From assembly GCA_027460535.1 (NCBI GenBank), contig JAPZAR010000024.1, forward strand, positions 90,001 to 122,000: DNA of 32,000 nucleotides, written 5' to 3'. This DNA is from Candidatus Methanoperedens sp. (lineage in GTDB: Archaea > Halobacteriota > Methanosarcinia > Methanosarcinales > Methanoperedenaceae). Made by a program: the position numbers and the translations under genes. Of the stretch, positions 1 through 32,000 are shown in pieces (the first letter of the stretch is position 1; the number at the start of each line of letters is the position of its first letter). The notes below the pieces were generated by a model. The model saw nothing but the letters and a program-made list of their open reading frames with translations. It was not told where the DNA came from and searched no databases.

Positions 1-71
1 TCTGTATTTTCCAGCGCAGCGCCTTCCAGCGCTTTTATTGTATCTTTTCCAGAAATAACAGGCAACTTCAA
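1..71 (-). CDS. hicA: HicA-like mRNA interferase toxin, N-terminal part only (gene runs off the window start)
   Basis: Minus-strand frame opens with a TTG overlapping the hicB stop (TTGA). It reads KLPVISGKDTIKALE..., the N-terminal HicA/YcfA signature also seen at 2461. The rest lies outside the window and the sequence after KALE looks atypical. Confidence 0.4.
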   Translation of the reverse strand, partial: MKLPVISGKDTIKALEGAALENT

Positions 72-268
72 ACCGTTACCTCTGCTACCTGTCCTGCACC
101 CATGAGGGAAATATCTTCTTCAGGTTCAAGGTAGAGTTCTATGGCTTCTTTTATGTTCTCAAGAGCTTCCTTTTTTGTTTTTCCCTGAGAAATGCAGCCC
201 GGAAGCGAAGGAACTTCGACAACGTACCAGCCATCTTCGCCTTCTGTGATAACGACTTTAAATTTCAT
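68..268 (-). CDS. hicB: HicB family antitoxin (UPF0150)
   Basis: 66-aa ORF. GWYVVEVPSLPGCISQGKTKKEALENIKEAIELYLE is the HicB/UPF0150 signature. A paralogue lies at 2256-2468. Its stop overlaps the putative hicA start. Confidence 0.8.
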   Translation of the reverse strand: MKFKVVITEGEDGWYVVEVPSLPGCISQGKTKKEALENIKEAIELYLEPEEDISLMGAGQVAEVTV

Positions 269-308
269 GGTGTTTATTTTGCATATATGTACTTATATGG
301 TTACTGTG

Positions 309-367
309 AATCAGCGCCGTTCTTCGAGTGCGCATGGGCGGCGCGCTTTCTTGCTGCGGAGGCGGCG
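309..367 (+). repeat. GC-rich intergenic repeat, copy 1 (diverged)
   Basis: AATCAGCGCCGTTCTTCGAGTGCGCATGGGCGGCGCGCTTTCTTGCTGCGGAGGCGGCG aligns with copies at 1309, 2122 and 2699 with a handful of substitutions. All copies share the same orientation. Confidence 0.8.
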
Positions 368-432
368 TTATGAGTAAAGCCGATGAGGCGTTTGGGCGAC
401 TGGAGCCAAATAGCTTCTTCTGGAACAAAACG

Positions 433-915
433 TTAATCTCCAAGAATAGCCTCTTTTGATTTTATTATCGTAAAATCTTTCTTTTCAATATCTGCAATAA
501 GTTTTTTCAGTTCGTCGTGCTTAAGGATTTTTCTTAGTTTCAAAGCCCTTAAAATGTCTTCCATATCCAGAAAATTAATGTTGTTTTGTCTGCAAAATTT
601 TTTCACGAATCTATCGTTTGTGAGCAAAATTCCATTTCTTGATTTACACAGCACAATCAACTGGCATTCGCCTTCATGCAGGTCTTTCCTGCTTTCCAGC
701 AGATTCCTGAAATCCTTGAATTCATCTTCAGAAGGAAGGATAATTTCGACATTTTGGAAAATTTCATCTACAAAAGAGTAGCCGGCGCGCTTTGAGCGCA
801 TGAGTTCTTCGTAAATGGAGGGAGAAATACCCAGTTCTCTGAAGAATTCCTTAAGATACTTTACCGCATTTGCCTTGGCAAAGGCACTCAGAATATCCGC
901 ATCTGCAAAAAACAT
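433..915 (-). CDS. PIN-like nucleic-acid-binding toxin (DUF3368 / COG2405 type)
   Basis: 160-aa ORF. Its ATG overlaps the stop of the upstream UPF0175 gene by 1 nt (TAATG). Size, the acidic residues (FFADADIL, HEGECQ, LTND) and pairing with a UPF0175 partner fit the known COG2886-COG2405 TA pair. Confidence 0.6.
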   Translation of the reverse strand: MFFADADILSAFAKANAVKYLKEFFRELGISPSIYEELMRSKRAGYSFVDEIFQNVEIILPSEDEFKDFRNLLESRKDLHEGECQLIVLCKSRNGILLTNDRFVKKFCRQNNINFLDMEDILRALKLRKILKHDELKKLIADIEKKDFTIIKSKEAILGD

Positions 916-1229
916 TAAACTAACCCGAGCTTTTTTAGTTTTTTGTCAATTTCTTTAACCGATTTACCTTCAGTTCTTCTAACTATACCCCTTCCCGCCA
1001 TGACTTCTTTAAACTCGATTGTTGTCATGCCTGCAAGCTCGGCAGCCCTTGCGAGTGAGACTTTTTCTTTGAGGTACAGTTCGATAGCTAAAGAAATCCT
1101 CAATTCTGCTTTTGTATTTAATAATGCTCTGAAAGCATCCCTCATTAAATCGGATTTTGAAGGATAGTATCCCTTTTTTACGAGAATATCAAGCTCTTCG
1201 CTTATATCCGGATAGTCTAATGCTTCCAT
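915..1229 (-). CDS. UPF0175 / COG2886 family antitoxin
   Basis: 104-aa ORF with the LAIELYLKEKVSLARAAELAGMTTIEF helix-turn-helix typical of UPF0175. It is translationally coupled to the downstream PIN-like gene. Confidence 0.6.
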   Translation of the reverse strand: MEALDYPDISEELDILVKKGYYPSKSDLMRDAFRALLNTKAELRISLAIELYLKEKVSLARAAELAGMTTIEFKEVMAGRGIVRRTEGKSVKEIDKKLKKLGLV

Positions 1230-1308
1230 TTTTGTATCACTGAATTACAATTGGAGACGAGACTTTAAATAGCTTTTCGAAAAGCTTCCAGCGCAGCCAA
1301 CCAGCCCT

Positions 1309-1386
1309 AATCGGCGCCGTTCTTTGAGTGCCCATGGGCGGCGCGCTTTCCTGTTGCGGAGGCTGCGGGATGGGCGCGAGGGCGAA
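1309..1386 (+). repeat. GC-rich intergenic repeat, copy 2
   Basis: 1309-1377 is identical base for base (69 nt) to 2699-2767. It contains the 10-bp palindrome GCCCATGGGC (1330-1339). Hand count gives about 68% G+C in an AT-rich neighbourhood. Confidence 0.9.
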
Positions 1387-1476
1387 TGAGTTCGGATGTT
1401 TCTCAGCAGGTGAAATAGTTCAGGCTGTTACTACATTTAGTAATCTTTATATGTACTACATATAATAACTACATAT

Positions 1477-1701
1477 ATGGATTACACGACTGTTTCAGCA
1501 AAGATACCAAGAGAAGTCAAGCATAAAATTGAAGAGTATGGAATAAAACCATCCGAAGTTATAAGAAAAGCTATACAGAATGAAATTAAAAAATTTGAGA
1601 TTATGAACCTCAAAAAAGAATCAGAATTGCTAAAACCAATTATCAATAAAATCAAGAGCGAACAGGTTGCAAAATCAATTCGGGAGGATAGGGAGAGATG
1701 A
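1477..1701 (+). CDS. vapB: Ribbon-helix-helix (VapB-like) antitoxin
   Basis: 74-aa ORF. Its N-terminus (TTVSAKIPREVKHKIEEYGIKPSEVIRKAIQNEI) has a strand-helix-helix pattern. It overlaps the downstream PIN gene by 4 nt (ATGA). Confidence 0.6.
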   Translation: MDYTTVSAKIPREVKHKIEEYGIKPSEVIRKAIQNEIKKFEIMNLKKESELLKPIINKIKSEQVAKSIREDRER

Positions 1702-2093
1702 TTTATGATGCAAGTTCCATTTATAGAGCTATCGAAATTGGAGATTTTAATAAGCTGCTGGAAGGAAAAACTCTGGATTTAGCGCAATATGAGCTTGGGA
1801 ACGTGGTCTGGAAAGAGGTTACAAGAAAGAAAATATCAGAAAGCGAAGGAGCAAAATTGATAAAATTTATCTCGAAGGTCATTTCTTTGATGGAGATTTT
1901 AAAAATCGGGATCAAGAATGAAGTTCTCAAGGTAGCGGTGGATAACAATTTGAGTTACTATGACGCCTCGTATCTCTATGCATCAATTTCAATGAAGGAT
2001 GTCCTTGTAACCGAGGATAAAAAGCTGCTTGATAGAGCGATTGAGTGCAGCGCGGATGCCGGAAGGTTTGAGGATCTTTTAGATAAAAAGTGA
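1698..2093 (+). CDS. vapC: VapC PIN-domain ribonuclease toxin
   Basis: 131 aa with N-terminal MIYDAS (first PIN Asp), YYDASYLY and VTEDKKL acidic motifs. It is coupled to an upstream small antitoxin. Confidence 0.8.
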   Translation: MIYDASSIYRAIEIGDFNKLLEGKTLDLAQYELGNVVWKEVTRKKISESEGAKLIKFISKVISLMEILKIGIKNEVLKVAVDNNLSYYDASYLYASISMKDVLVTEDKKLLDRAIECSADAGRFEDLLDKK

Positions 2094-2121
2094 CCAGAGC
2101 TTTCGGCGTGGTTTATTCCCG

Positions 2122-2160
2122 AACCGGCGCCGTCCTTTGAATGCGCATGGGCGGCACGCG
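2122..2160 (+). repeat. GC-rich intergenic repeat, copy 3 (truncated, diverged)
   Basis: AACCGGCGCCGTCCTTTGAATGCGCATGGGCGGCACGCG matches the 5' half of the repeat. The 3' half is absent. Confidence 0.7.
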
Positions 2161-2255
2161 GTGTATTCTGGACAGGATTCAGTGCAACATAAAGGGTAGC
2201 ATTGCATCTCATGCTGGGAAAACATTTTAACTCATAAACGGTATATTTCCAGACG

Positions 2256-2468
2256 ATGAAATACACAATCATACTTGAAAAAGAGGAAGAAGGCGGCTAC
2301 TCTGCCCAGTGTCTTGAGCTGCCTGGCGCCATCAGCCAGGGTGAAACAAAACAGGAAGCACTTCGAAATATTAAAGAGGCGATAGAGCTGGTTCTGGAAG
2401 TGATTAATGAAGAAGTAAAGACACTGGGGAATGCTGCTGAAATATCTGCGGTGGAAGTAAGTGTCTGA
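2256..2468 (+). CDS. hicB: HicB family antitoxin (UPF0150)
   Basis: 70 aa. GGYSAQCLELPGAISQGETKQEALRNIKEAIELVLE is the HicB signature. An intact ORF. Confidence 0.85.
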   Translation: MKYTIILEKEEEGGYSAQCLELPGAISQGETKQEALRNIKEAIELVLEVINEEVKTLGNAAEISAVEVSV

Positions 2469-2677
2469 AAAGCTGCCTGTTATCTCTGGAAAAGAGACAG
2501 TCAAAGTGCTGGTAAAATTGGTGTTTGAGGTTAGAATGGGAAGGGGTGACCATGTTGTTCTCAAGAAAGGTTTTCGAGTGTTTGTAGTACCTTCATAATC
2601 CTTTAAAGTAAGGGACTTTAAGGAAGATCTTGAAGCAGGCAGGCGTTTCTGTTGAAGAATTCAATACGATGTTATGA
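2461..2677 (+). pseudogene. hicA: hicA toxin pseudogene (one frameshift plus one in-frame TAA)
   Basis: GTG at 2461 overlaps the hicB stop and reads VSEKLPVISGKETVKVLVKLVFEVRMGRGDHVVLKKGFRVFVVPS, then stops at 2596-2598. The +1 frame continues HNPLK-TAA(2609-2611)-GTLRKILKQAGVSVEEFNTML, the conserved HicA C-terminus. Confidence 0.75.
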
Positions 2678-2698
2678 TTTGAGTTATCTCGAGGGTTG

Positions 2699-2780
2699 AA
2701 TCGGCGCCGTTCTTTGAGTGCCCATGGGCGGCGCGCTTTCCTGTTGCGGAGGCTGCGGGATGGGCGCAGGGGGGCGGCGA
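2699..2780 (+). repeat. GC-rich intergenic repeat, copy 4
   Basis: Identical to copy 2 over 69 nt (2699-2767), with a G-rich tail after that. Palindrome GCCCATGGGC at 2720-2729. Confidence 0.9.
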
Positions 2781-2799
2781 AGAACTTGTGGTATTTGAA

Positions 2800-3141
2800 T
2801 TAATCTGGAAGCCCCACTTCGGTTGTTGCATCGGCCAAGAGATGAAATACATAGCCGAGGAAAAAACTCGAAATAATATAAAAGATATTAATAAGTAAAC
2901 CTATCAAAGCTGTTATAATCAATATCTTACCCATTAATTTTAAAGCTCTTTTGCTATGACCTAAACCTCTGTGCATCCAGCTTGCAGGAGCTTCTAAAAT
3001 ATCTGGGATAATAGAACCTAAAACAACAGCTATAAATGCATATACGACTACATCTGTAGAAATTCTAATGATTAAATAAATGAGATAAGTGTACACTATA
3101 AAGGCGATAGCACCTATAGTTAAATGCTGTTGCCTATTCAT
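2800..3141 (-). CDS. Membrane-bound metal-dependent hydrolase, YdjM/DUF457-like
   Basis: 113 aa with 3-4 hydrophobic helices. Motifs PDILE, HRGLGHS and GYVFHLLADATT resemble the DUF457 His/Asp pattern. AT-rich gene. Confidence 0.5.
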   Translation of the reverse strand: MNRQQHLTIGAIAFIVYTYLIYLIIRISTDVVVYAFIAVVLGSIIPDILEAPASWMHRGLGHSKRALKLMGKILIITALIGLLINIFYIISSFFLGYVFHLLADATTEVGLPD

Positions 3142-3515
3142 TTTTGTTTTACAGCTTGTATAGCACGATATAACTCTAAGATGTCTGATCTATTCCCATT
3201 GACCTTGAATTCATTTAAATCAAGGTGCATTTTCTTTAAAATAGTACCTGTTTCAACCATTTTATAAGATTTTATTTGGTCAATTGGTATTTCATTGAGT
3301 ACATCAGATTTGAAAACAATTAAATTACTTTTACGTGTATAAAAAATAACTCGATTGTTCGTTACGTAGCCTTTGAAGCCTGCTATATTGCCAACATATA
3401 GACTACCTTTTGTCATATATACAACGCTTTCATTCGGCATTAGAAATTTTTCTATTCCCAGACCAGACAATCTTGAAGTTTCGCTTAAAGTTTTCTTAAC
3501 AATTTCTTCGACCAT
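3138..3515 (-). CDS. Hypothetical protein, possible bacterial-type PH/GRAM-like domain
   Basis: 125-aa ORF overlapping the downstream DUF457 gene by 4 nt. The pattern ESVVYMTKG...GYVTNNRVIFY...IPIDQI resembles bPH-type domains. This is weak, memory-based recognition. Confidence 0.35.
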   Translation of the reverse strand: MVEEIVKKTLSETSRLSGLGIEKFLMPNESVVYMTKGSLYVGNIAGFKGYVTNNRVIFYTRKSNLIVFKSDVLNEIPIDQIKSYKMVETGTILKKMHLDLNEFKVNGNRSDILELYRAIQAVKQK

Positions 3516-3607
3516 ACTTATCCCTCTGTCTAAATCATTAATTCTATAGTTGATAAATATATCGTAAGTCTTAATTCTCTAATTGTCAATAACAACCCTC
3601 AAACCCT

Positions 3608-3676
3608 ACTCCCCAGAACCACTTCGTCCTCGCATAATTTCCATCTGTGATCAGAATATCCCCTGCAAAACTCCTC
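3608..3676 (-). repeat. Orphan diverged duplicate of the lhr 3' end
   Basis: ACTCCCCAGAACCACTTCGTCCTCGCATAATT...ATCAGAATATCCCCTGCAAAACTCCTC aligns at roughly 80% identity, with 2 single-base indels, to 4376-4442. That segment encodes the last ~22 codons of lhr. Similarity ends abruptly on both sides. Confidence 0.8.
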
Positions 3677-3732
3677 AGAACTTCTGTATCAGAATGACTG
3701 AACTTGAAATCATCGGAAAACCTTCACCTTCC

Positions 3733-4125
3733 TCACTCCCCCAAATACACGACATCCTTCACGCCTTTAAAATGCGGGTCACCTGTCATGAGCATGGCGC
3801 CCTCCCTTTTTGCAGTTGCATAAACGATAGAATCGCCAAGACCCCATTTCATCTTATGTTTCAACCTCGCCGATTCAACGGCGATATTTTCATCCACTTC
3901 AAAGATGTATGACCTCTGCCTCATCGCCTCCCGTGAAGCTTCAGCAAGACGCTCGTTATCAGGATAAGGAAAATCCCGCAGGAATGAATTATATACTTCA
4001 GCAATATTGATGGCGCTTACTATCACTTTTTCTCTGGGATTTTCAATTAATTCCCTTACTTTCTCGCCATGAGTGGTTCCATTAAAATACTCTATCCAGC
4101 CCCAGGAATCAACCAAGACGGTCAT
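3733..4125 (-). CDS. vapC: VapC PIN-domain toxin
   Basis: The preferred start is the internal Met giving MTVLVDSWGWIEYF... (130 aa). PIN acidic residues are present: D6, NIAEV, GDSIVYATA, TGDPHF. The longer 165-aa ORF would overlap the antitoxin extensively. Confidence 0.8.
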   Translation of the reverse strand: MTVLVDSWGWIEYFNGTTHGEKVRELIENPREKVIVSAINIAEVYNSFLRDFPYPDNERLAEASREAMRQRSYIFEVDENIAVESARLKHKMKWGLGDSIVYATAKREGAMLMTGDPHFKGVKDVVYLGE

Positions 4126-4309
4126 CTTCTTCCTCGTGCCTCTTAAATTCCTTAAGTCCCGGAAATGCTCCAAAATACGATTTCTTAAACTTCTTCTTGG
4201 ATTTGATAAGCTCCCGGATAACTTCTTCATAGCTCTTGAGGTTCAGCTCCTTTTTCAAAGCGCTGAGTTCTTTCAGGAGGTCTTCATGCACCTGAATGGT
4301 TGTTACCAT
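4109..4309 (-). CDS. vapB: VapB-like antitoxin
   Basis: 66 aa from the internal Met (MVTTIQVHEDLLKELSALKKEL...). It overlaps the vapC start by 17 nt. The N-terminal extension of the 102-aa ORF would run into the lhr stop region. Confidence 0.55.
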   Translation of the reverse strand: MVTTIQVHEDLLKELSALKKELNLKSYEEVIRELIKSKKKFKKSYFGAFPGLKEFKRHEEEDDRLG

Positions 4310-4373
4310 TTTATCATCTATAGCTCTATAGATTATATGATGGGATAAAGCTTTACCATCCCTGAAATTTCCA

Positions 4374-7193
4374 CTACTCCCAGAACCTCTTGGTCTTCGC
4401 ATAATTCCTCTCAGCAATCAGAATATCCCTGTAAAACTCCTCCTCATCCTCCCTCATTTTCCCGATTACCCGCGAAGCAGTCTCAGGCCCGATCCCCCTC
4501 GACGCAAGCGCAATAGCCGCAGTCTTCCCGTGTGAGAGCACAATGTTCGCATTCCGATAAACCCGCGCGGTTCTTTTTCTCTCCTCCTCTGTTTTTTCCT
4601 TATCAGGTTTCTTCACGAGTTTTATCTCATCTTCTTCCCAAGGCTTGAGCGCAGCGATCAAACGACTGCTGCATAATGGGCATTCCGGGCGCTCGGGGAC
4701 TCTTTTAACCGCAGTATGGGAGCGCCACTTCTTGCAGTTCACGCAGAAAAGGATAACATGGTCATCCATTATCCTGCTCTTCAGCGCCATTATTATGGAA
4801 CTGTCCGCCCTCTCAGGCGCCATCAATTCCCGCCCTCCCATAAAACCCGCCTCGCCTATCGGGCTTACGGGCTGAACGATGAGCTTCACGCTGCCACTCT
4901 GGATCGCGCTCAATACGGACCTGGCACGTGTTATATCGAGCTTATCATGGAATATCTCCCGCACCGCTTCATCGTACATGGGCGTATGCTCGAAAACCTC
5001 AAGCAGCCTTCTCATACTTATGCGGTCATAATCCACGTCACGGCTCAGCGCGCCGAATTTCCGCGCCACATGCACCATCTTCCATTTGAGCAGCATGGTA
5101 TTCTTGAGCGTCATTTCAATTATCGGCTCTATGTGATCCGGGCTGGTCGTCAGTATCATTTCCTTTATCTTTTCTGCATTGAGCATCCGGGGAAGTTCAA
5201 GCTTTATCCTGTAAGGATCTATCTCCATTGCCACGCTTGAGCCGAACCTCGCGGTGAGAAGGGATGTGAGCACGCGCCCCAGGGTCTCGTTCACTTTATG
5301 ACCGCCGCAGATATTGATCACAATGGATTTCCCATCCTGTTCTATGATTGCTGTTTCATCGGTCGGCACCGTGAGTTTCGCCTTCTGCTGTTTCTGGATC
5401 AATTCAAGTATCTCGCCTGCTGCCTCGCTATCAGCAGGATAATCCTTTCTATATTCCTCTACAATTCTTTCTGGACTCAATCCGCTCGTTAGATTCGCAG
5501 CTATGCGCTTTCTTATCCCTCCCACTTCCTCTGCTACCTCATGGGGCACGGGTATCTCCTCTCCCACCCAGTTCGGGATCTCACCGCCCGGATCCGATAT
5601 CGGCTCCACTTTTATCCTGCTTTTATCAGTAATTATCTCGATGATGCGCCACATCTCGCCTTTTGCAATGAATACTGCGCCTGCTTCCGCAAAATCCACC
5701 ACGAATGCTTCGTCCAGTGCACCCACCGTCTTTCCGCTCACGATATCAAATATCTCAAAACGCTTCTCATCCGGTATCATGGAGAGATTTTCATAGAAAT
5801 ACTGCCAGCTCTTCCGTTTCTTTCCCACAGTGTCGTTCTCAAACCACACGAGCCTGTTGTCGTTCAATTGTTTGACAACCTCACGCAGTAACTCGATCTT
5901 GAGATCGCGATACGGATATGCCCTTTTAACAATCGAATAAACTTTTTCAATTGAAATCTCCCCGAAATCCAGCACCATTCCGCATACCTGGTTCGCCAAT
6001 GTATCCGTGCTGTTCTCATGAATATCTATTTTCTCAATCTCACCGGCCTTTGCCCTCCGCGTGATCGCGCTGGTTTCAGCTGCATCATCTGCACCTGTTG
6101 TTATTATCGTCCCGCTCGAAGGTTCTCCGACCCAGTGTCCTGCCCTTCCCACCCTCTGGATAAGTCGGGTGACCTGCCGTGGGGACATGTACTGGATCAC
6201 ATGGTCCACATCTCCGATATCTATCCCGAGTTCCATGGAGGAAGTGCATATAAGACCTGAAAGTATACCCTGTTTGAAATTATTTTCTGCTTCAATGCGC
6301 GTATCCCTGGAAAGAGAGCCGTGATGCACCCCGATGGGAATATTCAGCATCTTGAACCTAGAACCCAGCATCTCAGCGGATTCTCGAGTATTCACGAATA
6401 TAAGTGTGGATTTGTGATTTCCAACAATGTCAGAGATCACCCGAAGATGTGAAGCCATTTCCGGCGTGCACATCAGTTTTTTTGAAAAATCGTGGTCCTG
6501 CGAACCGGGTTTTGGGCATACTACATTGAAATCAAGCTGCTTTATGAGGGAGACTTCGACAACGCGGGCTGTTCTGTTCGTCCCTGCAAGAAAATGTGCG
6601 ATCTCTTCAGGTTCCCCCACAGTCGCAGATAGACCTATCCTCTGGAACTCCCCGCACACTTCGATAAGACGTTCAAGGGCGATGGATAGTTGTGCTCCCC
6701 TCTTAGAAGTAGCCAGTTCATGTACTTCATCAATAATCACATGCGTTACTGTTCTGAGGTTAGTGCGAAGCCGTCTACCGGTGAGCATTACCTGGAGCGT
6801 TTCAGGTGTGGTGACAAGGAGATCCGGAGGCTTAAGGGATTGCTTTTGCCGCTCATATGTGGTTGTATCCCCGTGCCTCACTGCCACCTTTATGCCCAGC
6901 TCTTTCCCCCACCATTCAAGACGTGAAAGCATATCACGGTTAAGTGCTCTCAGCGGAGTGATGTATAGCGCAGATATCCCGCGTCTTTCTTCTTCTTTTT
7001 TTTGCATGATGCTATCAAATAACGGGAGCACTGCAGATTCGGTTTTGCCCGAGCCTGTGGGTGCAATGAGCAATACGTGTTCTGCGGCAAGAATTGCCGG
7101 AATTGTTTTTACCTGGGGCTCAGTCGGGGTATTAAATCCCTGTTTAGCGAGTGCATCCTGGATCCGGGGATTGAGTAGACTGAACACGCTCAT
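4374..7193 (-). CDS. lhr: Lhr-like ATP-dependent DEXH-box helicase with C-terminal Zn-ribbon region
   Basis: 939 aa with Walker A APTGSGKT, motif II IIDEVHEL, LSATV and motif VI QRVGRAGH. It has the long C-terminal extension typical of the Lhr core, with CVNCKK...CPLCSS. Confidence 0.9.
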   Translation of the reverse strand: MSVFSLLNPRIQDALAKQGFNTPTEPQVKTIPAILAAEHVLLIAPTGSGKTESAVLPLFDSIMQKKEEERRGISALYITPLRALNRDMLSRLEWWGKELGIKVAVRHGDTTTYERQKQSLKPPDLLVTTPETLQVMLTGRRLRTNLRTVTHVIIDEVHELATSKRGAQLSIALERLIEVCGEFQRIGLSATVGEPEEIAHFLAGTNRTARVVEVSLIKQLDFNVVCPKPGSQDHDFSKKLMCTPEMASHLRVISDIVGNHKSTLIFVNTRESAEMLGSRFKMLNIPIGVHHGSLSRDTRIEAENNFKQGILSGLICTSSMELGIDIGDVDHVIQYMSPRQVTRLIQRVGRAGHWVGEPSSGTIITTGADDAAETSAITRRAKAGEIEKIDIHENSTDTLANQVCGMVLDFGEISIEKVYSIVKRAYPYRDLKIELLREVVKQLNDNRLVWFENDTVGKKRKSWQYFYENLSMIPDEKRFEIFDIVSGKTVGALDEAFVVDFAEAGAVFIAKGEMWRIIEIITDKSRIKVEPISDPGGEIPNWVGEEIPVPHEVAEEVGGIRKRIAANLTSGLSPERIVEEYRKDYPADSEAAGEILELIQKQQKAKLTVPTDETAIIEQDGKSIVINICGGHKVNETLGRVLTSLLTARFGSSVAMEIDPYRIKLELPRMLNAEKIKEMILTTSPDHIEPIIEMTLKNTMLLKWKMVHVARKFGALSRDVDYDRISMRRLLEVFEHTPMYDEAVREIFHDKLDITRARSVLSAIQSGSVKLIVQPVSPIGEAGFMGGRELMAPERADSSIIMALKSRIMDDHVILFCVNCKKWRSHTAVKRVPERPECPLCSSRLIAALKPWEEDEIKLVKKPDKEKTEEERKRTARVYRNANIVLSHGKTAAIALASRGIGPETASRVIGKMREDEEEFYRDILIAERNYAKTKRFWE

Positions 7194-7224
7194 GGACGTG
7201 AAAAGAAAATAAAACTATTTATAT

Positions 7225-7788
7225 CTATTCTATTACAGACGAACAATTGCCGTCTTTTCCGCTTTCGAGAACCATTTCCAGATAGGATTTGCGGATGGTC
7301 GATTCCCTGCTTATGTTCAGCTTTTCAAGCAATCTAAAGATACTCTCAACTTTTTCTTCATGATTCTTTGATTTCATCGCGGATATCTCGATCTCAATGA
7401 AATTTCCAAGATTCCTTACCTCATCAAGGGCAATAAAAAATTCTCCGAGCCTGTAATTTTTCCTTTTCTTCACTATGGTCGCAACGGGACAAAAACCAAG
7501 AGATGTTAAAATCTCTCCCATGTTATGACCGCCCTTTATCCCCACCTCGAATTCTTTTCTCGTTTTGGATATCTTGTCCATTTTGGGGCCTTTGTAGGTC
7601 AAAAAATATTCACTGCCTTTGACCCTTATTCTCAATGCTTCGTCCGTCTTTCCGAAATCACGGTATGGTGCGTTGTAATAAGTGTCTGCCTGGGTCTCTA
7701 TTCCTATAGGTGCTGCACCAAGTGCGATTATAGACCTCTCTAAGTGCTTGGGGTCATCCACATACGCTTTCACTTCGACTTCTATCAT
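7225..7788 (-). CDS. CYTH-domain protein (class IV adenylate cyclase / triphosphate tunnel metalloenzyme)
   Basis: 187 aa. The N-terminal IEVEVK is the ExExK CYTH signature, followed by the RIR and FIEIE strands of the tunnel fold. Confidence 0.8.
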   Translation of the reverse strand: MIEVEVKAYVDDPKHLERSIIALGAAPIGIETQADTYYNAPYRDFGKTDEALRIRVKGSEYFLTYKGPKMDKISKTRKEFEVGIKGGHNMGEILTSLGFCPVATIVKKRKNYRLGEFFIALDEVRNLGNFIEIEISAMKSKNHEEKVESIFRLLEKLNISRESTIRKSYLEMVLESGKDGNCSSVIE

Positions 7789-7927
7789 TTATTGTCTGTT
7801 CGCCGTGCTGGTATATGAAACTGCCCATTTTTCAGGTATGGATATGCGAATCAAATATTCTAGACAATAGATTCGTTAAATATATCTGGATTGATTGTAA
7901 TCATTTTGTGAATTCAGAGATGACTGA

Positions 7928-8155
7928 ATGACAGAGGATAATGTAGTACTTATCGGGAACAAACCTGTGATTAATTATGTTCTCGCAGTGATTACGCAGT
8001 TCAATAATGGTGCCAGAGAAGTTACCATTAAATCAAGAGGAAGGGCAATATCAAGAGCTGTTGATGTAGCTGAGGTAACACGGAACAGGTTCCTGACCGA
8101 AGCCATTATAAAGGAAATAAGGATTGGCACTGAAAAAATGCCTTCGGAAAGATGA
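7928..8155 (+). CDS. albA: Alba chromatin/RNA-binding protein, ORF closed prematurely by an in-frame TGA
   Basis: [51 protein letters not shown] is a near-canonical Alba sequence. The ORF ends at TGA 8153-8155. The same frame continues ESNISTMEIVMVK to TAG at 8195-8197, matching the usual Alba C-terminal strand. Confidence 0.85.
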
Positions 8156-8314
8156 GAATCAAACATCTCTACAATGGAAATTGTAATGGTTAAATAGTCA
8201 AAATCGCCGCAATATATCACAAATTATTTAAGCCTGCAGGGATAAGAACATTGATTGCCCGAAAAACGGGACAAAAACGGGGTACGGTATTATATAGGAT
8301 AGGCAACATCTGAA

Positions 8315-9295
8315 ATGAATTTAGTGAGGCAACGATCAATGTCATCTACATGGCACAGCTTTGGCTTTGAAATGAAAAACAAATACGTATGTATTTTAGC
8401 CGCAGCATTCTTTTTATTGGTTCCTGTTGTTTCTGCTCAGCAGGACGTATCCTGTTACCACTGCCACACGCAGGTGGTCAGTGAATTCAGAAATAATATC
8501 CATTACCAGATGGGTTTCACCTGTGCGAATTGTCATGGAGGGAATGCCCAATCAAATGTTTCTGTTGTATCTGTGGAGGCAATGTCCGGGAATTTCATAG
8601 GCAGGCCCTCGCGCGAGAATATAACGAATGTTTGCTCAAAGTGCCACATCAAGGAAGCCAATGACTACATGCAGAGCATACACTGGGAACAGATCAAAAA
8701 AGGTCATACCGAAGCCGCAACGTGTACCGATTGCCACGGCATACATGAAATTCGTGCGATAAGCGATCCCAATTCCTCTTCAAACCATCAGAACAGCCCG
8801 GCAACATGTGCAAAATGCCATTCCAACAAAGAGATGATGAGCGCATGGTATTATGGAATCAAGACAGACCGGCTGGATACCTATAAGGAATCCTTTCACT
8901 GGAAGGCTTTAAGCAATGGATATAATGTAGTGGCGACATGCGCTGACTGCCACAACAACCATCTCACGAAATCTACAACTGATCCCACTTCAAGCACTTA
9001 TCCTGAAAATCTCCCCAAGACCTGTGGTAAAGCGAACTGCCATCCTGGAGCTATATTAGATGTCAAGATCGCCGCTGGTCTGGTTCATGATAAGGAGTCA
9101 CTGCACACAGGAGAACTCAGTTTCAATAAGACAGGCATGGACCCACAGATGGATTCATATTTCTTGGGGCCATTTGATCTTGCATATTGGATAGCCCTAT
9201 TTTTCAAGATATTGACAACTGGCGTCATAGGCATATTTGCGGGCATGGTGCTTCTGGATTTCTTTTCAAGATTCAAGATTCAAAAGAGATGGTAA
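8315..9295 (+). CDS. Membrane-anchored multihaem c-type cytochrome (6 CxxCH + 1 CxxxxCH)
   Basis: Haem motifs CYHCH, CANCH, CSKCH, CTDCH, CAKCH and CADCH, plus CGKANCH. An N-terminal signal-like helix (ILAAAFFLLVPVVSA-QQ) suggests the true start may be the Met at 8372. There is a C-terminal hydrophobic anchor (WIALFFKILTTGVIGIFAGMVLL). Confidence 0.9.
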   Translation: MNLVRQRSMSSTWHSFGFEMKNKYVCILAAAFFLLVPVVSAQQDVSCYHCHTQVVSEFRNNIHYQMGFTCANCHGGNAQSNVSVVSVEAMSGNFIGRPSRENITNVCSKCHIKEANDYMQSIHWEQIKKGHTEAATCTDCHGIHEIRAISDPNSSSNHQNSPATCAKCHSNKEMMSAWYYGIKTDRLDTYKESFHWKALSNGYNVVATCADCHNNHLTKSTTDPTSSTYPENLPKTCGKANCHPGAILDVKIAAGLVHDKESLHTGELSFNKTGMDPQMDSYFLGPFDLAYWIALFFKILTTGVIGIFAGMVLLDFFSRFKIQKRW

Positions 9296-9298
9296 CTG

Positions 9299-10054
9299 AT
9301 GTCAAGACTTAAGCTAATGGAAGTCTCAGTTCCTAACGATTTAGCAGGAGATAGTACTATGGGTGAAGTTTTCTTTAAGCGGTTCACATTCAACCAGCTT
9401 GTACAGCATTGGGTAATGATAGGTACTTTCATGCTTTTAGTGGTCACAGGTATGGCTGTCAAATTCCCTGACTCATGGTGGTCTCCAATGATCATAGGCC
9501 TTGTTGGCGGATTTGAAATGCGGACGCAGATACACCATGCAGCGGGCATTGGGATGGTTCTTCTGGGGATATACCATGTTACATATCATATTTTTGTGGA
9601 TAAGGAATCTCTGCTTGAGCGCAAAGTCTGGCCGACGGTGAAGGATGCAACGGATTTCTGGCAAACGATACTCTTTTACATCGGAAAAGCAGAGCCCCCC
9701 AAATATGGAAGATATAGCTGGAAGGAAAAATTCGATTACTGGGGAGCTTTCTGGGGAATGGTGATGCTTTGCGTTACCGGATTGATAATGATGTTCCCTT
9801 TCGTGGCAATGAAATATATTCCTTATGCGTATGTGCAACTTTCAACCATCGTACATAGCGACGAGGCGCTGCTGGCGACCCTTTTCATCTTCATAGTCCA
9901 TTGGTGGAATGTTCATTATAGTCCCGAGGTATTTCCAATGTCAAAAGCCTGGATCACGGGGAACCTATCTGAGGAGCAGATGAAACATGAACATCCTCTT
10001 GAGTATGAAGAGGCCATGAGACAGATGAACCAGAGAAATGAAAAGATATCCTGA
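9299..10054 (+). CDS. Cytochrome b-type membrane subunit (FdnI/HydC, Ni_hydr_CYTB-like)
   Basis: 251 aa starting 4 nt after the cytochrome c stop. It has 4-5 TM helices with conserved His residues (QHW, IHHAAG, YHVTYH, VHSDEA, VHWWNVH), as in dihaem b subunits of quinol-oxidising complexes. Confidence 0.7.
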   Translation: MSRLKLMEVSVPNDLAGDSTMGEVFFKRFTFNQLVQHWVMIGTFMLLVVTGMAVKFPDSWWSPMIIGLVGGFEMRTQIHHAAGIGMVLLGIYHVTYHIFVDKESLLERKVWPTVKDATDFWQTILFYIGKAEPPKYGRYSWKEKFDYWGAFWGMVMLCVTGLIMMFPFVAMKYIPYAYVQLSTIVHSDEALLATLFIFIVHWWNVHYSPEVFPMSKAWITGNLSEEQMKHEHPLEYEEAMRQMNQRNEKIS

Positions 10055-10296
10055 TCTGGAATTTCACCAAAAATTGAAAGATATCAAAGTTCTCATATAG
10101 CCATCATCTTTTTTTTGCAGAATCGAGGCTCCAAGAGCGAGATAGCCGTTTAAGAAACATCCACCTGGAAATTATGCATGGACTTCCCATTGGAACTTTG
10201 GCATATCAATTCAGGCACCCAAATCACAGGAATAAATCCTGCCCAGGTTGAAGAAAAAACATTAGCAAATTCTTAAATATTCCATAGCGTATTGAA

Positions 10297-11484
10297 ATGA
10301 AATCAAAAAAATATGGGTCAAATTTAAATTCCGGAGATAACACCATGCATTATATGAAACATAATTATTGGGATGGGAAGCCCATTTCTCCCATACCTCT
10401 TGCCGGAAATATGACCGTTACCGAGCTGGTTGACGATGTATTCGATGCGATGGGATATAATGCAAAAAGACTGGCTGAGGCATGTCATCTGTTCAAGACC
10501 ATGATAGATAATAACTCGACAGTGTGCCTGACGCTGGCCGGTGCGATGAGCCCCGTAGGTATGGGTGGAGGAATCATTAAAATGATCGAGCGCGGTTTCA
10601 TAGATTGGATAGTAACGACAGGCGCCAATACCTATCATGATATGCATTTTGCATATAAGCTACCCGTGCATCAGGGAGATTACACAGCAGATGATAATGA
10701 ACTTGCAGACAACGATGTGGTCAGGATCTATGATGTTTACATCGACATGCAGCGAACGCTTATTGCCCAGGATAAGATTGTCCAGGCACTGACCCAGAAA
10801 GCTATTGAAAAAAATAAATTCCCTAAGAAATTCTCATCCGCACATTATTATAAAACTCTCGGTGAAGGAATACTGGAAACAGCGAATGCTCCTGAGTTAT
10901 CTTTCATCGCATCGGCATCAAAAAATGATATTCCGGTGTTTGTGCCCGCATTTGCTGATTCCTCTGTGGGGATGGGTACGAGCTACCTCCCGATAATAGC
11001 CTGCGCAAAATCAGGCTCGAAGGAACTTGATCCCCTGGATTTCATGGACCCAAGCCCCACGATGGATGTTCTGGAAAGCGCTGCAATCGTGTACCACAGC
11101 ATGATGGAAGATATCCCGCGCGGTGTCCTTGAGGTAGGTGGAGGCGTGCCAAAGAACTTCCTCCAGCAGACAGCCCCCACGATTTCCCAGATTCTGGGTA
11201 TGGAATGTCCGGGTGAGAATTATGTCATCCAGGTAACCGTGGACCGACCTGATGTCGGCGGTCTCTCAGGAGCCACGATAAATGAAGGCAAATCATGGGG
11301 CAAGATCCCGAAGGCCGGGGAAGGGAATGTAATACCTTACATTGACGCAACTGTTGGTGTGCCAATAATTTTCGCTTATGCCCTTGAGAACTGCAAACCC
11401 AGGAAGCCTAAGAGAATAAGCAGGAAACTGCCTGAAATCAGGCAGGAACTTGTTGAAGCTGCGATGGAGAACGTGAAAAAGTAA
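10297..11484 (+). CDS. dys: Deoxyhypusine synthase
   Basis: Motifs LTLAGAMSPVGMGG, TTGANTYHD and NEGKSWGKI (catalytic Lys region). The true start may be a downstream Met (10345 or 10354). Confidence 0.85.
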   Translation: MKSKKYGSNLNSGDNTMHYMKHNYWDGKPISPIPLAGNMTVTELVDDVFDAMGYNAKRLAEACHLFKTMIDNNSTVCLTLAGAMSPVGMGGGIIKMIERGFIDWIVTTGANTYHDMHFAYKLPVHQGDYTADDNELADNDVVRIYDVYIDMQRTLIAQDKIVQALTQKAIEKNKFPKKFSSAHYYKTLGEGILETANAPELSFIASASKNDIPVFVPAFADSSVGMGTSYLPIIACAKSGSKELDPLDFMDPSPTMDVLESAAIVYHSMMEDIPRGVLEVGGGVPKNFLQQTAPTISQILGMECPGENYVIQVTVDRPDVGGLSGATINEGKSWGKIPKAGEGNVIPYIDATVGVPIIFAYALENCKPRKPKRISRKLPEIRQELVEAAMENVKK

Positions 11485-11495
11485 TGCTGGGAGGA

Positions 11496-11735
11496 TTACT
11501 CCTCTTCGCGGGTTATCCAGTAAAGCGCTTTAAACCGCTCCGCAAAACCGTAGATATTCTTTGCCATTACAGCCCTGCCGTATTCGATCAATTCTCCTCC
11601 GCGGTCAAGGATATAAGTATTCTCGCCTAGTTTTGTCACTTTAAATATCTCGCCCTTATCTTCCGTTCCAACATGTAGAACGTCTCCGATCTTCAAACCT
11701 CTGAGATCCGGTCTTTTCGTTGTTTTCTCCACCAT
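11496..11735 (-). CDS. Small hypothetical protein
   Basis: 79-aa ORF, non-overlapping, lying downstream of tyrA on the same strand. No recognisable motif. Confidence 0.4.
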   Translation of the reverse strand: MVEKTTKRPDLRGLKIGDVLHVGTEDKGEIFKVTKLGENTYILDRGGELIEYGRAVMAKNIYGFAERFKALYWITREEE

Positions 11736-11778
11736 ACTATCACTATTCCTGTCTGCGTGTGTTCATTAATATTAAATC

Positions 11779-13080
11779 TTACCTGATCGTACAGCCAATC
11801 CCTCTTAGAATACCCTCAACACTTCCCTGGACAACCGAAGCATCATGATCCCCAAATATTGTGACCCTATATGTAACACTTTTTGTATTCTGTTTATTAT
11901 AAATATCCACGATCTCAACCGAGACCACACCATCTGACCTGCAGACAACGTGTTTTATAATATCCGGGTCTGAATCCTGTGGAATAAAAACTGAGATGTC
12001 ACGTGTCACATTTCTCAGATTGGATGCTTTCCAGGTGAGAAGTTCCTGTTCGTTCAAGAGTCTCACATTCTCGATCAAAAGCTCGGTGGTCTTCCCGGCC
12101 CTCTCTAAAAAAACCGTTCTTGGTGTTACTTTTTTTACAATACCGAAATGTATCACGCCAGAGTAAATGTGCCTTAGCGCGCGCGCGTGACCTATAGAGC
12201 GGACGAGTTCTTCATGCTCCGCTATCTTGGAGCCGATGAGTTTTTCTGAGCCCCGTAGGGCCGATTCGGTATCCCCGAAATGGACTGCGGCTTTTTTCAT
12301 GAGAGCCACAAATCCTTCGATATCCCCATTTCTTACGATCTCAGCCATCTGGTTGCACTGATTTATATAGGCCTTATGAACCTTCGCCACCTCTGGATTC
12401 ATCTGGATCATGGCGTAAAGATACGGGTTCTGGGCCAGTATCCTTCCCACAAGGTCAAGCATTATATCATACATCGGGCTCATGAACCGCCTGGATTTTG
12501 CCACATCGAACTCCAGCTCCCTGAAAACCGAGCCTATTGAGATATATGCAAAATGTGTGAGCCCCTGCACCACAGCCATCGTCCTGTCGTGCTGCGCCGA
12601 ATCCATTATCTCGATATGCGCACCATTATCCTCGTACAGGCTCCTTATGACCGGGAACCACCTGGAACTTCTCCCTTCAACAGGAGTAAAAATGACTATC
12701 TGTCCCCTGATATCAGGTATTGAAGGCCCGAACATGGGATGCGTTCCAAGTATCTCAATATCCACAGGCGCGTATTTTAGCATTGCTTCAACAGGACCTT
12801 TCTTAATTGATGTTATGTCCATAAGCAGGCTACCAGCAGACATTTTCGGAGCTATTTCACTTATGGTTTTTCCGGTTATATTTATCGGGACCGAGATCAT
12901 CACTATATCGCTTGTTTTTATCTCACTGTCAATATCCTCGGCAAACCGAACACCCAAAGCCTCAGCTATATCTTTTCTCTTATTGATCCCCCATATCACG
13001 ACTTCAAAACCATGCTTGCTATAAAATTTAACGAACCACCGTCCCGTTTCGCCCGTACCGCCAATGATCAATATTTTCAT
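11779..13080 (-). CDS. tyrA: Prephenate dehydrogenase with C-terminal regulatory-type extension
   Basis: N-terminal Rossmann motif KILIIGGTGETG and the HPMFGP motif of TyrA. It overlaps aroE by 4 nt. Confidence 0.8.
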   Translation of the reverse strand: MKILIIGGTGETGRWFVKFYSKHGFEVVIWGINKRKDIAEALGVRFAEDIDSEIKTSDIVMISVPINITGKTISEIAPKMSAGSLLMDITSIKKGPVEAMLKYAPVDIEILGTHPMFGPSIPDIRGQIVIFTPVEGRSSRWFPVIRSLYEDNGAHIEIMDSAQHDRTMAVVQGLTHFAYISIGSVFRELEFDVAKSRRFMSPMYDIMLDLVGRILAQNPYLYAMIQMNPEVAKVHKAYINQCNQMAEIVRNGDIEGFVALMKKAAVHFGDTESALRGSEKLIGSKIAEHEELVRSIGHARALRHIYSGVIHFGIVKKVTPRTVFLERAGKTTELLIENVRLLNEQELLTWKASNLRNVTRDISVFIPQDSDPDIIKHVVCRSDGVVSVEIVDIYNKQNTKSVTYRVTIFGDHDASVVQGSVEGILRGIGCTIR

Positions 13081-13892
13081 GCCAGTCTCTCCCTTACTGC
13101 TTTTTCCATGACATCAACTGGCGGTGTCTTCCCTGTCCATATCCTGAATGCTTCTGCACCCTGGTATACGAGCATCATTACCCCGTCGATAGTTCTTGCA
13201 CCCGCTTTCCTGGCTTCCTGGAGCAGTTTCGTGCTCATCGGATTGTAGACGATATCGAAAACCACCAGGCTGCTATGCATCATTTCCGAAGTTACCATGG
13301 TCTCCTCAATTTTCGGAAGCATGCCAACAGCGGTGGAGTTTATGAGAATATCACAGTTTGAAATCCGTTCCTTCAGATCATCAATACCACAACCCCTGGC
13401 TTTTCCAACATTTCTTACATCTTTCGCAAGAGCTTCCGCCCTCTCGACTGTCCTGTTGGCGATCGTGACACTGGCGCCATCCTTTGCCAGCTGGAACGCA
13501 ATTGCACGCGCAGCGCCCCCCGCGCCAAGGAGAAGTACATTTTTCCCTTTGACCTTGATGCCGTTGCTTTCAAGAGCCATTTTGGCACCGATGCCGTCAG
13601 TGTTATATCCCTGGATCCCATTTTTGAAATCCACCGTGTTCACGGCGCCTATCTGCTTTGCGAGATCTGATGGTTTTACTATTTCCAGGGCTTTTTCCTT
13701 CAGTGGAATGGTCAGGTTCAACCCGCCAAACCCAAGAGCGCATGCTCCGTGTATCGCATCTCGGAGGGCTTCAGGACTCACCCTGAATGCATGGTATTCG
13801 CACTCCAATCCCAGGGCTTTAAAGGCAGCATTATGCATGACCGGGGAAAGGCTGTGTGATACAGGGTCACCAAGGACACCGAACAATATCAT
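13077..13892 (-). CDS. aroE: Shikimate dehydrogenase
   Basis: FGVLGDPVSHSLSPVMHNAAF, YNTDGIG and LLGAGGAARA are canonical AroE motifs. Confidence 0.9.
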   Translation of the reverse strand: MILFGVLGDPVSHSLSPVMHNAAFKALGLECEYHAFRVSPEALRDAIHGACALGFGGLNLTIPLKEKALEIVKPSDLAKQIGAVNTVDFKNGIQGYNTDGIGAKMALESNGIKVKGKNVLLLGAGGAARAIAFQLAKDGASVTIANRTVERAEALAKDVRNVGKARGCGIDDLKERISNCDILINSTAVGMLPKIEETMVTSEMMHSSLVVFDIVYNPMSTKLLQEARKAGARTIDGVMMLVYQGAEAFRIWTGKTPPVDVMEKAVRERLA

Positions 13893-13902
13893 GCTATCTT
13901 AA

Positions 13903-14883
13903 TTACTGGTGAAGGTTAAAAAAGTATTCTGACAGGTTATCATAATGCGGTGGTTCTTTATGGACTTCCTTGATGTACCTGAACTCAAATATTTCCTGTT
14001 CAGGTAATCTTCTTGAAATATATTTTAAGCTATGAAGCACGGGCACGAAAGCCATAGTTGAGGCGACAAACTCGCACGACAATGCAGCGCAGTATTTGGG
14101 CGAGACACAGTAAGCATCAAGAACAAAATCCGCATCAACGATACCTGTGAGTTTCGATACTATCCCTGCCGCCTTCATGGGATCTTTCCGGATAAAATTA
14201 CTCGCCTTTTCATGCAGCTTCAGGAATCCCAATATCAAATCTGGATCCTGCATCAATTCCCTTCTGATTACTATCCCATAGCTTGGGTTATTGGGCCAGA
14301 GAACGTACGGTGCAATGATTATCTTAGCCCCGCACGCACGCGCTGCTGCCACAGCAAGTGATGGCGTCCCGACAGCGGCATCTATCTCCCTATCCGCCAG
14401 CGCCTCCAGCACAAAGTCCGTCCAAGCGAAATTCTTCACCCCAATGTCAAGTTTCGCTTCCTCCAGAGCATTTCGGATAATGACGTCGTGAATTGAGCCT
14501 CTGGGGGGGGAGCCGATGATTTTTCCCTTAAACTGCGAGAGTGCAGAATTGAAATCCTTCAGGTCATCAAAAATCCTGTATTCCTTTTGGGCTATCAACA
14601 CCGTGCCTTCGACATGTCCCCCTGCCACGCATGTTATCGGCACGCCTCGGTCAATGCCTATGATTGCGGGAGGGAGACCGATGTATCCTATATCTATTTC
14701 TTTGTTCTCAAAAGCCTTCACGATATCAGGACCTGAGGCAAAGAGTTTCCAGTTCGCCCGGATGCCAGCTTTATCGAGCCAGTCCGTGCCCATCAGGATA
14801 AAAGAGGTGTGATAGACGGTTGAGAGATGGCCGATGTTGATGGGCTTTAAGTTATCGTGATTGCCATTATCATTTTTCTTCAT
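13903..14883 (-). CDS. NMT1/THI5- or SsuA-like solute-binding-fold protein (no obvious signal peptide)
   Basis: 326 aa. The pattern INIGHL...FASGPDIVKAFENKEIDIGYIGLPPAI...VAGGHVEG resembles COG0715-type binding proteins. Memory-based assignment. Confidence 0.45.
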   Translation of the reverse strand: MKKNDNGNHDNLKPINIGHLSTVYHTSFILMGTDWLDKAGIRANWKLFASGPDIVKAFENKEIDIGYIGLPPAIIGIDRGVPITCVAGGHVEGTVLIAQKEYRIFDDLKDFNSALSQFKGKIIGSPPRGSIHDVIIRNALEEAKLDIGVKNFAWTDFVLEALADREIDAAVGTPSLAVAAARACGAKIIIAPYVLWPNNPSYGIVIRRELMQDPDLILGFLKLHEKASNFIRKDPMKAAGIVSKLTGIVDADFVLDAYCVSPKYCAALSCEFVASTMAFVPVLHSLKYISRRLPEQEIFEFRYIKEVHKEPPHYDNLSEYFFNLHQ

Positions 14884-15430
14884 ACTTCTTGTACATCTTC
14901 TTCAAATCCAGAAGGCCCTCATAAACCCCAATTTTTTTGCTTATCCTCTCAAGATACTCCATTTTAAGAGAATTATACTGTCTTATGTAAATACCAAGAG
15001 CATCCTTGATATCCTGTTCCCTTGAAAAAAGTAACTTGTTTGCAATTGTATCCTCTGGAGAGGCTATGTAAATCACAGTATCATCGAGCCTTACTTTCTT
15101 TTTATTTCTGAGCACTCTTTCATCCAACTCGCTGTAAACTCCCTTAATGTCCAGTCTGAGCATTGTTTCTTTATCTTCAATTGTGCTGTGAGATTTTTCC
15201 AGAAGCGCAGCTCGCATATCATTTTCAGATGCGTAGAACCCATTTTCTTGCAGGAACTTCATTAGGACAGGTATATCTTTATCTGAAAACTGAATAACAT
15301 AATCAATATCCATTGTAGTCCTAGGATTGCCATAGAACAGGACTGCTATCCCTCCTACGATGACGTATTCTATGCTATTCTCGTCCAGGAAATTACACAC
15401 CAGATTTAAAATGTCTTCAATTTTCCTCAT
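14870..15430 (-). CDS. Minimal nucleotidyltransferase-fold protein
   Basis: 186 aa. YVIVGGIAVLFYGNPRTTMDIDYVI is the GG...(R)xT.DxD signature of pol-beta-type NTases (AbiEii/DUF6036-like). Confidence 0.5.
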   Translation of the reverse strand: MRKIEDILNLVCNFLDENSIEYVIVGGIAVLFYGNPRTTMDIDYVIQFSDKDIPVLMKFLQENGFYASENDMRAALLEKSHSTIEDKETMLRLDIKGVYSELDERVLRNKKKVRLDDTVIYIASPEDTIANKLLFSREQDIKDALGIYIRQYNSLKMEYLERISKKIGVYEGLLDLKKMYKKYEEK

Positions 15431-15587
15431 GCTGGGCCTTCTTTACTCGCAAGGCGAAATCGATCAGGTCCATCCCCTGACGAAGGGTTGCAAGACCAGA
15501 GAATTTCCTTGCCCTGAATGCATCGCGTACCAGTTCTTTTTCTGTGGTTTCCCTGACTTTTTTCCTGAGTTCTTCTAAATCCATCAT
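15417..15587 (-). CDS. Small helical ORF upstream of the NTase (possible partner/antitoxin)
   Basis: A 56-aa ORF not in the supplied track because it is under 60 aa: MMDLEELRKKVRETTEKELVRDAFRARKFSGLATLRQGMDLIDFALRVKKAQHEEN. Its end overlaps the NTase start by 14 nt. Confidence 0.3.
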   Translation of the reverse strand: MMDLEELRKKVRETTEKELVRDAFRARKFSGLATLRQGMDLIDFALRVKKAQHEEN

Positions 15588-15724
15588 TTATAATATCAAT
15601 AATTCTTTTATTATTCTAATAGCTTGCTCAGGTTCAGAGGTCACTATTGGCCAAAAGTGACCGACAGACTTTAGCATCGATATAATAAACTCTTATATCC
15701 CCCCTCCAACAATCCATATCCCCC

Positions 15725-16201
15725 ATGATACCGATAGAAAAATCCTCAGGCATAGGCGGCATGCTCACGGCATTCAGGAAACTTGTACGGGGCAGGGAAA
15801 AGATAACCTTCATAGGCTGCCCGGGCTGGTGCAACCCTTTCGCTGAGCTGCTTGGTTATGTCCTGCGCGATGCAGGGAAAGAAATGGTCTTTATTCCGAA
15901 CCTGAGGAAAGGTATGGCTGTAAAGGTAATAATGACAGATTACGGCATGCAGCTCGGAGAGAAAGCCGATCCTTCCTCTGACACGGTGGTACTTCTTGGA
16001 GGCCTTGCGATGCCCAAGATGGAAGTTGATGTTAATGATCTCAAGACACTGATCAATGAGGTCACGGATGGGCATTCCGGAAAGCAGATACTTGGGGTCT
16101 GCATCGGCGGGGTTTTCCAGAAAGCAGGATGGGATAAGCTGGTCGATTTTGATTACCTGATGGACGCAGATATGGAAGTCACGACATACGCGTTCAAATG
16201 A
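15725..16201 (+). CDS. Conserved archaeal hypothetical protein (DUF2124-like)
   Basis: 158-aa ORF overlapping the next gene by 4 nt. The resemblance to methanogen DUF2124 proteins is recalled from memory only. Confidence 0.4.
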   Translation: MIPIEKSSGIGGMLTAFRKLVRGREKITFIGCPGWCNPFAELLGYVLRDAGKEMVFIPNLRKGMAVKVIMTDYGMQLGEKADPSSDTVVLLGGLAMPKMEVDVNDLKTLINEVTDGHSGKQILGVCIGGVFQKAGWDKLVDFDYLMDADMEVTTYAFK

Positions 16202-16752
16202 GTCCAGAAGTAAACAATATATTGTCAAAGAATAAAGCTGTAAGTGATAAAATGGAATGGGAAACCGATGCGGCCAGAGAGCTTGAGAAAGTACCCGAGC
16301 ATGTACGAAAAATGGCAAAAATGGGTATCGAAGCATCTGTAGAAAAGAAGGGAAAAAACATTGTAACCCTGGGCGATGTTAAAGAAGCTGCGGAGCGTTT
16401 TGGCGCTTTAATGGAAAAGGATGAAAAGGCAAAGAAGATTGCTGTGGTCAGGTGTGATATCGTAAGTGAGACCTGCCCCGGCGTGGCATGCTTCAAGGCT
16501 TTCAATAAAAGGAAAGTTCATTTCAGCGGGTACGGCGAAGCTGAGATCATTGGATTTTTCACATGCGGAGGATGCCCTGGCAGGCGGGTCTTCAGGCTTG
16601 TGGACAGTCTTCAGAAGCACGGCGTGGATGCGATTCACATAAGTTCATGCATGTTGATGGAAGGCGGTTATCCAAAATGCCCCCATATAGACGAGATAAA
16701 GCAGATGATACTTAAAAAAGGAGTGAAGGTCGTCGAGGGGACGCATCATTGA
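16198..16752 (+). CDS. CGGC-domain protein with N-terminal PCP_red-like domain
   Basis: The N-terminus WETDAARELEKVPEHVRKMAKMGIE matches the protochlorophyllide-reductase C-terminal-like (PCP_red) pattern. The C-terminus has FFTCGGCPGRR, the CGGC domain signature, plus extra Cys residues. Confidence 0.65.
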   Translation: MSPEVNNILSKNKAVSDKMEWETDAARELEKVPEHVRKMAKMGIEASVEKKGKNIVTLGDVKEAAERFGALMEKDEKAKKIAVVRCDIVSETCPGVACFKAFNKRKVHFSGYGEAEIIGFFTCGGCPGRRVFRLVDSLQKHGVDAIHISSCMLMEGGYPKCPHIDEIKQMILKKGVKVVEGTHH

Positions 16753-16805
16753 GAGGCTTTATGTCTGGAAAAAGACAGTAATGGAGCTATTAGAAAGCTT
16801 TATTA

Positions 16806-17045
16806 ATGTTCGTTAATATACGAATGAATGGAGAAATTATGACCATAACAAAAGATACAACAATAGAGGATGTAGTCAGCCAGTATCCTGAGACCATGAT
16901 GGTATTTATGAGGCACGGCCTCCATTGCGTGGGATGCCACGTATCCGCGTTCGAGAGCATAGAAGATGGTGCATCGGCGCACGGGATAAACGTGGATGCG
17001 CTGGTGGAAGACCTGAATAAGGTCATATCGGCGAGAAAGAAATAA
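16806..17045 (+). CDS. DUF1858 / hybrid-cluster-protein-associated redox disulfide protein
   Basis: TIEDVVSQYPETMMVFMRHGLHCVGCHVSAFESIEDGASAHGI carries the CxxC of the DUF1858 family. The true start may be the Met at 16824 or 16839. Confidence 0.6.
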   Translation: MFVNIRMNGEIMTITKDTTIEDVVSQYPETMMVFMRHGLHCVGCHVSAFESIEDGASAHGINVDALVEDLNKVISARKK

Positions 17046-17124
17046 TCTTTTGGCATAAGCTACGTGTGGAATTCTGATGAATTATCTGCGGGATTAAAAA
17101 TTTTTTGAGTTGCTGCCGGGGAGG

Positions 17125-18042
17125 TTATGCTACTACCCTTGTACCTGTTTTGCCCGCGAGAGCAGGCAGCGCCTTATCCAGGCTTGAGATAATGGCAGTC
17201 TTCCCTCCGGATCTGACGAACCAGAGCGCTGCAAGTACCTTTGGTTCCATGCTGCCTTTTCCGAAATGTCCTTCCTCAATATATTTTTCAGCCTCTGAAA
17301 CAGATATTTTATCAAGGTCTATCTGATCCTCTTTTCCAAAATTCAGGGCCGCTTTCTCAACATCGGTTAGTATGAGAAGGATCTCTGCCCCAACCGCGGT
17401 CGCTATCAGGCTGCCCGTAAGATCTTTGTCAATGACCGCTTCGACGCCAGAAAGCAAATTGTTTTTTCTAATGACAGGGATCCCGCCTCCTCCTCCGGCT
17501 ATAACTACGACACCTTCCTCAACCAGTTTTTTTATAATTTCTTCCTCAACTATCTGTCTGGGCAGTGGTGAAGCCACGACCCGCCTGTAACCTTTTTTAT
17601 CCTTTATCATTTTCATGCCTTTCTCCATCATCTTCCTTGCTCTGAATTCGGGATAATAAAGGCCGATCGGCTTGGTGGGAACCGAGCAACATGACTCATC
17701 CACAATCACCTGCGTGAGGATCGTCACGACCTTTTTCTCTATTCCCTCCTCTTTCAGCCGGTTATCAAGGGATTGCTGAAGCAAATATCCAAGCATCCCC
17801 TGCGTCTGGGCCCCGCAAAGATCAAGGGGTTGCGGATGAACAAGACCGCACTCTTCCTGCATCGCAAGGATATTCCCTATCTGAGGGCCATTGCCATGGG
17901 TCACAACCACATCAAAATCATTTTGGATGATCTGCGCGATCTCCCTGCAGGCTTCATCGATCATTCGCTGCTGCTCAACCGGACTTCCCTTTTCGGGATT
18001 CAATATCGCGTTACCACCAATTGCAATCACTATTCTGGTCAT
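17125..18042 (-). CDS. arcC: Carbamate kinase
   Basis: MTRIVIAIGGNA and VTHGNGPQIGN are carbamate kinase signatures. The start is placed at the internal Met. The 13-codon extension to 18081 runs into the promoter-like direct repeat. Confidence 0.85.
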   Translation of the reverse strand: MTRIVIAIGGNAILNPEKGSPVEQQRMIDEACREIAQIIQNDFDVVVTHGNGPQIGNILAMQEECGLVHPQPLDLCGAQTQGMLGYLLQQSLDNRLKEEGIEKKVVTILTQVIVDESCCSVPTKPIGLYYPEFRARKMMEKGMKMIKDKKGYRRVVASPLPRQIVEEEIIKKLVEEGVVVIAGGGGGIPVIRKNNLLSGVEAVIDKDLTGSLIATAVGAEILLILTDVEKAALNFGKEDQIDLDKISVSEAEKYIEEGHFGKGSMEPKVLAALWFVRSGGKTAIISSLDKALPALAGKTGTRVVA

Positions 18043-18075
18043 TTTCCCCTGAATGTTCAATGACTTACATGGCTT

Positions 18076-18093
18076 TAACATATTATAATTTCG
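18076..18093 (+). repeat. Left copy of perfect 18-bp direct repeat TAACATATTATAATTTCG
   Basis: Identical 18-mer at 20551-20568. The two copies sit exactly at the edges of the AT-rich two-gene block. Confidence 0.9.
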
Positions 18094-18158
18094 GGTACTG
18101 TTAAGTTAATGAGTATGTAAAATACTATCTAAAGTTCTCAAAAATATAAAAATTTTTT

Positions 18159-19274
18159 TTAATTTACTTCAAAACCAAAATCACCTAATTCTCTATCTTT
18201 TTGCCTCTCTGTTTTATACTTTGATTGAATTTCTTCAATAGCAGTCTCCTTCATACCATCAAGTTCTTCTTCCAATTGATTTTTTATCCATTTTTCTTCA
18301 AATATCTGTGCCAGTTTATCTGCTCTATAGCTTTTAGCTTTTATGCGATATTGATTGGGTTCTATAGTTGTTTTTTCTAAGAAATCAATTCTTAAACCCA
18401 AACTTAAAATTGATTTTGCTTCATTTTTTATCACTCCATCATCCAGATAGAAAAGCTCTTTTGATAAATTTTCTATCAATTCATCTTCGCTCACAGTGAG
18501 TCCGGTTTCCTCAATTCTTGCAGCGAATATAAGAGAATCAAGTTTAGAAACTGGATGACTTTGTGGGAAAAAATTAAACATCTTTCTATTTGATAAAACA
18601 CGATTCTTCATTCTTTTATTGAGTTCATGGTCTCGGTGTATCATACTATTTTTTATAGTGGGTGGAATTATTTTTGGTGGGAAGGCTATAGAAATACCTT
18701 CTAATCCTGTAATAGGAGCATGCCAAACAACAATTCCGCCACCTTTATCAATTGTTTTTCTTAAAATGTTTGGCGCATCTATAGAAGGTACTGCGATTAC
18801 ATATTCGAAATATACCATTTCATTTATAGGTATCTTGAGATATTTGGTTTTTATGTAATCCGTGTATTGAGTTATTGTAATAATTCTATCCTTATACTCA
18901 TTTATTATCTTATCAGGATTTTTTGAAATACTTCCTTTTGCTTCTCCGAAAATTGCAATTCTTACTCTTTCTGTCGATTTATAAAGAAGAAAATCTACGT
19001 TTGGAATACTAAGTTCAGCCAAAGGGCTGGCTCGAATAAACCGATAATCAATACTTCTTAATGTTCCCTTCTCAGTAAACGGAGCAACACAAACATTTAT
19101 CATCACTCTATGTTTTCGGTCAATTTCTATGGCATTTTTTTTAGCTTTCTCGAGAAAATCTCTTTTAGAGTTGAAATTTTGTTCCACTTGGTATAATAGG
19201 TGTTTCTTTTCTTCTCTATATGCTTCTATTAGACTTGGAGAGTGTAGGAACTTGATAAATTCCTCGTCGTCCAA
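18159..19274 (-). CDS. Hypothetical protein with PD-(D/E)xK nuclease-like motif
   Basis: 371 aa with a TTG start preceded by GGAGA 10 nt upstream. IPNVD(94)FLLYKSTERVRIAIFGE(111)AK(113)GS fits the D...ExK core of restriction-endonuclease-fold nucleases. The C-terminal ~150 aa are helical and charged. Confidence 0.55.
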   Translation of the reverse strand: MDDEEFIKFLHSPSLIEAYREEKKHLLYQVEQNFNSKRDFLEKAKKNAIEIDRKHRVMINVCVAPFTEKGTLRSIDYRFIRASPLAELSIPNVDFLLYKSTERVRIAIFGEAKGSISKNPDKIINEYKDRIITITQYTDYIKTKYLKIPINEMVYFEYVIAVPSIDAPNILRKTIDKGGGIVVWHAPITGLEGISIAFPPKIIPPTIKNSMIHRDHELNKRMKNRVLSNRKMFNFFPQSHPVSKLDSLIFAARIEETGLTVSEDELIENLSKELFYLDDGVIKNEAKSILSLGLRIDFLEKTTIEPNQYRIKAKSYRADKLAQIFEEKWIKNQLEEELDGMKETAIEEIQSKYKTERQKDRELGDFGFEVN

Positions 19275-19286
19275 AAATTATCTCTC

Positions 19287-20360
19287 CTATTGTCTTTCAT
19301 CGATTGTAGAGAGTTCTGCTTGTTCATCAATAGATTCTGCTATTCCTCGATAGAAACCCAAAAGTGACTCAAAAGTCATTCGATATTTAGGTACAATAAG
19401 GATTTCAGACTCGCTTGCGCTAATATCAAACACTGAACCTTTAATTTCATCAATTACTGTGGAAGTAAAACTCAATGACCCGATTTCAATATTTTTATCA
19501 ATAAATGAAAAATCTTTAAGCTCCTTTGCTAAACTCTCTACAGTATAAGCGTCAATTTCTCGTTTATGGAGTTTAATTACTCCGACATCGACTGATGCAG
19601 ATTTTAGATTTGATTCTCCAGAAGCGATGTTAAAGTTCAACGATTTAGAGATGTTTCTCATTTTTAAAATTGGGTCTTTTATTTCATCTAAGTAATTGAA
19701 GAATAATGAAAGCGCGGGGGATGATGGTTCTTGTGCTGAGAATAGACCCTCATTTGTAAGATGAAGTTTCAAATTTTCATTCACTTGGATATAAATGGAA
19801 GTGGGTAAAACCCCATATAATTCTTCAATTTCCAACATTGTTTGCGTACCGTCATCACCTGTATAGTTGAATCGTCTTTCATAATTAGGCCTAATTCTGC
19901 TTGGTGTATCATCCAATAACTTTCTCTTACTAGTGAATCTATACACAAAACTTCCATTATTCTGTTCAATTGTTTCTTTCCAAAAACGTCTAAAAAAGTC
20001 TGGTTTTATCCACATAGGAGTGGTGCCTCTTGACTTTTTTATTTTATTTTCTACAGATTTTTTATATCTCTCGTTATTTGCTGTTGTGAATAATAATAAT
20101 AAACCCGGACTATATTCCAAAGCATAGTATATTTCTTCAATTTCATCAGAAGATTCTACCTCTGGTGTAACTTTAAAAATTGCGCCTAATTGCGTAATCT
20201 CATCTATTTTAAACAAGGTGGTTTGCCATGAATTATCCGAAACAAGAATGCAATAAATTTTAAGCCAATTCTTTCTTTCCTCTTCAAATATTTCATCGGA
20301 GTGTTCCATGAGATAATCTAAAAACTCACCCACTGAATATTCTTTTTCAGGAATTTTCAT
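19287..20360 (-). CDS. Hypothetical protein, no recognisable domain
   Basis: 357-aa ORF, first gene of the cassette operon, ending 12 nt before the next gene. An AT-rich TATA-like stretch lies 25-40 nt upstream (20375-20395). No Walker, nuclease or HTH motif was found by eye. Confidence 0.6.
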   Translation of the reverse strand: MKIPEKEYSVGEFLDYLMEHSDEIFEEERKNWLKIYCILVSDNSWQTTLFKIDEITQLGAIFKVTPEVESSDEIEEIYYALEYSPGLLLLFTTANNERYKKSVENKIKKSRGTTPMWIKPDFFRRFWKETIEQNNGSFVYRFTSKRKLLDDTPSRIRPNYERRFNYTGDDGTQTMLEIEELYGVLPTSIYIQVNENLKLHLTNEGLFSAQEPSSPALSLFFNYLDEIKDPILKMRNISKSLNFNIASGESNLKSASVDVGVIKLHKREIDAYTVESLAKELKDFSFIDKNIEIGSLSFTSTVIDEIKGSVFDISASESEILIVPKYRMTFESLLGFYRGIAESIDEQAELSTIDERQ

Positions 20361-20550
20361 TTTATTATCATTACTTCTTTTTTGTATATATAATATACTG
20401 CATAAACTTTATTTAACTCAGTGTTGGTTTTTAATGTTTTGTTCATCTTTGGGGTATACCAAATTGAGGAAGCCAAATACCTAACAAAATTAGATGGTTT
20501 GGAGGTTTAATGTTTTAAATCCGAGGTTATTTTACCCCTACTCCTTAATC

Positions 20551-20568
20551 TAACATATTATAATTTCG
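20551..20568 (+). repeat. Right copy of perfect 18-bp direct repeat TAACATATTATAATTTCG
   Basis: Identical to 18076-18093. Confidence 0.9.
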
Positions 20569-20612
20569 TTACCTCTATATACTGTGAGATTAATTTCAAC
20601 TGGGTACCTGAA

Positions 20613-21788
20613 ATGAAGACATGCATAATGTGCGGCGGCGAGGGAACAAGACTTCGGCCTCTTACTTTTGACAGACCAAAACCAATGATCCCGCTTTTGA
20701 ACAAGCCATCGGTCGTGCATCTGGTGGAACACCTTGCCAAGGAAGGTTTCAACGACATTGTGCTCACCCTGGGTTATCTCGGCGGGGAAATAGAAAATGC
20801 GCTGGGCGACGGGAGTATGTACGGTGTTCATATCGAATATGTACATGAAATAGAAAAACTGGGAACCGCAGGCGGTGTAAAGAATGCAGAGGAACTCTTC
20901 GAGGGCGAGCCTTTCATGGTGGTCGGGGGAGACCATGTCATGAACCTTGGATTGCGGGAGTTCGTGCGCTTCCATGAGGAGAACGATGCCATCGTGACGA
21001 TCGGTTTAATCCCCATAGACGACCCGCGCGAATACGGCATCGCGGATATGGATGTCAATAACAGGATCAACCGGTTCTTTGAAAAACCCGGGCCAGGTGA
21101 AATTTTCAGCAACCTTGCAAGCACAGGCATATACGTCTGCGATCCCGAGATCCTTGATCTGATACCCGGGAAGAAATACGATTTTGCAAAAGACCTTTTC
21201 CCTGATATCATGAAAAAAGGCGAGATAATCAACGGTTTCCTTGTGCATGGGAGGTGGACTGATATCGGGAACCCGCAGGCTTACAGGGAAGCATGCAGGT
21301 GGATGCTTGAGCAGATGCCCGGGACAAAGATATCCGGGCGATTTAATATCAAGGACGCAAAAGTGACTGGGCCGATAGACATCGCCCATGATGTTTCGCT
21401 GGGCTCGAATTCCTCCATTGTCGGGCCGATAGTGATAGGAGAGAACACCTCCATAGGGGATAATGTATTGATAGGCCCTTATACGTCCATCGGGTCAAAC
21501 TGTAAAATCGGCAATAACTCAAGGATACTTTCATCGTATATCTATGATAATGTGGAAATCGGCGAAAACACAGCTGTTTCCAGTGCGACCATCGATAATG
21601 CCACCAAGATAAAGGATTCCTGTATACTTGAAACCGGTACTGTCATCGGTCCGCGGGTAATAATCGGGAATGATGTCACGGTTAACTCGCAGGTGAGGAT
21701 ATGGCCGGAAGTAAGAGTAAAGAATGGAACCAGGGTCACGGAGAACCTTGGAAATGAGGACTTCGGGAACGAGATAAAAGGCTCCTAA
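20613..21788 (+). CDS. Sugar-1-phosphate nucleotidyltransferase with C-terminal left-handed beta-helix
   Basis: The N-terminus CGGEGTRLRPLTFDRPKPMIPL is the GxGTRxxPxT/K signature. The C-terminal third consists of hexapeptide repeats (IGENTSIGDNVLIGPYTSIGSNCKIG...). Confidence 0.85.
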   Translation: MKTCIMCGGEGTRLRPLTFDRPKPMIPLLNKPSVVHLVEHLAKEGFNDIVLTLGYLGGEIENALGDGSMYGVHIEYVHEIEKLGTAGGVKNAEELFEGEPFMVVGGDHVMNLGLREFVRFHEENDAIVTIGLIPIDDPREYGIADMDVNNRINRFFEKPGPGEIFSNLASTGIYVCDPEILDLIPGKKYDFAKDLFPDIMKKGEIINGFLVHGRWTDIGNPQAYREACRWMLEQMPGTKISGRFNIKDAKVTGPIDIAHDVSLGSNSSIVGPIVIGENTSIGDNVLIGPYTSIGSNCKIGNNSRILSSYIYDNVEIGENTAVSSATIDNATKIKDSCILETGTVIGPRVIIGNDVTVNSQVRIWPEVRVKNGTRVTENLGNEDFGNEIKGS

Positions 21789-22468
21789 TCTTCAAGTATT
21801 TCTACTGAACCGTCTTTTTTCCCGACATAGACAATATCGATTTTTGTGAATATCCCGTGCTCCACGATGCCGGAACATTGCGAAAGCTTCTCGCTCAGGG
21901 TAAGCGGGTCCTCTATCGTTCCAAAATCAGCGTCAAGGATGAAATTCCCATTATCAGAAATGACAGGCCCATCTTTATTGACTCCCATGCGTACCACTGC
22001 TTTTCCTCCAAGCTCTGACACCTGTTTAATAACTAATTTTCGCGCGAAGGGCAGTACCTCTAGGGGAACAGGATGGCTGAGAACATCTGCGATCTTGGAT
22101 TCATCCACAACTATTGCGAATTTCTTTGAAGATAGAGCCACGATCTTTTCCCGCGTATGCGCCGCACCGCCGCCTTTGATCGCGGTGAAGCGGGCTATCT
22201 GGTCCGCGCCGTCGATGTCGATATCGAGAACAGGATGCTCATCCAGCGTGGTGAGCGGGATTCCGCTCTCGGCCGCCAGGAATGCGGACTGGTATGAAGT
22301 GGGAACGCCAAGTATTTTCAGGCCGTCAGCAACGCGCCGCCCGAGTTCTTTGATGGCGTATGCCGTGGTGGAGCCGGTGCCAAGTCCAACCACCATGTTG
22401 TTTTTTACGAGCTGGGCTGCTTTTTCTCCTGCGACCTGTTTGGGATTGATTTGAGTAGAGTTTTTCAT
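21785..22468 (-). CDS. rpiA: Ribose-5-phosphate isomerase A
   Basis: GLGTGSTTAY, DIDGADQI and KGGGAAHTREK are canonical RpiA motifs. Its 3' end overlaps the upstream gene by 4 nt in a convergent arrangement. Confidence 0.9.
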   Translation of the reverse strand: MKNSTQINPKQVAGEKAAQLVKNNMVVGLGTGSTTAYAIKELGRRVADGLKILGVPTSYQSAFLAAESGIPLTTLDEHPVLDIDIDGADQIARFTAIKGGGAAHTREKIVALSSKKFAIVVDESKIADVLSHPVPLEVLPFARKLVIKQVSELGGKAVVRMGVNKDGPVISDNGNFILDADFGTIEDPLTLSEKLSQCSGIVEHGIFTKIDIVYVGKKDGSVEILED

Positions 22469-22650
22469 CAGACCATTCTTTGCCTTTTAATTTATAAATT
22501 TTTAAAACTTAGCTTTATTTATGTTTGGATTTCCGTAGTGAGAATCCTTTAGACATAGCATAATTGATTGGTTTATTTTTATCTTTAGTTGTAAGCGTCT
22601 CTATATAATGGCTTTTGATGGCTTAAAGTTTAAAAAAGGATAGATTTTCA

Positions 22651-22929
22651 TTACTTCATTGAAAGATGAATAGACGAGGAAATTTCGAATATACTTTCCC
22701 TTGCAAAATGAATTATTAATGCTGCTTCAGAGATGTATAGTAAAATTTTAACTGTAAAGGGCAAATTCGGAAACAATAGCTCAGTAAATTTAATCGTAAA
22801 CCAAATGATTAAAATTGTTAGAAAAAAGAGGAAGGTATGCTTAACTAAATTAATTGTATAAGGATATGTTTTAACCCAAATATCATGGTGAATAGATGGT
22901 ACTTCAGGTTTTTTTATTTTATTAGCCAT
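22651..22929 (-). CDS. Small membrane protein (2 predicted TM helices)
   Basis: 92-aa ORF with hydrophobic stretches FLFFLTILIIWFTI and ILLYISEAALIIHF. It lies 24 nt downstream of the RHH-fusion gene on the same strand. Very AT-rich. Confidence 0.45.
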   Translation of the reverse strand: MANKIKKPEVPSIHHDIWVKTYPYTINLVKHTFLFFLTILIIWFTIKFTELLFPNLPFTVKILLYISEAALIIHFARESIFEISSSIHLSMK

Positions 22930-22953
22930 TAATTCACCATTAATTTATTAAGA

Positions 22954-23466
22954 TTATTTTGATAATCCAGATAATTCTAAAATATTTTTTAAAATCTGTA
23001 ATTTATCAAGAACTTCTTTATTTTTATTAGCCGTTTCGTACAATTCATTTATTAGATTAGTTATTATTTTATCAGGCTCATCAAAAATATGAATTGGTAG
23101 ATTTTTATCATTAAGATGCCAAGTTTGTTCTGGGGATTCATCAGATTCACTAGACCACATACGAACCTCATCTTGATACAGAATATATGTATAATTAACA
23201 CCGTTAAATGGATTGGAAGATGAGCCTATTTGCAAAGACGTTTCCCATTTTTTTAGAATTTCTGATATTTTTTTAAGTACATCAGTATAAACGTCTCGTA
23301 ATTTATCAGAAGTCACAATTTTATCATTATCATGACCAAGCGAATATAATTTTAATGAGTTCTCAGTCACTTCAGAAAGATTAAGACCTAACTTTTTCGC
23401 TTTTTCAATTACTTCTGAATTAATTGAAAGTGTTAATTTCTTTTTTTCGGATTCCATACGTATCAT
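22954..23466 (-). CDS. Protein with N-terminal ribbon-helix-helix (CcdA/VapB-like) domain fused to an unknown C-terminal domain
   Basis: The N-terminus KKLTLSINSEVIEKAKKLGLNLSEVTENSL is a typical RHH antitoxin-type DNA-binding module. The remaining ~130 aa are unassigned. Confidence 0.5.
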   Translation of the reverse strand: MIRMESEKKKLTLSINSEVIEKAKKLGLNLSEVTENSLKLYSLGHDNDKIVTSDKLRDVYTDVLKKISEILKKWETSLQIGSSSNPFNGVNYTYILYQDEVRMWSSESDESPEQTWHLNDKNLPIHIFDEPDKIITNLINELYETANKNKEVLDKLQILKNILELSGLSK

Positions 23467-23481
23467 TATTTCATTATTTGC

Positions 23482-23539
23482 ACGTATGTTTAAATAGTTT
23501 TCTGTACATACGTATGTTTTTATTATTATTAGTACGTAT
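23482..23539. promoter_or_regulatory. Three ACGTAT-core repeats plus TATA-like box upstream of the RHH-fusion gene
   Basis: ACGTATGTTT at 23482-23491 and 23510-23519, and GTACGTAT at 23532-23539 (palindromic TACGTA core). TTTAAATA at 23489-23496 lies about 25-30 nt from the ATG at 23466. Confidence 0.3.
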
Positions 23540-23823
23540 AAATTAATATTTCAGAAATGGCTAAAATGCATAAGTTTGTTTGAAACCGAAAATATAATAT
23601 CAACTTCAGTATATTGTTATCCTAAATAACTACCAACAAGAATAGAAACGGTCAAAACAAACGTCCATTTGTTTGTACTTTTTTCTTTAAAGGGACAGAA
23701 ACAAGCTTTTTGATATACCCCTTTTTATCGCTGAAAATTTCTTATTTCTCTTTTTTTCTTTAATTTAAGATAATTGACCGTTGATATCGGGAGATTGCTT
23801 TTTATGAGAATATTAATCATGTA

Positions 23824-24294
23824 TTAATATCCGTATTCATGCGAACGAGAGATAAAATTATCCCACTCTTTTCTCTTCGGAAAATTTGAATTCAAAGGAG
23901 GAAGTTCGCCATGAGTTTTAAAATATTTCACAATAGCTTCTCCCTCAAATTGTTCTATTTCTTTTGTTTTATAATATGAATATTCCAAGTCCTTTGATTC
24001 AATTTTTATATTCACTTTTCTTAACAGATAAATCATATTACTCGCGGGGTGACCACCCATGTTTTTTAAAGCCCCTCCGGCTTCGAACCCCTTTAGAAAC
24101 CTTTTACGTCCTTTTTCCATATCGCCATTTTTACCAATATAAAGTACACCTTCCGAATCTTCCTTTAACCATCGAGGTATTACGACTGGTTTTTTATCTT
24201 TAAGAAGTCTTATTCTATATACTGCTGGATTCGATTCCGCGGAATCTTCAATGTTTCTCCATTCTGTCCAATAAAGAATAGGGGTAATATCCAT
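23824..24294 (-). CDS. GIY-YIG-like nuclease domain protein
   Basis: 156 aa with AVYRI ... VLYIGKNGDMEKGRKRF ... EGEAIVKYFKTHGELPPLN. These match the GIY / YIG / Arg / Glu-x(n)-P.LN elements of GIY-YIG nucleases, although the GIY-to-YIG spacing is longer than usual. Confidence 0.5.
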   Translation of the reverse strand: MDITPILYWTEWRNIEDSAESNPAVYRIRLLKDKKPVVIPRWLKEDSEGVLYIGKNGDMEKGRKRFLKGFEAGGALKNMGGHPASNMIYLLRKVNIKIESKDLEYSYYKTKEIEQFEGEAIVKYFKTHGELPPLNSNFPKRKEWDNFISRSHEYGY

Positions 24295-24465
24295 ATTATC
24301 ACTCAGCTTTCATTACAAAATTAAACATGATAAAATTATCGAAATTATCCCCCGACTTTTGACATGTCATTCTATCCCCGAAGACTCGACGGAACCTCTC
24401 AGTAGAAACATATATATATATTAAATTTCAGAATCATGTGTTAATAGATAGAAAATTTAAATAAA

Positions 24466-25146
24466 TTGGGTGGTATATTAAGAATGAAATTGGGTGGTAT
24501 ATTAAAAATAGTTCCTGAAGATGATAGAAATTTCACTCAAATCGATAATCTTGCTACGTTGAAACAAAAAGTCAAAGAAAGTAAAAGAAATATCATAATA
24601 ATCCCTTTCGCTTCCGTAATTATTCTTATTGTAACAGCAATAGTAATAGCGAAATTCTTTTCGGCACCCGTTCCCCCTCCACCTAGTTTAACAGGGATAA
24701 CCATATTTGCGGTAATCTACTTTATCGCACAGTTATCCGAAAGAGTCACCGAACTATTCAGCGACGTTTCAGTAAAGGGAAGTTCTCCAAGATTAGGTGA
24801 ATACACGAGACATATAAGTTACATTGATATGGTTATTAAAAATACCATTGATAAAAACACGAGAACTCTATTAGAGTTAGACCATCCGTCAATACATGAT
24901 ATGAGACAACTTATTTACTATAATGAGTTACAAAGTTACTATGACAAGAGAAATAGGGAGATTATACTTTGGGCTGTCCCCTCATTATTCGCAGTTATAT
25001 TCACATCACTGACATTAGGGTTGTTTGGGATTATTGGAATAACTTACATACCACACGTATGGGATTCGTTATTCAGCGGGATGATCATTGGAGGCGGAAC
25101 AAAGCCATTACACGATTTAATATCTTACATACAAAGTAAACCATAA
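24466..25146 (+). CDS. Membrane protein, unknown function
   Basis: 226-aa ORF (TTG at 24466; the ATG at 24484 is more likely) with about 4 hydrophobic helices. A 24-bp tandem duplication sits at the start region. Confidence 0.45.
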   Translation: MGGILRMKLGGILKIVPEDDRNFTQIDNLATLKQKVKESKRNIIIIPFASVIILIVTAIVIAKFFSAPVPPPPSLTGITIFAVIYFIAQLSERVTELFSDVSVKGSSPRLGEYTRHISYIDMVIKNTIDKNTRTLLELDHPSIHDMRQLIYYNELQSYYDKRNREIILWAVPSLFAVIFTSLTLGLFGIIGITYIPHVWDSLFSGMIIGGGTKPLHDLISYIQSKP

Positions 25147-25212
25147 AACCACATTCAGTGGCAACTGGCAATATTTATAGTCGCAGATAATCTACATTAA
25201 TGAGGTCGTAAG

Positions 25213-25255
25213 CTCTCTTTTTTTTTGCGGATGAAAAAAACGATAAAAAAAGAGA
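25213..25255. terminator. A/T-run hairpin, possible bidirectional terminator
   Basis: TCTCTTTTTTT (25214-25224) pairs with AAAAAAAGAGA (25245-25255). The 9-T run on the + strand lies 70 nt after the 24466-25146 gene, and there is a T-run on the - strand too. Archaeal terminators are oligo-T tracts. Confidence 0.35.
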
Positions 25256-25274
25256 ACCTGGTTTACCACACCAA

Positions 25275-25349
25275 GTCGAATAAGAAAGAGTGATTGCTCA
25301 CTCTCTCTCTTCCAAGAACCGTACTTGCGACTTTCACCGCATACGGCTC
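25275..25349 (-). mobile_element. Group II intron 3' end fragment (domain V and domain VI)
   Basis: Minus strand 25349-25316 reads GAGCCGTATGCGGTGAAAGTCGCAAGTACGGTTC. This is a 34-nt domain V with the AGC triad, 2-nt bulge and GAAA tetraloop. It is followed by a domain VI hairpin (GAAGAGAGAGAGTGA-GCAA-TCACTCTTTCTT-A-TTC) with a bulged A 7 nt before a ...GAC 3' end at 25275. Confidence 0.85.
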
Positions 25350-25491
25350 AAGCGTTCGATAACCCTTTAAATAGGCCAGCAGTTATTTGTCATATATATG
25401 AATCATTTGATTCATGGTCAGTTTCCCATACGTTAAAAAAGTCACAAGATTTATAACTGTTTCATGACATTGCATAATTGCAGGTGAAAAA

Positions 25492-25674
25492 ATGCCTTAC
25501 ATATATAAAGTTAAAAATATCGGAGGAACAAAACCAGGGAAAGCGATAGAAAAAAAGTTGAATGACCTTGGAAGCGAGGATTGGGAGTTAATAGCTTTCC
25601 AATGCAATAATGATAAGACTTTAACAGGAATATTCAAAAAGGTCAAATTGTCATCAGAGAATTCTGGCGCATAA
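25492..25674 (+). CDS. Small DUF4177-like protein
   Basis: 60 aa. YIYKVKN...IEKKLNDLGSEDWELIAF...GIFKK resembles the DUF4177 pattern. Memory-based assignment. Confidence 0.4.
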   Translation: MPYIYKVKNIGGTKPGKAIEKKLNDLGSEDWELIAFQCNNDKTLTGIFKKVKLSSENSGA

Positions 25675-25714
25675 TAGCTATTTCATTCATAGCTACAAAG
25701 AACTTCCAGCCTTT

Positions 25715-26635
25715 TCATCTGGCCAATTTAAGGAACACATCCTCGAGGTTCGGCTGCGAAATCTCAATGTTTTTAATATGGACCTCGCAGAACTTCTTCA
25801 ATACATTATCAATTATCGACTCCACATTCTCCGCCACGAGCTTTATTTTTCCATCCTCATGTACGATGTCAAGTATTCCATTAATATCCTTCAAAACCGC
25901 AATATCGAACCTCCCTTCATAATCTATTGTTATGGTCTCACCGAGTTTCATCTGCCTTTTAAGTTCACCCGGCGTCGCATTTGCAATTATCTCCCCTTTC
26001 TTGATAAAGGCAATGCGTCCGCAGAGCTCTTCGGCTTCCTTCATATAATGCGTGGTAAGGACGATGGTTATTTCCTTTTCCTCGTGTATACGTTTGATGA
26101 GTCTCCTTATCTTTATGGACATGTCCGGGTCAAGACCCATGGTGGGTTCATCCAGAAAGAGAAGTCGCGGTTCGTTCAGAAGAGCTTTTGCGAGGGAGAG
26201 GCGCTGCTTTGTCCCCGTTGAAAGGGAATCGAACCTGGCATTTCTGAAAGGCTCAAGTTCGAGCATGCTAATGACATTATTTATGGACTTCTCCTTGTTT
26301 TTCAACCCATACAGCATCGAAAAGTACCGCAGGTTCTCATAGACGGTGAGGCTCCATGGGAAATTCGGGTTCCCGCTACTGATGTTCACAATGCTTTTCA
26401 CGCGGTTCGCCTCTGCGAGCGTATCAAGCCCGAAGATACGTATTTTGCCGCCATCCGGTATCGTGAGCGTGGCAAGAATGGAGATAAGGGTTGTCTTGCC
26501 CGCGCCGTTTGGGCCAAGGATGCCGAATATCTCTCCTTCCTCTATATCGATGGAAACATTCTTCAGGACCTCTTTTTTCCCGTGGGCCCCCTCTTTGAAG
26601 TGCTTATATATTCCCTCTGCCTTGACTGCGAACAT
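25715..26635 (-). CDS. ABC transporter ATP-binding protein (ABC-2/DrrA-like)
   Basis: Walker A GPNGAGKTT, signature LSTGTKQRL, Walker B LLFLDEPTMGLD. The start is placed at the Met giving MFAVKAEGIYKHF; the ORF is open to 26707. Confidence 0.85.
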   Translation of the reverse strand: MFAVKAEGIYKHFKEGAHGKKEVLKNVSIDIEEGEIFGILGPNGAGKTTLISILATLTIPDGGKIRIFGLDTLAEANRVKSIVNISSGNPNFPWSLTVYENLRYFSMLYGLKNKEKSINNVISMLELEPFRNARFDSLSTGTKQRLSLAKALLNEPRLLFLDEPTMGLDPDMSIKIRRLIKRIHEEKEITIVLTTHYMKEAEELCGRIAFIKKGEIIANATPGELKRQMKLGETITIDYEGRFDIAVLKDINGILDIVHEDGKIKLVAENVESIIDNVLKKFCEVHIKNIEISQPNLEDVFLKLAR

Positions 26636-26722
26636 AAACACCATACTGGTTTGAAGAGCAAAAAAGCTTCTTTTCCATTCTTGAGAACAACTTAAATTCG
26701 ATTCCATCCATACTACAAATTT

Positions 26723-27883
26723 ATGGAGGGTAAAAAAAGCTATAAAAAATCGCTTGGTCTATACGAACTTGTAAGCCTGGGCGTGGGCGGGACAATTGGT
26801 TCAGGAATATTCGTTGTTCCCGGCATAGCCGCTGGCATAGCAGGCCCAAGTTCTCTATTCGCCTGGTTCTTCGTTGCAATTTCCGCATCCTGTGTCATGT
26901 TCTCATTAGCATGGGCTTCTTCCAGATATCCCTCCACCGGGGCTTTCTATTCCATCTTTTCAAAGGTATTCGGCACAAAAACATCCACATCCCTTGTGAT
27001 ACTGTATTTGATATCCTCGGTATTCGGGATAGCCACTATAGCATCCGGAATAGGTCAGTATCTCTCTTATTTCGGTATCCAAAATATCCTAATTATCGAA
27101 ATGCTGATAATCGCTATGTTCTGCCTTATCAATATAATCGGCGTCTATCTTTCAGGGACCACTGAGATTATCCTGACAACCATCAAAACAATTCCTCTCG
27201 TAATTCTCGCCGTCCTGCTGATGCAATATATCCAAAAAAGCAATTTTTCACCCTTCTATCCTGCCGCCCCCACGGATTTCCTGAAGGCTCTGATCATCGT
27301 TTACTGGCCTTTTACAGGCTTTGAAATAAGTGCGATACCTGCTGAGGAAACAAAAGATAAGAACTTAATATTCAAGTCTCTTATTATAGTGATGTCCATT
27401 GTTGTATCCGTATATCTTTTATTGAACATCTCCTTGATCGGCAGCGTTGGGAGCAGAGTTCTTGCAAGTTCTCCTGCGCCTCTCGCCACGGCGGCGGGAT
27501 TGATCCAGAAGGAATCCGGATGGATCGTGGGAATTATCGGGATCGCTGCAATGCTCTCGGCTTTGAACGCCTACGTGCTCGGGACATCCAGGGTGATGCA
27601 GAACATATCCCACAGGTTCAGATTTCCGATATTGAAAGATATTGGTGACAGGGGGACACCTGTGGCTGCCATATTATTGAGCGCTTTTTTTGGCGGAGGA
27701 TTATTGCTCTTCTCTAACCATTTCAACGAGCTTGCAAGCATATCTGTCATAACGACCCTCCTGCCCTATATTTTCTTATGCCTTTCTGCATACATGCTTT
27801 TCATTGAAACAAAGATAAGGCTGATCGCGGGTATAGGTGCCGTCACGACTATTGCTATCCTGGTATTATATTTCATATTCTGA
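26723..27883 (+). CDS. APC-family amino acid permease
   Basis: 386 aa with about 11-12 TM helices and the N-terminal [15 protein letters not shown] signature. Confidence 0.75.
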
Positions 27884-27945
27884 AGAAGACTCCCGTACAC
27901 ACAACAACCTTTACATATCCGCAAGCATTTTTAGTACCGACCACT

Positions 27946-29229
27946 ATGACCACACTCGACCCATGGGGCGCAGTCAAGATCGATAATTACTCAAAACTGT
28001 TCGATGAGTTCGGGATATCGAAGTTCGATGAGCTTCTCGATAAAATACCAAACCCGCACAGGTACATGCGCAGGCATGTTATTTTCGGGCACAGGAGCTA
28101 TGATTCCGTCCTCAATGCCATGCTTTCAGGCAAGCCGTTTGCAGCCATGAGCGGCTTTATGCCTTCGGGTCGCGCGCATCTCGGTCATAAGATGGTGATG
28201 GAAGAGATCATATGGCATCAGCAGCAGGGCGGTGATGCATTCCTTGCTATTGCGGACATGGAGGCGCACGCTGTCAGGGGGAAAAGCTGGAAGGAGTGCA
28301 GGGAACTGGGGATAAACGAGTATATCCTGAGCGCGATCGCGCTCGGATTCGAACCGGGTGGGCATATTTATTTCCAGTCAAAGTCAAACAATGTAAAGGA
28401 ACTGGCCTTTGAGCTTGGCATAAGGGCAAATTTCTCGGAGCTGAGCGCCATATACGGTTTCAACGGGGAGACGAACATCGCGCACATGATCAGCGCGCTC
28501 ACGCAGAGCGCAGATATTCTGCAGCCCCAGTTAATGGAATTTGATGGGCCGAAACCCGTCGTCATTCCGGTCGGGGCTGACCAGGACCCGCATATCAGGC
28601 TGACGCGGGGGCTTGCCTATAAAGTCAACATGTTCATTGTTGAGGAACGCCGGGGCGCCGGGAAGGCATACGTAAGCGTTCGAGGCAAAATGGCACCGAA
28701 GGATGCTCTTTCTGAAATTGCCAGGCGCACGGATGGTAAACTTTATGAAGAGCATGTGGACGTTTTCGCCCTGGATTCCCGGGAAGTGGAATCTATCGTT
28801 CGAGAAGTGGAATTGAAATATCATGGTTATGCCTTCATGCCTCCCGCATCCACCTACCACAAGTTCATGACAGGCTTGCAGGGCGGCAAGATGTCAAGCA
28901 GCATCCCTGATAGCTACATCGCCCTCACCGATAAACCTGAAGATGGGGGAAAGAAAGTGATGCGCGCAAAGACGGGCGGCAGGGTAACGCTTGAGGAGCA
29001 AAAGGTGAAGGGTGGTGAGCCTGATGTCTGTACGGTATACGAGTTGCTGCTTTACCACCTGATCGAGGATGATAATGAACTCAAGGAAGTCTATAAGGAC
29101 TGCGTTGGTGGGACGCGCGTGTGCGGCAACTGCAAGAAATATACGGCAGAATTGATGCGGGAGTTTTTGAGAGACCATCAAGAGAAAAGGGAGATGGCGA
29201 GGGAGAAGCTTGGGGAGTTCGGGCTCTGA
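27946..29229 (+). CDS. trpS: Tryptophanyl-tRNA synthetase, archaeal/eukaryotic type
   Basis: N-terminal LDPWG...[16 protein letters not shown]-type [14 protein letters not shown], and the C-terminal [20 protein letters not shown]...CGNCKK block as in archaeal TrpRS. Confidence 0.85.
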
Positions 29230-29362
29230 TATCATATTACCAGATTCTTTAAGGGCTTTCTGGCATTCACCACATTTTTGAAGATCAAAACAATAAAAAC
29301 TACACAGTCTAATTTCGTTTCATATTACCAAAATTATATAAACTAAAGCAGCAAGATAATCA

Positions 29363-29632
29363 GTGGATGCACATAAAGGAGGATACACTATGGTACGATT
29401 AGAAAAACAGGGGGATTCCTTCGTACTGGTGACAGGTACAGCACAGAAACAGGACATAAGCGTTTTAGTTAATGCTATGGCAGAGCTTCAAAAAAATTCC
29501 CCGGACAGGAATAAGATCAAGGATGGCCTCTTGTACCTTGATAATTCTTCGGGGACCGATATTAGAAAAGAAATTAAAACTGTGCTGCAAAAGGCTATCG
29601 AGTATAGGGAACTGACCATCACAGACTTATAA
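29363..29632 (+). CDS. Small hypothetical protein
   Basis: 89-aa ORF (alternative Met at 29390). No recognisable motif. It precedes the 368-aa unknown by 21 nt. Confidence 0.4.
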   Translation: MDAHKGGYTMVRLEKQGDSFVLVTGTAQKQDISVLVNAMAELQKNSPDRNKIKDGLLYLDNSSGTDIRKEIKTVLQKAIEYRELTITDL

Positions 29633-29653
29633 TCACAGACCAATATTTTACTG

Positions 29654-30760
29654 ATGCCAGATCTGTTCCTGATTCCGATTATAAACATATTTGATGTTCA
29701 CGATGTTGCTATCAGGGATTGGCTCAATAAACTTGACGTGTATGATCTGAAGCCTCATCTTGAATATCCTTTCAGGCTTGACAGGTTTTTCCCTGAGAGT
29801 ACAAAACACGCCCTGAAATGCGTGGATGATGTCCACGGGGAAATCCTGCGTTTGCTCGATATTACCGATCCGCAGGCGGTCTTTTTTGATATATCGGTTG
29901 ATTTTGTTGATCTTGAGAACAGGTATAACAAAAGACTTATTTCACCTCTCGAGTTCTGGTCCGAGTATTACCAGATATCAGCCGGGAAAGGTGGCTCACA
30001 GGCTTTATATTGTATTTATATCAAAGGAATTATTGACAGGAACATAAGACTTATTGAAGGCAAAGACCACCTTCCATTAAGCGTGGTTTTTTATGGCCAG
30101 GATATTAAGACCAGGGAAGAGTTCATTCCAGTCTATGAAAACATTCTCGAAAAGGACGATGATTTCTTATTGCAGATGGTGAGGGTGGTCAATGAAATTG
30201 CTACATTCCGTACATTGCCAAAACATCTCTGGTATACCCCTATGCAGATAAGACTGATGGCAATTTCATACGAGGAAACAGAGAAATTCTACAACGAACT
30301 CCTAAACCGTCTTGGAGAAATGCTGAGATTCAAAATAAGGGATTACATAGTTAGAAATTTGAAAGATCGTGCGCTTGAGTTGTCGTTGGCATACGAGAGA
30401 TTCCTTGAGCATAAGATAAGAGCTGATGAAATAAAATTCTCAAATATCCTCGAAGGGCTGAATATACTCACAACCCAGTTGGAGAATCCCTCGATCGTGA
30501 TATTCTGCGCACCCATGCACTACTGCGCCCTTTTGGATGCATTAAAAAAAGAAAAAAGTCTGGGCGAGCTTGCGATCACTATCAGGGAGATCGATATATC
30601 ATCATTGCTGGATAAGATGAAACCCTTCACGCAAAAGAATAGAATAATGCAGAACGACTACGATGTTGCCTTGAACATACTCGGATACAAAAAGCCCGCA
30701 AAATATGATACGCCTGGAGCAATTCTTAATCCTGCGCCAGGTATTCCACATTTGGCCTGA
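29654..30760 (+). CDS. Hypothetical protein, no recognisable domain
   Basis: 368-aa ORF, helical and charged in its C-terminal half. Its 3' end overlaps the convergent protease gene by 35 nt. Confidence 0.5.
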   Translation: MPDLFLIPIINIFDVHDVAIRDWLNKLDVYDLKPHLEYPFRLDRFFPESTKHALKCVDDVHGEILRLLDITDPQAVFFDISVDFVDLENRYNKRLISPLEFWSEYYQISAGKGGSQALYCIYIKGIIDRNIRLIEGKDHLPLSVVFYGQDIKTREEFIPVYENILEKDDDFLLQMVRVVNEIATFRTLPKHLWYTPMQIRLMAISYEETEKFYNELLNRLGEMLRFKIRDYIVRNLKDRALELSLAYERFLEHKIRADEIKFSNILEGLNILTTQLENPSIVIFCAPMHYCALLDALKKEKSLGELAITIREIDISSLLDKMKPFTQKNRIMQNDYDVALNILGYKKPAKYDTPGAILNPAPGIPHLA

Positions 30761-31556
30761 CCGCCCTGAAATTCTTCATGAATTCATGGATCTCAGGCGG
30801 GAGTTCTGTTGAGACCGGAAGCCCAAGGTCTATTGCATCCTTCGCCGAGATAAGGTGCGCATGCACCATTTCTCCACCTATCAGTTTTTCCACCACCTTT
30901 CTTTGCTTTTCTATATCATCGAACTTCCCGTCAAGCAGTTCGTTCACGGTAGCTCTCATGAAATTCAATACTTTTTCCGAGATATCACTCATCATAAGGG
31001 TAGTATCGTCCGCTTCAAGTCCTTTTTTACTGGCAACGTGGAGCCACGAGGGCGCTGGAAAAACGCCCCTCAGGAAATCGCCAACCTGCGGGTCTATCGG
31101 ACCGAGGGAGGCATCCTTGTCCATTATTATTTCATTTGCCGCAAGGGCGATGATCGTCCCGCCCGACATGGAATAATGAGGAATGAAAACCCGGGTCCTG
31201 GATTTGTGATTCTTCAATGCTCTTGCTATCTGCACCGAGGCATGAAGCTGTCCCCCCGGCGTATGGATGATGAGATCTATAGGTTTATCTTTTGCCTCGC
31301 GTATACCTCTTAGAACCTCCTCCGCATCCTCCACATCTATATACTGATAGACAGATAAGCCCAGCATGGAGATCGCTTCCTTTCGATGTATCATCGTAAG
31401 CACTTTTGTACCCCATTTTTCCTCCATATCCCGGATCTTGGAGAGCCTTTTTCTCCGCGCCGCACGCATCTGGAATTGCGGATACATCAGGAGATACAGG
31501 AAAACCAGCGCACCGAGGATGATCAGGAAATCCGTAGTATTCAGTTGCTCGAACAT
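30726..31556 (-). CDS. ClpP-fold serine protease (SDH/serine dehydrogenase proteinase, DUF114-like) with N-terminal TM anchor
   Basis: N-terminal TM helix FLIILGALVFLYLLMY, then IDLIIHTPGGQLHASVQIARAL and PHYSMSGGTIIALAANEI, typical of PF01972-type membrane-bound ClpP-class peptidases. Confidence 0.7.
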   Translation of the reverse strand: MFEQLNTTDFLIILGALVFLYLLMYPQFQMRAARRKRLSKIRDMEEKWGTKVLTMIHRKEAISMLGLSVYQYIDVEDAEEVLRGIREAKDKPIDLIIHTPGGQLHASVQIARALKNHKSRTRVFIPHYSMSGGTIIALAANEIIMDKDASLGPIDPQVGDFLRGVFPAPSWLHVASKKGLEADDTTLMMSDISEKVLNFMRATVNELLDGKFDDIEKQRKVVEKLIGGEMVHAHLISAKDAIDLGLPVSTELPPEIHEFMKNFRAVRPNVEYLAQD

Positions 31557-31578
31557 ATACGAATCATTGCTTTCCCTA

Positions 31579-32000
31579 CTAAATATAGGTTATGAAAATT
31601 CCCCACGCTATCAGGATGATCGTTCCTATTACAATAAAACCTGGGAAGGTCTTCCTGGTCAGACCGGCAAGCTCCGCCGGACCTGACCATCTCACCAGCA
31701 GCATCTTGTTTCCTGTGCTTATTATGCTTGCAAGCACCGCGGTCAGCGCCGCCGTGCTGAAAGGAATAACCCCGCTTACAGCCAGTGCGGTGGCAGACGC
31801 TGTCACTACAGCGCTGCTGATAAACCCTCCAAGTGCGGTGGCATAAATGCCGGCAACCCCGGCCCACATATTGGCGAATCTTGAAACTATAGATAATGCC
31901 GCAAAGCCGAAGCCGAATTTTATGGCTGAAGACAGGGCAAAAGGTGATTCCAGTTTGATGGTCTCGTTTGCATGTATATCGTCCCTTGATTTTATTACCG
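31579..32000 (-). CDS. Integral membrane protein, partial (frame stays open to the window end)
   Basis: The hydrophobic Ala/Gly/Ile-rich ORF continues upstream of the Met at 31869 with no stop (…AIKFGFGFAALSIVSRFANMWAGVAG…). It lies directly upstream of the protease gene on the same strand. Confidence 0.5.
   Translation of the reverse strand, partial: VIKSRDDIHANETIKLESPFALSSAIKFGFGFAALSIVSRFANMWAGVAGIYATALGGFISSAVVTASATALAVSGVIPFSTAALTAVLASIISTGNKMLLVRWSGPAELAGLTRKTFPGFIVIGTIILIAWGIFITYI

Follow-up and report, generated by a model that had tools for sequence, protein, structure and literature searches.

Chromosomal integron arrays and CALINs, exemplified by the superintegron of Vibrio cholerae, whose attC sites are of the VCR type, carry one repeat at each junction, always in a single orientation. 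Their cassettes are 0.3 to 1 kb long and hold one or two genes with their own promoters, some of them reversed, with toxin-antitoxin (TA) modules prominent among them. The repeats are homogeneous within a genome, each an imperfect palindrome whose ends are conserved and whose middle varies, while cassette order and content vary among relatives; CALINs have no integrase beside the array. The array that we describe here in Candidatus Methanoperedens resembles them in each of these respects: comparison across species shows cassettes being gained, lost, reordered and passed on at its joints much as they are in bacterial integrons. Its site is a different one, however, and no integrase gene lies close to it. 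An attC site is an imperfect palindrome of 57 to 141 nt, folded as a DNA single strand with extrahelical bases, and has R''/R' boxes (RYYYAAC...GTTRRRY) at its two ends. The Methanoperedens unit measures 40 to 110 nt, has a conserved 9-bp stem and a much shorter core (~31 nt), and lacks these boxes. The array is also without IntI, attI and Pc; its anchor is a housekeeping gene, at whose 3' end it lies, its unoccupied site bears the repeat itself and no separate attI, and it has a second boundary type made of gene 3'-end duplicates. Archaeal integrons have been described (Ghaly et al. 2022, PMC9668308); the only Methanoperedens CALIN in that work (QYPO01000187.1), which we considered by its description, has a GyrI-like cassette and no stated link to this array.

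Three other systems bear comparison. Tandem ("additive") genomic islands, which integrases build, have attL and attR direct repeats at the 3' ends of tRNA or protein genes, and the newest insert adjoins the intact gene while older ones are pushed outward. The Methanoperedens array has the same order of inserts and comparable direct duplicates of 70 to 204 nt that run to the Lhr stop codon, but the inserts are only 0.6 to 0.95 kb, carry no integrase, and the GC-rich repeats lie outside any gene. The Xer-dependent pdif modules of Acinetobacter are likewise small, often TA (or resistance) modules bounded by short recombination sites, and in both cases the sites would be served by a chromosomal recombinase in trans. 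The pdif sites, however, are 11-6-11, dif-like and alternate in inverted orientation, whereas the Methanoperedens sites are 11-9-11, all direct, and score against dif like shuffled sequence. Neisseria minimal mobile elements offer a fixed site with alternative small cassettes in each strain and no element-encoded enzyme, which would match a version of our reading that relies on homologous recombination; they differ in holding a single cassette between two conserved genes, with no arrays and no internal boundary repeat.

Little is understood of how TA modules and other small accessory genes pass from one archaeal chromosome to another and, to our knowledge, few cassette-scale exchange systems are documented outside integrons. 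Here we show that a GC-rich repeat of 40 to 100 bp marks the joints of an array of small-gene cassettes, mostly TA modules, beside the Lhr helicase gene of methane-oxidising Methanoperedens, and that such Lhr-adjacent arrays are present in a subset of Candidatus Methanoperedens species.

Results

A GC-rich repeat recurs four times in one orientation. The window, that is, the whole 32,000-nucleotide stretch of Methanoperedens DNA analyzed, had been reported in a preliminary description to contain four same-strand copies of a GC-rich element. We found exactly these: copy 1 (305-374; nhmmer E=2.9e-18), copy 2 (1303-1377), copy 3 (2115-2159) and copy 4 (2696-2767), all on the plus strand and spaced 1000, 813 and 577 nt apart. 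Repeat finding, pattern search and nhmmer agreed that the window holds no others, and the pattern search gave 4 matches against 0 expected in 100 shuffles. The copies are 64 to 68% G+C, compared with 40% for positions 1 to 4373. Copies 2 and 4 are indeed identical over 69 nt (1309-1377 and 2699-2767), which reflects gene conversion between copies. Copy 3, correctly described as truncated, consists of left extension, arms and centre only; its homology to the other copies ends directly after the right arm.

The reported GCGCCG...CGGCGC inverted repeat is genuine and forms a 9-bp stem, GCGCCGTYC/GGGCGGCGC, around a 13-nt centre. In copy 2, the left arm occupies 1314-1322, the centre 1323-1335 and the right arm 1336-1344, with a shared tail to 1377. 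The same core can alternatively be read as an imperfect inverted repeat of 11-bp arms, GCGCCGTCCTT and ATGGGCGGCGC, with a 9-bp centre. This core spans ~31 nt, and the whole unit about 40 to 120 nt across copies, since a left extension of ~30 nt and a G-rich tail bearing a second right-arm motif are present in many copies and absent from others. Most copies also have a second 8-bp hairpin, and some could form a longer hairpin through the distal second right arm; no conserved bulged (extrahelical) bases were seen among the copies. The 10-bp palindrome GCCCATGGGC held for copies 2 and 4 but not for the others, which have GCGCATGGGC instead. Repeats are homogeneous within a genome. A second repeat family has the same inverted arms, 11-9-11 in both families, and an unrelated centre. 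Short-read public assemblies of these genomes break at the repeat.

Each interval holds one TA module, and the array extends to Lhr. The preliminary description placed one TA module in each interval between copies, and the gene content bears this out. Between copies 1 and 2, the COG2405/COG2886 module (433-1229, minus strand) comprises a PIN-like toxin of the DUF3368/COG2405 type (433-915; Pfam PF11848 on an identical protein, and a weak PIN match) and a UPF0175 (COG2886) antitoxin (915-1229; Pfam UPF0175, 2.6e-12). Copies 2 and 3 enclose vapBC (1477-2093, plus): vapB (1477-1701) was identified by the NCBIfam model TA_anti_VapB_Sulfo at 4.4e-10, under its curated cut-off, and vapC (1698-2093) by matches to the PIN proteins PAE2754 and PAE0151 (PDB PAE2754, 3e-13). 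Between copies 3 and 4 (2256-2677, plus) lie the antitoxin gene hicB2 (2256-2468; Pfam HicB_lk_antitox, 5.2e-09) and a hicA2 (2465-2677) that has decayed, as described, its translation containing three in-frame stops. The hicAB reported before copy 1 was only partly confirmed. Its hicB antitoxin gene (cassette hicBA#1; 68-268, minus; Pfam HicB_lk_antitox, 8.7e-11) is intact and occupies another array position in the related locus L018, but its hicA is only a 5'-truncated remnant (1-67, minus), recognised by a full-length homologue in L018 and an inverted match to hicA2'. This remnant is the left end of the array and is joined directly to the rpl3 upstream region, a junction just outside the window that we read from L009, the window's own contig extended leftward.

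Beyond copy 4, the array runs on to the stop of Lhr (4374). A non-TA cassette (2800-3515, minus; Pfam) encodes a YdjM-like membrane protein (2800-3141) and a bacterial-PH-like protein (3138-3515); the same pair recurs between the GC-rich repeat and a fragment of Lhr in L018, L019 and L037. Next come a duplicate of the Lhr 3' end and, at the Lhr stop, a second vapBC cassette (3733-4309, minus) with vapC2 (3733-4230; Pfam PIN, 8e-17) and vapB2 (4109-4309; RHH_1/VAPB). The Lhr-type helicase gene itself (4374-7193, minus), downstream of which the array lies, has orthologues in ~60 Methanoperedens clusters and is the conserved anchor of the array, an arrangement beyond what the first view of the sequence could show. 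Copies of the repeat lie between divergent, convergent and tandem genes. Hence, repeat orientation follows the array rather than the genes, and the preliminary description was right that the repeat is not simply the promoter of the TA genes.

Duplicates of the Lhr 3' end are a second type of boundary. Alongside the GC-rich repeat, cassettes are bounded by duplicates of the Lhr 3' end (Lhr'), which the first view of the sequence could not reveal either. The window copy (3606-3676, minus), established by repeat finding, blastn and reading of the sequence, duplicates the final 70 nt of Lhr (4374-4444) and has since decayed. Others occur in L018 (197 nt and 110 nt), L019 (110 nt), L020 (~204 nt), L024 (~72 nt) and L003 (two copies), and all of them end at the stop codon. 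Lhr' boundaries thus form a direct repeat of a target gene's 3' end flanking an insert, as in the att duplication of integrative elements. The inserts that they bound hold only a TA pair (PemK, HicA or VapBC) and no integrase gene.

Empty and occupied sites differ by whole cassettes. In L016 and L017, the Lhr stop is followed after 25 nt by a single copy of the repeat, and cassettes are absent; L005 has one cassette and two copies. L019 has two copies and L018 three, each with a decayed terminal copy in addition; in L025, TA cassettes are set apart by six copies. The largest arrays in related genomes reach about nine cassettes. Copy number equals cassettes plus one, and at least two same-orientation sites with single short cassettes between them are found both in the window (4 copies) and in related arrays (2 to 6). 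Across 281 kb of Methanoperedens loci scanned with a sensitive nhmmer model, copies occurred solely in cassette arrays, on one strand per locus and always antisense to Lhr. An exact-pattern scan of 185,579 species genomes hit four Methanoperedens genomes, once each and in every case at TA cassettes; this pattern is insensitive and overlooks known variants, the three L018 copies among them. Repeat-bounded cassettes in L001 and L035 sit beside different chromosomal neighbours. In other samples of this species the contigs were co-linear, and we saw neither within-population variants nor circular intermediates. The gain, loss and shuffling of cassettes that the preliminary description suggested looking for was found between species, as the empty site, variable cassette number and an order swap.

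Cassettes have moved between species as units. Compared with other genomes, Lhr in the window is 76 to 79% identical at the nucleotide level and CYTH 69 to 75%, against 96.6% for vapBC, 93 to 94% for vapB2C2 (in L003 and L025) and 81 to 89% for the YdjM-bPH cassette and hicB1. With cassettes 83 to 97% identical between species and Lhr only 76 to 79%, we conclude that cassettes moved horizontally as units. The vapBC block (1378-2121) is 96.6% identical to L018, where Lhr is only 79% identical. This block begins directly behind copy 2 and stops at the left border of copy 3; the repeat cores are only 87% identical. That a cassette 97% identical between species adjoins a neighbouring cassette at 77% requires transfer at the scale of the cassette. 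Inter-genome homology blocks start and stop at repeats. Order varies as well: L035 reads SDR-repeat-vapBC-repeat-PIN/UPF0175, as opposed to PIN/UPF0175-repeat-vapBC in the window and L018, and hicBA#1, which in the window is to the left of PIN/UPF0175, has its place in L018 between vapBC and YdjM. Throughout, the orientation of each cassette type relative to the repeat is constant.

Three copies are chimeric. The solitary L016 copy is L005A-like on the left and L005B-like on the right, with the switch in the centre; L003a joins a canonical left arm, after TTTGAG, to a different right half; and the L025 copy at 8197-8260 runs from a variant arm and centre into a canonical right arm and tail. 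Two of the switches thus fall in the centre, and that of L025 is located within the shared right arm or immediately behind it.

The repeat is unlike attC and dif sites. The preliminary description doubted a match to attC, rightly: RYYYAAC-N35-135-GTTRRRY, searched on both strands of the arrays of the window, L003, L005, L016, L018, L019 and L025, gave no R''/R' boxes at any copy, and the only matches lie inside PIN coding sequence. An intI tyrosine recombinase with attI and Pc was not found, nor was any Pfam integrase in the window or in the genes flanking related arrays. The window encodes no recombinase of the tyrosine or serine type, no HUH enzyme and no transposase, and neither do the 10 kb around the array in those related loci anchored at Lhr that we examined; the recombinase near other copies that the preliminary description proposed looking for was not seen there. 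Sites of the dif/pdif type are defined by 11-bp imperfect inverted arms 6 bp apart and by similarity to the dif consensus (PMC2958812). We rejected such a site on both counts: the arms of the repeat are 9 bp apart, and its best score against DBBBCSBATAATRTAYATTATGTHAANT was 14 to 16 of 28, with shuffles averaging 15.6 and reaching 19.

Discussion

We propose that the GC-rich repeat is probably a DNA-level recombination boundary, an att-like site at which cassettes are inserted, excised and exchanged downstream of Lhr. This agrees with one of the interpretations first offered for the window, an array delimited by recombination sites other than attC; the small RNA, MITE and coding remnant offered beside it fared poorly, as set out below. 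It draws on what we observed: the rule of copy number and orientation, empty and occupied states with variable cassette number, permutation that keeps orientation (the order swap), cassette-specific transfer, and chimeric copies. In outline, an unoccupied locus would carry one copy, and each inserted cassette of 0.3 to 1 kb, most often a TA pair with its own promoter and in either gene orientation, would bring one more copy in the same orientation. Recombination between two copies would let cassettes enter, leave, relocate and pass between species as units. The most economical route would be for a circle with a single copy to be excised and then to reinsert, Campbell-type, at a copy already resident, the circles themselves being presumed. 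The functional core would be the imperfect inverted repeat, its arms kept and its centre free across the two families. Several observations count against this recombination-boundary reading. Downstream of Lhr, L021 has a TA array that lacks any boundary repeat, and the Lhr' boundaries are plain duplicates with no hairpin. The switch points of the chimeras are not all at one nucleotide, and the left extension and tail come and go between copies. No recombinase or transposase gene was seen near the arrays examined, the main hairpin shows no compensatory covariation and folds no better than shuffled sequence, and neither circles nor variants within a population were observed. The one scan of a genome collection relied on the insensitive exact pattern.

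What might catalyze such exchange? We lean slightly, and tentatively, toward a site-specific recombinase whose gene lies elsewhere in the genome and which would act on the inverted-repeat core. Host homologous recombination on the 40- to 120-nt repeats is a more doubtful candidate; it would also account for the parallel 70- to 204-nt Lhr 3'-end duplicate boundaries. It is a rather speculative thought that the locus is a platform for gene capture, integron-like yet distinct in kind, in which a recombinase in trans recognises a family of short sites with conserved arms and a free centre, and inserts, excises and shuffles promoter-bearing TA and other small cassettes at the Lhr landing pad and between species. 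Just as speculatively, such a cassette system would have evolved independently of IntI/attC.

Could the cassettes instead be scars of larger elements, such as integrase-bearing plasmids or viruses that integrated one after another at the Lhr 3' end or downstream of it, each duplicating its att sequence, and decayed to a TA module and an att repeat? The repeat would then be an old attL/attR core, and no cassette-scale movement would occur today. TA modules resist deletion more than other parts of mobile elements do, the integrase is missing as expected after decay, and Lhr 3'-end duplicates of 70 to 204 nt that end at the stop are the classical signature of gene-3'-end integration with a replacement end. 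The units, however, are uniformly compact (335 to 1000 nt from one boundary to the next) and contain nothing else left over from a larger element, the same cassette appears at different array positions and in swapped order, and the contrast between the 97% cassette and its 77% neighbour demands cassette-scale transfer. The repeat was also unmatched in IMG/VR viral contigs. We consider this explanation unlikely.

Passive duplication seems to us a little less likely still. Under this explanation, the repeat is ancestral intergenic sequence downstream of Lhr, copied by tandem duplication or unequal crossing-over with no role in movement, and TA genes gather because the region is a permissive hotspot. 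The solitary L016 copy does show the sequence resident at the locus, the L021 array does without it, and the identity of copies 2 and 4 shows that ordinary homologous recombination or gene conversion acts on the copies. Against this, the cassettes between copies are mutually unrelated and are therefore not products of tandem duplication. Nor does passive copying fit with homology blocks that begin and end at repeats, with chimeric copies, with arms conserved across two families whose centres are unrelated, or with the repeat-bounded cassettes of L001 and L035 at other chromosomal neighbours.

A structured RNA read from the plus strand (a small RNA, a 3'-UTR stabiliser or a terminator hairpin) that was duplicated with its neighbours is improbable. 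Such an RNA is suggested by the GC-rich element's AT-rich setting, by two predicted hairpins rich in G-U pairs that would be A-C mismatches on the opposite strand, and by the 15 of ~25 copies that follow the 3' end of a same-strand gene. The other ~10 copies (~40%), window copies 1 and 2 among them, are upstream of or antisense to both neighbours, where no gene on their strand could include them in its transcript, and have no conserved promoter, and orientation follows Lhr rather than the flanking genes. No repeat copy matched an Rfam 15 covariance model at the gathering score or at E<=10, the only match in the window being a group II intron domain at 25275-25351. Fold energies were no better than those of shuffles (z-scores -1.6 to +1.0). 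Covariation was not convincing: the main hairpin, helix 1, had no compensatory, two-sided changes, and those in helix 2 came solely from three degenerate copies.

Even less probable is a mobile repeat of the MITE or REP type that places itself between genes independently of cassettes. The repeat is short, GC-rich, palindrome-containing, multicopy and assembly-breaking, as such an element would be, but reading the copies and their flanks revealed neither terminal inverted repeats nor target-site duplications: the sole inverted repeat is internal, and no duplicated bases are common to the sequences on either side of the copies. Copies keep to a single orientation and to arrays across the 281 kb, number one more than the cassettes, and gave one exact-pattern match per Methanoperedens species genome, at TA cassettes, for a pattern of limited sensitivity. 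A decayed coding remnant duplicated at each insertion is the least probable of all: the minus-strand frame KRAAHGHSKNGAD is open through copies 3 and 4 and some homologues, but copy 1 is open in a different frame, 1-nt indels break it (L002, L003a and L016 have GGG for GG, while L019a and L019b have deletions), and the variant family keeps the arms and not the centre.

In practice, the repeat breaks short-read assemblies of Methanoperedens genomes. The locus offers a testable case of cassette exchange, with a defined landing pad (the Lhr 3' end and a single repeat), a boundary sequence with two natural variants, naturally occurring empty, single-cassette and multi-cassette states, and evidence of recent transfer of cassettes across species. 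Should a dedicated recombinase prove to be responsible, the site-specific system would be a new one and might serve as a genetic tool in organisms for which genetics is still lacking. Should host recombination alone suffice, the locus would show how selfish TA modules can be made into mobile cassettes by a short portable repeat.

Direct repeats separate the cassettes of the window

A preliminary description had noted four same-strand copies of a GC-rich element among the toxin-antitoxin (TA) genes of the window. They are indeed there: repeat families of 74 nt (n = 3) and 39 nt (n = 4) were recovered, all on the + strand. A degenerate 25-nt pattern matched exactly the four copy positions, where 100 shuffles gave an expectation of 0. 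A profile built from 15 copies placed copies 1 to 4 at 305-374, 1303-1377, 2115-2159 and 2696-2767 and had no further match in the 32-kb window. The repeats are GC-rich, as was claimed (64-68% G+C, against 40% in the surrounding 4.4 kb). Copies 2 and 4 are identical over the 69 nt reported (1309-1377 and 2699-2767), whereas copies 1 and 3 deviate from them by about 10%, which shows recent conversion or duplication between copies.

The best-conserved part of the repeat, AATCGGCGCCGTCCTTTGAGTGCGCATGGGCGGCGCGC, admits two readings. One is a 9-bp stem (GCGCCGTCC/GGGCGGCGC) closing a 13-nt loop; the other is a pair of 11-bp imperfect inverted arms flanking a 9-bp centre. In most copies TTTCCCTGCGGCGGGGGCTGCGGG comes next, a possible second hairpin. 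A left extension of about 30 nt is common to many copies, and in some the right-arm motif recurs, as GG(A/G)CGGCGC, at a distance of about 70 nt from the left arm. Copy 3 ends directly after the right arm, as does a variant family found at another locus, L025; in window orientation the variant (GCGCGCCCCCCCGGCTCGATGACAGGGCGGCGCC) keeps the arms around an unrelated centre. One copy at locus L035 (8416-8464) passes from left arm and centre straight to GGACGGCGCAGGTGC, lacking the segment that elsewhere separates the two right-arm motifs. By its sequence this looks like a deletion between two internal direct motifs, which confirms that the second motif belongs to the repeat unit.

The gene content first assigned to the intervals also held. 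One encodes a PIN-like DUF3368 protein with UPF0175, another VapB and VapC (NCBIfam VapB, 4e-10; PDB PIN proteins PAE2754 and PAE0151), and a third HicB with a decayed hicA that has three stops. The hicAB pair placed before copy 1 (hicBA#1) needs amendment: its hicB (-) is intact, and its hicA (-) is a truncated stump. In the leftward extension of the window's contig, L009, the truncated hicA is fused to sequence that lies upstream of the ribosomal protein L3 operon. Both array hicA genes (window 1-67 and 2465-2677; L009:1271-1580) are dead, the first truncated and the second with three stops. Both hicB genes are intact and resemble orphan antitoxins. What is left of the two hicA genes shows up as an inverted repeat, 26-68/2470-2512.

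Elsewhere in the window, the Rfam model for group II intron domain V/VI (RF00029) is matched over its full length at 25275-25351 (-), with 62.9 bits and E = 2.7e-10. No reverse-transcriptase ORF was detected among the neighboring ORFs and the stretch is low in GC; it is hence probably either a fragment of an intron's 3' end or an intron lacking an ORF. Two low-GC stretches, 18000-20400 and 22000-25200 (28-38% G+C against 43% for the whole window), may be further islands. The first holds two large ORFs without a Pfam match (18159-19274 and 19287-20360), the second a gene for a protein of 170 aa (22954-23466) whose N-terminus resembles the CcdA antitoxin.

Related arrays lie beside Lhr in other Methanoperedens genomes

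We scanned one genome per prokaryotic species for the core, using an exact pattern that would miss known variants. Four Candidatus Methanoperedens assemblies contained it, and homologues of the window TA genes lay next to it in every one; a fifth match, in Burkholderiaceae, was rejected as chance. Using the adjacent Lhr helicase gene (4374-7193, minus strand) as anchor, we retrieved its orthologues with their contigs, and contigs carrying HicB and VapC proteins were also compared. Many of the repeat copies compared in this way are orthologous and not independent. Across 281 kb of Methanoperedens DNA, all profile matches lay inside such arrays, on one strand per locus, and the repeat was antisense to Lhr or an Lhr fragment wherever either was in view.

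The simplest state is that of L016/L017, where Lhr is followed after 25 nt by a single repeat and a convergent cobalamin gene, with no cassette. L005 has an SDR gene, repeat, UPF0175/PIN, repeat and Lhr; L035 has SDR, repeat, VapBC, repeat and PIN/UPF0175. In L019, Lhr is followed by a HicA cassette, a second copy (110 nt) of the Lhr 3' end, bPH/YdjM, a repeat, an antitoxin remnant, a repeat, UPF0175/PIN and a decayed repeat. L018 (the same as L037) runs Lhr, PemK TA, Lhr' (a 197-nt duplicate of the Lhr 3' end), HicA cassette, Lhr'' (110 nt), bPH/YdjM, repeat, HicBA, repeat, VapCB, repeat, UPF0175/PIN and decayed repeat. About nine cassettes are present in L025, with one canonical, one hybrid and four variant repeats. 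In L020 and L024 all cassettes are Lhr'-bounded; L021 is a TA array without the boundary repeat, and L022 and L023 have no array.

Downstream of its short array, L020 carries a cluster (7774-13971) like a contractile injection system or phage tail, with an AAA ATPase, Pvc16_N, a sheath protein and a gp19-like tube protein. Public short-read assemblies of this species break inside the repeat: L009 and L010 start, and L013 ends, within copy 2. Most contigs with this VapC family are merely 1-2 kb long.

Comparisons indicate that cassettes move as units bounded by the repeat

That recombination sites delimit the cassettes had been suggested from the layout alone, and the comparisons of cassette number, order and identity, with the chimeric copies, support it. 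Copy number rises with cassette number, the lowest state being one copy and no cassette. Across species, the host genes share 76-79% (Lhr) and 69-75% (CYTH) nucleotide identity, and the far more similar cassettes 96.6% (vapBC, L018) and 93-94% (vapB2C2, the cassette at the Lhr stop; L003 and L025). Aligned with L018, the window has a block of 96-97% identity that opens at 1378, directly past the part of copy 2 that is shared, and closes at 2093. Identity is still 90-93% in the copy 3 left extension (2094-2121); it is 87% in the repeat cores and 77% in the neighboring PIN/UPF0175 cassette. Order also changes: L035 has VapBC and PIN/UPF0175 the other way round from the window and L018, and hicBA#1, the leftmost cassette of the window array, is found between VapBC and YdjM in L018. 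Orientation relative to the repeat is constant for each cassette type, at any position.

Several copies are chimeric. The solitary L016 copy matches one of the two L005 copies (L005A) at 13 left-hand diagnostic positions, with one exception, and the other (L005B) at the next 8, the switch falling in the centre between CTCTGA and GTGCGC. Copy L003a has the canonical left arm through TTTGAG, followed by a right half that differs and is related to the decayed copy ending the L018 array. The L025 hybrid (8197-8260) joins a variant left arm and centre to a canonical right arm and tail.

Duplicated Lhr 3' ends form a second boundary type

A second type of cassette boundary consists of duplicated Lhr 3' ends, 70-204 nt long and all ending at the stop codon. 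They extend 70, 110 or about 200 nt into the gene and lie at 3606-3676 in the window (matching Lhr 4374-4444), L018:13562-13758 and 14550-14659, L019:13334-13443, L020:4644-4847, L024:9178-9249, and L003:6030-6205 and 7447-7640. Such a fragment is what would remain if a circle with a homologous 3' end recombined with that of Lhr by one crossover. The fragments also show that the newest cassette adjoins intact Lhr; a short remnant between the PemK and VapB2C2 cassettes of L025 is an example. These boundaries resemble tandem integration at a gene 3' end, but without integrases.

The sequence GGACGGCGC, the exact complement of the left arm, occurs at -203 in two Lhr genes (L018:12620 and L020:3768), at the exact start of the ~200-nt duplication in each. 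It is limited to these two genomes, in which a PemK cassette adjoins Lhr. Since it is absent from Lhr of the window, L016 and L019, we set it aside as a link between the two boundary types; it may be chance or a secondary site.

A DNA-level boundary is the favored role of the repeat

We think it probable, though by no means secure, that the repeat is a DNA-level recombination boundary for cassettes. As read from the sequences, the data fit recombination between directly repeated copies. A cassette would be excised with one copy and reinserted at any resident copy, which would yield every observed state, keep cassette orientation and create chimeric sites. Neither a population variant nor a circular junction was seen directly.

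Perhaps a dedicated, site-specific recombinase acts on the repeat in trans? We hold this only tentatively. It is favored by the inverted-arm/variable-centre architecture common to both repeat families, by the two chimeras that switch in the centre, where the divergence between copy 3 and its L018 counterpart also breaks, and by the boundary role kept by very short units (38-55 nt). Host homologous recombination alone seems to us slightly less likely. In its favor, a search for a recombinase near other copies, proposed at the outset, found none near any examined array. The units vary in extent, there is gene conversion between copies, and plain Lhr 3'-end duplicates also serve as boundaries in the same arrays.

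A small structured RNA, raised in the preliminary description, found no support from Rfam or fold energies. Rfam gave no match at the repeats, either at the gathering score or at E <= 10, and a tRNA/tmRNA scan found none. Folded on both strands, each copy had an energy ordinary for its composition (z-scores -1.6 to +1.0). When RNAalifold and pair counts were applied to 10 and 16 copies, helix 1 was 98.6% paired, with one-sided, wobble-compatible changes only. Helix 2 had five pairs with two-sided changes (a level reached by 0/500 shuffles), all from three degenerate copies with half the helix broken.

The repeat is not simply a promoter either, in agreement with the preliminary description: its four copies in the window occupy four gene contexts. 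Copy 1 is upstream of hicB and downstream of the PIN gene, both on the opposite strand; copy 2 separates divergent promoters, copy 3 occupies a tandem 3'/5' gap and copy 4 has convergent genes on its two sides. Taking all loci together, about 15 copies stand behind a same-strand gene; for about 10 this is not so. The orientation of the repeat tracks the array, not transcription.

The suggested MITE-like element fails because the copies have neither terminal inverted repeats nor target duplications, and no dispersed copies were found in the 281 kb. A decayed coding remnant is contradicted by one-nucleotide indels among copies, which break the proposed frame. ORB-type replication-origin elements and IS200/IS605 or IS91/Helitron ends were dropped because each junction has a single site and a Rep/TnpA gene is lacking; IS200/IS605 ends would give two hairpins per junction.

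The array resembles an integron and sits at a synteny breakpoint

The closest functional analogue of the array is a chromosomal integron or CALIN. Membership fails, since the defining attC boxes and IntI/attI are both missing here; an attC box regex was negative, in line with the initial judgment. Against the dif consensus (definition PMC2958812) the repeat scores no better than shuffles, and its direct rather than alternating sites are not pdif-like. Archaeal integrons have been reported (PMC9668308), with one Methanoperedens CALIN in the supplementary data. Judged on annotation alone, its single annotated cassette is GyrI-like, without TA content; hence nothing ties it to this array, and we rejected it as a match. 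Full-text literature searches returned no prior description of array or repeat. A metagenome scan gave three chance matches, in GC-rich bacterial genes. IMG/VR scans for a virus-borne attP gave nothing or just chance matches in high-GC phages, and PLSDB plasmids did not match the repeat.

On the side distal to Lhr, the array borders the rpl3 operon in the window and L009, glnA-nrpR in L001, SDR in L005 and L035, PMSR-SDR in L018, cbi genes in L016, a radical SAM gene in L019 and DUF429-gyrA in L025. This flank is different in almost every species, and we conclude that the array sits at a recurrent synteny breakpoint.

Follow-up and report, generated by a model that had tools for sequence, protein, structure and literature searches.

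The window, by which we mean the whole stretch of 32,000 nucleotides of Candidatus Methanoperedens DNA that we analysed, carries on its minus strand two adjacent genes that form the only cargo of an element of 2,457 bp. The element and its borders comprise the following features:

20551..20568, no strand: direct repeat copy 2, on the side of the NDP-sugar nucleotidyltransferase gene
20539..20550, no strand: shortened or degenerate copy of the terminal inverted repeat, GATTAAGGAGTA as reverse complement, directly adjoining direct repeat copy 2
20385..20397, minus strand: TATA-box-like element, minus strand TATATTATATATA, its centre ~31 nt upstream of the ATG of gene 1
20360..19287, minus strand: gene 1, ATG start, 357 aa, Pfam PF27341 (AF_0896_M)
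19287-19283, minus strand: GGAGA Shine-Dalgarno-like box, overlapping the last base of the TAG stop of gene 1
19286-19275, minus strand: intercistronic spacer of 12 nt, read from the sequence
19274..18159, minus strand: gene 2, TTG start, 371 aa, predicted PD-(D/E)xK nuclease
18116..18158, minus strand: 3' untranslated tail with T-rich tracts, minus strand TAAaaaaaatttttatatttttgag, read from the sequence
18094..18115, no strand: intact copy of the terminal inverted repeat, GGTACTGTTAAGTTAATGAGTA, directly adjoining direct repeat copy 1
18076..18093, no strand: direct repeat copy 1, TAACATATTATAATTTCG, on the carbamate-kinase side, overlapping the annotated ATG of a 318-aa carbamate kinase call

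Re-reading the coordinates and spacing, we arrive at the same operon structure as an earlier note on this DNA: the lengths, the coordinates, the 12-nt gap and the GGAGA box are exact, and only the 10 nt given there as the distance from the box to the TTG start was approximate, the 3' end of GGAGA lying 8 nt from it. The TTG start is supported by the aligned start position shared by gene 2 homologues (MDDEEF/MDEEEF) and by independent gene callers, which return the same 371-aa product. Homologous pairs are spaced in a similar way, with gaps of ~1-15 nt or overlaps of 8-17 nt. Judged by general archaeal promoter architecture, the TATA-box-like element is a candidate archaeal promoter within the cassette, and its placement ~31 nt from the ATG would imply a very short leader, whereas the T-rich tail is plausibly an archaeal oligo-T terminator. 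Scans of the cassette for bacterial-type promoters and terminators and against Rfam returned nothing informative.

The motif IPNVD94...E111-A-K113, on which the assignment of gene 2 to the PD-(D/E)xK nucleases had been based, is confirmed in the sequence. D94, E111 and K113 are invariant across 27 gene 2 homologues, and in a deeper set of 45 members, reaching down to 23% identity, D94 and K113 still never vary, and E111 is replaced in a single sequence, by D; the sole exception to the conservation of the catalytic residues is the homologue at locus L115, which lacks E111 and K113. AlphaFold2 gave a model of gene 2 with a pLDDT of 92.7 and a pTM of 0.86, in which we distinguish four parts:

residues 13-66: N-terminal long helix
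residues ~77-200: nuclease core, with E87, D94, E111 and K113
residues ~240-311: winged-helix-like alpha/beta domain
residues 318-366: C-terminal long helix

In the modelled core, strands at 77-82, 95-100 and 105-112 are followed by a helix at 120-136 and a strand at 155-163, with D94 just before strand 2 and E111 and K113 at the end of strand 3; gene 2 shows both the alpha-beta-beta-beta-alpha-beta core and the D...(D/E)xK pattern of the PD-(D/E)xK superfamily. The long helical C-terminal domain described earlier stands as far as the final helix is concerned, but this helix is preceded by an alpha/beta domain. The best Foldseek matches (PaqCI, XisH, AF2093, FokI, MspJI, Cap4 and winged-helix proteins) are mostly restriction-endonuclease-fold proteins and winged helices, and since their scores are weak (best E 5e-3 against the PDB, TM 0.2-0.3 over the full length), these analogies hold at the level of the fold. 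Based on the conservation of the motif and on the predicted fold, which both support the original assignment, we confidently predict that gene 2 encodes a PD-(D/E)xK nuclease, with putative nuclease activity. Membership of a curated nuclease family did not emerge from Pfam and NCBIfam, where gene 2 found nothing better than E=0.57; none of the 46 clusters (at 90% identity) of gene 2 homologues bears a precomputed Pfam domain, and the family profile found chance-level matches only among all PDB sequences.

The combination of a PD-(D/E)xK core and a winged-helix-type DNA-binding domain is shared with type IIS and type IV enzymes (PaqCI, FokI and MspJI; Mrr-like), and type IV enzymes also have no cognate methyltransferase, as is the case in the cassette. 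Yet gene 2 has no sequence homology to these enzymes (TM only ~0.2), its domains come in the reverse order (nuclease, then winged helix) and are framed by long N- and C-terminal helices, and the enzymes have no counterpart of the obligate 357-aa partner. XisH of the cyanobacterial XisH/XisI pair has a PD-(D/E)xK fold, is among the best matches of the gene 2 core (probability 0.89-0.90) and likewise belongs to a conserved two-gene cassette tied to mobile DNA, but it is a protein of ~130 aa with neither winged helix nor long helices, and gene 1 has no similarity to XisI.

Gene 1, which had been called unassignable, does have a family. Its product is 100% identical to the Candidatus Methanoperedens protein P0030, and precomputed matches to PF27341 (AF_0896_M), an uncharacterised Pfam family, are present on P0030 and on most gene 1 homologues, while scans of gene 1 against Pfam, NCBIfam and PADLOC gave nothing above noise and its family profile found chance-level matches only among all PDB sequences. 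The AlphaFold2 model (pLDDT 87.2, pTM 0.86) consists of three alpha/beta domains with a TBP-like topology, recognisable as repeats of the kind seen in RdgC and in RnlA, in the latter within its non-catalytic N-terminal half, and the family conserves the motif R157-x4-RR-x2-Y-x-G-x-D170...E177...YG183. Foldseek matched the model to RnlA, RdgC, CENP-L/Iml3, viral TBPs and phage RdgC, with probabilities up to 0.99-1.0 for the RdgC, RnlA and TBP folds; by score these matches are weak (best E 3e-3 against the PDB, TM 0.2-0.3 over the full length), so that here, too, the analogies are limited to the fold. For RdgC, a DNA-binding ring protein associated with recombination, and for RdgC-like phage proteins, the multidomain TBP-like architecture aligns over 260-350 columns at a probability of up to 0.99-1.0, but with 6-10% identity, a TM of ~0.3 and no match of gene 1 to the Pfam RdgC family, this is a likeness of fold and not of sequence family, and RdgC has no paired nuclease. 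For RnlA/LsoA, the N-terminal TBP-like domains NTD and NRD match gene 1 at a probability of 0.9-0.99, and RnlAB is likewise a two-gene module tied to phage defence. RnlA carries its effector, a HEPN RNase, at the C-terminus of the same chain, whereas here the effector is a separate protein with a DNA-nuclease fold; Pfam and Foldseek found no HEPN domain in gene 1, which sets it apart from RnlAB/LsoAB, and the pair has no RnlB-like partner, gene 1 being joined to a 371-aa nuclease instead of a small antitoxin. Neither protein has an NTPase motif, and neither matched a transposase or integrase family or fold in Pfam, NCBIfam or Foldseek.

The expected co-occurrence of the two genes is strict. 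In every intact locus examined (~22), gene 1 is followed by gene 2, adjacent and on the same strand, with reading frames that usually overlap or nearly touch, and the single orphan gene 2 (L105) is N-terminally truncated. The pair was found in Methanoperedens, Thermoplasmata, Methanomassiliicoccales, Nitrososphaerota and one unclassified archaeon, as well as on six haloarchaeal plasmids, with an orthologous pair (HLAC_RS16615/16610) on the megaplasmid pHLAC01 of Halorubrum lacusprofundi, and on a few bacterial-labelled or presumed-bacterial contigs. It is single-copy in every record, both families keep a fixed length of ~350-380 aa and form no fusions, and gene 1 is rare, with 218 clusters among 1.84 billion representative proteins. 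A viral origin of the pair was considered and rejected, since a search of IMG/VR returned no gene 2 relatives, and one of 50,697 phage records no gene 1 relatives.

The tight coupling of an upstream gene to a downstream nuclease, and the finding that intact gene 2 is never seen without gene 1, would also fit an addiction module of the toxin-antitoxin kind, in which gene 2 would encode the toxin, a nuclease, and gene 1 a protein antitoxin against it, and which would stabilise the plasmid or island that carries it instead of sensing invaders. We regard this as a possible but unlikely reading of the pair. In its favour, haloarchaeal plasmids and megaplasmids commonly carry the pair, toxin-antitoxin genes (SocA_Panacea, Doc and PIN) are often found nearby and gene 2 is disrupted next to an intact gene 1 at L110, where a W184-to-stop mutation breaks it, and possibly at L011; the likeness of gene 1 to the N-terminal domains of the RnlA toxin of RnlAB points in the same direction. 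Against this, gene 1 (357 aa, three domains, mean column identity of 50% compared to 41% for gene 2) does not resemble the small, fast-evolving antitoxins and has no DNA-binding autoregulator domain, and many copies of the pair are chromosomal and single. The asymmetry of gene decay comprises one or two cases only, and the argument is weakened further by Halomicrobium and Haloarcula, where two apparent losses proved to be gene 2 homologues that are divergent but intact. Toxin-antitoxin and defence roles can, moreover, coexist.

The mobile, AT-rich nature of the insertion, another claim of the earlier note, is borne out by the drop in GC content and by the repeats at its borders. The insertion has a GC content of 32%, compared to ~45% in the Candidatus Methanoperedens chromosome (0.31-0.34 over positions 18000-20500 and 0.46-0.48 on either side), and at 21 of 22 loci the GC content of the pair is lower than that of its flanks, the difference reaching 19 points. 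The insertion occupies the divergent promoter region that separates the genes for carbamate kinase and the nucleotidyltransferase, and is flanked by direct repeats that match in 18/18 positions, where chance would give 0.10 matches even if three mismatches were allowed. The terminal inverted repeat of 22 nt (cassette terminal sequence GRTACTGTTAAGTTAAKGAGTA) matches both ends of the related cassette at L111 (GATACTGTTAAGTTAAGGAGTA / ...GGAATA), which sits at a different genomic site and has two intact copies (z=17 against shuffles); an alignment of the four ends shows that 10 nt are missing from the copy at 20539..20550. When only the window is considered, the inverted repeat falls short of significance, as 44 of 500 shuffles reached its score, and it is the comparison with L111 that makes it convincing. 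Across 1.02 Mb of locus DNA, this terminal repeat occurred nowhere but at cassette ends. The window and L111 both have what is expected of a transposable element, inverted repeats abutting direct repeats at different sites, except for an element-encoded transposase or recombinase, as only genes 1 and 2 lie inside. The bounding of the cassette by inverted and direct repeats without a recombinase is a new observation of this analysis.

In related Methanoperedens contigs, the genes for the nucleotidyltransferase and for carbamate kinase stand next to each other without the pair. The exact empty site was not found, given that every contig with the identical nucleotidyltransferase also carries the insertion, and pair-free related species have a different intergenic region of 287 nt with a small ORF, which precludes a base-by-base reconstruction of the junctions. 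In the 16 contigs with P0039, the left junction is identical in all, and hence nothing points to active transposition in that population.

Since the cassettes in the window and at L111 share their ends and hold only these two genes, the pair could itself be the mobility machinery of a new insertion element, with a dimeric nuclease making staggered cuts at short AT-rich palindromes and a DNA-binding partner at the ends. The pair at L104 is also bracketed, by repeats of ~17 nt that are placed equivalently relative to the genes (z=5.1), short palindromes occur in all three flanking repeats (ATTATAAT, TTTCATGAAA and TTTGCATGCAAA), and no transposase-bearing element with the same ends was found in the 1.02 Mb of loci or in viral contigs. 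TnsA of Tn7 also combines a PD-(D/E)xK domain with a C-terminal winged helix, within an element that is bounded by terminal inverted repeats and target duplications. TnsA is not among the Foldseek matches of gene 2, however; besides, the cassette has no TnsB-like DDE partner, and its duplications are 9-18 bp compared to 5 bp in Tn7. Strand transfer would also be beyond a hydrolytic nuclease, and Foldseek detected in gene 1 no recombinase fold of the DDE, HUH, serine or tyrosine type. Inverted repeats are significant at only 2-3 of 20 loci, the flanking direct repeats are 18 bp long in one case and about 9 bp in the other, family members with 25% identity are spread over several phyla but share no conserved ends, and both the single copy per record and the common left junction of the 16 contigs speak against self-mobility, which we consider very improbable. 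Also very improbable is a selfish mobile nuclease element of a new kind, in which the dimeric nuclease and its TBP-fold DNA-binding partner would jointly recognise the 22-nt ends and short AT-rich palindromic targets and drive the insertion of their own cassette, with duplications of 9-18 bp, while possibly also serving its host replicon as an immune or addiction system; if true, it would amount to transposition or homing that involves no recombinase of the DDE, HUH, serine or tyrosine type.

A defence-island context appears to be frequent but not universal. Restriction or defence genes lie within 10 kb of the pair at 8-10 of 21 loci (about 40-45%), a raw count uncorrected for background: McrBC-like genes (L006), type I restriction-modification (L010), GmrSD with a BrxC/D-like ATPase and NYN (L003), three SIR2_2 (L020), Schlafen/AlbA_2 with IS elements (L019), a helicase and a PLD nuclease (L001), a restriction enzyme with DUF499/DUF1156/helicase (L108), and McrBC-like genes with DUF1156, TrlF and DUF262 (L110). 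Plain housekeeping surroundings are found at L007, L013, L104, L109 and L112 and in the analysed window. L008 and L010 have phage-like neighbours. A PADLOC scan of 102 pooled neighbouring ORFs returned mostly redundant type I restriction-modification models. The xseA/xseB genes adjoin the pair in two lineages, and AddAB-like and SbcCD-like genes are present at L110, which, along with the RdgC-like fold of gene 1, might suggest an accessory repair or recombination module, that is, an RdgC-like modulator and a structure-specific nuclease acting on host or plasmid DNA. AddAB, SbcCD and ExoVII genes are also common near defence loci. We consider this reading improbable, in view of the very patchy and rare occurrence of the pair, its foreign composition at all but one of the loci compared and its absence from close Methanoperedens relatives at the same site; a patchy, foreign and site-variable distribution of this kind argues for accessory, selfish or defence genes rather than a repair pathway.

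Taken together, the strict pairing, the conserved catalytic residues, the fold of the partner, the genomic context, the foreign GC content and the mobility repeats support a role in defence. We give a probability of roughly 50% to the pair being a mobile two-gene operon for nucleic-acid-targeting immunity against viruses or plasmids, a function suggested by context, and the cassette is most likely a nuclease-based defence module of two genes, as yet unnamed, that travels as the cargo of a transposon. In such a module, the two proteins would form a stoichiometric complex in which gene 1 may act as a nucleic-acid-binding sensor or regulator that restrains or directs the nuclease; gene 2 would dimerise via its long helices, with the winged helix positioning it on DNA, and would cut either the invading DNA or, in an abortive response, the DNA of its own cell, whereas the cassette would presumably be mobilised in trans. 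Points against a defence role are the limited number of defence contexts, the several housekeeping loci, the missing PADLOC match, the weak Foldseek scores and the homologue at L115 without E111 and K113. Hachiman (HamA/HamB) resembles the pair in its PD-(D/E)xK effector and non-catalytic or sensing partner, its presence in defence islands and its horizontal transfer, and Shedu, a single-gene system, has a related type of effector, but no PADLOC model for either matches, and the partner here is not a helicase or ATPase. PADLOC-DB v2.0.0 returned no family for either protein at E<=1, in agreement with the earlier note, which could place the pair in no named defence system. That note had listed three outcomes as telling against its proposal, namely, membership of either protein in a characterised family, a lack of conservation of the D/E/K residues among homologues and a lack of co-occurrence, none of which we observed. 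A search of the literature on PF27341/AF_0896, RdgC-like anti-phage proteins and archaeal two-gene PD-(D/E)xK defence found no published description of the pair.

Archaeal immunity is far less charted than its bacterial counterpart, and most catalogued systems have been defined in bacteria. The compact two-gene module described here spans methane-oxidising Methanoperedens, ammonia-oxidising Nitrososphaerota and haloarchaea, and no named system matches it. To our knowledge, the TBP-like repeat fold of RdgC and of the N-terminal half of RnlA has not been linked before to a separate DNA-nuclease effector. If the pair is a defence system, it would represent a new sensor-effector combination and provide a candidate sequence-specific or structure-specific nuclease. 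Halorubrum lacusprofundi ACAM34_UNSW is free of pHLAC01, sensitive to virus and genetically modifiable (PMC10544981), which, together with the ortholog on pHLAC01, makes the pair directly testable. The inverted-repeat-bounded cassette, finally, shows a possible route by which such modules may pass between archaeal genomes.

In this piece of a Candidatus Methanoperedens chromosome, we rate a tightly linked gene pair as a candidate defence system of two genes, one for a nuclease and the other for a partner without precedent. Its elements are laid out as follows:

about 31 nt upstream of the gene 1 ATG: TATA-like TATATTATATATA, read from the sequence
20360-19287, minus strand: gene 1, the partner, 357 aa, ATG start
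19274-18159, minus strand: gene 2, the PD-(D/E)xK protein, 371 aa, TTG start

An NCBI Methanoperedens MAG protein matches the gene 1 product at 100% identity, and eight public contigs show the same arrangement. The tight pairing described in the earlier note holds, the spacer being 12 nt, as does its TTG start for gene 2, which is real because the first residue of homologues aligns with it and a 371-aa product is also what independent gene callers predict. The GGAGA box it had placed 10 nt before the TTG is present, overlapping the gene 1 stop codon, but lies 8 nt 5' of that start. Since the TATA-like element precedes gene 1 and T-rich tracts lie 3' of the gene 2 stop, the unit looks, from these signals, transcriptionally self-contained.

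The pair has a GC content of 0.31-0.34 against 0.46-0.48 in both flanks, and repeats mark the borders here and in two other copies, L111 and L104:

17125-18081, minus strand: carbamate kinase, flanking gene
18076-18093 and 20551-20568: perfect 18-bp direct repeat TAACATATTATAATTTCG, bracketing the pair
18094-18115: terminal inverted-repeat sequence, same as the L111 end, abutting the 18-bp repeat
20539-20550: shortened terminal-repeat copy, abutting the other 18-bp repeat
20613-21788, plus strand: NDP-sugar nucleotidyltransferase, flanking gene
L111, 272-302 and 2684-2714 (with flanking repeats): terminal inverted repeats GATACTGTTAAGTTAAGGAGTA, 22 nt, z=17 versus shuffles
L104, 8806-8822 and 11171-11187: bracketing repeats of ~17 nt with palindromic core TTTGCATGCAAA, at equivalent distances from the genes

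An 18-bp direct repeat has a chance expectation of 0.10 matches. The L111 cassette, 80% identical to ours in nucleotides, sits at a different site, with an unrelated downstream neighbour that we read as nucleosidase-like; its inverted repeats abut a short palindromic direct repeat, TTTCATGAA(A), of about 9-10 bp. Because terminal repeats abut direct repeats in both L111 and the window, the cassette is a transposon-like element whose sole content is gene 1 and gene 2, which, together with the GC drop, bears out the proposal that the pair is the only cargo of an AT-rich mobile insertion. No transposase or integrase lies within the cassette, and searches located its ends nowhere else in 1.02 Mb of fetched DNA, nor in viral contigs. 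In both the window and L111, the direct repeats reach into the start codon or promoter of the host gene lying downstream. In L104, a distant third copy, the pair (35% GC) lies between xseB and trpB in a genome of 54-60% GC (3-Mb contig). Sixteen metagenome contigs with the L104-type copy (also L116-L125) have one left junction and two different right flanks, and most of them end just past the pair.

Related Methanoperedens contigs carry both flanking genes side by side in divergent orientation, without the pair between them; amino-acid identity to the window is 89% for the nucleotidyltransferase and 77% for carbamate kinase. The empty site is nonetheless supported at the level of gene order only, because their 287-nt intergenic region differs from that of the window. 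In L028-L030, which are such contigs, a small ORF of ~60 aa, judged by eye a possible membrane protein, occupies this spacer at the cassette's position, whereas the window's spacer, reconstructed without the cassette, would be only ~95 nt; the intergenic region is therefore itself variable.

The AlphaFold2 model of gene 2 is confident (pLDDT 92.7, pTM 0.86) and gives the following architecture:

residues 13-66: N-terminal long helix
D94 before strand 95-100, E111/K113 at the end of strand 105-112: alpha/beta core
residues ~240-311: winged-helix-like alpha/beta domain
residues 318-366: C-terminal long helix

The core is thus modelled as a canonical PD-(D/E)xK hairpin. Foldseek scores against the PDB are weak (best E 5e-3), yet the list is consistent: the core matches PaqCI, XisH (two entries), AF2093, FokI, MspJI, Cap4 and Nt.BspD6I, as well as viral cap-snatching endonucleases and the R2 restriction-like endonuclease, and the winged helix matches Roquin ROQ, Cdt1, cullin WH-B, FoxP3, PadR and TrmBL2. 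E87, N92, D94, E111 and K113 are invariant among 27 close homologues; in a wider set (including haloarchaea and Nitrososphaerota, 23-34% identity), D94 and K113 remain invariant, position 111 is E (D in one sequence), and H55, F66, Y77, P84, W184 and H213 are invariant too. The nuclease signature first read at D94/E111/K113 is thereby corroborated by homologues, model and, weakly, restriction-fold matches; of the long helical C-terminal domain, the terminal helix stands, but an alpha/beta domain precedes it. Gene 2 has no match in Pfam, NCBIfam, PADLOC or PDB sequences, and all 46 of its homologue clusters (355-380 aa) are unannotated.

Gene 1, by contrast with its earlier description as an unknown, belongs to Pfam PF27341 'AF_0896_M' in public precomputed annotation, a family named after an uncharacterised Archaeoglobus protein; the reported lack of NTPase (Walker), nuclease, HTH or membrane signatures is upheld. 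Its model (pLDDT 87.2, pTM 0.86) has three alpha/beta domains of beta-alpha-beta(n)-alpha topology, with Foldseek matches to E. coli RnlA (NTD and NRD domains), RdgC and CENP-L/Iml3 in the PDB, and to phage RdgC-like proteins, giant-virus TATA-binding proteins and an RNase LS-like protein in the viral set. These domains are predicted to be TBP-like repeats in tandem; proteins of this fold often bind nucleic-acid duplexes. Gene 1 resembles RdgC and the N-terminal half of RnlA in fold, without belonging to either family. Conservation peaks at R157-x4-RRFNYTGDD170-x6-E177-x4-YG183, and F142, D170, D304, P324, F336 and D345 are invariant across the whole family. Among 1.84 billion representative proteins, profile searching returned only 218 clusters, all of 350-390 aa (fragments aside), with one matched stretch each and no fusions.

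A census of homologues supports obligate pairing: wherever gene 2 is intact, gene 1 directly precedes it in the same orientation, the two genes being separated by a few nt or overlapping by 8-17 nt. Nine of these loci come from genomes: three are from Thermoplasmata or Methanomassiliicoccales, four from Nitrososphaerota (under the labels Nitrosocosmicus, Thaumarchaeota, Nitrososphaerota and Nitrosopumilus), one from an unclassified archaeon and one from an 'uncultured bacterium'. The others are on metagenome contigs and on six haloarchaeal plasmids or megaplasmids; Halorubrum lacusprofundi pHLAC01 bears an orthologous pair, HLAC_RS16615/16610. The exceptions are informative: (i) in L105, gene 2 is truncated at its N-terminus and gene 1 is absent; (ii) in L110 (Halapricum desulfuricans plasmid pHSR-Est01, 13102-14217), gene 1 is intact and gene 2 is interrupted at the invariant W184, where TGG has become TAG; (iii) in L011, gene 2 is split (contig coverage 1.4x); and (iv) L115 (Haloarcula sp. 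JP-L23 plasmid, 8906-10054) has a full-length, very divergent gene 2 (hhalign probability 96.7%) that keeps the D94 equivalent without E111 and K113 and may therefore be catalytically dead.

Defence context, defined as restriction or defence genes within 10 kb of the pair, was found at these loci:

L001: SF1 helicase and PLD nuclease
L003: NYN, HTH-M78 peptidase, GmrSD, BrxC/D-like ATPase
L006: McrB-like MrcB_N-EVE-AAA protein and DUF2357/PDDEXK_7; PIN protein
L010: type I hsdRSM; terminase gene upstream
L019: Schlafen/AlbA_2, RmuC, two transposases
L020: three SIR2_2 proteins, SocA_Panacea
L108: restriction endonuclease; DUF499-DUF1156-helicase
L110: dense island of AAA ATPase and restriction endonuclease, DUF1156, TrlF, DUF262, AddAB-like and SbcCD-like genes

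L107 and L114 are borderline, and only housekeeping neighbours surround the pair in the window, L007, L011, L013, L104, L109 and L112. Mobile-element genes are present in L008, L010, L012, L019, L106, L107 and L114, and the pair is AT-richer than the remaining locus in 21 of 22 cases. Searches turned up no gene 2 relative on viral contigs and no gene 1 relative in phage records. Exonuclease VII genes (xseA/xseB) directly adjoin the pair in two lineages, on opposite sides (L007, 4298-5872; L104, 7344-8755), an arrangement that may reflect chance, a hotspot for insertion or a link in function.

Elsewhere in the window, a second AT-rich island (22500-25500, GC 0.27-0.34) holds small unannotated genes, among them 156-aa and 226-aa ORFs with no family match, and shows no flanking repeats comparable to those of the cassette. 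Other features, the last two of them within that island, are:

433-915: 160-aa protein, weak PIN-TPR-GreABC and nSTAND hints
3733-4230, minus strand: PIN-domain protein (Pfam E 8e-17)
14870-15430, minus strand: DUF6036 / AbiEii-like nucleotidyltransferase, 186 aa
15417-15587, minus strand: 56-aa upstream ORF, overlapped by the AbiEii-like gene
22651-22929, minus strand: 92-aa ORF after the CcdA-like gene, hydrophobic-looking by eye
22954-23466, minus strand: 170-aa protein with CcdA-like N-terminus (Pfam E 1.7e-6)

The two genes at 14870-15587 look like a nucleotidyltransferase-type toxin-antitoxin pair. The PIN-domain and 160-aa proteins, which belong to another low-GC stretch (about 2500-4000), are possible additional toxin or defence-related genes.

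From these properties we infer, with a probability of about one half, that the pair is an accessory nucleic-acid-targeting immune module. This is the best fit because (i) the operon is strictly paired and translationally coupled; (ii) the restriction-fold nuclease keeps its catalytic residues; (iii) the conserved, non-enzymatic partner has a nucleic-acid-binding fold; (iv) the pair is rare, yet wide and patchy in distribution; (v) its base composition is foreign; and (vi) defence islands and plasmids are frequent homes. Gene 1 would bind gene 2 as a sensor or gatekeeper, and the nuclease, dimerising via its long helices and using its winged helix on DNA, would cleave invader DNA, or host DNA in an abortive response. 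An addiction module is an unlikely alternative and an accessory repair or recombination function a very unlikely one, and both overlap mechanistically with defence; a self-mobile nuclease element is slightly less probable still. In its candidate mode of working, the pair resembles defence systems with nuclease effectors, and restriction enzymes of type IV or IIS; it is a member of none, since it has no PADLOC or Pfam nuclease profile match, no ATPase/helicase partner and no methyltransferase, in keeping with the earlier view that it matches no named defence system. We found no description of it in the open-access literature. The pair is experimentally tractable, because pHLAC01 carries an orthologous pair and the pHLAC01-free Halorubrum lacusprofundi strain ACAM34_UNSW is virus-sensitive and genetically modifiable (PMC10544981).
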